A stretch of DNA of 32,000 nucleotides, taken from the NCBI RefSeq assembly GCF_008065095.1, contig NZ_CP042911.1:8430001-8462000 (forward strand), written 5' to 3'. Source of the stretch: Gemmata obscuriglobus. Lineage in GTDB: Bacteria; Planctomycetota; Planctomycetia; Gemmatales; Gemmataceae. A program made the translations under genes and the position numbers. Below, one piece after another: positions 1 to 32,000 of this stretch; position 1 is the stretch's first letter; each line of letters begins with the position of its first letter. The notes beneath the pieces are model-generated. The model saw only the letters and a list, made by a program, of their open reading frames with translations, searched no databases and was not told the DNA's origin.

Positions 1-359
1 TGGCCGGCGTCGGAGCGCGGGCCTCCTCCGGCCCAACGGCACTGACTTTGTATCGGGTGGTGGTGTGCTTCGTGGTCGATTGGGGCGCTTGCGGGCGCGT
101 CGGAAGAGGGCTCGTGGGTGTGCCCGTTCGGGGCGCGCCGCGGAGCCCCCACTTGAACGTAGGCGGACGCGCGTTGAATGCGTCCGGATCGAGCAGGACA
201 CAGGCGCATCGGAGCTATTCGCGCCGGATCGGGCTGGGAGGTTATCAGCGATTCACGCCGGGAGGAAGGTGCTCAGCCCGGCGCAAATCCCAAGCCCCCC
301 GAAGCAACACAATAGATTCCATTGGCCCGCACGCCGGCGCAATCCAGTCGGGGGCGGTA

Positions 360-1718
360 TCAGTCGCCCATACTGAAGAACACCGGCGCGGCGGCGGTCG
401 TCGGGAGCCGGGTGATGCGGTCGAGCGCTTTTCGGAACCGGCCGGTCGAGGCGTAGTGCGTAACGACCACCAGTGGGACCGGGCCGCCGCCCTCTTCTTC
501 CGCCTCGTGCTGCACGAGGCTCGAAATGCTGATCTCCTCGTCCGCCAGGATGCGGGTGACGTCCGCCAGCACCCCGGGGCGGTCCACGACCTGCAACCGC
601 AGGTAGAACCGGCTCCGCACCCGCTCCGGCGGCTCCACCGTGAACCCGCGGTCCTCGCGGCTCCACAGCTTCGCCGCCGCGAACGTCCGCTGCGCCCGCC
701 CCACCCCCAGGTCGATCAGGTCCGCGACCACGGAGCTGGCGGTCGGCATCTGGCCGGCGCCCGGCCCCTGGTACAGCGTTTCGCCCACCACGTCGCCGTA
801 CACCAGGACGGCGTTGTACGCCCCCCGCACCTGGGCCAGCAGGTCGGTGTGCCGCAGCAGCACCGGGGCCACGTGCAGCGCCACCGTCGGCTCCGCCGGC
901 ACGGCCCCGCTGCGGCTCAACTTCGCCCCGTTGCCGGAGTGGCTGTGCCCGCCGGTCCACGCCTCGGCCAGGAGCTTGATCGTGTACCCGAGTTCGTTCG
1001 CGAACCGGATGTCGATGGCCTCGATGGTGTCGATCCCCTGGCGCGCGATCTCGTGCGGCTTGGCCGCCACGCCGAACGCGATCTGGGCCAGGATCGCCAG
1101 CTTGTGCGCCGCGTCGCTGCCGTCCACGTCCAGCGTCGGGTCGGCCTCGGCGTACCCCAGCTTCTGGGCCTCCGCGAGCGCGTCCGCGTAGCTCTTCCCG
1201 CCCTCGGCCATCGCGGTCAGGATGAAGTTCGACGTGCCGTTCAGGATCGCCTGGATCGCGGTCACCTGGTTGGCCGCCAGGCTCTCGCCCAGCGCGCGGA
1301 TGACCGGCACCCCGCCCGCCACCGCCGCCTCGAAACAGACCGTCCGGTCGGCCCGCCGCGCCGCCTCGAACACCTCCGCGCCGGCGTCGGCCAGCAGCGC
1401 CTTGTTCGCGGTGACGACGTGCTTCCCGGCCGCGAGCGCGTCCAGCACCACCCGCTTCGCCAGCCCGGTGCCGCCGATCAGCTCGACTACGACGTGGACG
1501 CCGGGGTCGTTGATCGCGGCGTGAATGTCGGTCGAGATGATGTCGAGGGGGATCAGCGGGTCGCGCGACTTCGACGGGTCGCGGACCACCACCCGCCGGA
1601 GTTCGAGCGGCCGGCCCGCGCGCTGCGTCACGCGGTCCGCGTGCGCGAGCAGCACCCGCGCCACCCCGCCGCCGACGGTCCCGCAGCCGATGAGTGCGAT
1701 GCCCAGCGTGTCGTTCAT
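360..1718 (-). CDS. hom: homoserine dehydrogenase
   Basis: 452-aa ORF. It has an N-terminal Rossmann motif 'IALIGCGTVGGGV', a central homoserine-DH-like region and a C-terminal ACT-like segment 'FYLRLQVVDRPGVLADVTRILADEEISI'. ATG at 1718. Confidence 0.9.
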   Translation of the reverse strand: MNDTLGIALIGCGTVGGGVARVLLAHADRVTQRAGRPLELRRVVVRDPSKSRDPLIPLDIISTDIHAAINDPGVHVVVELIGGTGLAKRVVLDALAAGKHVVTANKALLADAGAEVFEAARRADRTVCFEAAVAGGVPVIRALGESLAANQVTAIQAILNGTSNFILTAMAEGGKSYADALAEAQKLGYAEADPTLDVDGSDAAHKLAILAQIAFGVAAKPHEIARQGIDTIEAIDIRFANELGYTIKLLAEAWTGGHSHSGNGAKLSRSGAVPAEPTVALHVAPVLLRHTDLLAQVRGAYNAVLVYGDVVGETLYQGPGAGQMPTASSVVADLIDLGVGRAQRTFAAAKLWSREDRGFTVEPPERVRSRFYLRLQVVDRPGVLADVTRILADEEISISSLVQHEAEEEGGGPVPLVVVTHYASTGRFRKALDRITRLPTTAAAPVFFSMGD

Positions 1719-1783
1719 AAGTGCCTACCGCCTTCTCGAGGGTAGGCGTATTATCGCGGCGCTGGCGCGTGCGGCCACTTTTC

Positions 1784-1880
1784 GAAGTCTCAAGTCGGCA
1801 GGTCGCAAGTCGTAAAGTCGAAGACCTCCACTGTGAAGGTCTTCGACTTTACGACTTGCGACCTGCCGACTTGAGACTTC
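1784..1880. repeat. perfect 44-bp inverted repeat (arms 1784-1827 / 1837-1880, 9-nt loop ccactgtga) with internal AAGTC(G) sub-repeats
   Basis: I checked the arms base by base and they are exact reverse complements. The right arm ends 1 nt before the stop codon (1881-1883) of the minus-strand gene. It sits upstream of hom. Two ORF-track entries end in the same peptide 'SLKSAGRKS' because of it. Confidence 0.9.
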
Positions 1881-2600
1881 TCAAGCTCGGGCTTTGCGAA
1901 AACGGAGCCGGCCGAGGAGCAGGCTGCCGAACCCGATGCCCGCGAGCACGACGCCCGGGGGGGCCGGAACCGCGCTGGGCGGCGGGGGGCAGTAGTCCGG
2001 CACCACCATGATCTGGTCCTGCTTGGTGCCGGACACCAGTGCGACGAGGTGGTAGCCCGCGAGGTCGTGGGTCGAGTACGCGCCGCCGAGGCTGTTCAAC
2101 ATGCTGGTGGTCAGCGAGTTGCTCCCCTGGATGCGGCCGGCGGTCAGGCTCTTGCTCGTGGCCCCGTCGTACACCAGCTCCCACAGCGCCAGTTGGAACG
2201 CCGCCGCGCTGGCGGCGCTGGTCAGGCTGGTGTTGTAGTACCGGTCGAACAGCTCGGTGATCACCGCGGCCTTCGCGGCGGTGCCGATCGTCGGGGCCAG
2301 CTTCAGGTCCGTTTGCACGGTGTAGGTGTACGTGCCGCCCGTGCTGACGGTCTGGTCGAGGTCGATGCAGTAGGTGGTGACCGCGGTCGCGTAGTTGGCG
2401 TTCAGCGGCGCGCTCTGGGTCCAGTGGAACGGGCCGCCGTTCACCGTCGTGGACGAGCCGCCGTTGGGCCTGTAGGTGACGCTCGTGCCGCTGTTGTTCA
2501 GCGTCAGGTTGATCGTTTCGGCGGAGGCGCGGGGCGCGGCGGCCATGAGGCCGAGGAGGGCGAGCGCGGCGGCGAGCGGGCGGGCGGGACGGACCAACAT
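1881..2600 (-). CDS. secreted protein with PEP-CTERM-like C-terminal sorting signal
   Basis: Signal peptide 'MLVRPARPLAAALALLGLMAAAPRASA'. The C-terminus 'VPAPPGVVLAGIGFGSLLLGRLRFRKARA' has the PxP, TM helix and basic-tail layout. AAGGAG lies 9 nt upstream of the ATG at 2600. Confidence 0.8.
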   Translation of the reverse strand: MLVRPARPLAAALALLGLMAAAPRASAETINLTLNNSGTSVTYRPNGGSSTTVNGGPFHWTQSAPLNANYATAVTTYCIDLDQTVSTGGTYTYTVQTDLKLAPTIGTAAKAAVITELFDRYYNTSLTSAASAAAFQLALWELVYDGATSKSLTAGRIQGSNSLTTSMLNSLGGAYSTHDLAGYHLVALVSGTKQDQIMVVPDYCPPPPSAVPAPPGVVLAGIGFGSLLLGRLRFRKARA

Positions 2601-2958
2601 TTCGAATCGCTCCTTCAGGGGCAGTGAACCGCAGGGGACGGTTCGTTCGCGCCGGCTTTGCCGGTGCTGTGTGCCGCTCCTTTAGCACCCACTGTGCCGA
2701 ACGCGCGGGGCACGCGCGGCTTGCGCCGGGCCGAACGCTGAAAGCCCTGAGAAACAAGCCAATTGGCGCGAAGTGCGGGGCCTCCGCCGGGTCCGGGATC
2801 GGGGGAAGCTGTTAGCGAACCCGCACGGCGGATGCGCCCCGCGCTCGCCCGCGTTTACAGCGCGCGTTACACGGGCGCCAGGGCCGCTCCGGGTTCATAG
2901 GGGGGCGTTTAACAACCCGAGCCCGCGGGCGCCGTGAAACACGGAGCGGCACGGGCGC

Positions 2959-2991
2959 AAAAAACAACCGCGGCCCAGAAGTGGGCCGCGG
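2959..2991 (-). terminator. intrinsic terminator downstream of the 3017-3778 gene
   Basis: 10-bp GC stem ccgcggccca / tgggccgcgg (2968-2977 / 2982-2991) with loop gaag. On the minus strand it is followed by TTGTTTTTTG. Confidence 0.7.
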
Positions 2992-3016
2992 CACGACTGT
3001 CTAATCTAAGCTCAAT

Positions 3017-3778
3017 TTACTTGGCGCGACGGAGCCGGCCGAGGAGCAGGCTGCCGAACCCGATGCCCGCGAGCACGACGCCCGGAGGAGTTGGGATCGC
3101 GCTGGGCGGCGTCGGGGGCGGGCTGGTCACAACGCTGACCGGCACCTTGTCGCCGTCCGGGTCGTTGTAGCCGGCGTACTTGGTCTTGTTCGTCGAGCGG
3201 AACCGGACCGAGAACGGGACCGCGCTCGAACCCGTGCCGGCGCTCTTCTCGCCGATCAGTTCGGCCGCGGTCAGGCCGAGCAGCGCGCTGCCCGTGAGGG
3301 TCACCTGGAACGTCGCCGAGCCGCCAGCGCCGATGCCCTTGGCGATCTCGGCAGTCGCGACCGTGTGCAACTGGCTCGAGTTGGTGCTGAACGCGTAGTC
3401 GAACTCGCCGCCCTGGAGGTTGGTGGCGTTGGCCGCGGCGTTCAGGAGCTTGAAGTCGGTGTCGCTGACGACCGGGTTCGAAGCGGTCACGCCGGTCGGC
3501 ACGTTGAAGCCGAAGCCGGTGATGAACCCGTAGGCGTACGCGTCGCTGGTGGTCGGGGTCGTGTTGTTCAGGGTGACCGTCAGCGTGGCGGTCGTGGTGC
3601 CGCCGACCGTGGTCGTGGGGCCCAAGGTGAGCCGGCCGCTGAAGCTGACCGGATCGTCACCGGTGCGGGAGCCACTGAAGTCGACGTAGTCGGCCCGAGC
3701 GGCGCCGGCCGATGCGCAAAGGGCCACCGCCGCGGCCACCGCCGCGAGGCGGGTCCGCGAGGCGAAACGGGAGAACAT
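3017..3778 (-). CDS. secreted protein with PEP-CTERM-like C-terminal sorting signal (paralog of 1881-2600 at the anchor)
   Basis: Signal peptide 'MFSRFASRTRLAAVAAAVALCASAGAARA'. C-terminus 'PTPPGVVLAGIGFGSLLLGRLRRAK'. GGAG lies 9 nt before the ATG at 3778; the ORF track starts at a TTG at 3787. A 57-bp stretch of the 3' end is identical to 1902-1958. Confidence 0.8.
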   Translation of the reverse strand: MFSRFASRTRLAAVAAAVALCASAGAARADYVDFSGSRTGDDPVSFSGRLTLGPTTTVGGTTTATLTVTLNNTTPTTSDAYAYGFITGFGFNVPTGVTASNPVVSDTDFKLLNAAANATNLQGGEFDYAFSTNSSQLHTVATAEIAKGIGAGGSATFQVTLTGSALLGLTAAELIGEKSAGTGSSAVPFSVRFRSTNKTKYAGYNDPDGDKVPVSVVTSPPPTPPSAIPTPPGVVLAGIGFGSLLLGRLRRAK

Positions 3779-4088
3779 TACGAGCAACTCCTGGGGTGGG
3801 TTCAGCAGATCGGTTTTGAGGGGGACCGGCCGGCCGAACGATGAGCAAACGCGTTCCGGACGCCCGCTGGGCGGTCGGAGCTGTCCGGCGAGTTGTGCCG
3901 AACACTCACGATGTTACTCCGGAGTTCGAGTCGTTCAACGGCACAGAATAGGCAGTTGGTAGCGATTGTGCCGATTATTCCGACGGCAGAATTGGTGACA
4001 CGTGAACCCGGCTCCGGAAGGTGGAGTCATTCCGGTTCCAGCTTAAAATCAGAGTCTCTCGGACTCGTTGAGGAGACTGTTTCAGCCC

Positions 4089-6722
4089 ATGACGATTCAC
4101 ATTCCGGAGTTCGCCCTCGTACTGCTGGTCGGCCCGTCCGGGTCCGGCAAGACCACGTTCGCGCGCAAGCACTTCCGTCCGACGGAGGTGCTGTCGTCGG
4201 ACGCCTTCCGCGGCATGGTGTGCGACGACGAGATGAACCAGGCCGCATCGGAAGACGCGTTCGAGCTGCTGCACCTGGTGTGCGAGAAGCGGCTCCGGCT
4301 CGGCAAGCTCACCGTCATCGACGCGACCAACGTGCGGACCGAGGCGCGCAAGCCGTTTCTGGAACTGGCGCGGAAGTACCACGCGCAGGTGACGGCGGTG
4401 GTGTTCGACTTCAGCGCGGACTTCTGTCACGCGCGAAACCAGCAGCGGGCCGCGGAGCGCCCGTTCGGCCCGCACGTCACCCAGCGCCACGCGGAGGACC
4501 TGCGCCGCTCGCTCGGGCGCCTCGAAGACGAGGGCGTCCGCCGGGTGTTCGTGCTGAAGGACGAGGAGCAGGTCGCCGGTGCGACGTTCGAGCGGTACCG
4601 GTTGCCGGTGAACAAGCGTGACGAGCGCGGGCCGTTCGACATTATCGGCGACGTTCACGGGTGCCTGAGCGAGTTGCTCGCGCTGCTCCGGGCGCTCGGC
4701 TACACGCTCACGCAGGAGACGGCCGCAGACGGCGTCACCTTCTGGCGGGCAGCGCCCCCGGAGGGGCGCCGGCTGGCGTTCGTCGGTGACCTGTGCGACC
4801 GCGGCCCGGACACGCCCGGCGTGTACCGGCTGGTCATCGACGCGGTCGAGCGCGGGGCGGCGGTTTGCGTACTCGGGAACCACGAGGACAAACTGCTGCG
4901 GTGGTTCAACACCCCCGACAAGGTGAAACTCACGCACGGGCTGGCGCAGTCGGTGGAGCAGTTCGAGAAGGAGCCGCCGGAGCAGCGGGCGCGGGTGCGG
5001 GAGTTCATCACCCGGCTCCCGTCGCACCTAGTTCTCGACGGCGGGCGGCTGGTGGTGGCCCACGCGGGCCTGACGGCCGACATGCACGGCCGCGTATCGG
5101 GCAAGGTGCGCGCGTTCGCCATCTACGGGGACACGACCGGCGAGAGCGACGAGTTCGGGCTGCCCGTGCGCCTGAACTGGGCGGCCAACTACCGCGCCCG
5201 GGCGAACGTGGTGTACGGGCACACGCCGACGCTCACCCCGGAGTGGGTGAACCGGTGCATCTGCATCGACACCGGGTGCGTGTTCGGCGGGAAGCTCACC
5301 GCCCTCCGCTACCCGGAGCAGGAACTGGTGAGCGTTCCCGCCGAGAAAGAGTACGCCGAGCCGAAGCGCCCGCTGGCACCTCCCCCGCAGGCCCTCGTCC
5401 CCGGCGGACAGGCCGGGCCGGGCGACGGACGAGCGGGCACGTTGACGGCGCGCGAACGCTCATCCCCTCCTGCGCTAGAAGGAGGCGCGAGCGACAGACG
5501 TTCCGCAGACCTGGACCTCGCCGATGTGATCGGGCGGCGCACGATCGAGACGCGCTTCGCCGGGAAAGTGACGATCCGCGAAGAGAACGCGGCCGCGGCG
5601 CTGGAAGCGATGTCCCGGTTCGCGGCGGACCCGCGGTGGCTCATGTACCTGCCGCCGACGATGTCGCCGTGCGAGGCGTCGGCGCGGCCCGAGTTCCTCG
5701 AACACCCGGCCGAAGCGTTCCGCTACTTCAGGAACGAGGGCGCGGACCGGGTGGTGTGCGAGCAGAAGCACATGGGCTCGCGCGCGGTGGCGATCGTGTG
5801 CCGGGACGAGGCCGCGGCGGCCCGCCGGTTCGGCGCGGAGGGCGAGAGCGGGATCATCTACACCCGCACCGGGCGCCGGTTCTTCGACGATCCGGCCACC
5901 GAGGCCGCGTTCCTGGGGCTGCTGCGCGACGCCCTCACCCGGGCCGATTGGTGGGCGAAGTTCGGTACGGACTGGGTCGCGCTCGACGGCGAACTGATGC
6001 CGTGGTCCGCGAAGGCCCAGGAACTGTTGCGGCGCCAGTACGCCGCCACCGGCAGCGCCGCGACCGCCGCGCTGGCGGAGGCCAACACGCTGTTCGGTTC
6101 GGGCGGTGCCGCCGAACTCGCGACCCGGTTCGCGGCCAAGGCAGAAGCCGCCAACCGGTTCGTGGCCGCGTACCGCCGGTACTGCTGGCCGGTGAACTCG
6201 GTCGCGGACCTGAAGTTCGCGCCGTTCTTCTTGCTCGCCACGGAGGGGCAACTGTACTTCGACCGGACGCACGAGTGGCACATGCGGGCCCTCGCGGAAC
6301 TCGCGACCGCCCCGCAGGTCCTCGCCACCCCGTTCCGTGTGGTGGACTTGGCCGACCCGGCCCAGGAGGAGGCCGCCACGCGCTGGTGGCTGGACCTGAC
6401 GGAGGCCGGGGACGAGGGGATGGTGGTGAAGCCGCTCGAACCGCTGACCCGTGGGCGCAAGTTCTACGCCCAGCCGGCGCTGAAAGTGCGCGGGCGCGAG
6501 TACCTGCGGATTATTTACGGGCCGGACTACTTGGCGCCGGAACACCTGGGACGGCTGAAGCACCGGGCGGTGGGAGCGAAGCGCGGACTGGCGGGGCGCG
6601 AGTTCGGGCTCGGGCTGGAGGGTCTGGAGCGGTTCGCCCGCGGGGCCGAGTTGCGCGCGGTTCACGAGTGCGTGTTCGCGGTCCTGGCGCTGGAGAGCGA
6701 GCCGATCGACCCGCGGCTGTGA
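4089..6722 (+). CDS. pnkp: polynucleotide kinase-phosphatase (kinase / metallophosphatase / ligase-like adenylyltransferase), RNA-repair type
   Basis: N-terminus 'MTIHIPEFALVLLVGPSGSGKTTFARKHF' carries a P-loop kinase motif. The phosphoesterase motifs 'GDVHGC', 'GDLCDRGPD' and 'GNHED' follow. A C-terminal nucleotidyltransferase lysine motif 'EQKHMGSR' is present. The three-domain order matches bacterial Pnkp. An alternative TTG start lies at 4068. Confidence 0.85.
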   Translation: MTIHIPEFALVLLVGPSGSGKTTFARKHFRPTEVLSSDAFRGMVCDDEMNQAASEDAFELLHLVCEKRLRLGKLTVIDATNVRTEARKPFLELARKYHAQVTAVVFDFSADFCHARNQQRAAERPFGPHVTQRHAEDLRRSLGRLEDEGVRRVFVLKDEEQVAGATFERYRLPVNKRDERGPFDIIGDVHGCLSELLALLRALGYTLTQETAADGVTFWRAAPPEGRRLAFVGDLCDRGPDTPGVYRLVIDAVERGAAVCVLGNHEDKLLRWFNTPDKVKLTHGLAQSVEQFEKEPPEQRARVREFITRLPSHLVLDGGRLVVAHAGLTADMHGRVSGKVRAFAIYGDTTGESDEFGLPVRLNWAANYRARANVVYGHTPTLTPEWVNRCICIDTGCVFGGKLTALRYPEQELVSVPAEKEYAEPKRPLAPPPQALVPGGQAGPGDGRAGTLTARERSSPPALEGGASDRRSADLDLADVIGRRTIETRFAGKVTIREENAAAALEAMSRFAADPRWLMYLPPTMSPCEASARPEFLEHPAEAFRYFRNEGADRVVCEQKHMGSRAVAIVCRDEAAAARRFGAEGESGIIYTRTGRRFFDDPATEAAFLGLLRDALTRADWWAKFGTDWVALDGELMPWSAKAQELLRRQYAATGSAATAALAEANTLFGSGGAAELATRFAAKAEAANRFVAAYRRYCWPVNSVADLKFAPFFLLATEGQLYFDRTHEWHMRALAELATAPQVLATPFRVVDLADPAQEEAATRWWLDLTEAGDEGMVVKPLEPLTRGRKFYAQPALKVRGREYLRIIYGPDYLAPEHLGRLKHRAVGAKRGLAGREFGLGLEGLERFARGAELRAVHECVFAVLALESEPIDPRL

Positions 6723-6802
6723 TTCGAGAGCGTGTGGGTGGACGGGCTCGGTTACGGCGGCGAGCGCGCCGGGCGAGCAATTGGCGCGCGGGAACACGTA
6801 AT

Positions 6803-6846
6803 AACGTGAGCCGCCGGCGATCACGAGATCGCCGGCGGCTCACGTT
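6803..6846. terminator. 20-bp perfect stem-loop between convergent genes (possible bidirectional terminator)
   Basis: Arms aacgtgagccgccggcgatc / gatcgccggcggctcacgtt with loop acga. It lies between the pnkp stop (6722) and the stop of the minus-strand gene (6859). There is no clear U-tract. Confidence 0.55.
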
Positions 6847-6858
6847 GCTGCGCTCGTA

Positions 6859-7569
6859 TCACTTTTCGCCGTAAGCCTTGTACTTGTACGGCGCGGGGGT
6901 CGGCTTCGGTTTCAGCGACACCGGCAGGTCGGTCGGCGATGCGGCGCCACCCGGCGGAACCGTCGGCTGCGGATCAGCCTTCGGAACCGGGACCGGGTTT
7001 GCCGGGCCGCCGTCGTAACGGAACGTGCCGTCGCCGGGCGCCGCGGGCGGTGCCATCGGTTGTGTAAGCGGTGTCATTTGTTGCGGGGCCGGGCGCAGGG
7101 ATTGTGTCCCCAGGTTCTGCGCCGGAGCGCTGAGCGTGACCGCGTCGGCACCGATCCCGATCGAGAACCCGAACCCGACACCGGAGCCGCCGTAGTAGTA
7201 CGACGAGTACACTGGCGCGGGGTAGTAGTAGCTCGGGTAGTACGCCCGCGGCGCGTAGTAATATGCCGGACGGTAGTAGCCGAACGACGCGTACCCGCCG
7301 TAGTAGGGTCGGTAATAGTGGCTGCCGTAATACCCGCGGTACCCGTACCCGCCGCCCCACCCGTGATACCCGCCGTACCGGCGGTAGCCGTGCGTCAACT
7401 CGTTGTCTTCAGTCGCGGCGCGCTCGGTGGTCCCCTTACCGCCGAGCGTCATCGTTGTGCCGGAACCGCCCGCGGTCGGCAGGGTGTCGCGTTCGGCGGC
7501 GCTCGCGGCGCCCCCGAACGCCAACACCGCGCCGAGCGCGAGTGCGGCCTGTTTCAGATGCGGGGTCAT
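6859..7569 (-). CDS. secreted Tyr/Gly-rich low-complexity protein
   Basis: The ATG at 7569 is preceded by GGAGGG. Signal peptide 'MTPHLKQAALALGAVLAFGGASAA'. The core reads 'GYRRYGGYHGWGGGYGYRGYYGSHYYRPYYGGYASFGYYRPAYYYAPRAYYPSYYYPAPVYSSYYYGG', followed by a Pro-rich tail. Confidence 0.7.
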   Translation of the reverse strand: MTPHLKQAALALGAVLAFGGAASAAERDTLPTAGGSGTTMTLGGKGTTERAATEDNELTHGYRRYGGYHGWGGGYGYRGYYGSHYYRPYYGGYASFGYYRPAYYYAPRAYYPSYYYPAPVYSSYYYGGSGVGFGFSIGIGADAVTLSAPAQNLGTQSLRPAPQQMTPLTQPMAPPAAPGDGTFRYDGGPANPVPVPKADPQPTVPPGGAASPTDLPVSLKPKPTPAPYKYKAYGEK

Positions 7570-7721
7570 TGTTGCGTCCCTCCGTCCGAATGGCAGGGTG
7601 TTCCGCTGGTGCCATTTCGTCGGATTGTACGCGGCTCGTGTGCCGCCCGGAAGGACAACCGGGGCGAAAAGGCTCACCCGCCCGCCTCCCGACCGCTGTG
7701 CGGGGCGAATACACTGGCGTT

Positions 7722-8321
7722 ATGCTCACCCCCACTTCAACGTCGCTGCTCGTGGTGGACGCCCAACGGGGCTTTACCGACCTGTGCCCCGCGGAACTGC
7801 CGGTCCCGGGCGGGGCGGACATCGTCGCAGGGGTGAACGCCCTGCTCGCGCTACCGTTCGCCCGGATCGATGCGACCCAGGACTGGCACCCGGCGGACCA
7901 CCGCTCGTTTCTGGGCCGGACCGACAACCTGTACCCGCCGCACTGCGTGATGAACACGCCGGGCGCGGAATTTCTTCCGGGGCTGCACACGCACCGGTTC
8001 GGTGCGGTGTGGCGCAAGGGCTACGACCACGACTTCGAGGCCTACGCGGTGACCGCGCAGCACCCGGGTTTCGCGGCGTTTCTGCGCGCCTCCGGAATCG
8101 AAACGGTTGTGGTGTGCGGCATCGCGACCAACATCTGCTGCTTCTTTTCCGCCCGCGACTTGCGACGCGCCGGTTTCGAGGTGCTGATGGTCGAGGATGC
8201 CAGCGCCGGAATCGATGTCCCTGTGGCCGGGTTGTTCCAGGCACAGGCCAGGAATGAGGGGCTGACCCTCGGCATCCGGTACGGTATCGTTGCCGACGTG
8301 TGCCGTGCGTTCGGGAAGTGA
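7722..8321 (+). CDS. pncA: nicotinamidase / isochorismatase-family hydrolase
   Basis: 'LLVVDAQRGF' supplies the catalytic Asp, 'DWHPADHRSF' is a metal-site motif and 'VVVCGIATNICC' supplies the catalytic Cys. ATG at 7722; the longer ORF-track N-terminus is Arg-rich junk. Confidence 0.85.
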   Translation: MLTPTSTSLLVVDAQRGFTDLCPAELPVPGGADIVAGVNALLALPFARIDATQDWHPADHRSFLGRTDNLYPPHCVMNTPGAEFLPGLHTHRFGAVWRKGYDHDFEAYAVTAQHPGFAAFLRASGIETVVVCGIATNICCFFSARDLRRAGFEVLMVEDASAGIDVPVAGLFQAQARNEGLTLGIRYGIVADVCRAFGK

Positions 8322-8322
8322 T

Positions 8323-8781
8323 TCACGCCCCGCGGTCGACGAGTCGCGCCCGGACGCGGCCCAGCAGCATCGCGTGGTCGAACGCGAGTGCCGGCAACTC
8401 ATCCAGAGCAAACCACCCCACCGCGGACGCATCGTCGGCTGCAACCGGCTTTACCGCGCCGGCTTCGATGCGTGCCAGGTACACGACGCTAACGGTCCAG
8501 CCCCGCGGGTCGCGGCCCGGGTCGCCCGCGGTGTAGAGTTGCTCCAGGTCCGCGACCGCAACGCCGGTTTCCTCCATCAGCTCCCGCCGGGCGGCATCAG
8601 CAAGCTTTTCGTTCTTTTCAACGAACCCGCCCGGCAGCGCCCACCCCCCGGCAAACGGGGCCTTTTTGCGCTGAATCAAAAGGACACGCGGCCGATTCTC
8701 GCGGGTCACGATGGCAACGTCCACGGTCAAGGCCGGGCGCGGGTAATCGTAAGTGTGCTTCGGATCGCTTTTTGTGGGCAT
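8323..8781 (-). CDS. NUDIX hydrolase (ADP-ribose pyrophosphatase-like)
   Basis: Nudix box 'GGWALPGGFVEKNEKLADAARRELMEETGV'. The C-terminal 'LAFDHAMLL' motif is common in ADPR-type Nudix proteins. The ATG at 8781 is preceded by GGAGG. The stop is 1 nt from the pncA stop, in convergent orientation. Confidence 0.85.
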   Translation of the reverse strand: MPTKSDPKHTYDYPRPALTVDVAIVTRENRPRVLLIQRKKAPFAGGWALPGGFVEKNEKLADAARRELMEETGVAVADLEQLYTAGDPGRDPRGWTVSVVYLARIEAGAVKPVAADDASAVGWFALDELPALAFDHAMLLGRVRARLVDRGA

Positions 8782-8939
8782 TTCAACCTCCACACCAGAC
8801 AAGACCTTACGCCGACGGTTTAGAACTGCCTTGAGTAACTTACCCGCTGCCGGCGCGTCGGCCAACCGGAGGAAATTCAGACCTACCGGTAGAATGGGAG
8901 TGTCCCCGGTGCGCCGGGGCACCAAAGGAGAGGTGCTTT

Positions 8940-9722
8940 GTGCAGTTGCAACAGGTTTCGGCGTTACAATTTGCGCCGGTAAAGGCCCCGGCGGTTCCGA
9001 AGTTGGTCGTGTGGGAGGCGTTCGATCCGGACGACCCGATGACGAAAGCCGCGGGCGAACTCTACGAAGAGACGCTGCCCGCGGACGAGCGCATCCCGTG
9101 GGCGTGGATCGAGCGATCGATTCGCGAACGGGTGAAGAGCAAGCCGCGGACGAACGGGTGGCACAAGCACCTGCTGCTGGCCGCCCCCGAGAACCGTCAG
9201 GATGATCCCGGTGCGCTGGCCGGATACGTGTACGGCGCGTTTCTGCCGGGGTACGGCGGGTATCTGTGTTACGTGGGGGTTGCCGAGTCGGCGCGCCGAC
9301 TCGGCGTCGGGCGCCGGCTGTTCGACCACTTTTTCAAGGTGCTGAAGGTCGACGCCGGCGAGTTGGGGGAACCGCTGCCGTTCGTAATTTGGGAGAGCCA
9401 CAGGCCGGAACCCGACGCGCCCGACGCTGAGTGGGAGGTCTGGGCCGCCCGCAAGCGGTTGTTCGACCGGGTCGGCGGGGCGTGGATCGACGGGGTGAAC
9501 TTCCTGTCGCCGAACTTCTCCGACGACCCGGACGCAGCACCGGTGCCGCTTCAGTTGTTCTTGAAGCCGGTGGACACTCCGGAGACCGCGTTCACAGCCG
9601 AGCGGCTACGCGAAGTCGTCGGCGGGTTGCACCAGCGGGTGTACCGTAACGCTCCGGGCACGGCGCTGTACGACGGCACGCTGCCGCCGGGCTGCGAGCC
9701 GCGCCTGCGTCCGGTCGAGTAA
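8940..9722 (+). CDS. GNAT-family N-acetyltransferase
   Basis: Acetyl-CoA motif A-like 'YVGVAESARRLGVGRRLFDHF'. The GTG at 8940 is preceded by AAGGAGAGG. Confidence 0.65.
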   Translation: MQLQQVSALQFAPVKAPAVPKLVVWEAFDPDDPMTKAAGELYEETLPADERIPWAWIERSIRERVKSKPRTNGWHKHLLLAAPENRQDDPGALAGYVYGAFLPGYGGYLCYVGVAESARRLGVGRRLFDHFFKVLKVDAGELGEPLPFVIWESHRPEPDAPDAEWEVWAARKRLFDRVGGAWIDGVNFLSPNFSDDPDAAPVPLQLFLKPVDTPETAFTAERLREVVGGLHQRVYRNAPGTALYDGTLPPGCEPRLRPVE

Positions 9723-10097
9723 ATCGGGTGCGCGAACGCGTCGTGCAATTACAAAGAACGACTCCGGCAGAACCCTATGGGCACTCGGACCCCGCCGGAG
9801 TCGACTTCAAGAAAGCGCAAGCACAGCGACCCGTACCCCCTCGCACGAGCCGCTGCCGCTGCTAGCTCCGAACAGCGTCCCGGGAGCAAACCGGGGGCAG
9901 AGAAGTTATCGAATTGCCATGAGGGAATTTGCGGGCGCGGCTCAAGCGACTCGCGCCCTCTTGGATTTGCACCAGTCCACCCGACGCTTCTGATCACGTC
10001 ACCGCAGACCCGACCGGGGCCGGCCCTAACGGAGCGGGCGGAGAACTCCGCCGAACCGTCGAAATAATTATCAAGAAATATCAATTTATAATTCGAC

Positions 10098-10120
10098 AGA
10101 TGATTCAATTGCAATCATCT
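10098..10120. repeat. small hairpin inside an AT-rich patch
   Basis: agatgatt / aatcatct 8-bp stem with a 7-nt loop. The line 10061-10120 hand-counts to 14/60 G+C. Confidence 0.5.
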
Positions 10121-10322
10121 CTGTTCACTCAGCCTCTCGCCCCCACCGCTCGACGACCGAGCGGCTGATCGCGTTCTACCGTTCCCGTTTTGGGGGCCAA
10201 CGTGACTACTCCCTCGGTACACGCGCTGTCGGTCTTGATCGTCGAAGCCGGAACTTGAAGTGGGCGGAATCGCTACGTGGCTCGTCGCCCGCCTCGGGCG
10301 CGTTCCCGCAACAACTCGGCGA

Positions 10323-10380
10323 ATAGGTCGGGTGGGAATCGAACCCACGGTTGCGCGCTCATCAGGCTAGGTGCCCGACG
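10323..10380 (-). other. tRNA-derived 3'-half fragment (anticodon-loop side through acceptor 3' strand); putative att site / prophage left boundary
   Basis: The minus strand reads CTGATGA-GCGCG-CAACC-GTGGG-TTCGATT-CCCAC-CCGACCT-A. This fits canonical tRNA positions 32-73, with a T-arm carrying a TTCGATT loop. There is no D-arm and no proper 5' acceptor strand. Upstream GCGTCGG pairs only partly with the acceptor 3' strand. Confidence 0.55.
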
Positions 10381-10490
10381 CCACAAAATGCCTTATTTCG
10401 CTTGCATTTTCAAGACTTTGCCACGAACCCGCCGTTTCCGTGCTTTCCTGAATATCCGCCGATTCCCCGGTGATTCTGGGGATGTACCGG

Positions 10491-10517
10491 GGGTTTCGTG
10501 GTAGGCTACCACGAAAC
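10491..10517. repeat. 27-nt near-perfect palindrome downstream of the 10555-11142 gene
   Basis: ggtttcgtggtag-g-ctaccacgaaacc. It may be a transcript-end hairpin for the minus-strand gene. No U-tract. Confidence 0.5.
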
Positions 10518-10554
10518 CTCCAGGTCGTTTAACAAGAACCTGCGGGGGCACGTG

Positions 10555-11142
10555 TCAGATCACCTGTCCCTCCAAAACCGGCATCCACTCCGCACTGCAC
10601 ATCACCCCGTAGTAACGCGTGGCCGGCTCGGTGATCAGGTACACCACGGGCGCCCCGGCCTGGTCGCGCACGAGCGAGCCACGCAAACCGGTCTTCACCT
10701 TGAACCACACCCCATTCATCAGCCCGTAGGTCGCGGGCACCAGCACGGGTTCCGGCTCGATCGCGGCCCACTTTCCCTCTTCGACGGTCTCGCGCCAAGT
10801 CCAGCCCGTGGGCGGCAGCTTCCGTTCGGCCCGGTCCCGGTTTCCCCACTTCACGATGTGCAGCGCCCCGTTCCACCACACCGGCAGGAGTTGCGGCGCG
10901 GCCCGCCAGTAGAACCGCACCTCGCGTTCGCCGCGCGTGTGGATGCGGTTCTCGAGCTGGTGTTCTGCGATCAGCGTTTCGGGGAGTTCGCTCAGGTCGA
11001 GCGCGACGGCAACACACACGGCGGGCACCTTCGAGACGCACCGGCACCGTGCCGGAATGCTCCTGAATATGGCCGCATGTTCAGTATCGAACAAGAGGGG
11101 TGTATGTTCCAGTTTGTTCCGGGAACTCCCCCTATCCTGCAC
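10555..11142 (-). CDS. hypothetical protein (weak, unverified resemblance to SRAP/YedK-type fold)
   Basis: 195-aa ORF with coding-like composition. Segments 'VLVPATYGLMNGVWFKV' and 'ITEPATRYYGVMCSAEWMPVL' loosely recall SRAP motifs, but there is no Met-Cys N-terminus. Confidence 0.5.
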   Translation of the reverse strand: MQDRGSSRNKLEHTPLLFDTEHAAIFRSIPARCRCVSKVPAVCVAVALDLSELPETLIAEHQLENRIHTRGEREVRFYWRAAPQLLPVWWNGALHIVKWGNRDRAERKLPPTGWTWRETVEEGKWAAIEPEPVLVPATYGLMNGVWFKVKTGLRGSLVRDQAGAPVVYLITEPATRYYGVMCSAEWMPVLEGQVI

Positions 11143-11222
11143 TTGTTACGCTGCTTGTAGCCAGTTGCTGTGACGGCTCGTGCGCGATAAAGTGGCGGTC
11201 CTGAATCCAAAAGGAGCGCCCA

Positions 11223-11375
11223 ATGCCGAATTCCCCGCCGCCACCACCACCACCACCACCACCGCCCCCGCCAGCCCCACCTCCTTCACCACCGCCTCCG
11301 AGAGCGCCACTAACGTATCCACGGGAAGACCAGCCTTACCGCAAGAGCCGCGACGGCGATAAGTACCGAACGTGA
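11223..11375 (+). CDS. 50-aa polyproline mini-ORF (possible leader peptide)
   Basis: AAGGAG (11211-11216) lies 6 nt before the ATG at 11223. My translation is MPNSPPPPPPPPPPPPPAPPPSPPPPRAPLTYPREDQPYRKSRDGDKYRT. Its TGA (11373-11375) overlaps the GTG (11372-11374) of the next ORF. It contains (CCA)7 at 11241-11261. It is too short to appear in the ORF track. Confidence 0.4.
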   Translation: MPNSPPPPPPPPPPPPPAPPPSPPPPRAPLTYPREDQPYRKSRDGDKYRT

Positions 11376-12028
11376 GTGGTGCAACAATGGACCAAAACGC
11401 CGAGCTAATTCCGGAACACGAGAGGGACGCCTTGGCCGTCGCTCGCAGCGTCGTGCCCCAGGATGAGGTCCCATATGCTTGGATCGCCGACGTTGCCAAA
11501 AGCAAGTACGACGCGTTCATGAAGGCCTTTGATGACCTTGATGCGAAAGCTGGCGCTATCATCGGCTACATGGGTGGAGGCACCGGCCTCGCAACTCTCG
11601 GCACGCTTTTCACCGTGCTCAACTCGTCGGTCAGCTCGTTAGTTGTGATATTTACATTCCCCGCCATCGCGTGCAGCGGAGCAGCGTTGTGTCTCGCAGC
11701 TCGGGCTCGCTGCACTAAGAAAGTTTTCCCCCCCCCGACTGCTGGAAGTCTGATCGAAGTCGCGAACCAATTCCATGGAGACAAACACGCTGCTGAAAAG
11801 CTGAAAGCGATCATGGCAACTCAATGGGAATTGTGCTCTGCAAGAATGCGCACAGTTGTGACTGAAAAGGCCCACGACGTGGACACCGCCACAAAGGGGT
11901 TCGTAATTGCCGTTTTCTTGTTGGTGCTGCCCCTTCTTGGAGCATTGTTTTATCCCAAAGATGACGCAATAAAAACACAAGATTCAAATATATATATAAA
12001 AGAAATGCCTGCTTCAAAAGCGCCATGA
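11372..12028 (+). CDS. predicted 3-TM membrane protein, AT-rich foreign-looking gene
   Basis: 218 aa, with an alternative ATG at 11387. An N-terminal helix '...KYDAFMKAFDDLDAKAGAII' is followed by TM pairs 'GGGTGLATLGTLFTVL' and 'LVVIFTFPAIACSGAALCLAA', then a C-terminal TM 'FVIAVFLLVLPLLGALF'. G+C drops to 15/60 at 11941-12000. Confidence 0.65.
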   Translation: MSGATMDQNAELIPEHERDALAVARSVVPQDEVPYAWIADVAKSKYDAFMKAFDDLDAKAGAIIGYMGGGTGLATLGTLFTVLNSSVSSLVVIFTFPAIACSGAALCLAARARCTKKVFPPPTAGSLIEVANQFHGDKHAAEKLKAIMATQWELCSARMRTVVTEKAHDVDTATKGFVIAVFLLVLPLLGALFYPKDDAIKTQDSNIYIKEMPASKAP

Positions 12029-12180
12029 ACGCTGGCTTGGTGAATGAAAGTCTATTGCGCACTGAAGCACATCGCCGCTGTCATAGGATCAGACGCGAGT
12101 ACCCGGCGGATACCTCCCGCGACCGCGTCAGCCGGTGCGAATGCCCGCTACTGATGTGGGCGCGGTTCCGGCCTCTGCCC

Positions 12181-12214
12181 GACCGGCTGGGCACAAGGTG
12201 CGAGCCAGCCGGTC
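12181..12214 (-). terminator. stem-loop after the minus-strand early operon
   Basis: gaccggctgg / ccagccggtc 10-bp stem with a 14-nt loop, 11 nt downstream of the stop at 12225. No U-tract. Confidence 0.35.
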
Positions 12215-12224
12215 CCTTCAACTT

Positions 12225-12527
12225 CTACCCTCCGGCTCTCACCGCCACCTCGATCGGTCGCGGTAGCGGCAGCGTAACGGTCAACTCCACCAACTGGACC
12301 GGCCGGCTGTAGTCGGTGCCCCCTCCGGTGAGGTACTTGTATTCGTCGTTGAGTGCTAGCGGGTTGCTCCCCGCAACGAACTCCCCTCGGTCGTTCACCA
12401 GAAGCCAAACAGAGAGCTTGCAGGTCGGCTGCTCGGTCGGCGGCGTGTCCTTGACTTTCGCCTGGGCGAGTTCCCGCTTCGGGCGCGACGAGCCGAACCA
12501 GTTGCGGACGGAGCTGAGAAGTTTCAC
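12225..12527 (-). CDS. hypothetical phage protein
   Basis: The GTG at 12527 has AGGAA upstream. The longer ORF-track N-terminus overlaps the upstream gene and is Arg/Pro junk. Confidence 0.5.
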   Translation of the reverse strand: MKLLSSVRNWFGSSRPKRELAQAKVKDTPPTEQPTCKLSVWLLVNDRGEFVAGSNPLALNDEYKYLTGGGTDYSRPVQLVELTVTLPLPRPIEVAVRAGG

Positions 12528-12546
12528 GGGCGTGTTCCTGTAAGGG

Positions 12547-12930
12547 TTAGGCCGCGGGCGGTTCCGCCGGCGGGAGTAGTTTCGGTTCGGTCGTTTGAGC
12601 CCCGGGGAGGGCGCGACCCGCTGCCGCGGCAAGCCGGGCCTGAACGGCGGGCGTCTGCTTCTCGGTGGCGCGGAACGGCAGGCGGAAGCCGGGGGTGGCT
12701 CGCATGTCGGCCAGCAGGAGCGTCACGTATTGAGCCGCGATCTCGTTCGCGTTCGGCCAGCGCTGGTGAAACAGGTAGCTGTTTCGGACCGCGAGCGCCC
12801 ACGCCCAGGTATCACGCCACAACGTGAGGTTGTGGGGCCGCATTCCGTATCCCTTCAGGGTTCTGCGGACACTCGTGAGCAGCCGTTTCGAGGGGCTCCC
12901 CGGAAGGTAGCGGTCGTCCGCGGTGGTCAT
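12547..12930 (-). CDS. hypothetical phage protein
   Basis: 127-aa ORF. Its ATG overlaps the stop of the upstream gene as ATGA at 12927-12930. Confidence 0.6.
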   Translation of the reverse strand: MTTADDRYLPGSPSKRLLTSVRRTLKGYGMRPHNLTLWRDTWAWALAVRNSYLFHQRWPNANEIAAQYVTLLLADMRATPGFRLPFRATEKQTPAVQARLAAAAGRALPGAQTTEPKLLPPAEPPAA

Positions 12931-13118
12931 TTGGCACCTACCTTCGCGTTAATCACCACCTGGCGGAGCAGAGCAGCCCGGCCGCGAAACCGAGCGGCTT
13001 CGGCGGTCGCCTCGTGCTGGTTCGCCTTCCTCACCTTCGCGGCCAACTGGTCGAGGATCTCCGCCCGCCCGTCGAGCCACGCCGCCGTTTCTTCGAGTTC
13101 CTGAATCAGGTCGTTCAC
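12927..13118 (-). CDS. small coiled-coil phage protein
   Basis: The GTG at 13118 is preceded by GGAGAG. Sequence '(M)NDLIQELEETAAWLDGRAEILDQLAAKVRKANQHEATAEAARFRGRAALLRQ', with the leading residue encoded by GTG. Confidence 0.5.
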   Translation of the reverse strand: MNDLIQELEETAAWLDGRAEILDQLAAKVRKANQHEATAEAARFRGRAALLRQVVINAKVGAK

Positions 13119-13171
13119 GTCAGCTCTCCGAAATGGCCCCGGATCGTTCGGGGCCGGGTTGGGGAAGCAAC

Positions 13172-13513
13172 TCAGAGCTGTTTCGCCTTCAGCAGCTCGA
13201 AGATGGCAGAGACGTGTTTGCAGTGGTGGTGCGAGTAGAAGCCGCGGCACTCGCACCGCATCGACCGGTCGCTACCCACGTGAACGGAGTAGTGGTCTTC
13301 GGTCGCGTCCGTGCCCGGGGTCTTTTTGAGGAGCATAAACCCCCGCCCCTCATCGCATGGGAATTCGTCCACGTCGTAAACCGCGAACGACTTGGTGCCG
13401 CTAATCGTGAGTGTCCCGGCCCGGTGGCCGTACTCCTCACCCGCGGGCGTCCAGATGATCGAGCCGTGCTTCTCGGATTTGGTCGGTTCCAGCAATTCGG
13501 TGTAGACTGTCAT
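13172..13513 (-). CDS. SWIM zinc-finger protein
   Basis: The C-terminal 'CECRGFYSHHHCKH' fits the CxCxnCxH SWIM signature. AGGAG lies upstream of the ATG at 13513. Confidence 0.75.
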   Translation of the reverse strand: MTVYTELLEPTKSEKHGSIIWTPAGEEYGHRAGTLTISGTKSFAVYDVDEFPCDEGRGFMLLKKTPGTDATEDHYSVHVGSDRSMRCECRGFYSHHHCKHVSAIFELLKAKQL

Positions 13514-13588
13514 GGCCTTGCTCCTGCGTAATCAGGGGTTTGGAAGTGGGCCGGAGATGGTTGCCGCCATCTCCGGCCCGCGTCGTTC

Positions 13589-13888
13589 TCACTTCGACTT
13601 CGGCCACCCATCAGGCCCCAGGTCCCGGTCACCCGGCCGCCGGATGGGCGGGCTCACCGGCGGCCTGTCCGCGTAGGGGTAGCCCGCCCCAATGTGCTTC
13701 AGCTCGTATTGCCGAGCGTCCCAGCACTGCTGGGCGTAGTTGCAGCGGTCGCAGAGCGGCGGGTCGATCCCGGGGCCGGGATCGGCGGGCACCACGGTTC
13801 GCGGCTCCTCGCCCGCGACCATCGTGGTCCACGTCGAACCGGCCCGGCCGCAGCACTCGCACACACCGTCAGGGGTCATTTTTCGCAC
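13589..13888 (-). CDS. small Cys-rich (zinc-ribbon-like) phage protein
   Basis: 'CECC' and 'CDRC' pairs are present. The GTG at 13888 has GGAG 8 nt upstream. Confidence 0.55.
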   Translation of the reverse strand: MRKMTPDGVCECCGRAGSTWTTMVAGEEPRTVVPADPGPGIDPPLCDRCNYAQQCWDARQYELKHIGAGYPYADRPPVSPPIRRPGDRDLGPDGWPKSK

Positions 13889-13945
13889 GGGTGATCTCCG
13901 GTTCGGGGAAAGGGCCGGTCAACTGCGACCGGCCCGGTTTTTAGC

Positions 13946-14209
13946 TCAGAAGCCGTGTGTGATTCCCTTCGTGCTGCAACCATCGTTGACGAAGTTGGAG
14001 ATGTCGTTGTCCCGCAACCAGTCGCACGCGACCCGAGCAGGGAAGAGGTCGTAACCGTTCCCGTTTCCACCCGGGCAGGTAACCACAACCTTCTGCTGGT
14101 CGGGCACCTGGCGACCGAATGCCGCGAACCCCGGCGGCAGATCCGCCCCGCGGAAGATCACCAGGAGGTTCTTTTCGTCGTGTATCACTTGCAGGTAGAC
14201 CGTCTTCAT
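13946..14209 (-). CDS. hypothetical phage protein, first gene of leftward operon
   Basis: ATG at 14209 gives 'MKTVYLQVIHDE...'. It is divergent from the RHH gene. Confidence 0.5.
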   Translation of the reverse strand: MKTVYLQVIHDEKNLLVIFRGADLPPGFAAFGRQVPDQQKVVVTCPGGNGNGYDLFPARVACDWLRDNDISNFVNDGCSTKGITHGF

Positions 14210-14256
14210 TTCCGTGCCCCGTGTTGTGCGTCCGTCGTCTCGACACGGAAATAATA

Positions 14257-14291
14257 GACTAGTCATTTATCTACGTCAACCCCGACTAGTC
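14257..14291. promoter_or_regulatory. two copies of the 8-bp palindrome GACTAGTC (14257-14264, 14284-14291) in a divergent AT-rich intergenic region; candidate operators
   Basis: The two palindromes are exact, with starts 27 bp apart. A half-site TAGACT lies at 14310-14315. The sites sit between the leftward start (14209) and the rightward RHH gene start (14346). Confidence 0.5.
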
Positions 14292-14345
14292 TTTTTTCTC
14301 CGCGCGGTGTAGACTGCCTGCGGAAGTAACCTCTGAGGGGTGCGG

Positions 14346-14594
14346 ATGCCGAGTCGCGAGGGGTACGTTCAAGTGGGCGTGCAGTTGCCGCCCGCGCTCA
14401 AAGTTGCCGCCGACGAGAAGCGGGGAGAGACTACGCTGACGCAGTATGTGTGCGAGCTGATCGCGCGAGACACGGGCACCGAGTACGAACCACCGAAGAA
14501 AGGCGCGCCGGCCGGAACGCCACGCAAGACGCCGCCGGGACCGAAACCGGGTAACGCAAAGAAGCCCACTGCTAAACGGAGTCGCAAGACATGA
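14346..14594 (+). CDS. ribbon-helix-helix (Arc/CopG-like) DNA-binding protein with basic Pro/Lys tail
   Basis: 'YVQVGVQLPPALKVAADEKRGETTLTQYVCELIARD' has a beta-strand plus two-helix layout. GAGGGG lies 6 nt before the ATG at 14346. The tail reads 'PKPGNAKKPTAKRSRKT'. Confidence 0.6.
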   Translation: MPSREGYVQVGVQLPPALKVAADEKRGETTLTQYVCELIARDTGTEYEPPKKGAPAGTPRKTPPGPKPGNAKKPTAKRSRKT

Positions 14595-14950
14595 TCGCCC
14601 TACTCTGCCTCTGCGCTCAGCCTGCCCCGCCGCCGACGGTGCAGTTCGACCACATCACCGTAGCCGACGCCCGGCCGTTGAGTGGCGCGACGGTGCGCAT
14701 CGAGTTCCGGCCGGACCGCCCGGAGCACACTTGGCCGATCGGGGGCGAGGAGCGCACCGTCACCGGCCCGGCCGAGCTGGACGACGGCCAGGAACGGACG
14801 GTGGTACTGCGGGGCAACCGGCTCGGCGACCTGCGCACGGGGAAGCGGATACGGGCTGTCGGCGTGCTGCGGGTGATCGACCACCCGGCCGCGGCGGTGA
14901 ATGGCGTGCTGGTGCCGGAGTGGACGGAGATCCGATTTGAGGAGCGGTGA
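14591..14950 (+). CDS. hypothetical protein, translationally coupled to the RHH gene
   Basis: ATGA overlap at 14591-14594. 119 aa. Confidence 0.55.
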   Translation: MIALLCLCAQPAPPPTVQFDHITVADARPLSGATVRIEFRPDRPEHTWPIGGEERTVTGPAELDDGQERTVVLRGNRLGDLRTGKRIRAVGVLRVIDHPAAAVNGVLVPEWTEIRFEER

Positions 14951-15082
14951 GCTACGAGGCTTGTTTCTGGCTGGCAGGCGCGAGAAGAGCCTGCATTACC
15001 ATTAATAAGACGATCGACTGCGAATGGGGCCGTTTATGCTGTGACGCAAAGGAGCAACCGGCAAGCCGCCTACCCGAGAGCT

Positions 15083-15823
15083 TTACCTGGTAGGGACTGC
15101 AACGGAAATTTTGCGTGTATTCAACCAAACATGGCGCACGGTGATGGCGGGGGCAATGGTGCTGGTCAGCGGGTAGATGAAGCCGCGATCATGGACGGTG
15201 ATATAAGTGACCTGAGACAAATCGGTTGAATTGCAATCTGGACAAGCTATAGGATTTCCAGTCGCTTTGATTGTTGCCTTGCGTTTGTTAAAGGCCGCCT
15301 TTAGTTTCTTAGAGATGGCGTAGGTGGGATCGGCATAGCCGATCATAAGAGCCTGCGGTAGTGCCCAAGCGTAATGACCGTTTACAAATCTGAGCAGGCC
15401 TTTGTCGCAGTAATCCCTGCCTGCTGGGTGGTCAACGTCTACGGGTTTACATTCCACGAAAAGCCCGTCGTTGGACGCAACGCTAACTGTTCCGTTTCTT
15501 TTGATGGAAACGTGAATATCAGGCATGTCATCAAGGTGTGTTCCATCGTAAGACTCAAACTTGGCTTCACGGGTGATACTGAACTGTTCGGAGGTGAAAC
15601 CTGGCACTTCCGAACCATCTAGAATCCGGTTTACCAAACACGTACGCAACTCGCGAGTAATGCGATCCTCGTTAGCGTTCGTGATGTCGAAATCGCCGTC
15701 GGGATGATTCACAATCTCCTGCCATGCCGCAACAACCGCCCTCTCAATCAAGAGGAGGGTCGCTTTGGGATAGGGTTGATGGGGCAGTGAGACGGGCCCT
15801 TTAGTATAAAAGCCAATCCGCAT
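15083..15823 (-). CDS. PD-(D/E)xK-type nuclease (putative restriction/effector endonuclease)
   Basis: 'DDMPDIHVSIKRNGTVSVASNDGLFVECKPV' gives a PD...ExK motif. The gene is low in GC. Its ATG lies 3 nt after the methyltransferase stop. Confidence 0.65.
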   Translation of the reverse strand: MRIGFYTKGPVSLPHQPYPKATLLLIERAVVAAWQEIVNHPDGDFDITNANEDRITRELRTCLVNRILDGSEVPGFTSEQFSITREAKFESYDGTHLDDMPDIHVSIKRNGTVSVASNDGLFVECKPVDVDHPAGRDYCDKGLLRFVNGHYAWALPQALMIGYADPTYAISKKLKAAFNKRKATIKATGNPIACPDCNSTDLSQVTYITVHDRGFIYPLTSTIAPAITVRHVWLNTRKISVAVPTR

Positions 15824-15826
15824 GAT

Positions 15827-18800
15827 TTAACCGGTGATTGCGTCTAAGTGCAAACGAATAATGTCACCAGCAAGCAACCTAGCGCGAGATATTGTCCAGT
15901 ACCGAAAGTGGTTAAAGATGCCAACGACGAGGCCAGAGCTTTCGGTGTGTATAATTTGAGTCGCGCCAGTCTCATCCGCGATCTGAAGAATCTCTTCCAT
16001 TAGCCGGTACCCCCCATTCAAGATCAGGTCAAGGTTTGCAGCGTTGCTAGCCTTGGTCGTGAGAAACAATACATCGAACGGGGAGGAGAACTTGCCTTTC
16101 TCGGCCGGCGATTTGACTTGATGAATGTGGAGCGTCCCAAACGCCGGTGTAACAATGGGCGAAATAGCCTTTGCTAAATACGCAATAAACGTAGCGCGTT
16201 CAGCTTCAGTAGCTGGCCTACACGCACGTTCACGGGATCTTTCGTATGGAAGCGCTACCGCCAGTGTGTCGCGAATAACTTGGAGATCATAGTCGCGCAA
16301 TTGATACAGCTTGGCAAAAAATGTATCAACATCGTCCCATGGTATCGCCGAGTTGCTTTCCAGCGACTCAGACAGACGCATTAATTCATTGCGATCAGTC
16401 GGTGTCAGATTTTCCAGCGGCGGAATCGGACAATGTTCTAGGTCGGCCTTCCGCGAGCGACGGCGTTCGGCTCCGAATTCAGGACTCGTGGCCAGGAGAT
16501 AATAGAGCCAAATGTCGCTATGCACGAACAGGTGGAGATAGCGAGCAAGCAGTTCCCCATCCGGATGTCCGGCAGCAGAGTAGCCGTTGAAAACTTCGCT
16601 GTAGGCTACTTTGTCAAAGCAGAGGAGCGCGCGCCCAACCTCCCGGCTCTCTCCCGGCGATTGCCGGATGAGCGCCAGTGGCGGGTCGTAAATGGTTGGC
16701 TTGCGAGGCCGCCACACTAGATCGCGGGTAAACTCACGAAGTCCTGCAGTGTCAACCTTGAACTGAAATAGGTCAGTAGACGTGAGGTTTGGCCGTCCCT
16801 TTAGGAAGGAACAATCGCTGAGCCCATCCTGCTTCTCCGCTAATTGATAGCCTTTCCCACTGCGATTCTTGCCGACAACCCGCCTCCAATACTTGGCGAG
16901 CGGCTCGCCCACCGCCTTCAACTTCTCGATTACCTCTACATCGAGCATAGTGCCAATCGAAAGCGTCTTCCAAATCCATGGCTTCTTAGTCGCAAGCGCT
17001 GTGTCGATCGGCCGGGTGGACTCCGAGTCGATTCGAAACTGGCCCGCTTTGTTTAGCGCCAGGTCGAGCGGAAGCGTCACGAAGTATGTGTGATGGCCTT
17101 GTGGAGGCCGCTCGTTGGTGGCGAAAAGCAGCATCCAAGGTTGATTCATCTTCGGCCAAACCAGCGTGTCTGCCAGATTGGTCCCGTTAATAATTCCGTC
17201 CACACGAAGCAGGCGGAATATCATCGCCCGTGCCGCGGCTGGGTTTTTCGCCGACTTTAGCAGCAGACGGGCAGGCAAAGCCATACCAATCCGCCCTCCC
17301 GGCTTGCACCACTCAATTGAGCGTAGCAAGAATGGCAGGTCCGGATTGTTGTCCGGGAGGACTACTTCTACACTATTATCGTCACCTACTCGTTTTATTA
17401 TAGATTCGTAAGCGCCCGCCAACCTCTTGCCCATGTTCTTATCGAGGCTAGTCCACGGAGGATTGCTGACAACTATGTCAAATTTACCGTCAAAATTCTT
17501 GCCGACGTGTGCACCAAGGCTGCCGAGGGCTTGGGAATCTGTCGATACACCGTCCTCCCGCACGTTATGGAGAACGCGGCCTCGGAGGTTCTTGAACTTC
17601 AATTTGTCCGGTGGCTGCGGTTCCGGGTCTAGCTCGACGGCCGTGAGATACAGGCTCAACGCCGCTAATTTGAGCGCAGCCTCGCTGATATCCAAGCCAA
17701 CGAGTTGCTTCTCGAGAATCTCCCTGATGACAGCCGTATCTGGCCGTTTCTTATCTGCGGCTGCCCTCCACCGCTCGAGATAGAGGCGACGGAACGAAAG
17801 AACCAAAAAAACTCCGGCGCCACATGCTGGATCAAGAATCCGGCAGGCCTCAATGTTTGTGATACCTTCCAGCATCTCATTCAGCAACGTCACCGCGATG
17901 TTTCGCGGGGTGTACCGCTGGCTGGTCTTCTTAGCCTCTCTCGGCGTCCACTCCCAACACAGCGCCTCGTAAACTTGGCTCAGTAGACCGACGGGGATGT
18001 GGGCAAAATCGAATTCTTGCCACTCCCACTTGAGCATCGGCTGATAGCTGTTACCACGTGGCTGGTGCCCTCTGACCACTGCCGACAAATGCCGGAAGAC
18101 GTCACCACTGGTGACTGTCGCAATACGCTCGAAGAAAGTGGCGTTGCCCCCGTCGGTGAGTGGCAGGAAATCCCCGTTAAAAGTTTTGTCTAACCACGCA
18201 CAAGTGTTCGCCGAATTCTCTGCGTCTCGAAAACACTCCGTCCAATCTAGCGCCTTAGGGGCGATCTTCGAGAACGAATAGTTGTCTAAAACCCCGCGAT
18301 CTCGCAAAAATCGAAAAAACAGCGCCCGTCCGACGAGCGATATCGCATCCGGCCGAAGGCTTTCATTCCTGGCGATCTTGCTTGCGGTGTGCTTTATAAG
18401 GTTAAACAACCGGCCAAACACAGCATCGCCTGCCCCGAAGTCTTCGCCCTCAGCCATTCCAAACGCGAGCCGGGAGAATAGGGACCGGCCCTCTGTCGAA
18501 CCCGGTGTATATTCGACCCAGTTCGGCGTTTTGTCAGTTAGGGAGACTGGCGCGACGGTAATCTTGCCGAGATCGATCCGAGCGAGATAAACTCGCTCCC
18601 CGCGGCAGGCGAGTTGACGGAAAATAATCGGGATTTCGTCCGGCTCGTCATGGAACAGGTTATTTTTCGGTGATTGCTGCCCAAGCCGTTGCTCATCAAC
18701 GAAATACAGGACGGGCCGGCCCTGATACTCGGCGACACCGTCAGGTGAAGGCCGGTTCTTGCGGCGAAGCGAATTTAGGGTGAGGTAGTCTTGAAGATCA

Positions 18801-18940
18801 GGGGAAGGAACTTGCTGTCCGAAAATGCGGACATTGTCCTCGGCTACTCCGTAGCCGAGCAGTTCGTCGCGCAATTGATTTGCTGACCGGGACGGCATGG
18901 GGTTAATGTGGTTAAGACATTCATTAGCGACTGCCGGCAA
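15827..18940 (-). CDS. large gamma-class N6-adenine DNA methyltransferase (type IIG / PglX-like architecture)
   Basis: Motif I 'ILDPACGAGVFLV', motif IV 'VVSNPPWTS', upstream helical 'FFRFLRDRGVL' and 'LLSQVYEAL' motifs, and a long C-terminal target-recognition-like region. 1037 aa, low GC. Confidence 0.85.
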   Translation of the reverse strand: MPAVANECLNHINPMPSRSANQLRDELLGYGVAEDNVRIFGQQVPSPDLQDYLTLNSLRRKNRPSPDGVAEYQGRPVLYFVDEQRLGQQSPKNNLFHDEPDEIPIIFRQLACRGERVYLARIDLGKITVAPVSLTDKTPNWVEYTPGSTEGRSLFSRLAFGMAEGEDFGAGDAVFGRLFNLIKHTASKIARNESLRPDAISLVGRALFFRFLRDRGVLDNYSFSKIAPKALDWTECFRDAENSANTCAWLDKTFNGDFLPLTDGGNATFFERIATVTSGDVFRHLSAVVRGHQPRGNSYQPMLKWEWQEFDFAHIPVGLLSQVYEALCWEWTPREAKKTSQRYTPRNIAVTLLNEMLEGITNIEACRILDPACGAGVFLVLSFRRLYLERWRAAADKKRPDTAVIREILEKQLVGLDISEAALKLAALSLYLTAVELDPEPQPPDKLKFKNLRGRVLHNVREDGVSTDSQALGSLGAHVGKNFDGKFDIVVSNPPWTSLDKNMGKRLAGAYESIIKRVGDDNSVEVVLPDNNPDLPFLLRSIEWCKPGGRIGMALPARLLLKSAKNPAAARAMIFRLLRVDGIINGTNLADTLVWPKMNQPWMLLFATNERPPQGHHTYFVTLPLDLALNKAGQFRIDSESTRPIDTALATKKPWIWKTLSIGTMLDVEVIEKLKAVGEPLAKYWRRVVGKNRSGKGYQLAEKQDGLSDCSFLKGRPNLTSTDLFQFKVDTAGLREFTRDLVWRPRKPTIYDPPLALIRQSPGESREVGRALLCFDKVAYSEVFNGYSAAGHPDGELLARYLHLFVHSDIWLYYLLATSPEFGAERRRSRKADLEHCPIPPLENLTPTDRNELMRLSESLESNSAIPWDDVDTFFAKLYQLRDYDLQVIRDTLAVALPYERSRERACRPATEAERATFIAYLAKAISPIVTPAFGTLHIHQVKSPAEKGKFSSPFDVLFLTTKASNAANLDLILNGGYRLMEEILQIADETGATQIIHTESSGLVVGIFNHFRYWTISRARLLAGDIIRLHLDAITG

Positions 18941-18946
18941 CGATAG

Positions 18947-19207
18947 TCAGGCATCCGGCCACTCCGGATCACTCGCTGGGCGCGCAGTATCTCTCGCATG
19001 TGATTTTGCACAGCGCCCCGTTGGAAGTCCAGGTGGTTCCGGCTTTTCCGTGAAAGAGCGGACGTACTCAGGCCATCCCGCCGGCACAGATTGCCGCGTA
19101 TTACGGCGGCGCGAAAGATAGATAGGGTCGAATCGCTGAAAATCACAGGCAGTAACGGCCGGACCGCTGGCATTAATGCGTATGTTGCGCGCAGTTGTAA
19201 TATTCAT
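18947..19207 (-). CDS. possible small ORF upstream of the methyltransferase
   Basis: A very strong SD 'GAGGAGAAGGAGGTG' sits immediately before the ATG at 19207, with short spacing. The 86-aa product has no recognisable motif. Confidence 0.3.
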   Translation of the reverse strand: MNITTARNIRINASGPAVTACDFQRFDPIYLSRRRNTRQSVPAGWPEYVRSFTEKPEPPGLPTGRCAKSHARDTARPASDPEWPDA

Positions 19208-19413
19208 CACCTCCTTCTCCTCGTGCCCAGTCCTCCAGTCTGACTTTTGTTCGAGAGGTAGGGTACGAGGGTGCCAGTCAATCGGTTCCCTGGTTCCCAC
19301 CTACCCCTTTGCGATTGGAGTCCCAGGTCGAATGAAACAGTCACGGTTACTGTCCTTGCGCATTCCTTCGGAATTGGGCGAGGTCTGGTAAACGAGCACC
19401 GGAACCAAGCAGA

Positions 19414-19554
19414 TCAGTGGGTGAACACGTCGAACATCCGGAGCGCCAACGGCCAGCGGAAGAACAGCGCGGCACCAACCAGCGCGATGCCGGCAGCGCC
19501 GGCCAGGTACGCGCCGGCCACCAGGTCGCGGGGGTAAAGGGGACGGTCGAACAC
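19414..19554 (-). CDS. possible 46-aa single-TM protein
   Basis: My translation from the GTG at 19554 is VFDRPLYPRDLVAGAYLAGAAGIALVGAALFFRWPLALRMFDVFTH. It is too short to appear in the ORF track. Confidence 0.3.
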   Translation of the reverse strand: MFDRPLYPRDLVAGAYLAGAAGIALVGAALFFRWPLALRMFDVFTH

Positions 19555-19592
19555 GGTGGAGGTCCTCGACGGGCGAAGAAGCTATCTGAGAG

Positions 19593-19614
19593 CCGGTGCG
19601 GGCGCCCGCACCGG
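19593..19614. repeat. 22-nt perfect palindrome ccggtgcgggcgcccgcaccgg
   Basis: It is self-complementary. It lies between the stop at 19630 and the small ORF, and may be a hairpin or attenuator. Confidence 0.5.
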
Positions 19615-19629
19615 GTTGAAGCGGACCAC

Positions 19630-20478
19630 TCAGCGCGGCGTCGGGCACCGACCGTTCGAGCAACTCGGCACTGCGCCTGCCGGAATCACGTACTGCTGCG
19701 GGAACGCGTACTGCGGCACGGTCGGGCACGATCCACCCGAGCAGCTCGGCGCCGTCGATGTCCTCGACCAGGCCGCCGGCGAGCTGCTCGGCACGGGCAC
19801 CGCCGCGGCACCCGGAATGCGCTCGTAAGCGCCCCGTGCGGTGCGCCGCAGCGGGAACCCCTCGCGGTCCCAGCATTCGGCTTCCACGGCCTTCGCGGGG
19901 GCCTTTTCCGGGTCCTTTGCCGGCGCCTCCTTCAGCGACTTCCCGCAGTGGGGGCAGGTCTCGCAGTCACACACGGGCGGGGTGGTCGCGCGGATCTCCC
20001 AACTCAGCGGCTTCGGCGCGGGCTTGTCCCCGGCGGGCTTCGGCGCGGGCCGGTCGATCTTCTTGGCCGCGCTGTCGATGGCGCTCTTGAGTGCCCCATC
20101 TTCGACCGGGCAGGCCATCACGGTATGAACGAACAACGTCCCATCGACGGGGTAGCCGACTACCGCGGCAGGACCGGTCACGTCGTCGAGCACGTCGGTG
20201 CGCGCCACCACCGCTCCCGGGGCCGGGTGCGGCTCTTTGCACCCCACGAACACCACCAGCGGCCGGGACTGCTCCGCGGCAACGCGGTAGCCGGTCGCGT
20301 AATCCTTCGGCGCTGCCAGCCGCGGGGCCGGTGCGATCACGGGCGCGGGGCGGCCCGCCAGAGCCAAGGCCACACGTGCCTTGCGGTCGCGGTCGGAGTC
20401 GGGTTCCGCTCCGAAAATGGAGCTGGTCAGGGTGATCAGAAGTGCGGCGCTGAGCGCCACTCGGCATACGGTTCGCAT
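19630..20478 (-). CDS. secreted Pro/Ala/Lys-rich protein with Cys clusters
   Basis: Signal peptide 'MRTVCRVALSAALLITLTSSIFGA'. Also 'CDCETCPHC' and C-terminal 'CSGGSC...CSNGRC'. GGAG lies 8 nt before the ATG. Confidence 0.65.
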   Translation of the reverse strand: MRTVCRVALSAALLITLTSSIFGAEPDSDRDRKARVALALAGRPAPVIAPAPRLAAPKDYATGYRVAAEQSRPLVVFVGCKEPHPAPGAVVARTDVLDDVTGPAAVVGYPVDGTLFVHTVMACPVEDGALKSAIDSAAKKIDRPAPKPAGDKPAPKPLSWEIRATTPPVCDCETCPHCGKSLKEAPAKDPEKAPAKAVEAECWDREGFPLRRTARGAYERIPGAAAVPVPSSSPAAWSRTSTAPSCSGGSCPTVPQYAFPQQYVIPAGAVPSCSNGRCPTPR

Positions 20479-20510
20479 GTCCAGGTCTCCACAGTGAGGA
20501 AGCGGACCTG

Positions 20511-20541
20511 AACCGGCGGGGTGGATCAGACCCCGCCGGTT
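20511..20541. repeat. 12-bp stem-loop between the peptidase gene and the next gene
   Basis: aaccggcggggt / accccgccggtt with a 7-nt loop. Confidence 0.5.
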
Positions 20542-20554
20542 CTTCGTTATGCAA

Positions 20555-21775
20555 TCACCACGCCAGCGCGAAAGTGTCTAGCGCCGGCGCGCGGTGTCGT
20601 TCTTGCGTGCGAATGATCCAGTCGATCGGGACTCGCCGCGCGGGAAACCCCTGCACATCGGAAAGGGCGAAGCTATCCCCCTGGCGGACCATCCGATCGG
20701 CCACAGCCTCATCGATCCAGAACGCGGCCCGGGGCTGATCCTCGGGCCACACCGGGCCGCCGTGGGCCGAATCGCCCCACGAGTTCAGGCAGAGCACACC
20801 GGGCCGGCTGCCATTGCGCCACGCGATGAAGCACATCGCGTGCGGCCAGGTGCCCCGCGGCGTGCAGAACCCCTGCGCATCCCGGGTGCCCACCGAGCCG
20901 TCGCGGTTGTCGAACCCCACGTCACTGCACACCACCACCGGATAGCCCTGAGCGATGGCGCGCTTCACGTCGGCGGCGCTCTTCACCAGCGCCGCGCCTT
21001 TTACCGGATGTTGTCGGGCAACCGCGCTCACCTCGGCAGGGATGCCGCGCGCGCCCCACTCGCGGGCGCGGGCCGGGCTGAACGTGGTCAGGTCCGTGGA
21101 ACCGATCCGCTCCATCGGCGCGATGCCGCCCACCCGACCCACGTACTCGCACGCCCACCGCCCGAGCGACCCATCCCCGCGGATCTGGCCCTTGCCCACG
21201 TCGATGCGTGAGCCGGCATAAACCACCTCGACGCTCACCGGCTTCCACTCAAAGCTCGCGCCCTGGGCGATGGCCGTTGCCTGGACCGTGTCGCACCCGT
21301 GCTTCGTGGCGGCCCCGACGCAACAGCCCACGCTGCCTTGGTTGACGTTGGGGTATGCGGTGTCAGGCAGTTTGGCGGCCTTGCGCACCGCGCGGAATAG
21401 GAACACGTCGTCATCGCCCAGCGCGGCCCGACCGGCGGGCGTCTGCTCGAAGTGCAGCGTTTTCGTCTGATCCAGGTTCCGCTCGATCACGTCCGGATCG
21501 CGAACCCACCCGGTCGGCTTCTCGAACTCATCGAGCCGCTCGCTTGGCGCGGGCGTCGGCACCTCAACCCGCTTCTCGATCTCGCGCACACGCTCGGGCG
21601 CGACCTGCACCCCGACGCCGGTGCCTAGCACCAGCGGGAGGATGATTTTCAAGGCCAGAATTGCCAGCCGGCGGAGCCGCTCGCGGCGCTCCGGGTTCAG
21701 TTGCGCGTCATTACTCATTCGGCTACCTCGTTGGGGTGGGGCGTGCTGGTACGTTTCGTGAGCGGGGCTGCTCAC
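20555..21775 (-). CDS. membrane-anchored papain-like (C1-type) cysteine peptidase
   Basis: The N-terminal TM is 'LAILALKIILPLVLGTGVGV'. The Gln/Cys motif is 'NQGSVGCCVGAA', the His is in 'WPHAMCFIAW' and the Asn is in 'LNSWGD'. The start is either a GTG at 21775, in a GTGA overlap with the upstream stop, or an ATG at 21718. Confidence 0.7.
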   Translation of the reverse strand: MSSPAHETYQHAPPQRGSRMSNDAQLNPERRERLRRLAILALKIILPLVLGTGVGVQVAPERVREIEKRVEVPTPAPSERLDEFEKPTGWVRDPDVIERNLDQTKTLHFEQTPAGRAALGDDDVFLFRAVRKAAKLPDTAYPNVNQGSVGCCVGAATKHGCDTVQATAIAQGASFEWKPVSVEVVYAGSRIDVGKGQIRGDGSLGRWACEYVGRVGGIAPMERIGSTDLTTFSPARAREWGARGIPAEVSAVARQHPVKGAALVKSAADVKRAIAQGYPVVVCSDVGFDNRDGSVGTRDAQGFCTPRGTWPHAMCFIAWRNGSRPGVLCLNSWGDSAHGGPVWPEDQPRAAFWIDEAVADRMVRQGDSFALSDVQGFPARRVPIDWIIRTQERHRAPALDTFALAW

Positions 21776-22386
21776 TTCGCGAGGTCTTCGAGGTGAGCGG
21801 CCAGCTTCCGGAACAAGTCGGCCGCGCCCGCCCGCTGGTCGCTGGTCAACTCCCCGTCGGTGGTGGGCAAGACCGCGGCCAGCTCGACGGCCACCACCTG
21901 GCGGACCTCGCGCAGCGCCGCCTCTCCGATCAGGGCCGCCGCCGCCTCCTTGAGCTTCAGCCGCAACGCGCCGGCGGTGCTCAGGCTCGAATCACCTGCG
22001 AGCTTGGCGGCAGCTCGGTACAGGGCCGCCAGGTCGCGCGCCCACTCCCCCTTCTCCGCGCTGGTGCCGGCACCCGCGTCGAGCGCGGTTTTCAGTTTGG
22101 AGCGGAGCGGATCGACCGGGGCGGGTGGCGTCGGGGGCGTGGGTGGGGTTGGGGGCTTCGGCGCGGGGCCGTCGATCCCGAGCTTTTCCAACAGCTCGCG
22201 CTGGCGCTTCAGCTCGGCCGCGATCGAGGCGAGCGCGGCCGACTCGGCTTTATCGAGTTCGGCGCGCTGCCGCCGGATGCCGCTGACTTGTTCGGCCAAC
22301 TGGTCGATCGACTGAGGGGTGGGGGGCTGGGCGAGTGCCCACGCGGGCGCGAGCAGCCCAAAGAGGGGCAGGAGACAGAATCGCAT
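21772..22386 (-). CDS. secreted coiled-coil protein with (TPP)n linker
   Basis: Signal peptide 'MRFCLLPLFGLLAPAWALAQ', followed by 'PKPPTPPTPPTPPAP'. Confidence 0.65.
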   Translation of the reverse strand: MRFCLLPLFGLLAPAWALAQPPTPQSIDQLAEQVSGIRRQRAELDKAESAALASIAAELKRQRELLEKLGIDGPAPKPPTPPTPPTPPAPVDPLRSKLKTALDAGAGTSAEKGEWARDLAALYRAAAKLAGDSSLSTAGALRLKLKEAAAALIGEAALREVRQVVAVELAAVLPTTDGELTSDQRAGAADLFRKLAAHLEDLAK

Positions 22387-22408
22387 CGTGGGGGCCTCCG
22401 TGGGTACC

Positions 22409-22423
22409 CCCGGCCGATGTCAC
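22409..22423 (-). promoter_or_regulatory. copy 1 of conserved motif GTGACATCGGCCGGG(GG)
   Basis: The minus strand reads GTGACATCGGCCGGGGG. It contains the TGA stop of the 22420-22764 gene. Its downstream end, including the two extra G's at 22408-22407, lies 20 nt upstream of the ATG at 22386. Confidence 0.6.
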
Positions 22424-22764
22424 AGGGGCTCGGACTCCTGCACGTGGGGCTGTAACCCACGAGCGGCGAGCCACGCGACCCAATGCGTCTCGCGGTCGTA
22501 CACAGCGGGATCGACCGTATACGCGGAACTGCCCGGGATCGCGGCCGTGAGCCCGCCGAGCGCCGCGACCGTCTCCGGGCCGCACGGGGCGCAGCAGCCG
22601 TAGGCGGTGAGGGCCACGTCCGACGGGCCGGGGAACGGCACGAGGGGTACGCTGAACGAGTAGGCGCCCGGGGCCGGGGGCGAGGTCAGGTAGGGCGATA
22701 CGGCCGCTTCCGCGGGGGCGCGGGCGGCGGCGGGGACGATGGCGATAACGTAGGCGGCTGGCAC
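22420..22764 (-). CDS. hypothetical phage protein
   Basis: 114-aa ORF. Its GTG at 22764 lies 2 nt after the LamG gene stop. Confidence 0.5.
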   Translation of the reverse strand: MPAAYVIAIVPAAARAPAEAAVSPYLTSPPAPGAYSFSVPLVPFPGPSDVALTAYGCCAPCGPETVAALGGLTAAIPGSSAYTVDPAVYDRETHWVAWLAARGLQPHVQESEPL

Positions 22765-22766
22765 CG

Positions 22767-23591
22767 CTACAGCCCTCCGAGATAGGCTTCAAGGGCCGAT
22801 TTGGTTCCGGCGCTGAGCGGATCGCCGAACAGAAGAGAGAAGCCCGGCATTCGGCCCAGGTAATTATTTAAACCCGCTTCCGCACCAATATTCAAAGATG
22901 TTGCCGGATAAGGTACTCCGGTTGACCAGTTGATCGTCGCTGGCGCGCCGCCGTCCTTTGACAGCCTGGTTTGCGAAATGCCCGCATCGAACTCAGCTAC
23001 AAGCGTGAATGGTGTTCCCGCCGTGAAAGTAGTTCCACTGGTTTGTGATAGTAACGTTCCCGCGCCGCCGTTTGAACCGTACAGGATCGCTATAAGCCCT
23101 ATCGAGTTGGGTGGAATTCTCACATGGTGACCACGGGTAATTCCGCCGACGCTGGAAGAGCCGTAAAGGCAAGCGGTAGAAGATGCTTTGACAGAGGCAT
23201 TCGCCCGCATCCCGACTGTCACAGAGCCACCCAACGGAACGGGTTCGTTCGCGTTAGCTATCAAGCAATCATCAACCCCGTCGAAACTCAGTGAGTACAG
23301 GTTGCCGCCCTCCGAATACAGCAACGGTCGAGCGGCGTCACTCGGGGCGACGAACTCGACGGCCCCTGACGGACCATAAGGCCACACGGCCACGCGCACC
23401 GGATCGAGGTGCGAGGACGCGCGAGTCGTCTTCGCCGCGTCCTGGTATAGCAGCCCGTTTGTACGCATCCACGCCGCGAGGACGGAATACGAGGCGCCGA
23501 ACGCGGCGAGCGGGTTCGTGAGCCCGTCCCGCCGCCGCAACTGATTGATTGCCAAGCCCACTCCCAAACGCATCGCGCGGCCCTCACGCAT
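22767..23591 (-). CDS. LamG/concanavalin-like domain protein (tail fibre / receptor-binding candidate)
   Basis: 'LYSLSFDGVDDCLIA' is the typical LamG-family opening motif. The composition is beta-rich and Gly/Ser/Thr-rich. GC is lower than in the flanks. Confidence 0.65.
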   Translation of the reverse strand: MREGRAMRLGVGLAINQLRRRDGLTNPLAAFGASYSVLAAWMRTNGLLYQDAAKTTRASSHLDPVRVAVWPYGPSGAVEFVAPSDAARPLLYSEGGNLYSLSFDGVDDCLIANANEPVPLGGSVTVGMRANASVKASSTACLYGSSSVGGITRGHHVRIPPNSIGLIAILYGSNGGAGTLLSQTSGTTFTAGTPFTLVAEFDAGISQTRLSKDGGAPATINWSTGVPYPATSLNIGAEAGLNNYLGRMPGFSLLFGDPLSAGTKSALEAYLGGL

Positions 23592-23826
23592 AGGCGACGA
23601 TGTCGCTGGCCGTTGTGCCCGTGGCGTTCACCCGGATGCCCTCGACGGGCAGCGGTTCGCCGTTCGAGCAGTTCTTGAACGTGACCGGCGCGCCGTCCTT
23701 TCGCACTACCACTACGTCGCCCGCGGTCCCGACCCGCAAGGACCGGAACGCGCGCTCGGCGTTCGCCGCGTTGCTCGGGGTGACCGCGAAGAAGTAGTCG
23801 CTCGGGTCGGACATGCTCGCGGGCAT
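23584..23826 (-). CDS. small hypothetical phage structural-module protein
   Basis: 80 aa, overlapping the next gene by 8 nt. Confidence 0.5.
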   Translation of the reverse strand: MPASMSDPSDYFFAVTPSNAANAERAFRSLRVGTAGDVVVVRKDGAPVTFKNCSNGEPLPVEGIRVNATGTTASDIVAYA

Positions 23827-23860
23827 CGGCGCGGCTCTCGTCGGGGTGCGGTCAGGCTCC

Positions 23861-23875
23861 CCCGGCCGATGTCAC
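23861..23875 (-). promoter_or_regulatory. copy 2 of conserved motif GTGACATCGGCCGGG(GG)
   Basis: The minus strand reads ACGTGACATCGGCCGGGGG. It starts 11 nt after the stop of the 823-aa gene and ends 32 nt before the ATG at 23826. Confidence 0.6.
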
Positions 23876-23886
23876 GTGAGACACAA

Positions 23887-26358
23887 TCACCCGGTCGGCG
23901 CGTCCGGCCACGGCCCCCACTTCGGCGCCTGCCCCTTCTTGACCAGCCCGCACGATTCGGTTGCGAGCGGCAGCTTCGCCTCCAGCGGGCACCCGCACGC
24001 GGCGCACGCGTCCAGCGCCCGCTCCTCGCACAGGGCGCACTCCGCCTGACGCGATTCGAGCACCTCCAGCGGCACCGTCCGGCGCCCGCCCGCCACGTGC
24101 CGCGCCATCGCCGCCGTGTAGTTCATCGCCTGGCGCCACAGCGCCGGCTTCTGTTTCACGTCCTCGGCGCACCGCGACAGAACCATCAGCCCGTGGTTGT
24201 TCCGGTCGCGGCGCGTCACCACCCAGCCCGGGTGGCGGTGGCAGAAGGTTCGCAGCGCGTGCAACACGCCCGGGGCGTCGGGCCGGTCGCCGCTCTCCCC
24301 GAACGTCTCGGTGCAGTGAACCACGATGTACTTGCCGACCCGCTCGCGGTGCCGCTCCAGCAGGGGCATGAGGGCGTCGGCGGTGTGCTCGGTGTCGATG
24401 AACAGCAGGTCCACCGGGGGCAGGTCCGCGGCCGCCGGGTCGGCGGTGCGGCCCTCGAACCGCGCGCCCAGCCAACCCCTCAACCGCGCCCATTGCGGCT
24501 TCGGCCGGGGGCACACGCTCACGAACGTGCCGTCCGCCGGCAGCCCGGCGACGAGCGCCGCGTCCGCCGGCTTCATCCACAGCGACAGCTCCGCGGCGCT
24601 CGAGCACTTCGCCGCCAGTTCCCGGAGCGTGCCAACGTGCTCGTGGAAGTCGGACGGCTTCGCGGCCGACGCCTCGGCCCACGCGGCGGGCGTCGGGTGC
24701 GCGTTCGCCTCGCACGCCGAGCACCCGGCCGGCTTCTGCGCCTTGAACTGCGTCACGTCCACGTTCGACACGGTGACCATCGGGCCGGGCCACCAGTGCC
24801 GCGCCTCGCCCCAGTGCGGGTGCCACAGGGACGCGCCGCGCGGCTCGTAGCACACGTCCCCGTGCGCCGTGAACCGGCCGGCGGTGTGGTTCACGTGGAC
24901 GCTCGGGGTGCCGCTCAGCCCGGAGGGGTCGGCGGGTTCCAGGCGCGCCCAGGCGGACCGGTCGGCGCCGTGGTCCGGTTCCAACACGACGGGCTTTCCG
25001 GACTTGGCCTCGGCTTCGGCGCGGGCCAGGTTCCCGAGGAACGTGCCCCAGCGCAAGCAGAGTTGGTGCAGGGGCTCGTGTCGCTCGCGCACCCGCTGCC
25101 AGCCGGTGCCGTTGAGCCCGATGTAATCGAGGTGCGACACCACTGGCGCATTCGGGTTGGCCGCCAGGGCATCCCCAAGGCGATCGAAGTACCCGGGCGG
25201 GTACAGCACGTCGTGCTCGCAGAACGCAACGGCGTCGAATGCCGAGCCGTCCGCGATCGCAGCCGCGACGGCCTGCCGGATCTGCGCCACGATGGTGGCG
25301 TGCGACCGCCTCGACTCCCCGCGGTGCGTTGTGAAGCGATCAAACGGGGCGCCCGGGATCTCCGCCCACCCGCATGCGCTCACGGTCACGTCGTGCCGAA
25401 GCGTCTGCTCCTGAGCCTGAGCGACGGACAGCGCGCTCCGCTGGAGCAGCGCCGGCGGGGGCGTGTTGTCCGAGTACCACACCGCCAGGATGCGTTGCCG
25501 CTTCGGCTCCGGGCGCGGGCCGCCGAACGGCTGCGCCGCTTCGGACCGCTCCACCAGCCGCCCCCAGGTGTCCGCGGACAGCCCCTTGCCGAAGTGCTCG
25601 CGGATCTGCGGGACCGCGTCGATTCCCAGCTCCCGGTGACCGACCAGCAGGTTCCACACGTGGTCCTCGGTGCGAAGCGGGTACGGGGGCGGCGGGTTGT
25701 TGTGCCAGCCGGACACGTCGCGGAACTTGTGCCGCCACCGCAGGGCCGGGAGGCAACGAGCCTTCCCGCCGCGCTGTCGCACGAGCTCATGGATGTACCC
25801 CTCCTCGCCCCCGAACCCGCTGAACAGTGGGTTGAACCCGGGCCACGCCGCGCATCGCATCAGCCACAGGCCGAGCCCCATCATGGGGATCTCTTTGGCC
25901 GTATTGCCGAGCAGGATGCTGTTATCCGTGTCCCACGTGCCCCACAGCCCGCCGCCCGGGTTCGGTCGCCAGTGTGTGCTCAGCCCCCGGCCGTCGTCGT
26001 ACACCAGCGGGCCGGAAATGATGTCCCGCGAGTCCGGATAACGTGCGATAAAGTCCAGCGCCGCCTGCACCGCGCCGGTCTCCAGGATCACGTGCGAATC
26101 GAGGCACATGGCCCACGGGGTGCGGGCGAACCGGAACACGGCGTCCCGGGGCTTGCTGGTGCCGGTGAGGTCCGGGCGGTGCAGGTACCGGCCGCCGACG
26201 GCCCGGGTGATCGCCTCCACCCGTGGGTCCCGCTCCTGGGTGTTGTCCACCACCAGGTATTCGACCTTCGGGTGGTTCGCGGCCAGGCCCGAGAGCACGA
26301 ACCACACGTGGTCCGGCTCGCCCCGGGTCGCCATGCCGATCGTCAGCGGGCTGCTCAT
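23887..26358 (-). CDS. multidomain glycosyltransferase (GT-A/GT2-like x2) fused to a class I SAM-methyltransferase-like domain and a Cys-rich tail
   Basis: N-terminus 'TIGMATRGEPDHVWFVLSGLAANHPKVEYLVVDNTQ...' is GT2-like. The second GT-A-like region carries 'FCEHDVLYPPGYF'. 'VDLLFIDTEHTADALMPLLERH...YIVVHC' matches the Methyltransf_24/TylF-like signature. The C-terminus reads 'CALCEERALDACAACGCP'. Confidence 0.75.
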   Translation of the reverse strand: MSSPLTIGMATRGEPDHVWFVLSGLAANHPKVEYLVVDNTQERDPRVEAITRAVGGRYLHRPDLTGTSKPRDAVFRFARTPWAMCLDSHVILETGAVQAALDFIARYPDSRDIISGPLVYDDGRGLSTHWRPNPGGGLWGTWDTDNSILLGNTAKEIPMMGLGLWLMRCAAWPGFNPLFSGFGGEEGYIHELVRQRGGKARCLPALRWRHKFRDVSGWHNNPPPPYPLRTEDHVWNLLVGHRELGIDAVPQIREHFGKGLSADTWGRLVERSEAAQPFGGPRPEPKRQRILAVWYSDNTPPPALLQRSALSVAQAQEQTLRHDVTVSACGWAEIPGAPFDRFTTHRGESRRSHATIVAQIRQAVAAAIADGSAFDAVAFCEHDVLYPPGYFDRLGDALAANPNAPVVSHLDYIGLNGTGWQRVRERHEPLHQLCLRWGTFLGNLARAEAEAKSGKPVVLEPDHGADRSAWARLEPADPSGLSGTPSVHVNHTAGRFTAHGDVCYEPRGASLWHPHWGEARHWWPGPMVTVSNVDVTQFKAQKPAGCSACEANAHPTPAAWAEASAAKPSDFHEHVGTLRELAAKCSSAAELSLWMKPADAALVAGLPADGTFVSVCPRPKPQWARLRGWLGARFEGRTADPAAADLPPVDLLFIDTEHTADALMPLLERHRERVGKYIVVHCTETFGESGDRPDAPGVLHALRTFCHRHPGWVVTRRDRNNHGLMVLSRCAEDVKQKPALWRQAMNYTAAMARHVAGGRRTVPLEVLESRQAECALCEERALDACAACGCPLEAKLPLATESCGLVKKGQAPKWGPWPDAPTG

Positions 26359-26386
26359 GTCGCTCGTCTCGTGAAGCTGGGGCCGG

Positions 26387-27973
26387 TCAAAACGGGCTGC
26401 TGGTGCTGAGCCCGGTGGTTACGGGCGGCGGCGGCGGCGGTGGCGGCGGTGTGGTGGTCGTGCCCGCGCCCGCGCAGGTGCCGTTGCACGACGCCAGGGA
26501 CATCGGCCCCGTGACCGTGCAGCCCGCGCACTGGTTAATCGGATCGAAGGAGCACAGCGCCGCGCCCCCGGGGCACTGGCAGCAGTAGTAGTCCACCGCC
26601 GGGCCGCCCGTCGTGGTGGTCGGCGCGGGTGTGGTGGTGCTGGTGGTCGTGGTCGGCGCCGCCGTCGTGCCGCCGCCGGGGCCGCAACCGTTGGCGCACG
26701 CGACCTCGGACGGGAACTGCGACCGCAGGGTCGGGGTCTCGTAATTCTCGCACGGGTGGCCCGGTTCGTTCGTGCAGACGAACCGGACGAAACCCTGGTA
26801 CCGGCACTGCCAGCAGTAGAACGGTTGCGCGGTGGTGGTCGTCGTGGTGGGCGGCCCGGCGGTGGTGGTCGGCGCGGCCGTGGTGGTGACGGGCAGCGGT
26901 ACGCACGCCCCGGCCGCCTGGGCGCAGGTGCCGGACGGGGCGCCGGGCGGCACCTGGCACGAGCACCCGCCGGCGTTCCCGCACGGCCGCACCACCTTGT
27001 CCCAGCTCGTGCCGCTGTCCGAGCCCCAGATGCAGTCGCCGCACCCGGCCGGGGACGCGGTGGTCACCGCGGCGCACGGGTCGGCGGCGCCGTGGACGTA
27101 GCAGGGGGTGGCGGCCTCGTGACCACAAGAGTTCCCGGGGGCGGCCGGCGCGTCGCAGGAGCAGTTGGGCACGCGCGAGCCGGCGCAGGTGTCGCCAATC
27201 TTCTCCCAGCGGTCGCTCTCGCCCGCCACCCCCGACACCCACACCCAGCGGCACCCACCGTTGCAGAACGACGGCGGCACCACGCACGGGGTGTGTGCCG
27301 GCGCACAGGACGAGCACGCCCCGGCCGGCGGCTGACAGCCGCAGTAGCCGGCGCACCCGTTGCGCGTCTGCACCCACCCGCGGACCGGGTGACAGAACCA
27401 GTCGCACCCCTCGGTGCAGTCCGACGGGGCCGGGCACGGGCCGCCCGTCGTGGTCGCGCCGGTGCAGTTTGGGGCTTTGGCGTCGGCGGCGAGGGCGCCA
27501 CACGCGGTGGTGGCGCAGGCGTCGGCGGCGGGGCACCACGTCGGGGCGAGGCAGTGGCAGTCGGTGGCGCAGGTCGAGGTGGTGCGGGTCCAGATTTTCG
27601 AGGAGGCGGAGTAGGTCCACTGGCACGCGCCGGCGCACGGGCCAGCGGTGGTGGTCGTGGTGGTGGCAGTGCCGCACCGACCGGCCCCGTTCGGCAGCGC
27701 GTACAGCTCCCATGTCAGCCCGGCGCTTCCGTCGGCCTGGCGACACAGCGCACAATCGCCCGCGGCGAAGGCGTTGCCCAGCACCGCGACGCCAGGATTT
27801 TCCGCGGTGCCGTACCGGCCGCCCACCAGCTCGACGAGCGCACCGGCGCCCTGATCCCACACCTCCACCCACTGGTAGCTCGGGGCGGCGGCCTCTGTGA
27901 TGCGGACGACGAAGAACGGCGAGCTGTAGGCCCGGGGGGGCGCGTTCGGTGGCGGTGTGCGGAATCGGGCCAT
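26387..27973 (-). CDS. modular Cys-rich repeat protein with poly-Thr/Pro linkers (tail-fibre / host-recognition candidate)
   Basis: It has four modules of the form C-x(2-3)-C-x-W-x(7-13)-W-x6-C-x(3-7)-C-x-C. It also has two '(F/Y)YC(W/C)QC' modules. Linkers include 'TATTTTTTAG', 'TTTAAPTTTAGPPTTTTTTAQ', 'GGTTAAPTTTTSTTTPAPTTTT' and 'TTTTPPPPPPPPP'. It follows the distal tail gene in operon order. Confidence 0.75.
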   Translation of the reverse strand: MARFRTPPPNAPPRAYSSPFFVVRITEAAAPSYQWVEVWDQGAGALVELVGGRYGTAENPGVAVLGNAFAAGDCALCRQADGSAGLTWELYALPNGAGRCGTATTTTTTAGPCAGACQWTYSASSKIWTRTTSTCATDCHCLAPTWCPAADACATTACGALAADAKAPNCTGATTTGGPCPAPSDCTEGCDWFCHPVRGWVQTRNGCAGYCGCQPPAGACSSCAPAHTPCVVPPSFCNGGCRWVWVSGVAGESDRWEKIGDTCAGSRVPNCSCDAPAAPGNSCGHEAATPCYVHGAADPCAAVTTASPAGCGDCIWGSDSGTSWDKVVRPCGNAGGCSCQVPPGAPSGTCAQAAGACVPLPVTTTAAPTTTAGPPTTTTTTAQPFYCWQCRYQGFVRFVCTNEPGHPCENYETPTLRSQFPSEVACANGCGPGGGTTAAPTTTTSTTTPAPTTTTGGPAVDYYCCQCPGGAALCSFDPINQCAGCTVTGPMSLASCNGTCAGAGTTTTPPPPPPPPPVTTGLSTSSPF

Positions 27974-27974
27974 G

Positions 27975-27989
27975 CCCGGCCGATGTCAC
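27975..27989 (-). promoter_or_regulatory. copy 3 of conserved motif GTGACATCGGCCGGG
   Basis: The minus strand reads ACGTGACATCGGCCGGGC followed directly by the ATG at 27973. Confidence 0.6.
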
Positions 27990-28076
27990 GTTGCGGCGGA
28001 GGTTGGCGCCCGTCCACTTCGCGCGCGAGCGGTGGGGCGGTTACCTTTGGTGGTTCGCCCCAACCGAGGCCCATTC

Positions 28077-28484
28077 ATGCGCGCACTGACTTTCCCGGCG
28101 ATTCTGCTCTGTGGCATCTTCTTGTTAGCGGCGGGCGTTCCGTCCACCGCGCAGGACAAGGACAAGAAGATGCCGAACCCGAACGTCGACAAGAATTACA
28201 CCGAAAAGGTGACGGTGCGGATCTTCGAGGCGGGCATTCGACCCAACGGAGCGTTGGTCGCGGAACCGGTGAAGGACGTGCGCGCGTTTCGTTACGAGAA
28301 GGATGGCGAGCTGTGGTTCTGCACGAAAGCTCACCCGGTCGCCGTGCCGAATCCGAAGACGGAAATCACGGACGAGAAGGGCAACGTCTACGTGGTTGAG
28401 AAGGTCGTCAACAACAACGACATCGGGCACAACCGGTCAAAGGTGAAGCCGAAAGCCAAGGACGCTACGCCGCCCCGACCTTAA
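28077..28484 (+). CDS. exported Lys-rich protein encoded opposite to the tail operon (moron)
   Basis: GAGG lies 7 nt before the ATG at 28077. Signal peptide 'MRALTFPAILLCGIFLLAAGVPSTAQ'. The 3' end overlaps the convergent tail gene by 20 nt. Confidence 0.65.
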   Translation: MRALTFPAILLCGIFLLAAGVPSTAQDKDKKMPNPNVDKNYTEKVTVRIFEAGIRPNGALVAEPVKDVRAFRYEKDGELWFCTKAHPVAVPNPKTEITDEKGNVYVVEKVVNNNDIGHNRSKVKPKAKDATPPRP

Positions 28485-29562
28485 ACAAGTCCTCGAACTC
28501 GCGGACCGGAAACAATGCACTTCCGTCGGTGATAAGTGTTTCGTCGGTGATGCGCGTGTTGAGCCCGGCCCGCTGGGTTTGGTAGTAGCCCGACACGTTG
28601 CCCGTGGTCGCGGGGTCGAAGAAGTAGAATCCGAGGTGCCCAAAGGGCACGGGCTTGTGAACGAAGGTGTAAGCCAAGTCCCACGAGTAGCCGAGCCCGG
28701 TCGGGTCGGGAAGGAGCGTCTCCTCGACGCCCACCAGTTGCAGGGTCAGCGACCAGTAGCCCAGGAAGTACGTCTTGTTCACGGCCCCGAAGAAGCCACG
28801 GCTACCCTCATTTCCGATGACGCGGTTGAAAAGTGGTTTTCCCGGCCCCCAGGCATCGAACGGCAGGCGGCGCCAAACGATGCGGAACTTGCGTTGCGGC
28901 TCGATGAACCCGATTCCGTAAGGGATCGGCACGCCGGCCGGCTTGCCCGTGCCCGTGTCGGTGCTGTACACCTGCCCCGACGCGCCGCCGGGAAGCGAGA
29001 TGTAAGAGGGCTCCCCCGACACCGCGCCGCCGGGCACGGCCCCGGGCTTGGTGGTGTATCGCTCCGTTTCCGACTCGGTATCTGCATCACTTTTGAAGCC
29101 GAACGGGCACATCTCGAACGTTGCTTTTAGCTCCGCGCGCCAAAACTCCGGCACGTGAACCCCAGCCTTGTACCCTGGGTTCACGTCCTCGATCGAGTCC
29201 GGGTCTTCTGGGTCTTCTGCTTCGACCGTGTTTTGCATGAACCGGAACGGCGCAATCTCGACTTTGGTACACGCCCAATTGTTGAACACCGGGTCCCGTT
29301 GCGGCATCAGCCGCGAGAGCTTGGTTACCCCGGTGTCGTCGTACAGCTTGCTGGCGCCAACCAAATGCACCGCGGCGTTGTACCGCTGATCCCAATCGCA
29401 CGAGAAGCGGCGGGTGCAGTACGAGCCGTCCGGCCCGAGCATCGTCGTGATGTGGTCGTGCTCGGCCTTGATCCCGCGGCGGCGCAGGTTCATGGCGATT
29501 ACTTCGGTGTCCGTGAACGCACGCAGAGAGCCGTTCGGGTTCGTGGGCAGCGTGACGGCCAT
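28465..29562 (-). CDS. phage tail protein immediately downstream of the tape measure (distal-tail-protein position)
   Basis: The ATG at 29562 lies 1 nt after the tape-measure TGA. 365 aa. The call is by synteny only. Confidence 0.6.
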   Translation of the reverse strand: MAVTLPTNPNGSLRAFTDTEVIAMNLRRRGIKAEHDHITTMLGPDGSYCTRRFSCDWDQRYNAAVHLVGASKLYDDTGVTKLSRLMPQRDPVFNNWACTKVEIAPFRFMQNTVEAEDPEDPDSIEDVNPGYKAGVHVPEFWRAELKATFEMCPFGFKSDADTESETERYTTKPGAVPGGAVSGEPSYISLPGGASGQVYSTDTGTGKPAGVPIPYGIGFIEPQRKFRIVWRRLPFDAWGPGKPLFNRVIGNEGSRGFFGAVNKTYFLGYWSLTLQLVGVEETLLPDPTGLGYSWDLAYTFVHKPVPFGHLGFYFFDPATTGNVSGYYQTQRAGLNTRITDETLITDGSALFPVREFEDLFKVGAA

Positions 29563-29563
29563 A

Positions 29564-30748
29564 TCAGAAGCTCCCCCCCTCGAACGCGCCACCGCCACCG
29601 GGCCGCGCCCCAAAATCGCCTTCCCCGGGCAGCCACACCCCGCCGCCGGCCGTGAGCGCGTCCACGGCGCGCATGAGCGTGGTCGCGATCGACTGTTGCA
29701 CGCGGAGCATCTTTTGCTCGATGGGATCGCCGTTTAGCGCGGCCATCTGCACGCTTTTCCCGACCCCTTCCAGCCCGGAAATGGACGCCTTCGGACCGAC
29801 GCTCAGCGCGAACGACTTCGCCACGTCGCGGAGCGCGCTCAGCACCATCGCTTGCGGGCTGCTGGGATCGGCGCCCGCGCCGCCCCGCTCGCCCTCGGCG
29901 TAGCGCAGGTCCGCGAGCCGCCGGGCCTCGTTCTCCCGGTCAACGTTCCGGGTCGTGTACCAGGGCGCGTTCGGGTCTTTCCAGTCGGCGTCTGTGAGCT
30001 TCCTGAGTTCCTCGTCGAACAGCCGGAAGTAAGCTTGGGTGTTACGTTCCGGGTCGGACACCGTGTCCCACCCGAGCCCAAACCATCTCCGATCGCCCTC
30101 CGTCGCGCGCGGGTCGGTGATGCGCTCGCCGTTGCGGTCGCGGTTGCCGAAGTTGTCCTCGACCCACTTTGCCAGATCCGCGAGCGCCGACGCCACGGTC
30201 TGCACGGCCCCGATGAACGTCACGAGCACGGGAATGCCGAGCCCGATGATCGTCGTCAGGAACCCTTCCAGGCCCGGCCCGATGGCGTTGGTGAGTACGG
30301 CCGCCGCGGACGTGAACGCGGTGGCGAGTAGCACCGTCGCCGGGAGCAGCACGGGCGCGACGGTCGCGGCGAATAACTGCACCGACTTGCCGAGGGTGCC
30401 AAACCCGCTGGTGACCGACCCGAGCGCGGCCCCCAGGACCGCCATCGGCCCGGCGACAGCAGCGAACTTGGCGAGCACGGGCGCAAACATGCTCCCGAGG
30501 CGACTGGGGGCAGGGTCAGCCGGGCCGGCCGGGGTAGGCTGTGGCGGTGCGCCGCCGGCGACACCGCTGACCGGAAGCGGTTTTGGGCCGACGACGATTA
30601 CGGGTTGCGGCCGGTCGTGGATCGGCAACCAGCCGCCGTCGTTGGTATCGCGCTCGGCCTGCTGGTTGGCGAAGATAATCGCCTGGGGCAGCCCGGAGAT
30701 TGCCCCGGCGAGGAGTTGCAGCGCGGCGGCAAGTGCGGGGTCGTTCAC
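29564..30748 (-). CDS. tail tape measure protein (short)
   Basis: It follows the G/GT chaperone pair. It has long Ala/Gly/Val hydrophobic stretches, such as 'FAPVLAKFAAVAGPMAVLGAALGSV' and 'FLTTIIGLGIPVLVTFIGAVQTV'. The GTG at 30748 is in a GTGA overlap with the upstream stop. Confidence 0.7.
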   Translation of the reverse strand: MNDPALAAALQLLAGAISGLPQAIIFANQQAERDTNDGGWLPIHDRPQPVIVVGPKPLPVSGVAGGAPPQPTPAGPADPAPSRLGSMFAPVLAKFAAVAGPMAVLGAALGSVTSGFGTLGKSVQLFAATVAPVLLPATVLLATAFTSAAAVLTNAIGPGLEGFLTTIIGLGIPVLVTFIGAVQTVASALADLAKWVEDNFGNRDRNGERITDPRATEGDRRWFGLGWDTVSDPERNTQAYFRLFDEELRKLTDADWKDPNAPWYTTRNVDRENEARRLADLRYAEGERGGAGADPSSPQAMVLSALRDVAKSFALSVGPKASISGLEGVGKSVQMAALNGDPIEQKMLRVQQSIATTLMRAVDALTAGGGVWLPGEGDFGARPGGGGAFEGGSF

Positions 30749-31466
30749 TGTTGCACCCTTTTCTCGCGTTCCTCACGCGCGGCCCGCTTGGCTTGCTCCT
30801 CGGCCCACCCCCGCGCGATGCGCTCGGGGTCCGTGATGCCGAGGTAAAAGCACCGTGTTGCGAAGAGGGCCATCTCGCCCGGCTTGCGCGGCCCCGCTGG
30901 CAGCGCCAGCTCCGGCCGTCCCTCGCCGTCGCGGTGGTGCGCAAACAGCGCTGTTAGCTGGTCGTCGGTGAGCCCGGCGAGGTAGTCGATTCGGTGGTTG
31001 AAGGGCGGGTTGGCGAGCTGGACGAGAAGAAGTCGCTTGGCAATCCGAGCGTCACCCGGACTGCCTCTAAGACTTTTGGGTCGTTGGTCGCCCTGCTCAC
31101 CATGAGTGCGGCGATTTTCTTGGCCTCGAGTTCGACGAGCCGCTCGGCCAGCTCGAACGTGAGCCCCTGATCGCGGCACATGATCGTCAGCAACTTGGCC
31201 AGCCCGAGCGGTGTCATCAACCGCTTGACGACGATCTCTCCGCCCCATTCATACACGCCTGCGGCAACGTCCTGCCCGTGAAAGCGCTCGGCCCGCTCGC
31301 GGGCGGCGTCGTCCTGGTAGCGGCGGCGCGCAATGCCATCGTAGGCGAGTTGCTCGAGCCACACTTGGTACTCGCCCTGATGCGCATTTGTGGGCTTGCC
31401 GATCCGGTAGGTTTTCCCGTCGAGAACGAACTCGGTCGGGGCGTTGACGAAGTCTGCGAGTGTCAC
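30745..31466 (-). CDS. tail assembly chaperone GT-like fusion made by -1 programmed frameshift at 31080-31074
   Basis: The -1 frame (ORF 30745-31248) is open across the slippery site. It ends in a GTGA overlap with the tape-measure start. The junction reads ...ATNDPK|SLRGSPGDARIAKRLL... Confidence 0.6.
30954..31466 (-). CDS. tail assembly chaperone (G-like, zero-frame product)
   Basis: 170-aa ORF between the tube and tape measure genes. Its GTG at 31466 overlaps the tube gene TGA. Confidence 0.7.
   Translation of the reverse strand: MTLADFVNAPTEFVLDGKTYRIGKPTNAHQGEYQVWLEQLAYDGIARRRYQDDAARERAERFHGQDVAAGVYEWGGEIVVKRLMTPLGLAKLLTIMCRDQGLTFELAERLVELEAKKIAALMVSRATNDPKVLEAVRVTLGLPSDFFSSSSPTRPSTTESTTSPGSPTTS
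31074..31080 (-). other. -1 ribosomal frameshift slippery heptamer C CCA AAA
   Basis: In the G frame the minus strand reads GAC CCA AAA GTC. The form is X XXY YYZ, and re-pairing as CCC AAA keeps both tRNAs matched. Confidence 0.6.
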
Positions 31467-31864
31467 CCGATGTTCTCCGTGAACGCGCCCTGGCTCTTAA
31501 CCGTGCAGTCGTACATGACGCGGCCCTTGACTTCCCCGCCGTACTTGGCCCGAAACACCTTAGCGTTTGGGAAGTGGTACGCCGGCACCACGTCGTTGAG
31601 GTTCGTGTACAACTTCAAATCTTGGAGAGCGGTGCCGGTCGCCACGCCGCTGAAGTCGCCGTCCACAATGTCGACGACGAACGTGATGTTGACTGTTGCC
31701 CCGATGACCCCACCTTCCGGCCAGTCGTAACCTTCGTCCTCGCCGGTAGTCGCGTCCAATTCCTGTAGCTCTGGGCCCACGCTCCACATCTGTGCCCCGG
31801 GCACCAGCACGGGACTCATGCCACCCATCTTGACGGCAATGTGACTGCCTGAAATTGGGGGCAT
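31463..31864 (-). CDS. major tail tube protein (by position)
   Basis: 133-aa ORF directly upstream of the chaperone pair. GGAGGAG precedes the ATG at 31864. Confidence 0.6.
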   Translation of the reverse strand: MPPISGSHIAVKMGGMSPVLVPGAQMWSVGPELQELDATTGEDEGYDWPEGGVIGATVNITFVVDIVDGDFSGVATGTALQDLKLYTNLNDVVPAYHFPNAKVFRAKYGGEVKGRVMYDCTVKSQGAFTENIG

Positions 31865-31867
31865 GTC

Positions 31868-32000
31868 TCAGCTCCTCCACCGCGCGCAGGTGATCGGGTA
31901 TTTGTCGTCCGCCAGTTCGCCGACGGCGGTCGCGCGCCACCAGCGCCCGGCGGTGTCGCGCAGGTAGTCGGTTTCGGCTTGCGGCACGAGGTCGCGGAGC
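31868..32000 (-). CDS. partial phage gene (3' end; neck/tail-completion position)
   Basis: My translation is ...LRDLVPQAETDYLRDTAGRWWRATAVGELADDKYPITCARWRS*. The stop lies 3 nt before the tube gene ATG. The gene is truncated by the window edge. Confidence 0.4.
   Translation of the reverse strand, partial: LRDLVPQAETDYLRDTAGRWWRATAVGELADDKYPITCARWRS

What the first reader, a model, noticed from the sequence alone, without database searches (positions are those of the whole stretch)
22409..27989. Conserved 15-17-nt motif GTGACATCGGCCGGG(GG) at three junctions of the prophage late operon, all in the same orientation
**Seen in the sequence.** Exact 15-mer copies lie at 22409-22423, 23861-23875 and 27975-27989. 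Read on the minus strand, they match the transcription direction of the operon. Copies 1 and 2 extend by GG. Copies 2 and 3 extend 5' by AC. The copies occupy three of the few non-coding gaps in an otherwise overlap-packed operon. Copy 1 contains the stop codon of the upstream gene, and copy 3 is separated from the next gene's ATG by a single C.

**Inference.** Three exact 15-mers in 32 kb are not expected by chance. The placement near stop and start codons, with one polarity, resembles the 'stoperator' repressor sites of some actinobacteriophages. It could instead be a phage-specific late promoter, activator site or RNA-processing site.
Basis: partly seen in the sequence, partly recalled or inferred. 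Interest (0 to 1): 0.65.

Follow-up and report, generated by a model that had tools for sequence, protein, structure and literature searches.

The report
Invariant 15-nt punctuation motif in Gemmata phages
A 15-base sequence sits, always in the same direction, in the tiny gaps between late genes of a Gemmata obscuriglobus prophage and is letter-for-letter identical in a distantly related phage, so it is a real control signal of this phage lineage, although sequence alone cannot say whether it starts or blocks late transcription.

Summary
GTGACATCGGCCGGG occurs exactly three times in the window, all on the minus strand, against 0 expected by chance. No copy has 1-2 mismatches. A fourth exact copy lies about 1.2 kb beyond the window end.

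The window is Gemmata obscuriglobus. A metagenomic phage contig, L167, shares tail proteins at only 39-54% identity yet carries five more exact, co-oriented, intergenic copies, one of them syntenic with window copy 3. All 9 copies are invariant at 15 of 15 positions, and flanking conservation stops at the motif edges.

In 5 of the 7 copies that follow a co-directional gene, the motif's TGA is that gene's stop codon. The distance to the next start codon is 1-72 nt. Three genes start 1-3 nt after the motif and have no Shine-Dalgarno sequence.

The motif is absent from 48 other related loci (492 kb). These include a second prophage of the same genome, which has its own oriented motif.

The motif is therefore a lineage-specific, strand-specific cis-element under strong selection. 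My best guess is a self-contained late promoter (about 0.38). A stoperator-like roadblock is close behind (about 0.27). It is a new variant of a known kind and moderately interesting.

The parts
27975..27989 (-). Motif copy 3 (ACGTGACATCGGCCGGG, then C, then ATG). It lies in the divergent gap between the opposite-strand secreted-protein gene and the 528-aa gene. It is syntenic with L167 copy 2239.
23861..23875 (-). Motif copy 2. It lies 12 nt after the stop of the 823-aa glycosyltransferase-domain gene and 34 nt before the ATG of the 80-aa tail-fibre-family gene.
22409..22423 (-). Motif copy 1. Its TGA is the stop codon of the 114-aa gene. It lies 22 nt (containing a GGAGG SD) before the ATG of the 204-aa secreted protein that opens the lysis-like cassette. 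Homology with the paralogous prophage L163 ends exactly here.
28005..28027 (-). Upstream block GCGCGCGAAGTGGACGGGCGCC, at -38..-16 relative to copy 3. It is conserved at the same distance upstream of L167 copy 2239. It may be the promoter or operator of the divergent secreted-protein gene.
   Evidence: 82% identity over 55 nt of intergenic DNA, including the motif
26387..27973 (-). 528-aa Cys/Thr-rich protein gene. The N-terminal ~95 aa are conserved in L167 and L168. The ATG lies 1 nt after copy 3. There is no SD and no upstream co-directional cistron.
28077..28484 (+). Opposite-strand secreted 135-aa protein. It is the conserved partner of the 365-aa tail-module gene in four elements, and it interrupts the late operon just upstream of copy 3.
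21772..22386 (-). 204-aa secreted coiled-coil protein. It is the first gene after copy 1 and the first gene of the widely conserved 204/387/282-aa lysis-like cassette.
23584..23826 (-). 80-aa protein (phrog_12296, 'tail fiber protein'). It is the first gene after copy 2.
19593..19614 (.). Perfect palindrome CCGGTGCGGGCGCCCGCACCGG, 19 nt after the last lysis-cassette gene. The same 18-nt core follows two motif copies in L167 and two gene ends in L163. It is a terminator-like or operator-like companion element.

Best explanation
The 15-mer is the recognition site of a phage-lineage-specific transcription component. It divides the late (tail, fibre, lysis) region into units.

The mechanism I commit to is a self-contained late promoter. 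It would be read by a phage-encoded polymerase or sigma-like factor rather than by the host sigma-70 holoenzyme. Transcription would start at or within a few bases of the motif's 3' end (the GGG).

Each copy sits flush against the end of the preceding gene because the genome is tightly packed. What follows the motif is only what the next gene needs. That is either a 17-72-nt leader with a GGAG-type ribosome site or nothing at all. In the second case the mRNA is (nearly) leaderless and the ATG follows after 1-3 nt.

Shown: the existence of the motif, its invariance, its polarity, its placement, its lineage specificity, and the absence of SD sequences at the abutting genes.

Inferred: that the site acts on DNA, that it initiates rather than blocks transcription, where the start site lies, and that the factor is phage-encoded.
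For: 1. There are nine copies in two phages with 39-54% protein identity. All 15 positions are invariant and no flanking position is conserved.
2. All 9 copies are co-oriented with the flanking genes, and all lie in the ~4.4% of DNA that is non-coding.
3. Three genes start 1-3 nt after the motif and lack the GGAG/GAGG site that nearly all other genes of the operon have. One of them, the window 528-aa gene, has no upstream co-directional ORF, so re-initiation cannot explain it.
4. Copy 3 and its syntenic L167 copy lie where transcription must resume after an opposite-strand gene.
5. Lineage specificity is clear. There are zero copies in 48 related loci (492 kb) and in 19 kb of non-late window DNA.
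6. A second prophage of the same host genome (L163) has a different oriented motif at three junctions. That motif is followed by -10-like hexamers placed for leaderless starts. So phage-specific multi-promoter late operons and leaderless first genes appear to occur in this host.
7. The motif is restricted to the structural/lysis part of the element. It is absent from intergenic gaps among the adjacent co-directional small genes.
Against: - The motif has no AT-rich melting segment and no TANNNT hexamer. No -10 or -35 partner sits at a fixed distance.
- No polymerase, sigma or activator gene is visible in the ~34 kb available.
- In L167 two copies are followed after 3 and 28 nt by a palindrome that elsewhere sits at gene-cluster ends like a terminator. 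Promoter followed by terminator is an odd order.
- The L167 homologue of the 528-aa gene has its own well-placed TACCCT hexamer 45 nt downstream of the motif, so there the motif is not the core promoter of that gene.
- L167 has three copies within 1 kb around 56-92-aa genes, which is dense for promoters.
- No transcript data were available.
Confidence: 0.38

Rival explanations
1. Stoperator-type roadblock. A phage repressor binds the asymmetric 15-mer as an oriented monomer in the lysogen and stops RNA polymerase that strays into the late and lysis genes. The window prophage and the L167 phage would then be homoimmune. The L163 prophage, with a different motif, would be heteroimmune.
For: The geometry matches the published description of L5/Bxb1 stoperators: asymmetric 13-mers, in short intergenic spaces, in one orientation relative to transcription, shared within an immunity group and different between groups (PMC9283540, PMC3029335).

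Observations here that fit:
- 9 of 9 copies are co-oriented, and 5 of 7 overlap the upstream stop codon.
- Copies cluster just before the lysis genes: window copy 1, and L167 8237, 8924 and 9217.
- Two L167 copies are followed by a terminator-like palindrome, and one by an independent -10-like hexamer.
- GC-rich composition is no obstacle for a binding site.
Against: - No repressor candidate and no operator copy at an early promoter is visible. There are no copies in either orientation in the ~9 kb of small genes next to the late region.
- Only 4-5 copies per visible 12-15 kb are seen, and the genome-wide count is unknown.
- Nine of nine exact copies is stricter than stoperator sets, which tolerate 1-2 deviations.
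- It does not explain how the SD-less 528-aa gene that abuts copy 3 is translated.
- The sequence is unrelated to GGTGGMTGTCAAG or GTTACGWDTCAAG.
Confidence: 0.27
2. RNA-level stop-start signal. The motif acts in the mRNA. One version is a processing site that creates module-sized mRNAs, some with an AUG at the new 5' end. The other is a coupling element in which the CAUCGG(C) part pairs with the (G)CCGAUG around the next start codon, so that only a ribosome terminating at the motif's UGA opens it.
For: - The motif is strictly on the sense strand.
- In 5 of 7 cases the upstream ORF ends at the motif's UGA, and in a sixth it ends 1 nt before the motif.
- GCCGATG, a 7-nt complement of CATCGGC that includes the start codon, occurs at two motif-led genes. 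A CCGGTG start context occurs at a third, and CGATG at a fourth. Against this, 6-nt or longer complements occur at 2 of ~31 other starts. This is a post hoc count.
- Invariance at every position is what base-pairing to a fixed RNA would give.
Against: - Folding of the four contexts is not better than shuffles (z from -1.1 to +0.75) and gives no common structure.
- Pairing is impossible for the three copies with the ATG 1-3 nt away, and is irrelevant for the two copies with no upstream cistron.
- Pairing would not constrain GTGA or CCGGG.
- CGATG start contexts are common in this genome anyway.
- There is no Rfam match.
- No known RNase reads 15 nt of unstructured sequence.
Confidence: 0.15
3. 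Recombination linker or cassette boundary. The identical 15-17-mers are short homology or target sites at which gene modules are swapped, inserted or deleted. An example is the high-GC 528+823-aa segment flanked by direct ACGTGACATCGGCCGGG repeats.
For: - The copies lie at module junctions: tail, fibre-like plus glycosyltransferase, fibre module, lysis cassette.
- Homology with L163 stops exactly at copy 1.
- Copies 2 and 3 form 17-nt direct repeats around a 4.1-kb segment with 70-74% GC, against 62-69% in the neighbouring DNA.
Against: - The same modules in 40+ other phages carry no such sequence at their borders.
- The upstream border of the shared 268/114-aa module does not coincide with copy 2.
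- Strict single orientation relative to genes, and conservation over deep divergence with no flanking similarity, point to a signal that is read rather than a scar.
- No recombinase gene is seen nearby.
Confidence: 0.07
4. Generic host repeat or chance. The 15-mer is an ordinary Gemmata genomic repeat with no phage-specific role.
For: The complete 9-Mb host genome could not be scanned. Single chance copies of the 15-mer do occur in unrelated viral contigs.
Against: - Zero exact matches are expected in the window, and three were found.
- With a pre-specified motif, there are five copies in L167 against 0.14 expected at 2 or fewer mismatches.
- There are no copies in 19 kb of non-late window DNA, in 13.6 kb of another G. 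obscuriglobus locus, or in 42 kb from two other Gemmata assemblies of the same integrative element (L165, L166).
- All 116 IMG/VR hits are single copies.
Confidence: 0.02

Closest known systems
Stoperators of Cluster A mycobacteriophages (L5 gp71, Bxb1 gp69 repressor sites)
   Same: Both are short asymmetric sites (13 versus 15 bp) in short intergenic spaces, in one orientation relative to transcription. Both often touch stop or start codons. Both are shared by some phages and replaced by a different consensus in others that infect the same host (PMC9283540, PMC3029335).
   Different: The sequence is unrelated. Only 4-5 copies are seen per visible 12-15 kb, all in the late region. No copy is seen at a promoter and no repressor is identified. 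The 9 of 9 exact copies are stricter than stoperator sets. The host phylum (Planctomycetota) and phage type are unrelated.
Promoter sets of phage-encoded single-subunit RNA polymerases (T7/T3/SP6 class; the 15-bp Syn5 promoter). From my own knowledge, not checked against a paper here.
   Same: Both comprise a handful of near-identical, self-contained, co-oriented sites in the small gaps between late genes. Both need no separate -35/-10 pair. The GGG at the 3' end resembles the preferred initiating bases of such polymerases.
   Different: There is no AT-rich unwinding segment. No polymerase gene is seen in the available sequence. The phage has siphovirus- or Mu-like modules. Identity of the motif between phages this diverged would be unusual for co-evolving polymerase-promoter pairs.
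Start-associated sequences (SAS/ESAS) of Cluster K mycobacteriophages
   Same: Both are asymmetric 13-15-mers in one orientation, conserved across diverged phages in front of unrelated genes, sometimes containing the upstream stop codon, absent from the host, and of unknown function (PMC3203893).
   Different: SAS lie 3-7 bp from the start codon, contain the AGGAG ribosome-site core, and are confined to the non-structural arm. Here the distance to the start is 1-72 nt, there is no SD core, and the copies are in the structural/lysis region.
Late promoters of phage Mu and P2 (four activator-dependent promoters per late region). From my own knowledge.
   Same: Both show several regularly spaced, co-oriented control sites that split a late region into units. 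A Mu-like prophage of the same genome (L163) shows such an arrangement with its own motif.
   Different: Those sites are activator boxes upstream of recognisable -10 elements. Here no -10 partner exists at a fixed distance.

Membership tests
Stoperator/operator system (Cluster A mycobacteriophage type) | Asymmetric (non-palindromic) site of about 13 bp | tested here: met
   The 15-nt motif is not self-complementary, and its boundaries are sharp in 9 copies.
Stoperator/operator system (Cluster A mycobacteriophage type) | One orientation relative to the direction of transcription, in short intergenic spaces | tested here: met
   All 9 copies are co-oriented with the flanking genes, and all lie in the ~4.4% of DNA that is non-coding.
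Stoperator/operator system (Cluster A mycobacteriophage type) | More than 20 sites spread over the whole phage genome, including a copy overlapping the early lytic promoter | not testable with these tools
   Only ~34 kb of the element is readable. The host genome is masked in the genome collection, and the look-ups did not return its long contigs. In the visible part there are 4 copies, all in the late region, and none in 9 kb of adjacent small genes.
Stoperator/operator system (Cluster A mycobacteriophage type) | Cognate repressor with an HTH plus a second DNA-binding domain | tested here: inconclusive
   No HTH or repressor family was detected in any window ORF tested. The immunity region may lie outside the window.
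Stoperator/operator system (Cluster A mycobacteriophage type) | Sequence related to the known consensus sequences (GGTGGMTGTCAAG, GTTACGWDTCAAG) | tested here: not met
   GTGACATCGGCCGGG shares no alignment with them beyond a TGACA/TGTCA pentamer.
Single-subunit RNA polymerase promoter set | Several near-identical, self-contained, co-oriented sites between genes | tested here: met
Single-subunit RNA polymerase promoter set | AT-rich segment just upstream of the start site, and a phage-encoded polymerase gene | tested here: not met
   The 3' two-thirds of the motif is CGGCCGGG. No polymerase domain was found in the window or L167 proteins. The unseen part of the prophage could not be tested.
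Host sigma-70-type promoter | A -35 and a -10 hexamer with 16-18-nt spacing | tested here: not met
   The scan found 0 promoter-like sites in 18500-32000. No TANNNT lies at a fixed distance downstream of GTGACA in the nine aligned copies.
Start-associated sequence (Cluster K) | Located 3-7 bp upstream of the start codon and containing the SD core | tested here: not met
   The distances are 1, 1, 3, 17, 22, 34, 44, 57 and 72 nt, and the motif contains no GGAG.
Intrinsic terminator or structured RNA family | Stable hairpin (with a U tract), or a match to an Rfam model | tested here: not met
   Fold z-scores range from -1.1 to +0.75. No terminator-like site lies at any copy. There are no Rfam hits in the window or L167.

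The most novel reading that the evidence does not exclude
The motif is neither a classical promoter nor an operator. It is a 'stop-start punctuation' signal read on the sense strand, either as nascent RNA or as the non-template DNA strand (as with ops/RfaH). It would end expression of one module at its built-in UGA. It would also load a dedicated factor that allows SD-independent or leaderless expression of the next module. The signal is repeated at each junction of the late operon in a planctomycete phage lineage.
Probability: 0.1. Interest if true: 0.7.

Novelty: new variant of a known kind. Interest (0 to 1): 0.45.

Why it matters
Almost nothing is known about gene regulation in phages of Planctomycetota, and I am not aware of any cis-regulatory element described for them (own knowledge; the paper searches here found none). 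This 15-mer is an unusually clean handle. It is invariant, strand-specific, lineage-specific and present at every major junction of the late region.

It can be used directly to pull down its binding factor, to map transcription units after induction, and to recognise related prophages. If it is a self-contained promoter, it would give a compact orthogonal expression signal for Gemmata genetics. If it is a roadblock, it would extend stoperator-type silencing, so far known from actinobacteriophages, to an unrelated phylum.

The companion observations suggest that phage-specific punctuation of late operons is general in this host. These are a second prophage with its own oriented motif and leaderless-type starts, and an 18-nt palindrome shared by three phages.

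Tried and rejected
- **Collection scan with the 15-mer.** The IMG/VR scan was swamped by single chance hits (116 or more). The two 17-mer variants that cover all nine 3' contexts gave only 7 single hits, so no IMG/VR relative carries the motif.
- **Reaching further upstream in the prophage.** This failed. Look-ups with window proteins returned only short Logan contigs, and a 30-aa fragment was too short to search.
- **Paralogue P0002.** It was not retrievable. Its cluster mate P0132 gave L163.
- **Motif travelling with the downstream module.** Rejected: upstream regions of about 20 homologues of the 204-aa gene lack it.
- **Motif travelling with the upstream module.** Rejected: the 114-aa homologues in L163, L121 and L125 are followed by other sequence.
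- **Sigma-70, sigma-54 and ECF readings of the motif.** Checked by eye and with the promoter scan. No partner element lies at a fixed distance.
- **Complementarity to the 3' end of 16S rRNA.** Compared only against the generic bacterial sequence from memory. It did not look convincing, and no Gemmata rRNA was available.
- **Other repeats.** The repeated 14-mer CCCGCGCCGAAGCC is a coding (PAPKP) repeat. The L117 repeat is a coding paralogue repeat.
- **L167 129-aa protein versus the 823-aa C-terminus.** Tested as a possible second syntenic anchor. No homology.
- **Literature.** Searches for the sequence, and for Gemmata prophages or promoters, found nothing relevant.


Full report
**1. The observation**

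GTGACATCGGCCGGG occurs exactly at 22409-22423, 23861-23875 and 27975-27989, always on the minus strand. Dinucleotide-preserving shuffles give 0.00 exact matches. No copy has one or two mismatches. The three 3-mismatch hits lie on the other strand inside genes and match the chance expectation of 2.9.

- Copies 1 and 2 continue with GG.
- Copies 2 and 3 are preceded by AC.
- The TGA of copy 1 is the stop codon of the 114-aa ORF 22420-22764.
- Copy 3 is followed by C and then the ATG of the 528-aa ORF.

An alignment of the flanks shows that similarity stops abruptly at the motif edges.

**2. Context**

The window is from Gemmata obscuriglobus. Window proteins are identical to proteins of the draft contig ABGO01000043.1 and of a 9.03-Mb genome.

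A GC3 frame analysis and the public gene calls give a tightly packed minus-strand operon. In the direction of transcription it reads:
- small tail-region genes, a 394-aa protein with a weak tape-measure hit, and a 365-aa protein;
- an opposite-strand secreted 135-aa protein (28077-28484);
- copy 3, then the 528-aa Cys/Thr-rich protein and an 823-aa protein with a GT2 domain;
- copy 2, then an 80-aa protein (phrog_12296 'tail fiber protein', 2e-17), a 268-aa protein and a 114-aa protein;
- copy 1, then a 204-aa secreted protein, a 387-aa protein and a 282-aa protein;
- a type IIG restriction-modification gene in a low-GC island.

Positions 1-9700 carry host genes, including homoserine dehydrogenase and a PnkP-type RNA repair enzyme.

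The draft contig extends past the window and shows a fourth exact, co-oriented copy between a 93-aa and a 74-aa gene (L118 323-337, about window 33237-33251). All four copies lie in the 628 of 13,944 nt (4.5%) of the late region that are non-coding.

One larger gap without the motif (window 30749-30953) is most simply read as the frameshift extension of a tail chaperone. That reading is my inference from gene order.

**3. Is it conserved elsewhere?**

Collection scans with the 15-mer alone are uninformative, because they return single chance hits. I therefore fetched loci through proteins.

*Fibre module.* The 268-aa protein has two paralogues in the same genome. One lies in a Mu-like prophage, L163 (Mu F, Mu gpT and tail tube genes). 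L163 shares the 268/114-aa module at 86% nucleotide identity up to the stop codon. There the similarity ends, and the window has the motif while L163 has other sequence.

L163 instead carries its own oriented motif, (CTTTC)ATCCGGGCAACCC, at three junctions. Each copy is followed after 7 nt by TAACTT, CACAGT or CACACT. In two cases an ATG follows 6-7 nt later, which is a promoter-like layout for leaderless mRNAs.

*Lysis-like cassette.* The 204/387/282-aa cassette has more than 290 homologues. I read 35 loci containing it. None has the motif at 2 or fewer mismatches, apart from one chance-level 2-mismatch hit. The regions upstream of the 204-aa homologues share nothing with the window.

*Tail module.* Homologues of the 365-aa protein gave the decisive result. 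L167 is a 14-kb Logan contig whose 394-, 365- and 528-aa homologues are 39%, 54% and 52% identical to the window proteins. It carries five exact copies at 2239, 5318, 8237, 8924 and 9217, all in gene orientation and all intergenic. Shuffles give 0.14 matches at 2 or fewer mismatches.

Copy 2239 is syntenic with window copy 3. It lies after the 365-aa gene and its conserved opposite-strand partner, and before the 528-aa homologue. The two share a further upstream block, GCGCGCGAAGTGRACGGGCGCC, at the same distance.

Two other elements with the same 365-aa/partner pair lack the motif: L165/L166 from Gemmata sp. SH-PL17 and a second assembly, and L168.

In total, 48 of the 52 protein-derived loci (492 kb) have no copy. 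The four with copies are the prophage itself (three loci) and L167.

**4. Anatomy over nine copies**

- All 15 positions are invariant, and no flanking position is conserved.
- Seven copies follow a co-directional gene. In five of them the motif's TGA is that gene's stop codon. In one the stop lies 1 nt upstream, and in one 12 nt upstream.
- The distance to the next start codon is 1, 1, 3, 17, 22, 34, 44, 57 and 72 nt.
- Most longer spacers carry a GGAG/GAGG-type ribosome site, as do almost all other genes of the operon; the site is weak in the 34-nt spacer and absent from the 57-nt spacer.
- The three genes that abut the motif have no ribosome site. One of them, the window 528-aa gene, has no upstream co-directional ORF that could feed re-initiation.
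- In L167, three copies cluster in front of small membrane proteins and the peptidase cassette. In the window, copy 1 opens the homologous cassette.
- Two L167 copies are followed after 3 and 28 nt by the perfect palindrome GGTGCGGGCGCCCGCACC. The same palindrome lies 19 nt after the last lysis-cassette gene in the window (19593-19614) and after two genes in L163.

**5. What it is not**

- It is not a sigma-70 promoter. No partner hexamer lies at a fixed distance, and the scan found 0 sites.
- It is not an intrinsic terminator or a structured RNA. Fold z-scores range from -1.1 to +0.75, there are no terminator hits at the copies, and there are no Rfam matches.
- It is not coding.
- It is not a generic Gemmata repeat, as far as 19 kb of the window, 13.6 kb of L163 and 42 kb from two other Gemmata assemblies of one integrative element (L165, L166) can show.
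- It does not belong to either neighbouring gene module.

**6. Mechanism**

Invariance over this much divergence, strict polarity and lineage restriction show a cis-element read by a lineage-specific factor. That factor is probably phage-encoded, because another prophage in the same cell uses a different motif.

I rank a self-contained late promoter first, at about 0.38. It would start transcription at the 3' end of the motif. The reasons are:
- the SD-less genes abutting the motif, one of which cannot be explained by coupling;
- the position where transcription must resume after an opposite-strand gene;
- the restriction to the late region;
- the L163 precedent for multiple phage-specific promoters with leaderless first genes.

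Against this reading:
- the motif is GC-rich;
- no polymerase or sigma gene is visible;
- in L167 the order is motif and then palindrome;
- an independent TACCCT hexamer lies in front of the L167 fibre gene.

A stoperator-like roadblock is a close second, at about 0.27. It fits the geometry described for L5 and Bxb1 and the clustering before lysis genes. However, its defining features (genome-wide spread, a promoter copy, a repressor) could not be tested, and it leaves translation of the 528-aa gene unexplained.

An RNA-level stop-start or processing signal gets about 0.15. It rests on the stop-codon overlap and on a post hoc excess of (G)CCGATG start contexts complementary to CATCGG(C).

A recombination linker gets about 0.07, and chance or a host repeat about 0.02.

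**7. Comparison and novelty**

The closest described things are Cluster A stoperators, Cluster K start-associated sequences and the promoter sets of phage RNA polymerases. The motif shares their general logic but meets the full definition of none (see the membership table).

It is a new variant of a known kind of phage feature, in a phylum whose phages are essentially unstudied. I set interest at 0.45. It is a clean, testable handle, but it is not conceptually surprising unless the stop-start reading proves true.

Noticed in passing
window 19593-19614; L163 6756 and 11664; L167 2257 and 5361: The perfect palindrome (CC)GGTGCGGGCGCCCGCACC(GG) is letter-identical in three different Gemmata-type phage elements. 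It usually lies just after a stop codon at the end of a gene cluster, and in L167 it lies 3 and 28 nt downstream of the 15-mer. It could be a shared terminator hairpin or a dimeric-protein operator.
   Followed up: partly
L163 2199, 4987, 11691 (ABGO01000124.1, Mu-like prophage of the same genome): This second prophage has its own oriented motif, (CTTTC)ATCCGGGCAACCC. Each copy is followed after 7 nt by a -10-like hexamer (TAACTT, CACAGT or CACACT). In two cases an ATG follows 6-7 nt later, which suggests phage-specific promoters that produce leaderless mRNAs.
   Followed up: partly
window 28077-28484 (+) with 28465-29562 (-); L165, L167, L168: The 365-aa tail-module gene is always followed by an opposite-strand gene for a small secreted protein (108-135 aa, conserved EKKxPxxxKDESYTEKVxVR motif). 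The pair occurs in four otherwise different elements, including an integrase/primase element of Gemmata sp. SH-PL17. It may be a lysogeny-expressed exclusion factor.
   Followed up: partly
window 19630-22386 (-): The three-gene cassette (204-aa secreted coiled-coil protein, 387-aa protein with invariant Cys/His residues, 282-aa secreted protein) has more than 290 homologues at 50-76% identity in metagenomes. It has no Pfam or PHROG annotation. It is probably the lysis module of Gemmataceae phages.
   Followed up: partly
window 20510-20542: A 13-bp-stem inverted repeat (GAACCGGCGGGGT...ACCCCGCCGGTTC) lies in the 76-nt gap between the 387-aa and 282-aa genes.
   Followed up: no
L121 (11 copies) and L125 (7 copies): The palindromic 11-mer CACGA[AT]TCGTG is strongly over-represented in two related metagenomic phage contigs, both inside and between genes. 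It could be a restriction/modification target or a host-specific word.
   Followed up: no
window 26387-27973 (-): The 528-aa protein has an unusual composition (GC2 of 0.73), with Thr runs, about 40 Cys and a C-terminal poly-Pro stretch. Only its N-terminal ~95 aa are conserved in L167 and L168, as expected for a fibre with a conserved anchor and a variable distal part.
   Followed up: partly
window 15083-18940 (-) and 14340-14950 (+): A 50-55% GC island carries a 1037-aa MmeI/Eco57I-type restriction-modification enzyme, a 246-aa partner and an opposite-strand two-gene pair.
   Followed up: partly
window 4068-6722 (+): This host gene encodes a PnkP-type RNA repair enzyme with kinase, phosphatase and ligase domains (PNKP_ligase, 5e-161).
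   Followed up: no
window 20009, 20036, 22154, 25012: The 14-mer GGCTTCGGCGCGGG (CCCGCGCCGAAGCC on the coding strand) occurs four times in one orientation. It encodes PAPKP in three cases and lies in another frame in the fourth. It is a coding or codon-usage repeat, not a signal.
   Followed up: yes
L165 5505-5650: Iteron-like tandem and inverted repeats of GGTCACCCTGACCACCCTGACC lie at the 3' end of the primase-helicase gene of the Gemmata sp. SH-PL17 integrative element. This is a probable replication origin.
   Followed up: no

Follow-up and report, generated by a model that had tools for sequence, protein, structure and literature searches.

A modular Thr-tract protein and its candidate glycosyltransferase from a Gemmata prophage tail module

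The gene pair and its setting

The window is the 32,000-nt stretch of Gemmata obscuriglobus DNA that was analysed; its coordinates are used throughout. On its minus strand lie p528 (26387-27973, 528 aa) and, downstream across an intergenic gap of 28 nt, p823 (23887-26358, 823 aa). They are best explained as a two-gene cassette that forms part of a Gemmata prophage's tail module and in which the gene for a putative substrate would precede the gene for its modifying enzyme. Two copies of the 17-nt motif ACGTGACATCGGCCGGG bracket the cassette. Locus L087 keeps this bracketing with a 1-base variant, and also has, in the same position, an 80% identical homolog of the 80-aa protein that follows the cassette. 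At the loci of relatives, Phage_tube_2, Phage_tail_2 and head-tail-joining genes are found upstream of the pair. Next to the cassette, on the other strand, is a moron-like gene encoding a signal peptide. Neither p528 nor p823 contains a transmembrane (TM) or signal segment, which is consistent with modification in the cytoplasm. The features are as follows, with the basis of each call in brackets.

29564..30748 (-): tape-measure-like protein, marking the tail-module context (PHROG 305/991 'tail length tape measure protein', E 3e-4 and 8e-3)
27975..27991 (-): 17-nt motif, copy 1 (a single nucleotide separates its end from the p528 start codon)
26387..27973 (-): p528, protein built of Cys/Trp modules and poly-Thr/Pro linkers, predicted glycosylation substrate (ORF, composition, frame, homologs)
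27674..27973 (-): p528 N-terminal domain of ~100 aa, beta-rich, exchangeable, possibly a tail anchor (N-terminus compared with P0001)
27638..27673 (-): Thr linker 1, aa 101-112, TATTTTTTAGP (tract scan; pLDDT <50)
26900..27637 (-): four Cys/Trp modules, aa 113-358 (regex and alignment)
26822..26899 (-): Thr/Pro linker 2, aa 359-384 (tract scan, model)
26681..26821 (-): first (F/Y)YC(W/C)QC module, aa 385-431 (motif; low model confidence)
26591..26680 (-): Thr/Pro/Ala linker 3, aa 432-461 (tract scan, model)
26465..26590 (-): second such module, YYCCQC, aa 462-503, ending with GP(F/Y/M)xSxxxCxxxC (motif; pLDDT 85-88)
26387..26464 (-): C-terminal T4-P9 tract, 11-residue tail and stop codon (tract scan)
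23887..26358 (-): p823, soluble four-domain enzyme, GT-A / GT-A-like / methyltransferase-fold / Cys cluster (sequence and structure model)
25519..26358 (-): p823 domain 1, aa 1-280, GT-A resembling ppGalNAc-T (Pfam GT2, invariant columns, PDB profiles, Foldseek)
24769..25506 (-): p823 domain 2, aa 285-530, second GT-A-like domain (alternating beta/alpha model)
24133..24696 (-): p823 domain 3, aa 555-742, CmcI/RMNT-type methyltransferase fold with DLLFIDTEH (sub-threshold family matches, viral fold matches)
23887..24132 (-): p823 domain 4, aa 743-823, Cys cluster C774, C777, C785, C788, C790, C803 (DUF6171 / phrog_13558)
23861..23877 (-): 17-nt motif, copy 2 (10 nt past the p823 stop, 34 nt ahead of the next gene)
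23584..23826 (-): 80-aa protein directly 3' of the cassette (phrog_12296 'tail fiber protein', PHROG E 2e-17)

The p528 protein holds 51 Cys, 71 Thr and 61 Pro, and its codon-position GC (0.59/0.73/0.92) supports the reading frame. The earlier note had described four Cys/Trp modules and two (F/Y)YC(W/C)QC modules separated by Thr/Pro linkers, and ORF, motif and shuffle checks confirm this anatomy: C-x2-3-C-x-W modules start at aa 113, 186, 237 and 311, the other two lie at aa 385 and 462, and Thr/Pro tracts occupy aa 104-109, 362-381, 435-455 and 505-517. Residue shuffles gave a mean of 0.25 CxxCxW motifs against the four observed, a count reached in 5 of 20,000; the YYCxQC and Thr-run counts were reached in none of 20,000. 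The protein had been said to end in TTTTPPPPPPPPP; the tract is indeed near the C-terminus, but 11 further residues (VTTGLSTSSPF) follow it.

The p528 family comprises 21 homologs, and a search of 1.84e9 proteins yielded 51 representative clusters of it. Conservation at its Cys and Trp positions is 90% or more among 20 diverse homologs, and 76 modules aligned from 20 proteins gave the consensus C-x2-3-C-x-W-x7-15-W-x5-C-x2-8-C-x-C-x2-P-x5-8-C-x5-6-C. The module, which the first reading of the sequence had not recognised, is outside known families and solved folds: it was modelled at pLDDT 80-90 as a beta-hairpin plus a third strand, and found no match in Pfam, PHROG, NCBIfam or PDB folds (best PDB fold E 2.2). 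The GP(F/Y/M)xSxxxCxxxC ending recurs in P0002, P0009, P0013, P0015 and P0019. The N-terminus of the G. obscuriglobus protein P0001 is unrelated to that of p528 while the remainder is 92% identical; Thr linker 1 is the recombination junction between N-terminal domain and module body, and Thr/Pro linker 2 differs in length between the two proteins. The family has several N-terminal types. The p528 N-terminal domain was modelled at low pLDDT and, searched alone, had no homolog and no match to known virion proteins; nor did any part of p528 match known virion protein families or folds.

A four-domain enzyme resembling polypeptide GalNAc-transferases

Structure prediction gave a confident model of p823. 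Of the two GT-A-like regions claimed in the earlier note, the first is evident in sequence (aa 7-140, Pfam GT2, E 8e-12); the second appears in the predicted structure only, no sequence-level GT signal having been found in domain 2, whose invariant residues are E381-H382-D383. Domain 1 is invariant across the p823 family at D87-S-H89, F182-GGEEGY and H210, thereby retaining the DxH, GGE(E/N) and third-His motifs of polypeptide GalNAc-transferases, and PDB profile alignments match it to GalNAc-T7 and T10 across DSH, GGE and the third His. Among the Foldseek matches listed, its top single-domain structural matches were polypeptide GalNAc-transferases, and about 40 of 50 were ppGalNAc-T chains (E 6e-13 to 8e-10). 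In sequence, the likeness to GT27 is marginal (E 0.006-0.05). Counting against the GalNAc-transferase reading, GT-A folds are promiscuous and Pfam files the domain under GT2.

The 'LLFIDTEH' region of domain 3 (aa 651-658), taken in the earlier note for a SAM-methyltransferase, does have a methyltransferase-like fold; viral fold matches include 'cephalosporin hydroxylase' and GT+MT fusions. Matches to Methyltransf_24 (6 of 16 members) and RMNT_CmcI (3 of 16) are sub-threshold, however, and PDB sequences gave none. Read from family columns and the model, motif I is non-canonical, with neither a Gly-rich SAM loop nor an acidic residue after beta-2. Because the Gly-rich loop is missing despite the fold, methylation of sugars by p823 is doubtful.

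Two-GT-A enzymes, K4CP and PmHS2, align to p823 across ~500-570 columns, and the K4CP chondroitin polymerase is the top Foldseek match over both GT domains (E 5.5e-15, 568 columns). The paired domains might thus form a processive bifunctional polymerase, whose product is either free polysaccharide of repeating units or, on Thr, a long glycosaminoglycan-like chain in place of short O-glycans. To this we give the least credence of the alternatives considered: TM-scores of 0.21-0.29 and an rmsd of ~19 A show that single GT-A domains match while their arrangement does not, many relatives consisting of domain 1 alone still keep a Thr-tract neighbour, and a capping methyltransferase-like domain would suit short, terminated glycans, as in A064R (PMC9614988).

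Linkage of the enzyme to Thr-tract proteins

A p823 homolog lies immediately downstream of the examined p528 relatives (L001, L002, L084-L086 and L087-L090, and 10 of 11 for L004-L013), while the genes flanking the pair, tail genes included, are mostly dissimilar between loci. By tblastn of GenBank phages, neither gene was found in any isolated phage. We scored Thr-tract ORFs in a viral set of 50 dereplicated loci holding GT relatives. Thirty were upstream on the same strand, none downstream and none on the opposite strand (binomial p 1.6e-8); tracts occurred in 16 of 46 adjacent upstream ORFs, compared with 14 of the 1215 remaining ORFs (odds ratio 46, Fisher p 6e-17). The bias was replicated in 80 genome loci (43 Thr-tract ORFs upstream, nine downstream). 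A Thr-tract neighbour was present in only 22 of the 50 dereplicated viral clusters, and L014, L030, L032 and L038 are counter-examples in which a GT relative occupies a tail module without a Thr-tract protein.

In low-GC phages the GT relative accompanies a Cys-poor Thr-tract protein bearing a GDSL/SGNH or Calx-beta domain; the association is independent of Cys modules and wider than the earlier note supposed. In cellular relatives the GT domain is joined to either a PqqD/RRE peptide-recognition domain or a P-loop domain, and these fusions come immediately behind small proteins that combine a twin-arginine-like signal with a poly-Thr tail. The directional linkage is seen across phyla. Together with pair conservation and likeness to GalNAc-transferases, the positional bias and the PqqD fusions support the earlier suggestion that the transferase acts on the adjacent Thr linkers.

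It is possible to read p823 instead as an enzyme of lysogenic conversion or infection, acting on phage DNA or on glycans of the host envelope (LPS, capsule, peptidoglycan-associated polymers); its position would then simply reflect tail-fibre regions being places where accessory genes accumulate. Prophage GT2 enzymes often modify O-antigen (Gtr systems), Pfam puts domain 1 in GT2, and the moron-like gene adjoins. We judge this very improbable, as p823 has no TM helices, unlike GtrB-type enzymes; no flippase or GtrC-like partner was found at the locus with Pfam or PHROG; the gene is part of the late operon and shares its strand; fold and motifs are nearest polypeptide GalNAc-transferases; and the Thr-tract linkage extends across phyla.

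Alternatively, p823 might glycosylate p528 without p528 entering the virion, the product being a free glyco-adhesin, decoy or matrix protein, released by lysis or kept intracellular. The lack of a match to known virion families or folds, the poorly modelled N-terminal domain and the exported, non-phage poly-Thr proteins of cellular relatives all fit. We nevertheless hold this to be improbable: the gene stands between the tape-measure-like and 'tail fiber' PHROG genes on the same strand, its relatives follow tape-measure-sized genes, and it encodes no signal peptide. Fibre proteins typically have, as p528 does, a conserved distal body on which N-terminal domains are exchanged. The virion location and host-recognition role of p528 are putative and are read from gene position.

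A further alternative is that p823 glycosylates other virion proteins, for instance capsid or tail tube as in mycobacteriophage Che8, and the Thr linkers are unmodified flexible spacers. Known phage virion glycosylation hits capsid and tail-tube proteins (PMC12363180), the GT of Che8 is a distant fold match of p823 (E 5.5e-8), and the four counter-example loci point the same way. This seems unlikely to us, since it leaves the upstream-adjacent Thr-tract ORFs (30:0:0, odds ratio 46) unexplained and accounts neither for conservation of the pair alone across differing backbones nor for PqqD-GT fusions beside small poly-Thr proteins.

Proposed mucin-like stalks and known systems

Probably, then, p823 O-glycosylates the Thr linkers of p528, a tail-distal protein, in the cytoplasm, yielding mucin-like stalks. 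In this model p528 would be soluble beads on a string, an exchangeable N-terminal domain followed by Cys/Trp modules spaced by poly-Thr/Pro linkers, and p823 a soluble cytoplasmic enzyme. Domain 1, a Mn2+-type GT-A with a DxH...H site and GGE, would transfer the first sugar from a UDP-sugar to linker Thr hydroxyls before or during virion assembly; domain 2 would probably add a further sugar, domain 3 may cap the glycan, and the Cys cluster of domain 4 may hold Zn and aid substrate binding. Densely O-glycosylated linkers would become stiff, protease-resistant stalks, on which the presumably adhesive Cys/Trp modules would be held apart and displayed. As the pairing recurs in many unrelated phages, phages probably build such sugar-coated stalks on their own tail proteins.

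With the polypeptide GalNAc-transferases (CAZy GT27) of eukaryotic mucin-type O-glycosylation, domain 1 shares the GT-A fold, DxH, the third His and GGE, which is the Gal/GalNAc-T motif. Those enzymes act on the PTS domains of mucins, and mucins follow the same substrate logic as p528, with Thr/Pro-rich tracts that alternate with Cys-rich domains. Unlike GT27 enzymes, p823 has no ricin-type lectin domain, signal anchor or Golgi context, and is fused to other catalytic-type domains. For serine-rich-repeat adhesins of Gram-positive bacteria, cytoplasmic GTs encoded beside the substrate densely O-glycosylate Ser/Thr-rich repeats before exit; there GtfA/GtfB are GT-B (GT4) enzymes with accessory GTs, and the non-phage substrates are wall-anchored via accessory Sec. 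K4CP and PmHS2 carry two GT-A domains per polypeptide, as p823 does, but their polymer is free polysaccharide, and they lack the methyltransferase-fold domain and Cys cluster of p823 as well as any counterpart to its predicted, linked protein substrate.

The 638-aa A064R of PBCV-1, a GT-GT-methyltransferase, builds and caps a capsid glycan (PMC9614988). Like p823 it is one soluble viral polypeptide with two GT domains followed by a methyltransferase-type domain (in A064R a sugar O-methyltransferase), and p823 fold matches include M1IF74, a 638-aa viral protein, and giant-virus GT+MT fusions. The likeness is one of architecture, not of established homology: A064R extends an N-linked glycan on a eukaryotic-virus capsid protein, whereas O-linkage to Thr tracts is predicted for p823; the first domain of A064R is GT34-like with DXD, against DxH...H in p823; and p823 lacks the canonical SAM loop in domain 3 and has the additional DUF6171 Cys cluster.

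Closest in setting are the mycobacteriophages Che8, Corndog and Myrna, whose virion proteins are glycosylated by phage GTs (PMC12363180). These enzymes (Che8 gp110-type, Corndog gp38, Myrna) are, like p823 in the reading proposed here, cytoplasmic tailed-phage GT-A proteins encoded in or near the structural operon and acting on the phage's own structural proteins (PMC12363180). They target capsid and tail tube (PMC12363180), whereas the candidate target of p823 is the upstream-encoded, tail-distal p528 with its poly-Thr linkers. p823 belongs to another lineage (GT27-like motifs), is fused to GT-like, methyltransferase-fold and Cys-cluster domains, and comes from a host of another phylum, Planctomycetota. 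The cassette would be a variant of virus-encoded structural-protein glycosylation, with a mucin-like Thr-tract target.

Gene pair and genomic surroundings

Both open reading frames (ORFs) discussed in the earlier note were found where it had placed them, on the minus strand: p528, a 528-aa protein with Cys/Trp modules and Thr/Pro linkers, and p823, the 823-aa enzyme encoded next downstream, whose start lies 28 nt past the p528 stop. The coding frame of p528 is picked out by its codon-position GC content (0.59/0.73/0.92), despite long overlapping ORFs in other frames. The closest homologs of both are Gemmata proteins: for p528, G. obscuriglobus GobsT_37810 (92% identity, covering 73% of p528), and for p823, proteins from G. 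obscuriglobus and G. algarum (84-85% identity).

Features of the window
4068-6722 (+), host gene for a full Pnkp-type RNA repair enzyme with kinase, phosphatase and ligase domains (PNKP_ligase, E 5e-161)
15083-18940 (-), low-GC island (50-55% versus ~69%) between host-like genes and the tail cluster
20555-21775 (-), 406-aa protein ending the tail/lysis-side cluster
22409-22425 (-), 17-nt motif, two mismatches
23861-23877 (-), 17-nt motif, perfect copy
23887-26358 (-), p823, 823 aa
26387-27973 (-), p528, 528 aa
27975-27991 (-), 17-nt motif, perfect copy
~28077-28484 (+), lower-GC ORF with signal peptide
30745-31248 (-), 167-aa ORF
30954-31466 (-), 170-aa ORF

Host genes (among them homoserine dehydrogenase, the Pnkp-type enzyme, NUDIX and GNAT) occupy the window to ~10 kb, and a same-strand gene cluster that includes p528 and p823 spans ~19.3 kb to the window end. 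This cluster also encodes a tape-measure-like protein (PHROG 305, E 3e-4) and an 80-aa phrog_12296 'tail fiber protein' (E 2e-17); p823 sits between p528 and the latter, downstream of the tape-measure-like gene. Among relatives, tube, head-tail-joining or tail marker genes and tape-measure-sized genes precede the p528-like gene. It is this gene position that suggests p528 to be a virion protein. ORFs at 10.5-15 kb and 19.6-20.5 kb had no PHROG match, PDB sequence searches with the flanking 382-, 274- and 406-aa proteins gave no match, and neither a tRNA nor an integrase was found in the window.

Just before the tape-measure-like gene, on its upstream side, the 170- and 167-aa ORFs overlap, each in its own frame, a layout that would be expected of tail assembly chaperones made by programmed frameshifting. 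The 406-aa protein, without family or PDB match, has a Q..C...H...N..W pattern that, read by eye, recalls papain-like peptidases, and it might serve as a lysin. The opposite-strand ORF with a clear N-terminal signal peptide (MRALTFPAILLCGIFLLAAG...), which sits between p528 and the gene for the 382-aa protein of the tail cluster, is moron-like and had no family match. The low-GC island encodes a 1037-aa type IIG-like restriction-modification enzyme with N6_Mtase, Eco57I and MmeI methylase domains, and a 246-aa ORF without match.

The 17-nt motif, ACGTGACATCGGCCGGG, occurs in two perfect copies and one with two mismatches, where shuffles expect 0.36 matches. All three lie on the coding strand directly upstream of gene starts (those of p528, the 80-aa 'tail fiber' gene and a 204-aa gene), and the two perfect copies bracket the p528-p823 cassette. 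In the G. algarum locus L087 the variant GTGCCATCGGCCGGG is found at the same two places (547 and 5410 of that locus). Exact sharing of the motif by other loci was ruled out; elsewhere there is only a one-base variant, in the closest relative. The motif could regulate late genes, or it could mark a module boundary.

Modules and linkers of p528

With 51 Cys, 71 Thr, 61 Pro and 14 Trp, p528 has the anatomy described for it: four C-x2-3-C-x-W modules (aa 113, 186, 237, 311), two (F/Y)YC(W/C)QC modules (aa 385, 462), and Thr/Pro tracts at aa 104-109, 362-381, 435-455 and 505-517. The tract TTTTPPPPPPPPP, said to end the protein, is present, but 11 more residues come after it. In residue-shuffled p528 the CxxCxW pattern occurs 0.25 times on average, versus 4 observed, a number reached in 5 of 20,000 shuffles; the observed YYCxQC or Thr-run counts were reached in none of the 20,000.

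The family is small. A word-indexed search gave only 21 homologs, and a search with the four-module region among 1.84 billion proteins only 51 representative clusters (E <= 1e-3). In an alignment of 20 sequences the Cys and Trp positions reach at least 90% conservation in each of the four modules, the N-termini are unalignable, and one consensus fits 76 modules drawn from the 20 proteins. The structure prediction that had been proposed was run with AlphaFold2: the modules (pLDDT 80-90) are modelled as a beta-hairpin bearing both Trp plus a third strand, and the Thr linkers as disordered. The module, unrecognised before, stayed so: neither p528 nor 10 family members had a Pfam, PHROG or NCBIfam match, apart from one Myb match (E 0.027) rejected as spurious, and a Foldseek search of the PDB with the p528 model had no significant match (best E 2.2; some weak matches to phage baseplates were set aside). 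It is an uncharacterised, new module family. Each ~50-residue module holds 7-8 conserved Cys, and either disulfides or Zn sites are possible as what holds it.

p528 is a mosaic. Residues 113-528 are 92% identical to its homolog P0001 and the first 100 residues are unrelated; the similarity breaks at the first Thr linker (27638-27673), and a homology search with the N-terminal 100 aa alone had no match. Tract lengths also differ (T6 versus T7+AAPTTT, T6 versus T8, P9 versus P11, p528 first). This junction and these differences together suggest that the linkers act as sites of both recombination and slippage. ORF 3017-3787, a candidate for a second ORF with threonine runs in the window, was rejected as a host signal-peptide protein with only a weak Thr patch, not comparable to p528; its C-terminus is PEP-CTERM-like by eye.

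Linkage of enzyme and Thr-tract genes

Gene linkage is the decisive evidence for the proposal that p823 would glycosylate the Thr linkers of p528. A p823 homolog lies immediately downstream in every p528 relative examined. The pair is kept at loci L001 and L002, where the p823-type glycosyltransferase (GT) is just 55% and 45% identical; it is present in 10 of 11 full-length GT loci from IMG/VR, beside the three most divergent Cys/Thr proteins (P0019, P0021, P0015), and at the Gemmata and other genome loci L087-L090. By BLAST, these two genes are usually all that loci have in common, so that the pair travels as a cassette from one tail module to another.

GT relatives are encoded in 404 viral contigs and 362 species genomes. 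ORFs with threonine runs (Thr-tract ORFs) were counted around 80 viral loci dereplicated to 50 clusters, with 357 versus 295 kb examined on the two sides: 30 lay upstream on the same strand, none downstream and none on the opposite strand (binomial p 1.6e-8). Thr tracts occur in 16 of 46 adjacent upstream ORFs versus 14 of 1215 other ORFs (odds ratio 46, Fisher p 6e-17), and 80 genome loci repeat the bias, with 43 Thr-tract ORFs upstream and 9 downstream. The result is a broad gene-order rule in which the putative enzyme follows its putative substrate.

Within the wider GT family, a Thr-tract neighbour is present in only 22 of the 50 dereplicated viral clusters; it is missing from a podovirus-like group (L030, L032, L038). 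p823 might glycosylate other virion proteins; the observed linkage is fitted less well by this than by glycosylation of p528. The same holds for p528 as a non-virion glyco-adhesin and for p823 as a modifier of the envelope, and no transmembrane (TM) or signal-like segment was found in either protein. A GtrABC-type role, in which a prophage glucosylates O-antigen through a membrane-bound GtrB-type GT2, a GtrA flippase and a GtrC partner encoded near the attachment site, was rejected on the lack of TM segments in p823; no GtrA- or GtrC-like neighbours were found, and the gene lies inside the tail gene cluster.

In low-GC phages, GT or GT-GT relatives are paired with Thr-tract proteins that bear GDSL/SGNH esterase or Calx-beta domains and (A/E/S)PTTT repeats; Cys modules are thus not required. 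The CxxCxW module recurs in L019, a phage of 37% GC, and in L071. In the low-GC phages, the proteins with Thr tracts that precede GT relatives are large and built of modules:

Thr-tract proteins of low-GC phages
L019 2480-6208, STIG1-like Cys-rich repeats and a CxxCxW module
L015 6712-7995 and L028 6247-8001, GDSL/SGNH esterases; a C-terminal ~60-aa motif is common to L015, L024, L027 and L028
L040 404-1078, Calx-beta

No match was found by tblastn with p823 and the Cys-module region against 50,697 GenBank phage records.

Cellular relatives show a similar layout. Two-gene units occur in Proteobacteria, Desulfobulbales, Planctomycetota and others. The first gene encodes a small protein that has a twin-arginine-like signal (RRxLLK...VPAHAA) and a tail of almost nothing but Thr. 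Directly after it comes a 600-770 aa fusion; its C-terminal part is a homolog of p823 domain 1, and its N-terminal part is either a P-loop domain or a PqqD/RRE domain for peptide recognition (PF05402, E 2e-8). L097 has an extra stand-alone PqqD and also a GT25.

Cellular two-gene units
L145 4597-6852
L094 4529-6879
L097 2207-5246
L106 4221-7332
L165 4231-6828
L161 4334-6855

Fusion of a peptide-binding domain beside a poly-Thr precursor argues that this GT family would take poly-Thr polypeptides as acceptors. Judged by their genes, the units look like a poly-Thr glycopeptide system, either RiPP-like or Tat-exported, that is undescribed and present in several phyla.

Domains of p823 and comparison with known glycosylation systems

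The p823 family was aligned from 16 homologs (39-85% identity), with very strong conservation, and modelled with AlphaFold2 (mean pLDDT 85.8). The earlier note had read two GT-A regions and a methyltransferase domain. The first GT-A region was borne out by the Pfam search it called for, domain 1 (aa 1-280) being a GT2 (E 8e-12). The family profile searched against PDB sequences matched a TarP-like GT2 in the nucleotide-binding half, followed by the polypeptide GalNAc-transferases T7 and T10 (E 0.0057 and 0.047), so that the apparent sequence similarity to family GT27 is marginal. D87-S-H89 and H210, invariant in the 16 sequences, align with DSH and with the His of 'RVGHIYR' in GalNAc-T10 and T7. 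The p823 segment FGGEEGYIHE..RQRGGK aligns with WGGENFEISYKIWQCGGK of GalNAc-T7, placing FGGEEGY..RGGK on WGGEN.E...CGGK; G183, G184, E185 and E186 are invariant. Structural studies of GT27 have established DxH and the third His as Mn2+ ligands, and WGGEN.E...CGG as the Gal/GalNAc-T motif.

The top Foldseek match of p823 in the PDB is the two-GT-A polymerase K4CP (E 5.5e-15 over both domains, rmsd about 19 Å); the reading of p823 as a processive polymerase fits the gene linkage less well than transfer to p528. About 40 of the 50 listed matches are polypeptide GalNAc-transferase chains (T1, T2, T3, T4, T7, T10, T12, PGANT9 and Toxoplasma T3; E 6e-13 to 8e-10), and against the catalytic-domain-only chain 4d11_F the TM-score is 0.61 (rmsd 3.6 Å). 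p823 thus has the GT-A catalytic fold of GT27, DxH with a third His, and the Gal/GalNAc-T motif. Pfam gave no ricin or lectin match in p823, whereas GT27 enzymes end in a ricin-type lectin domain, and p823 has no hydrophobic segment (KD(19) at most 1.25) where GT27 has a type II membrane anchor; by architecture it is therefore not a bona fide GT27. The prediction of a polypeptide acceptor comes from gene linkage.

The second GT-A region (domain 2, aa 285-530) is GT-A-like by predicted structure only. Its invariant E381-H382-D383 sits at the DxD position; when the two GT-A domains were compared by hhalign the match was not significant (probability 0.45%), and the sole aligned stretch puts E-H-D on D-S-H. 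PDB profile searches with the domain 2 and domain 3 alignments gave nothing significant. For domain 3 (aa 555-742) the methyltransferase assignment is weak: all matches are sub-threshold (Methyltransf_24 in 6 of 16 members, RMNT_CmcI in 3 of 16), viral fold matches carry the annotations 'cephalosporin hydroxylase' and 'GT and methyltransferase', and activity is uncertain because the post-beta-1 loop is ELSLWMKPAD rather than a Gly-rich SAM loop. Domain 4 (aa 743-823) is a conserved Cys cluster (DUF6171, phrog_13558).

Other domain arrangements occur among relatives. L014 7710-10733 encodes a 1007-aa protein ordered GT, methyltransferase-like, GT (tblastn segments, in order, p823 aa 1-279, 569-738 and 287-527), without Thr-tract neighbour. 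P0067, P0083, P0097 and P0120 (~950-1020 aa) have dual-specificity phosphatase domains (PF00782, PF22785) fused to the GT, and P0113 and P0121 have canonical class I methyltransferase domains (PF05175, PF13649).

As a whole explanation we think it probable that p823 carries out a mucin-like self-glycosylation of the p528 Thr linkers, yielding a tail-distal glycosylated fibre. In the cytoplasm, domain 1 would move the first sugar from a UDP-sugar to linker Thr residues and domain 2 would extend the glycan; domain 3 may methylate and cap it, and the Cys cluster may help p823 to bind its substrate. With dense O-glycans the linkers would be stiffer and better protected, and p528 would form a beads-on-a-string fibre on which the Cys/Trp modules are displayed.

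A wider reading is more doubtful, and we offer it tentatively: domain 1 may represent a large unrecognised prokaryotic and viral family of polypeptide-Thr O-glycosyltransferases, related to and possibly a sister of GT27, with substrates encoded immediately upstream. Phages would then make their own 'mucins', the Cys/Trp module being a new small fold on glycosylated stalks, and the substrates would be tail-fibre-like proteins of many uncultured phages and, via the PqqD/RRE-GT fusions, Tat-signal poly-Thr proteins in several bacterial phyla.

If confirmed, the p528-p823 system would extend virion glycosylation to an enzyme lineage that has the hallmarks of the mucin-type glycosyltransferases of animals, and to another kind of substrate, the poly-Thr linkers in modular proteins of the distal tail. 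It would also extend it to Planctomycetota and, as gene linkage indicates, to many uncultured phages that infect other hosts. It would then matter for how phage fibres become stiff, protease-resistant and adhesive, for where mucin-type O-glycosylation came from in evolution, and for the glyco-engineering of phage particles; it points to the related poly-Thr glycopeptide system in cellular genomes. The putative enzyme and its putative substrate are encoded by two adjacent genes without membrane steps, and so are cheap to test.

The system was unreported in the searchable literature on Gemmata prophages, on phage poly-Thr, GT27 or mucin-like tail proteins, and on virion glycosylation. To our knowledge, virion self-glycosylation of tailed phages has so far been documented only in a few actinobacteriophages, where it alters antibody recognition. 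Precedents are Che8, Corndog and Myrna (PMC12363180); like their enzymes, p823 is soluble, phage-encoded and located in or next to structural genes. The Che8 GT (Q855A2) is a fold match of p823 (E 5.5e-8) with TM-scores of just 0.15-0.30, that is, generic GT-A similarity. In domain order p823 may resemble A064R of PBCV-1, a GT-GT-methyltransferase that makes the methylated end of the capsid glycan (PMC9614988): from the model and fold matches the order in p823 would be GT-A, GT-A-like, CmcI-like fold, with the non-canonical motif I. The p528-p823 system would belong to a known kind, virus-encoded glycosylation of a virus's own structural proteins, and is set apart by its enzyme lineage, the type of substrate, the fusion of domains and the phylum of the host.
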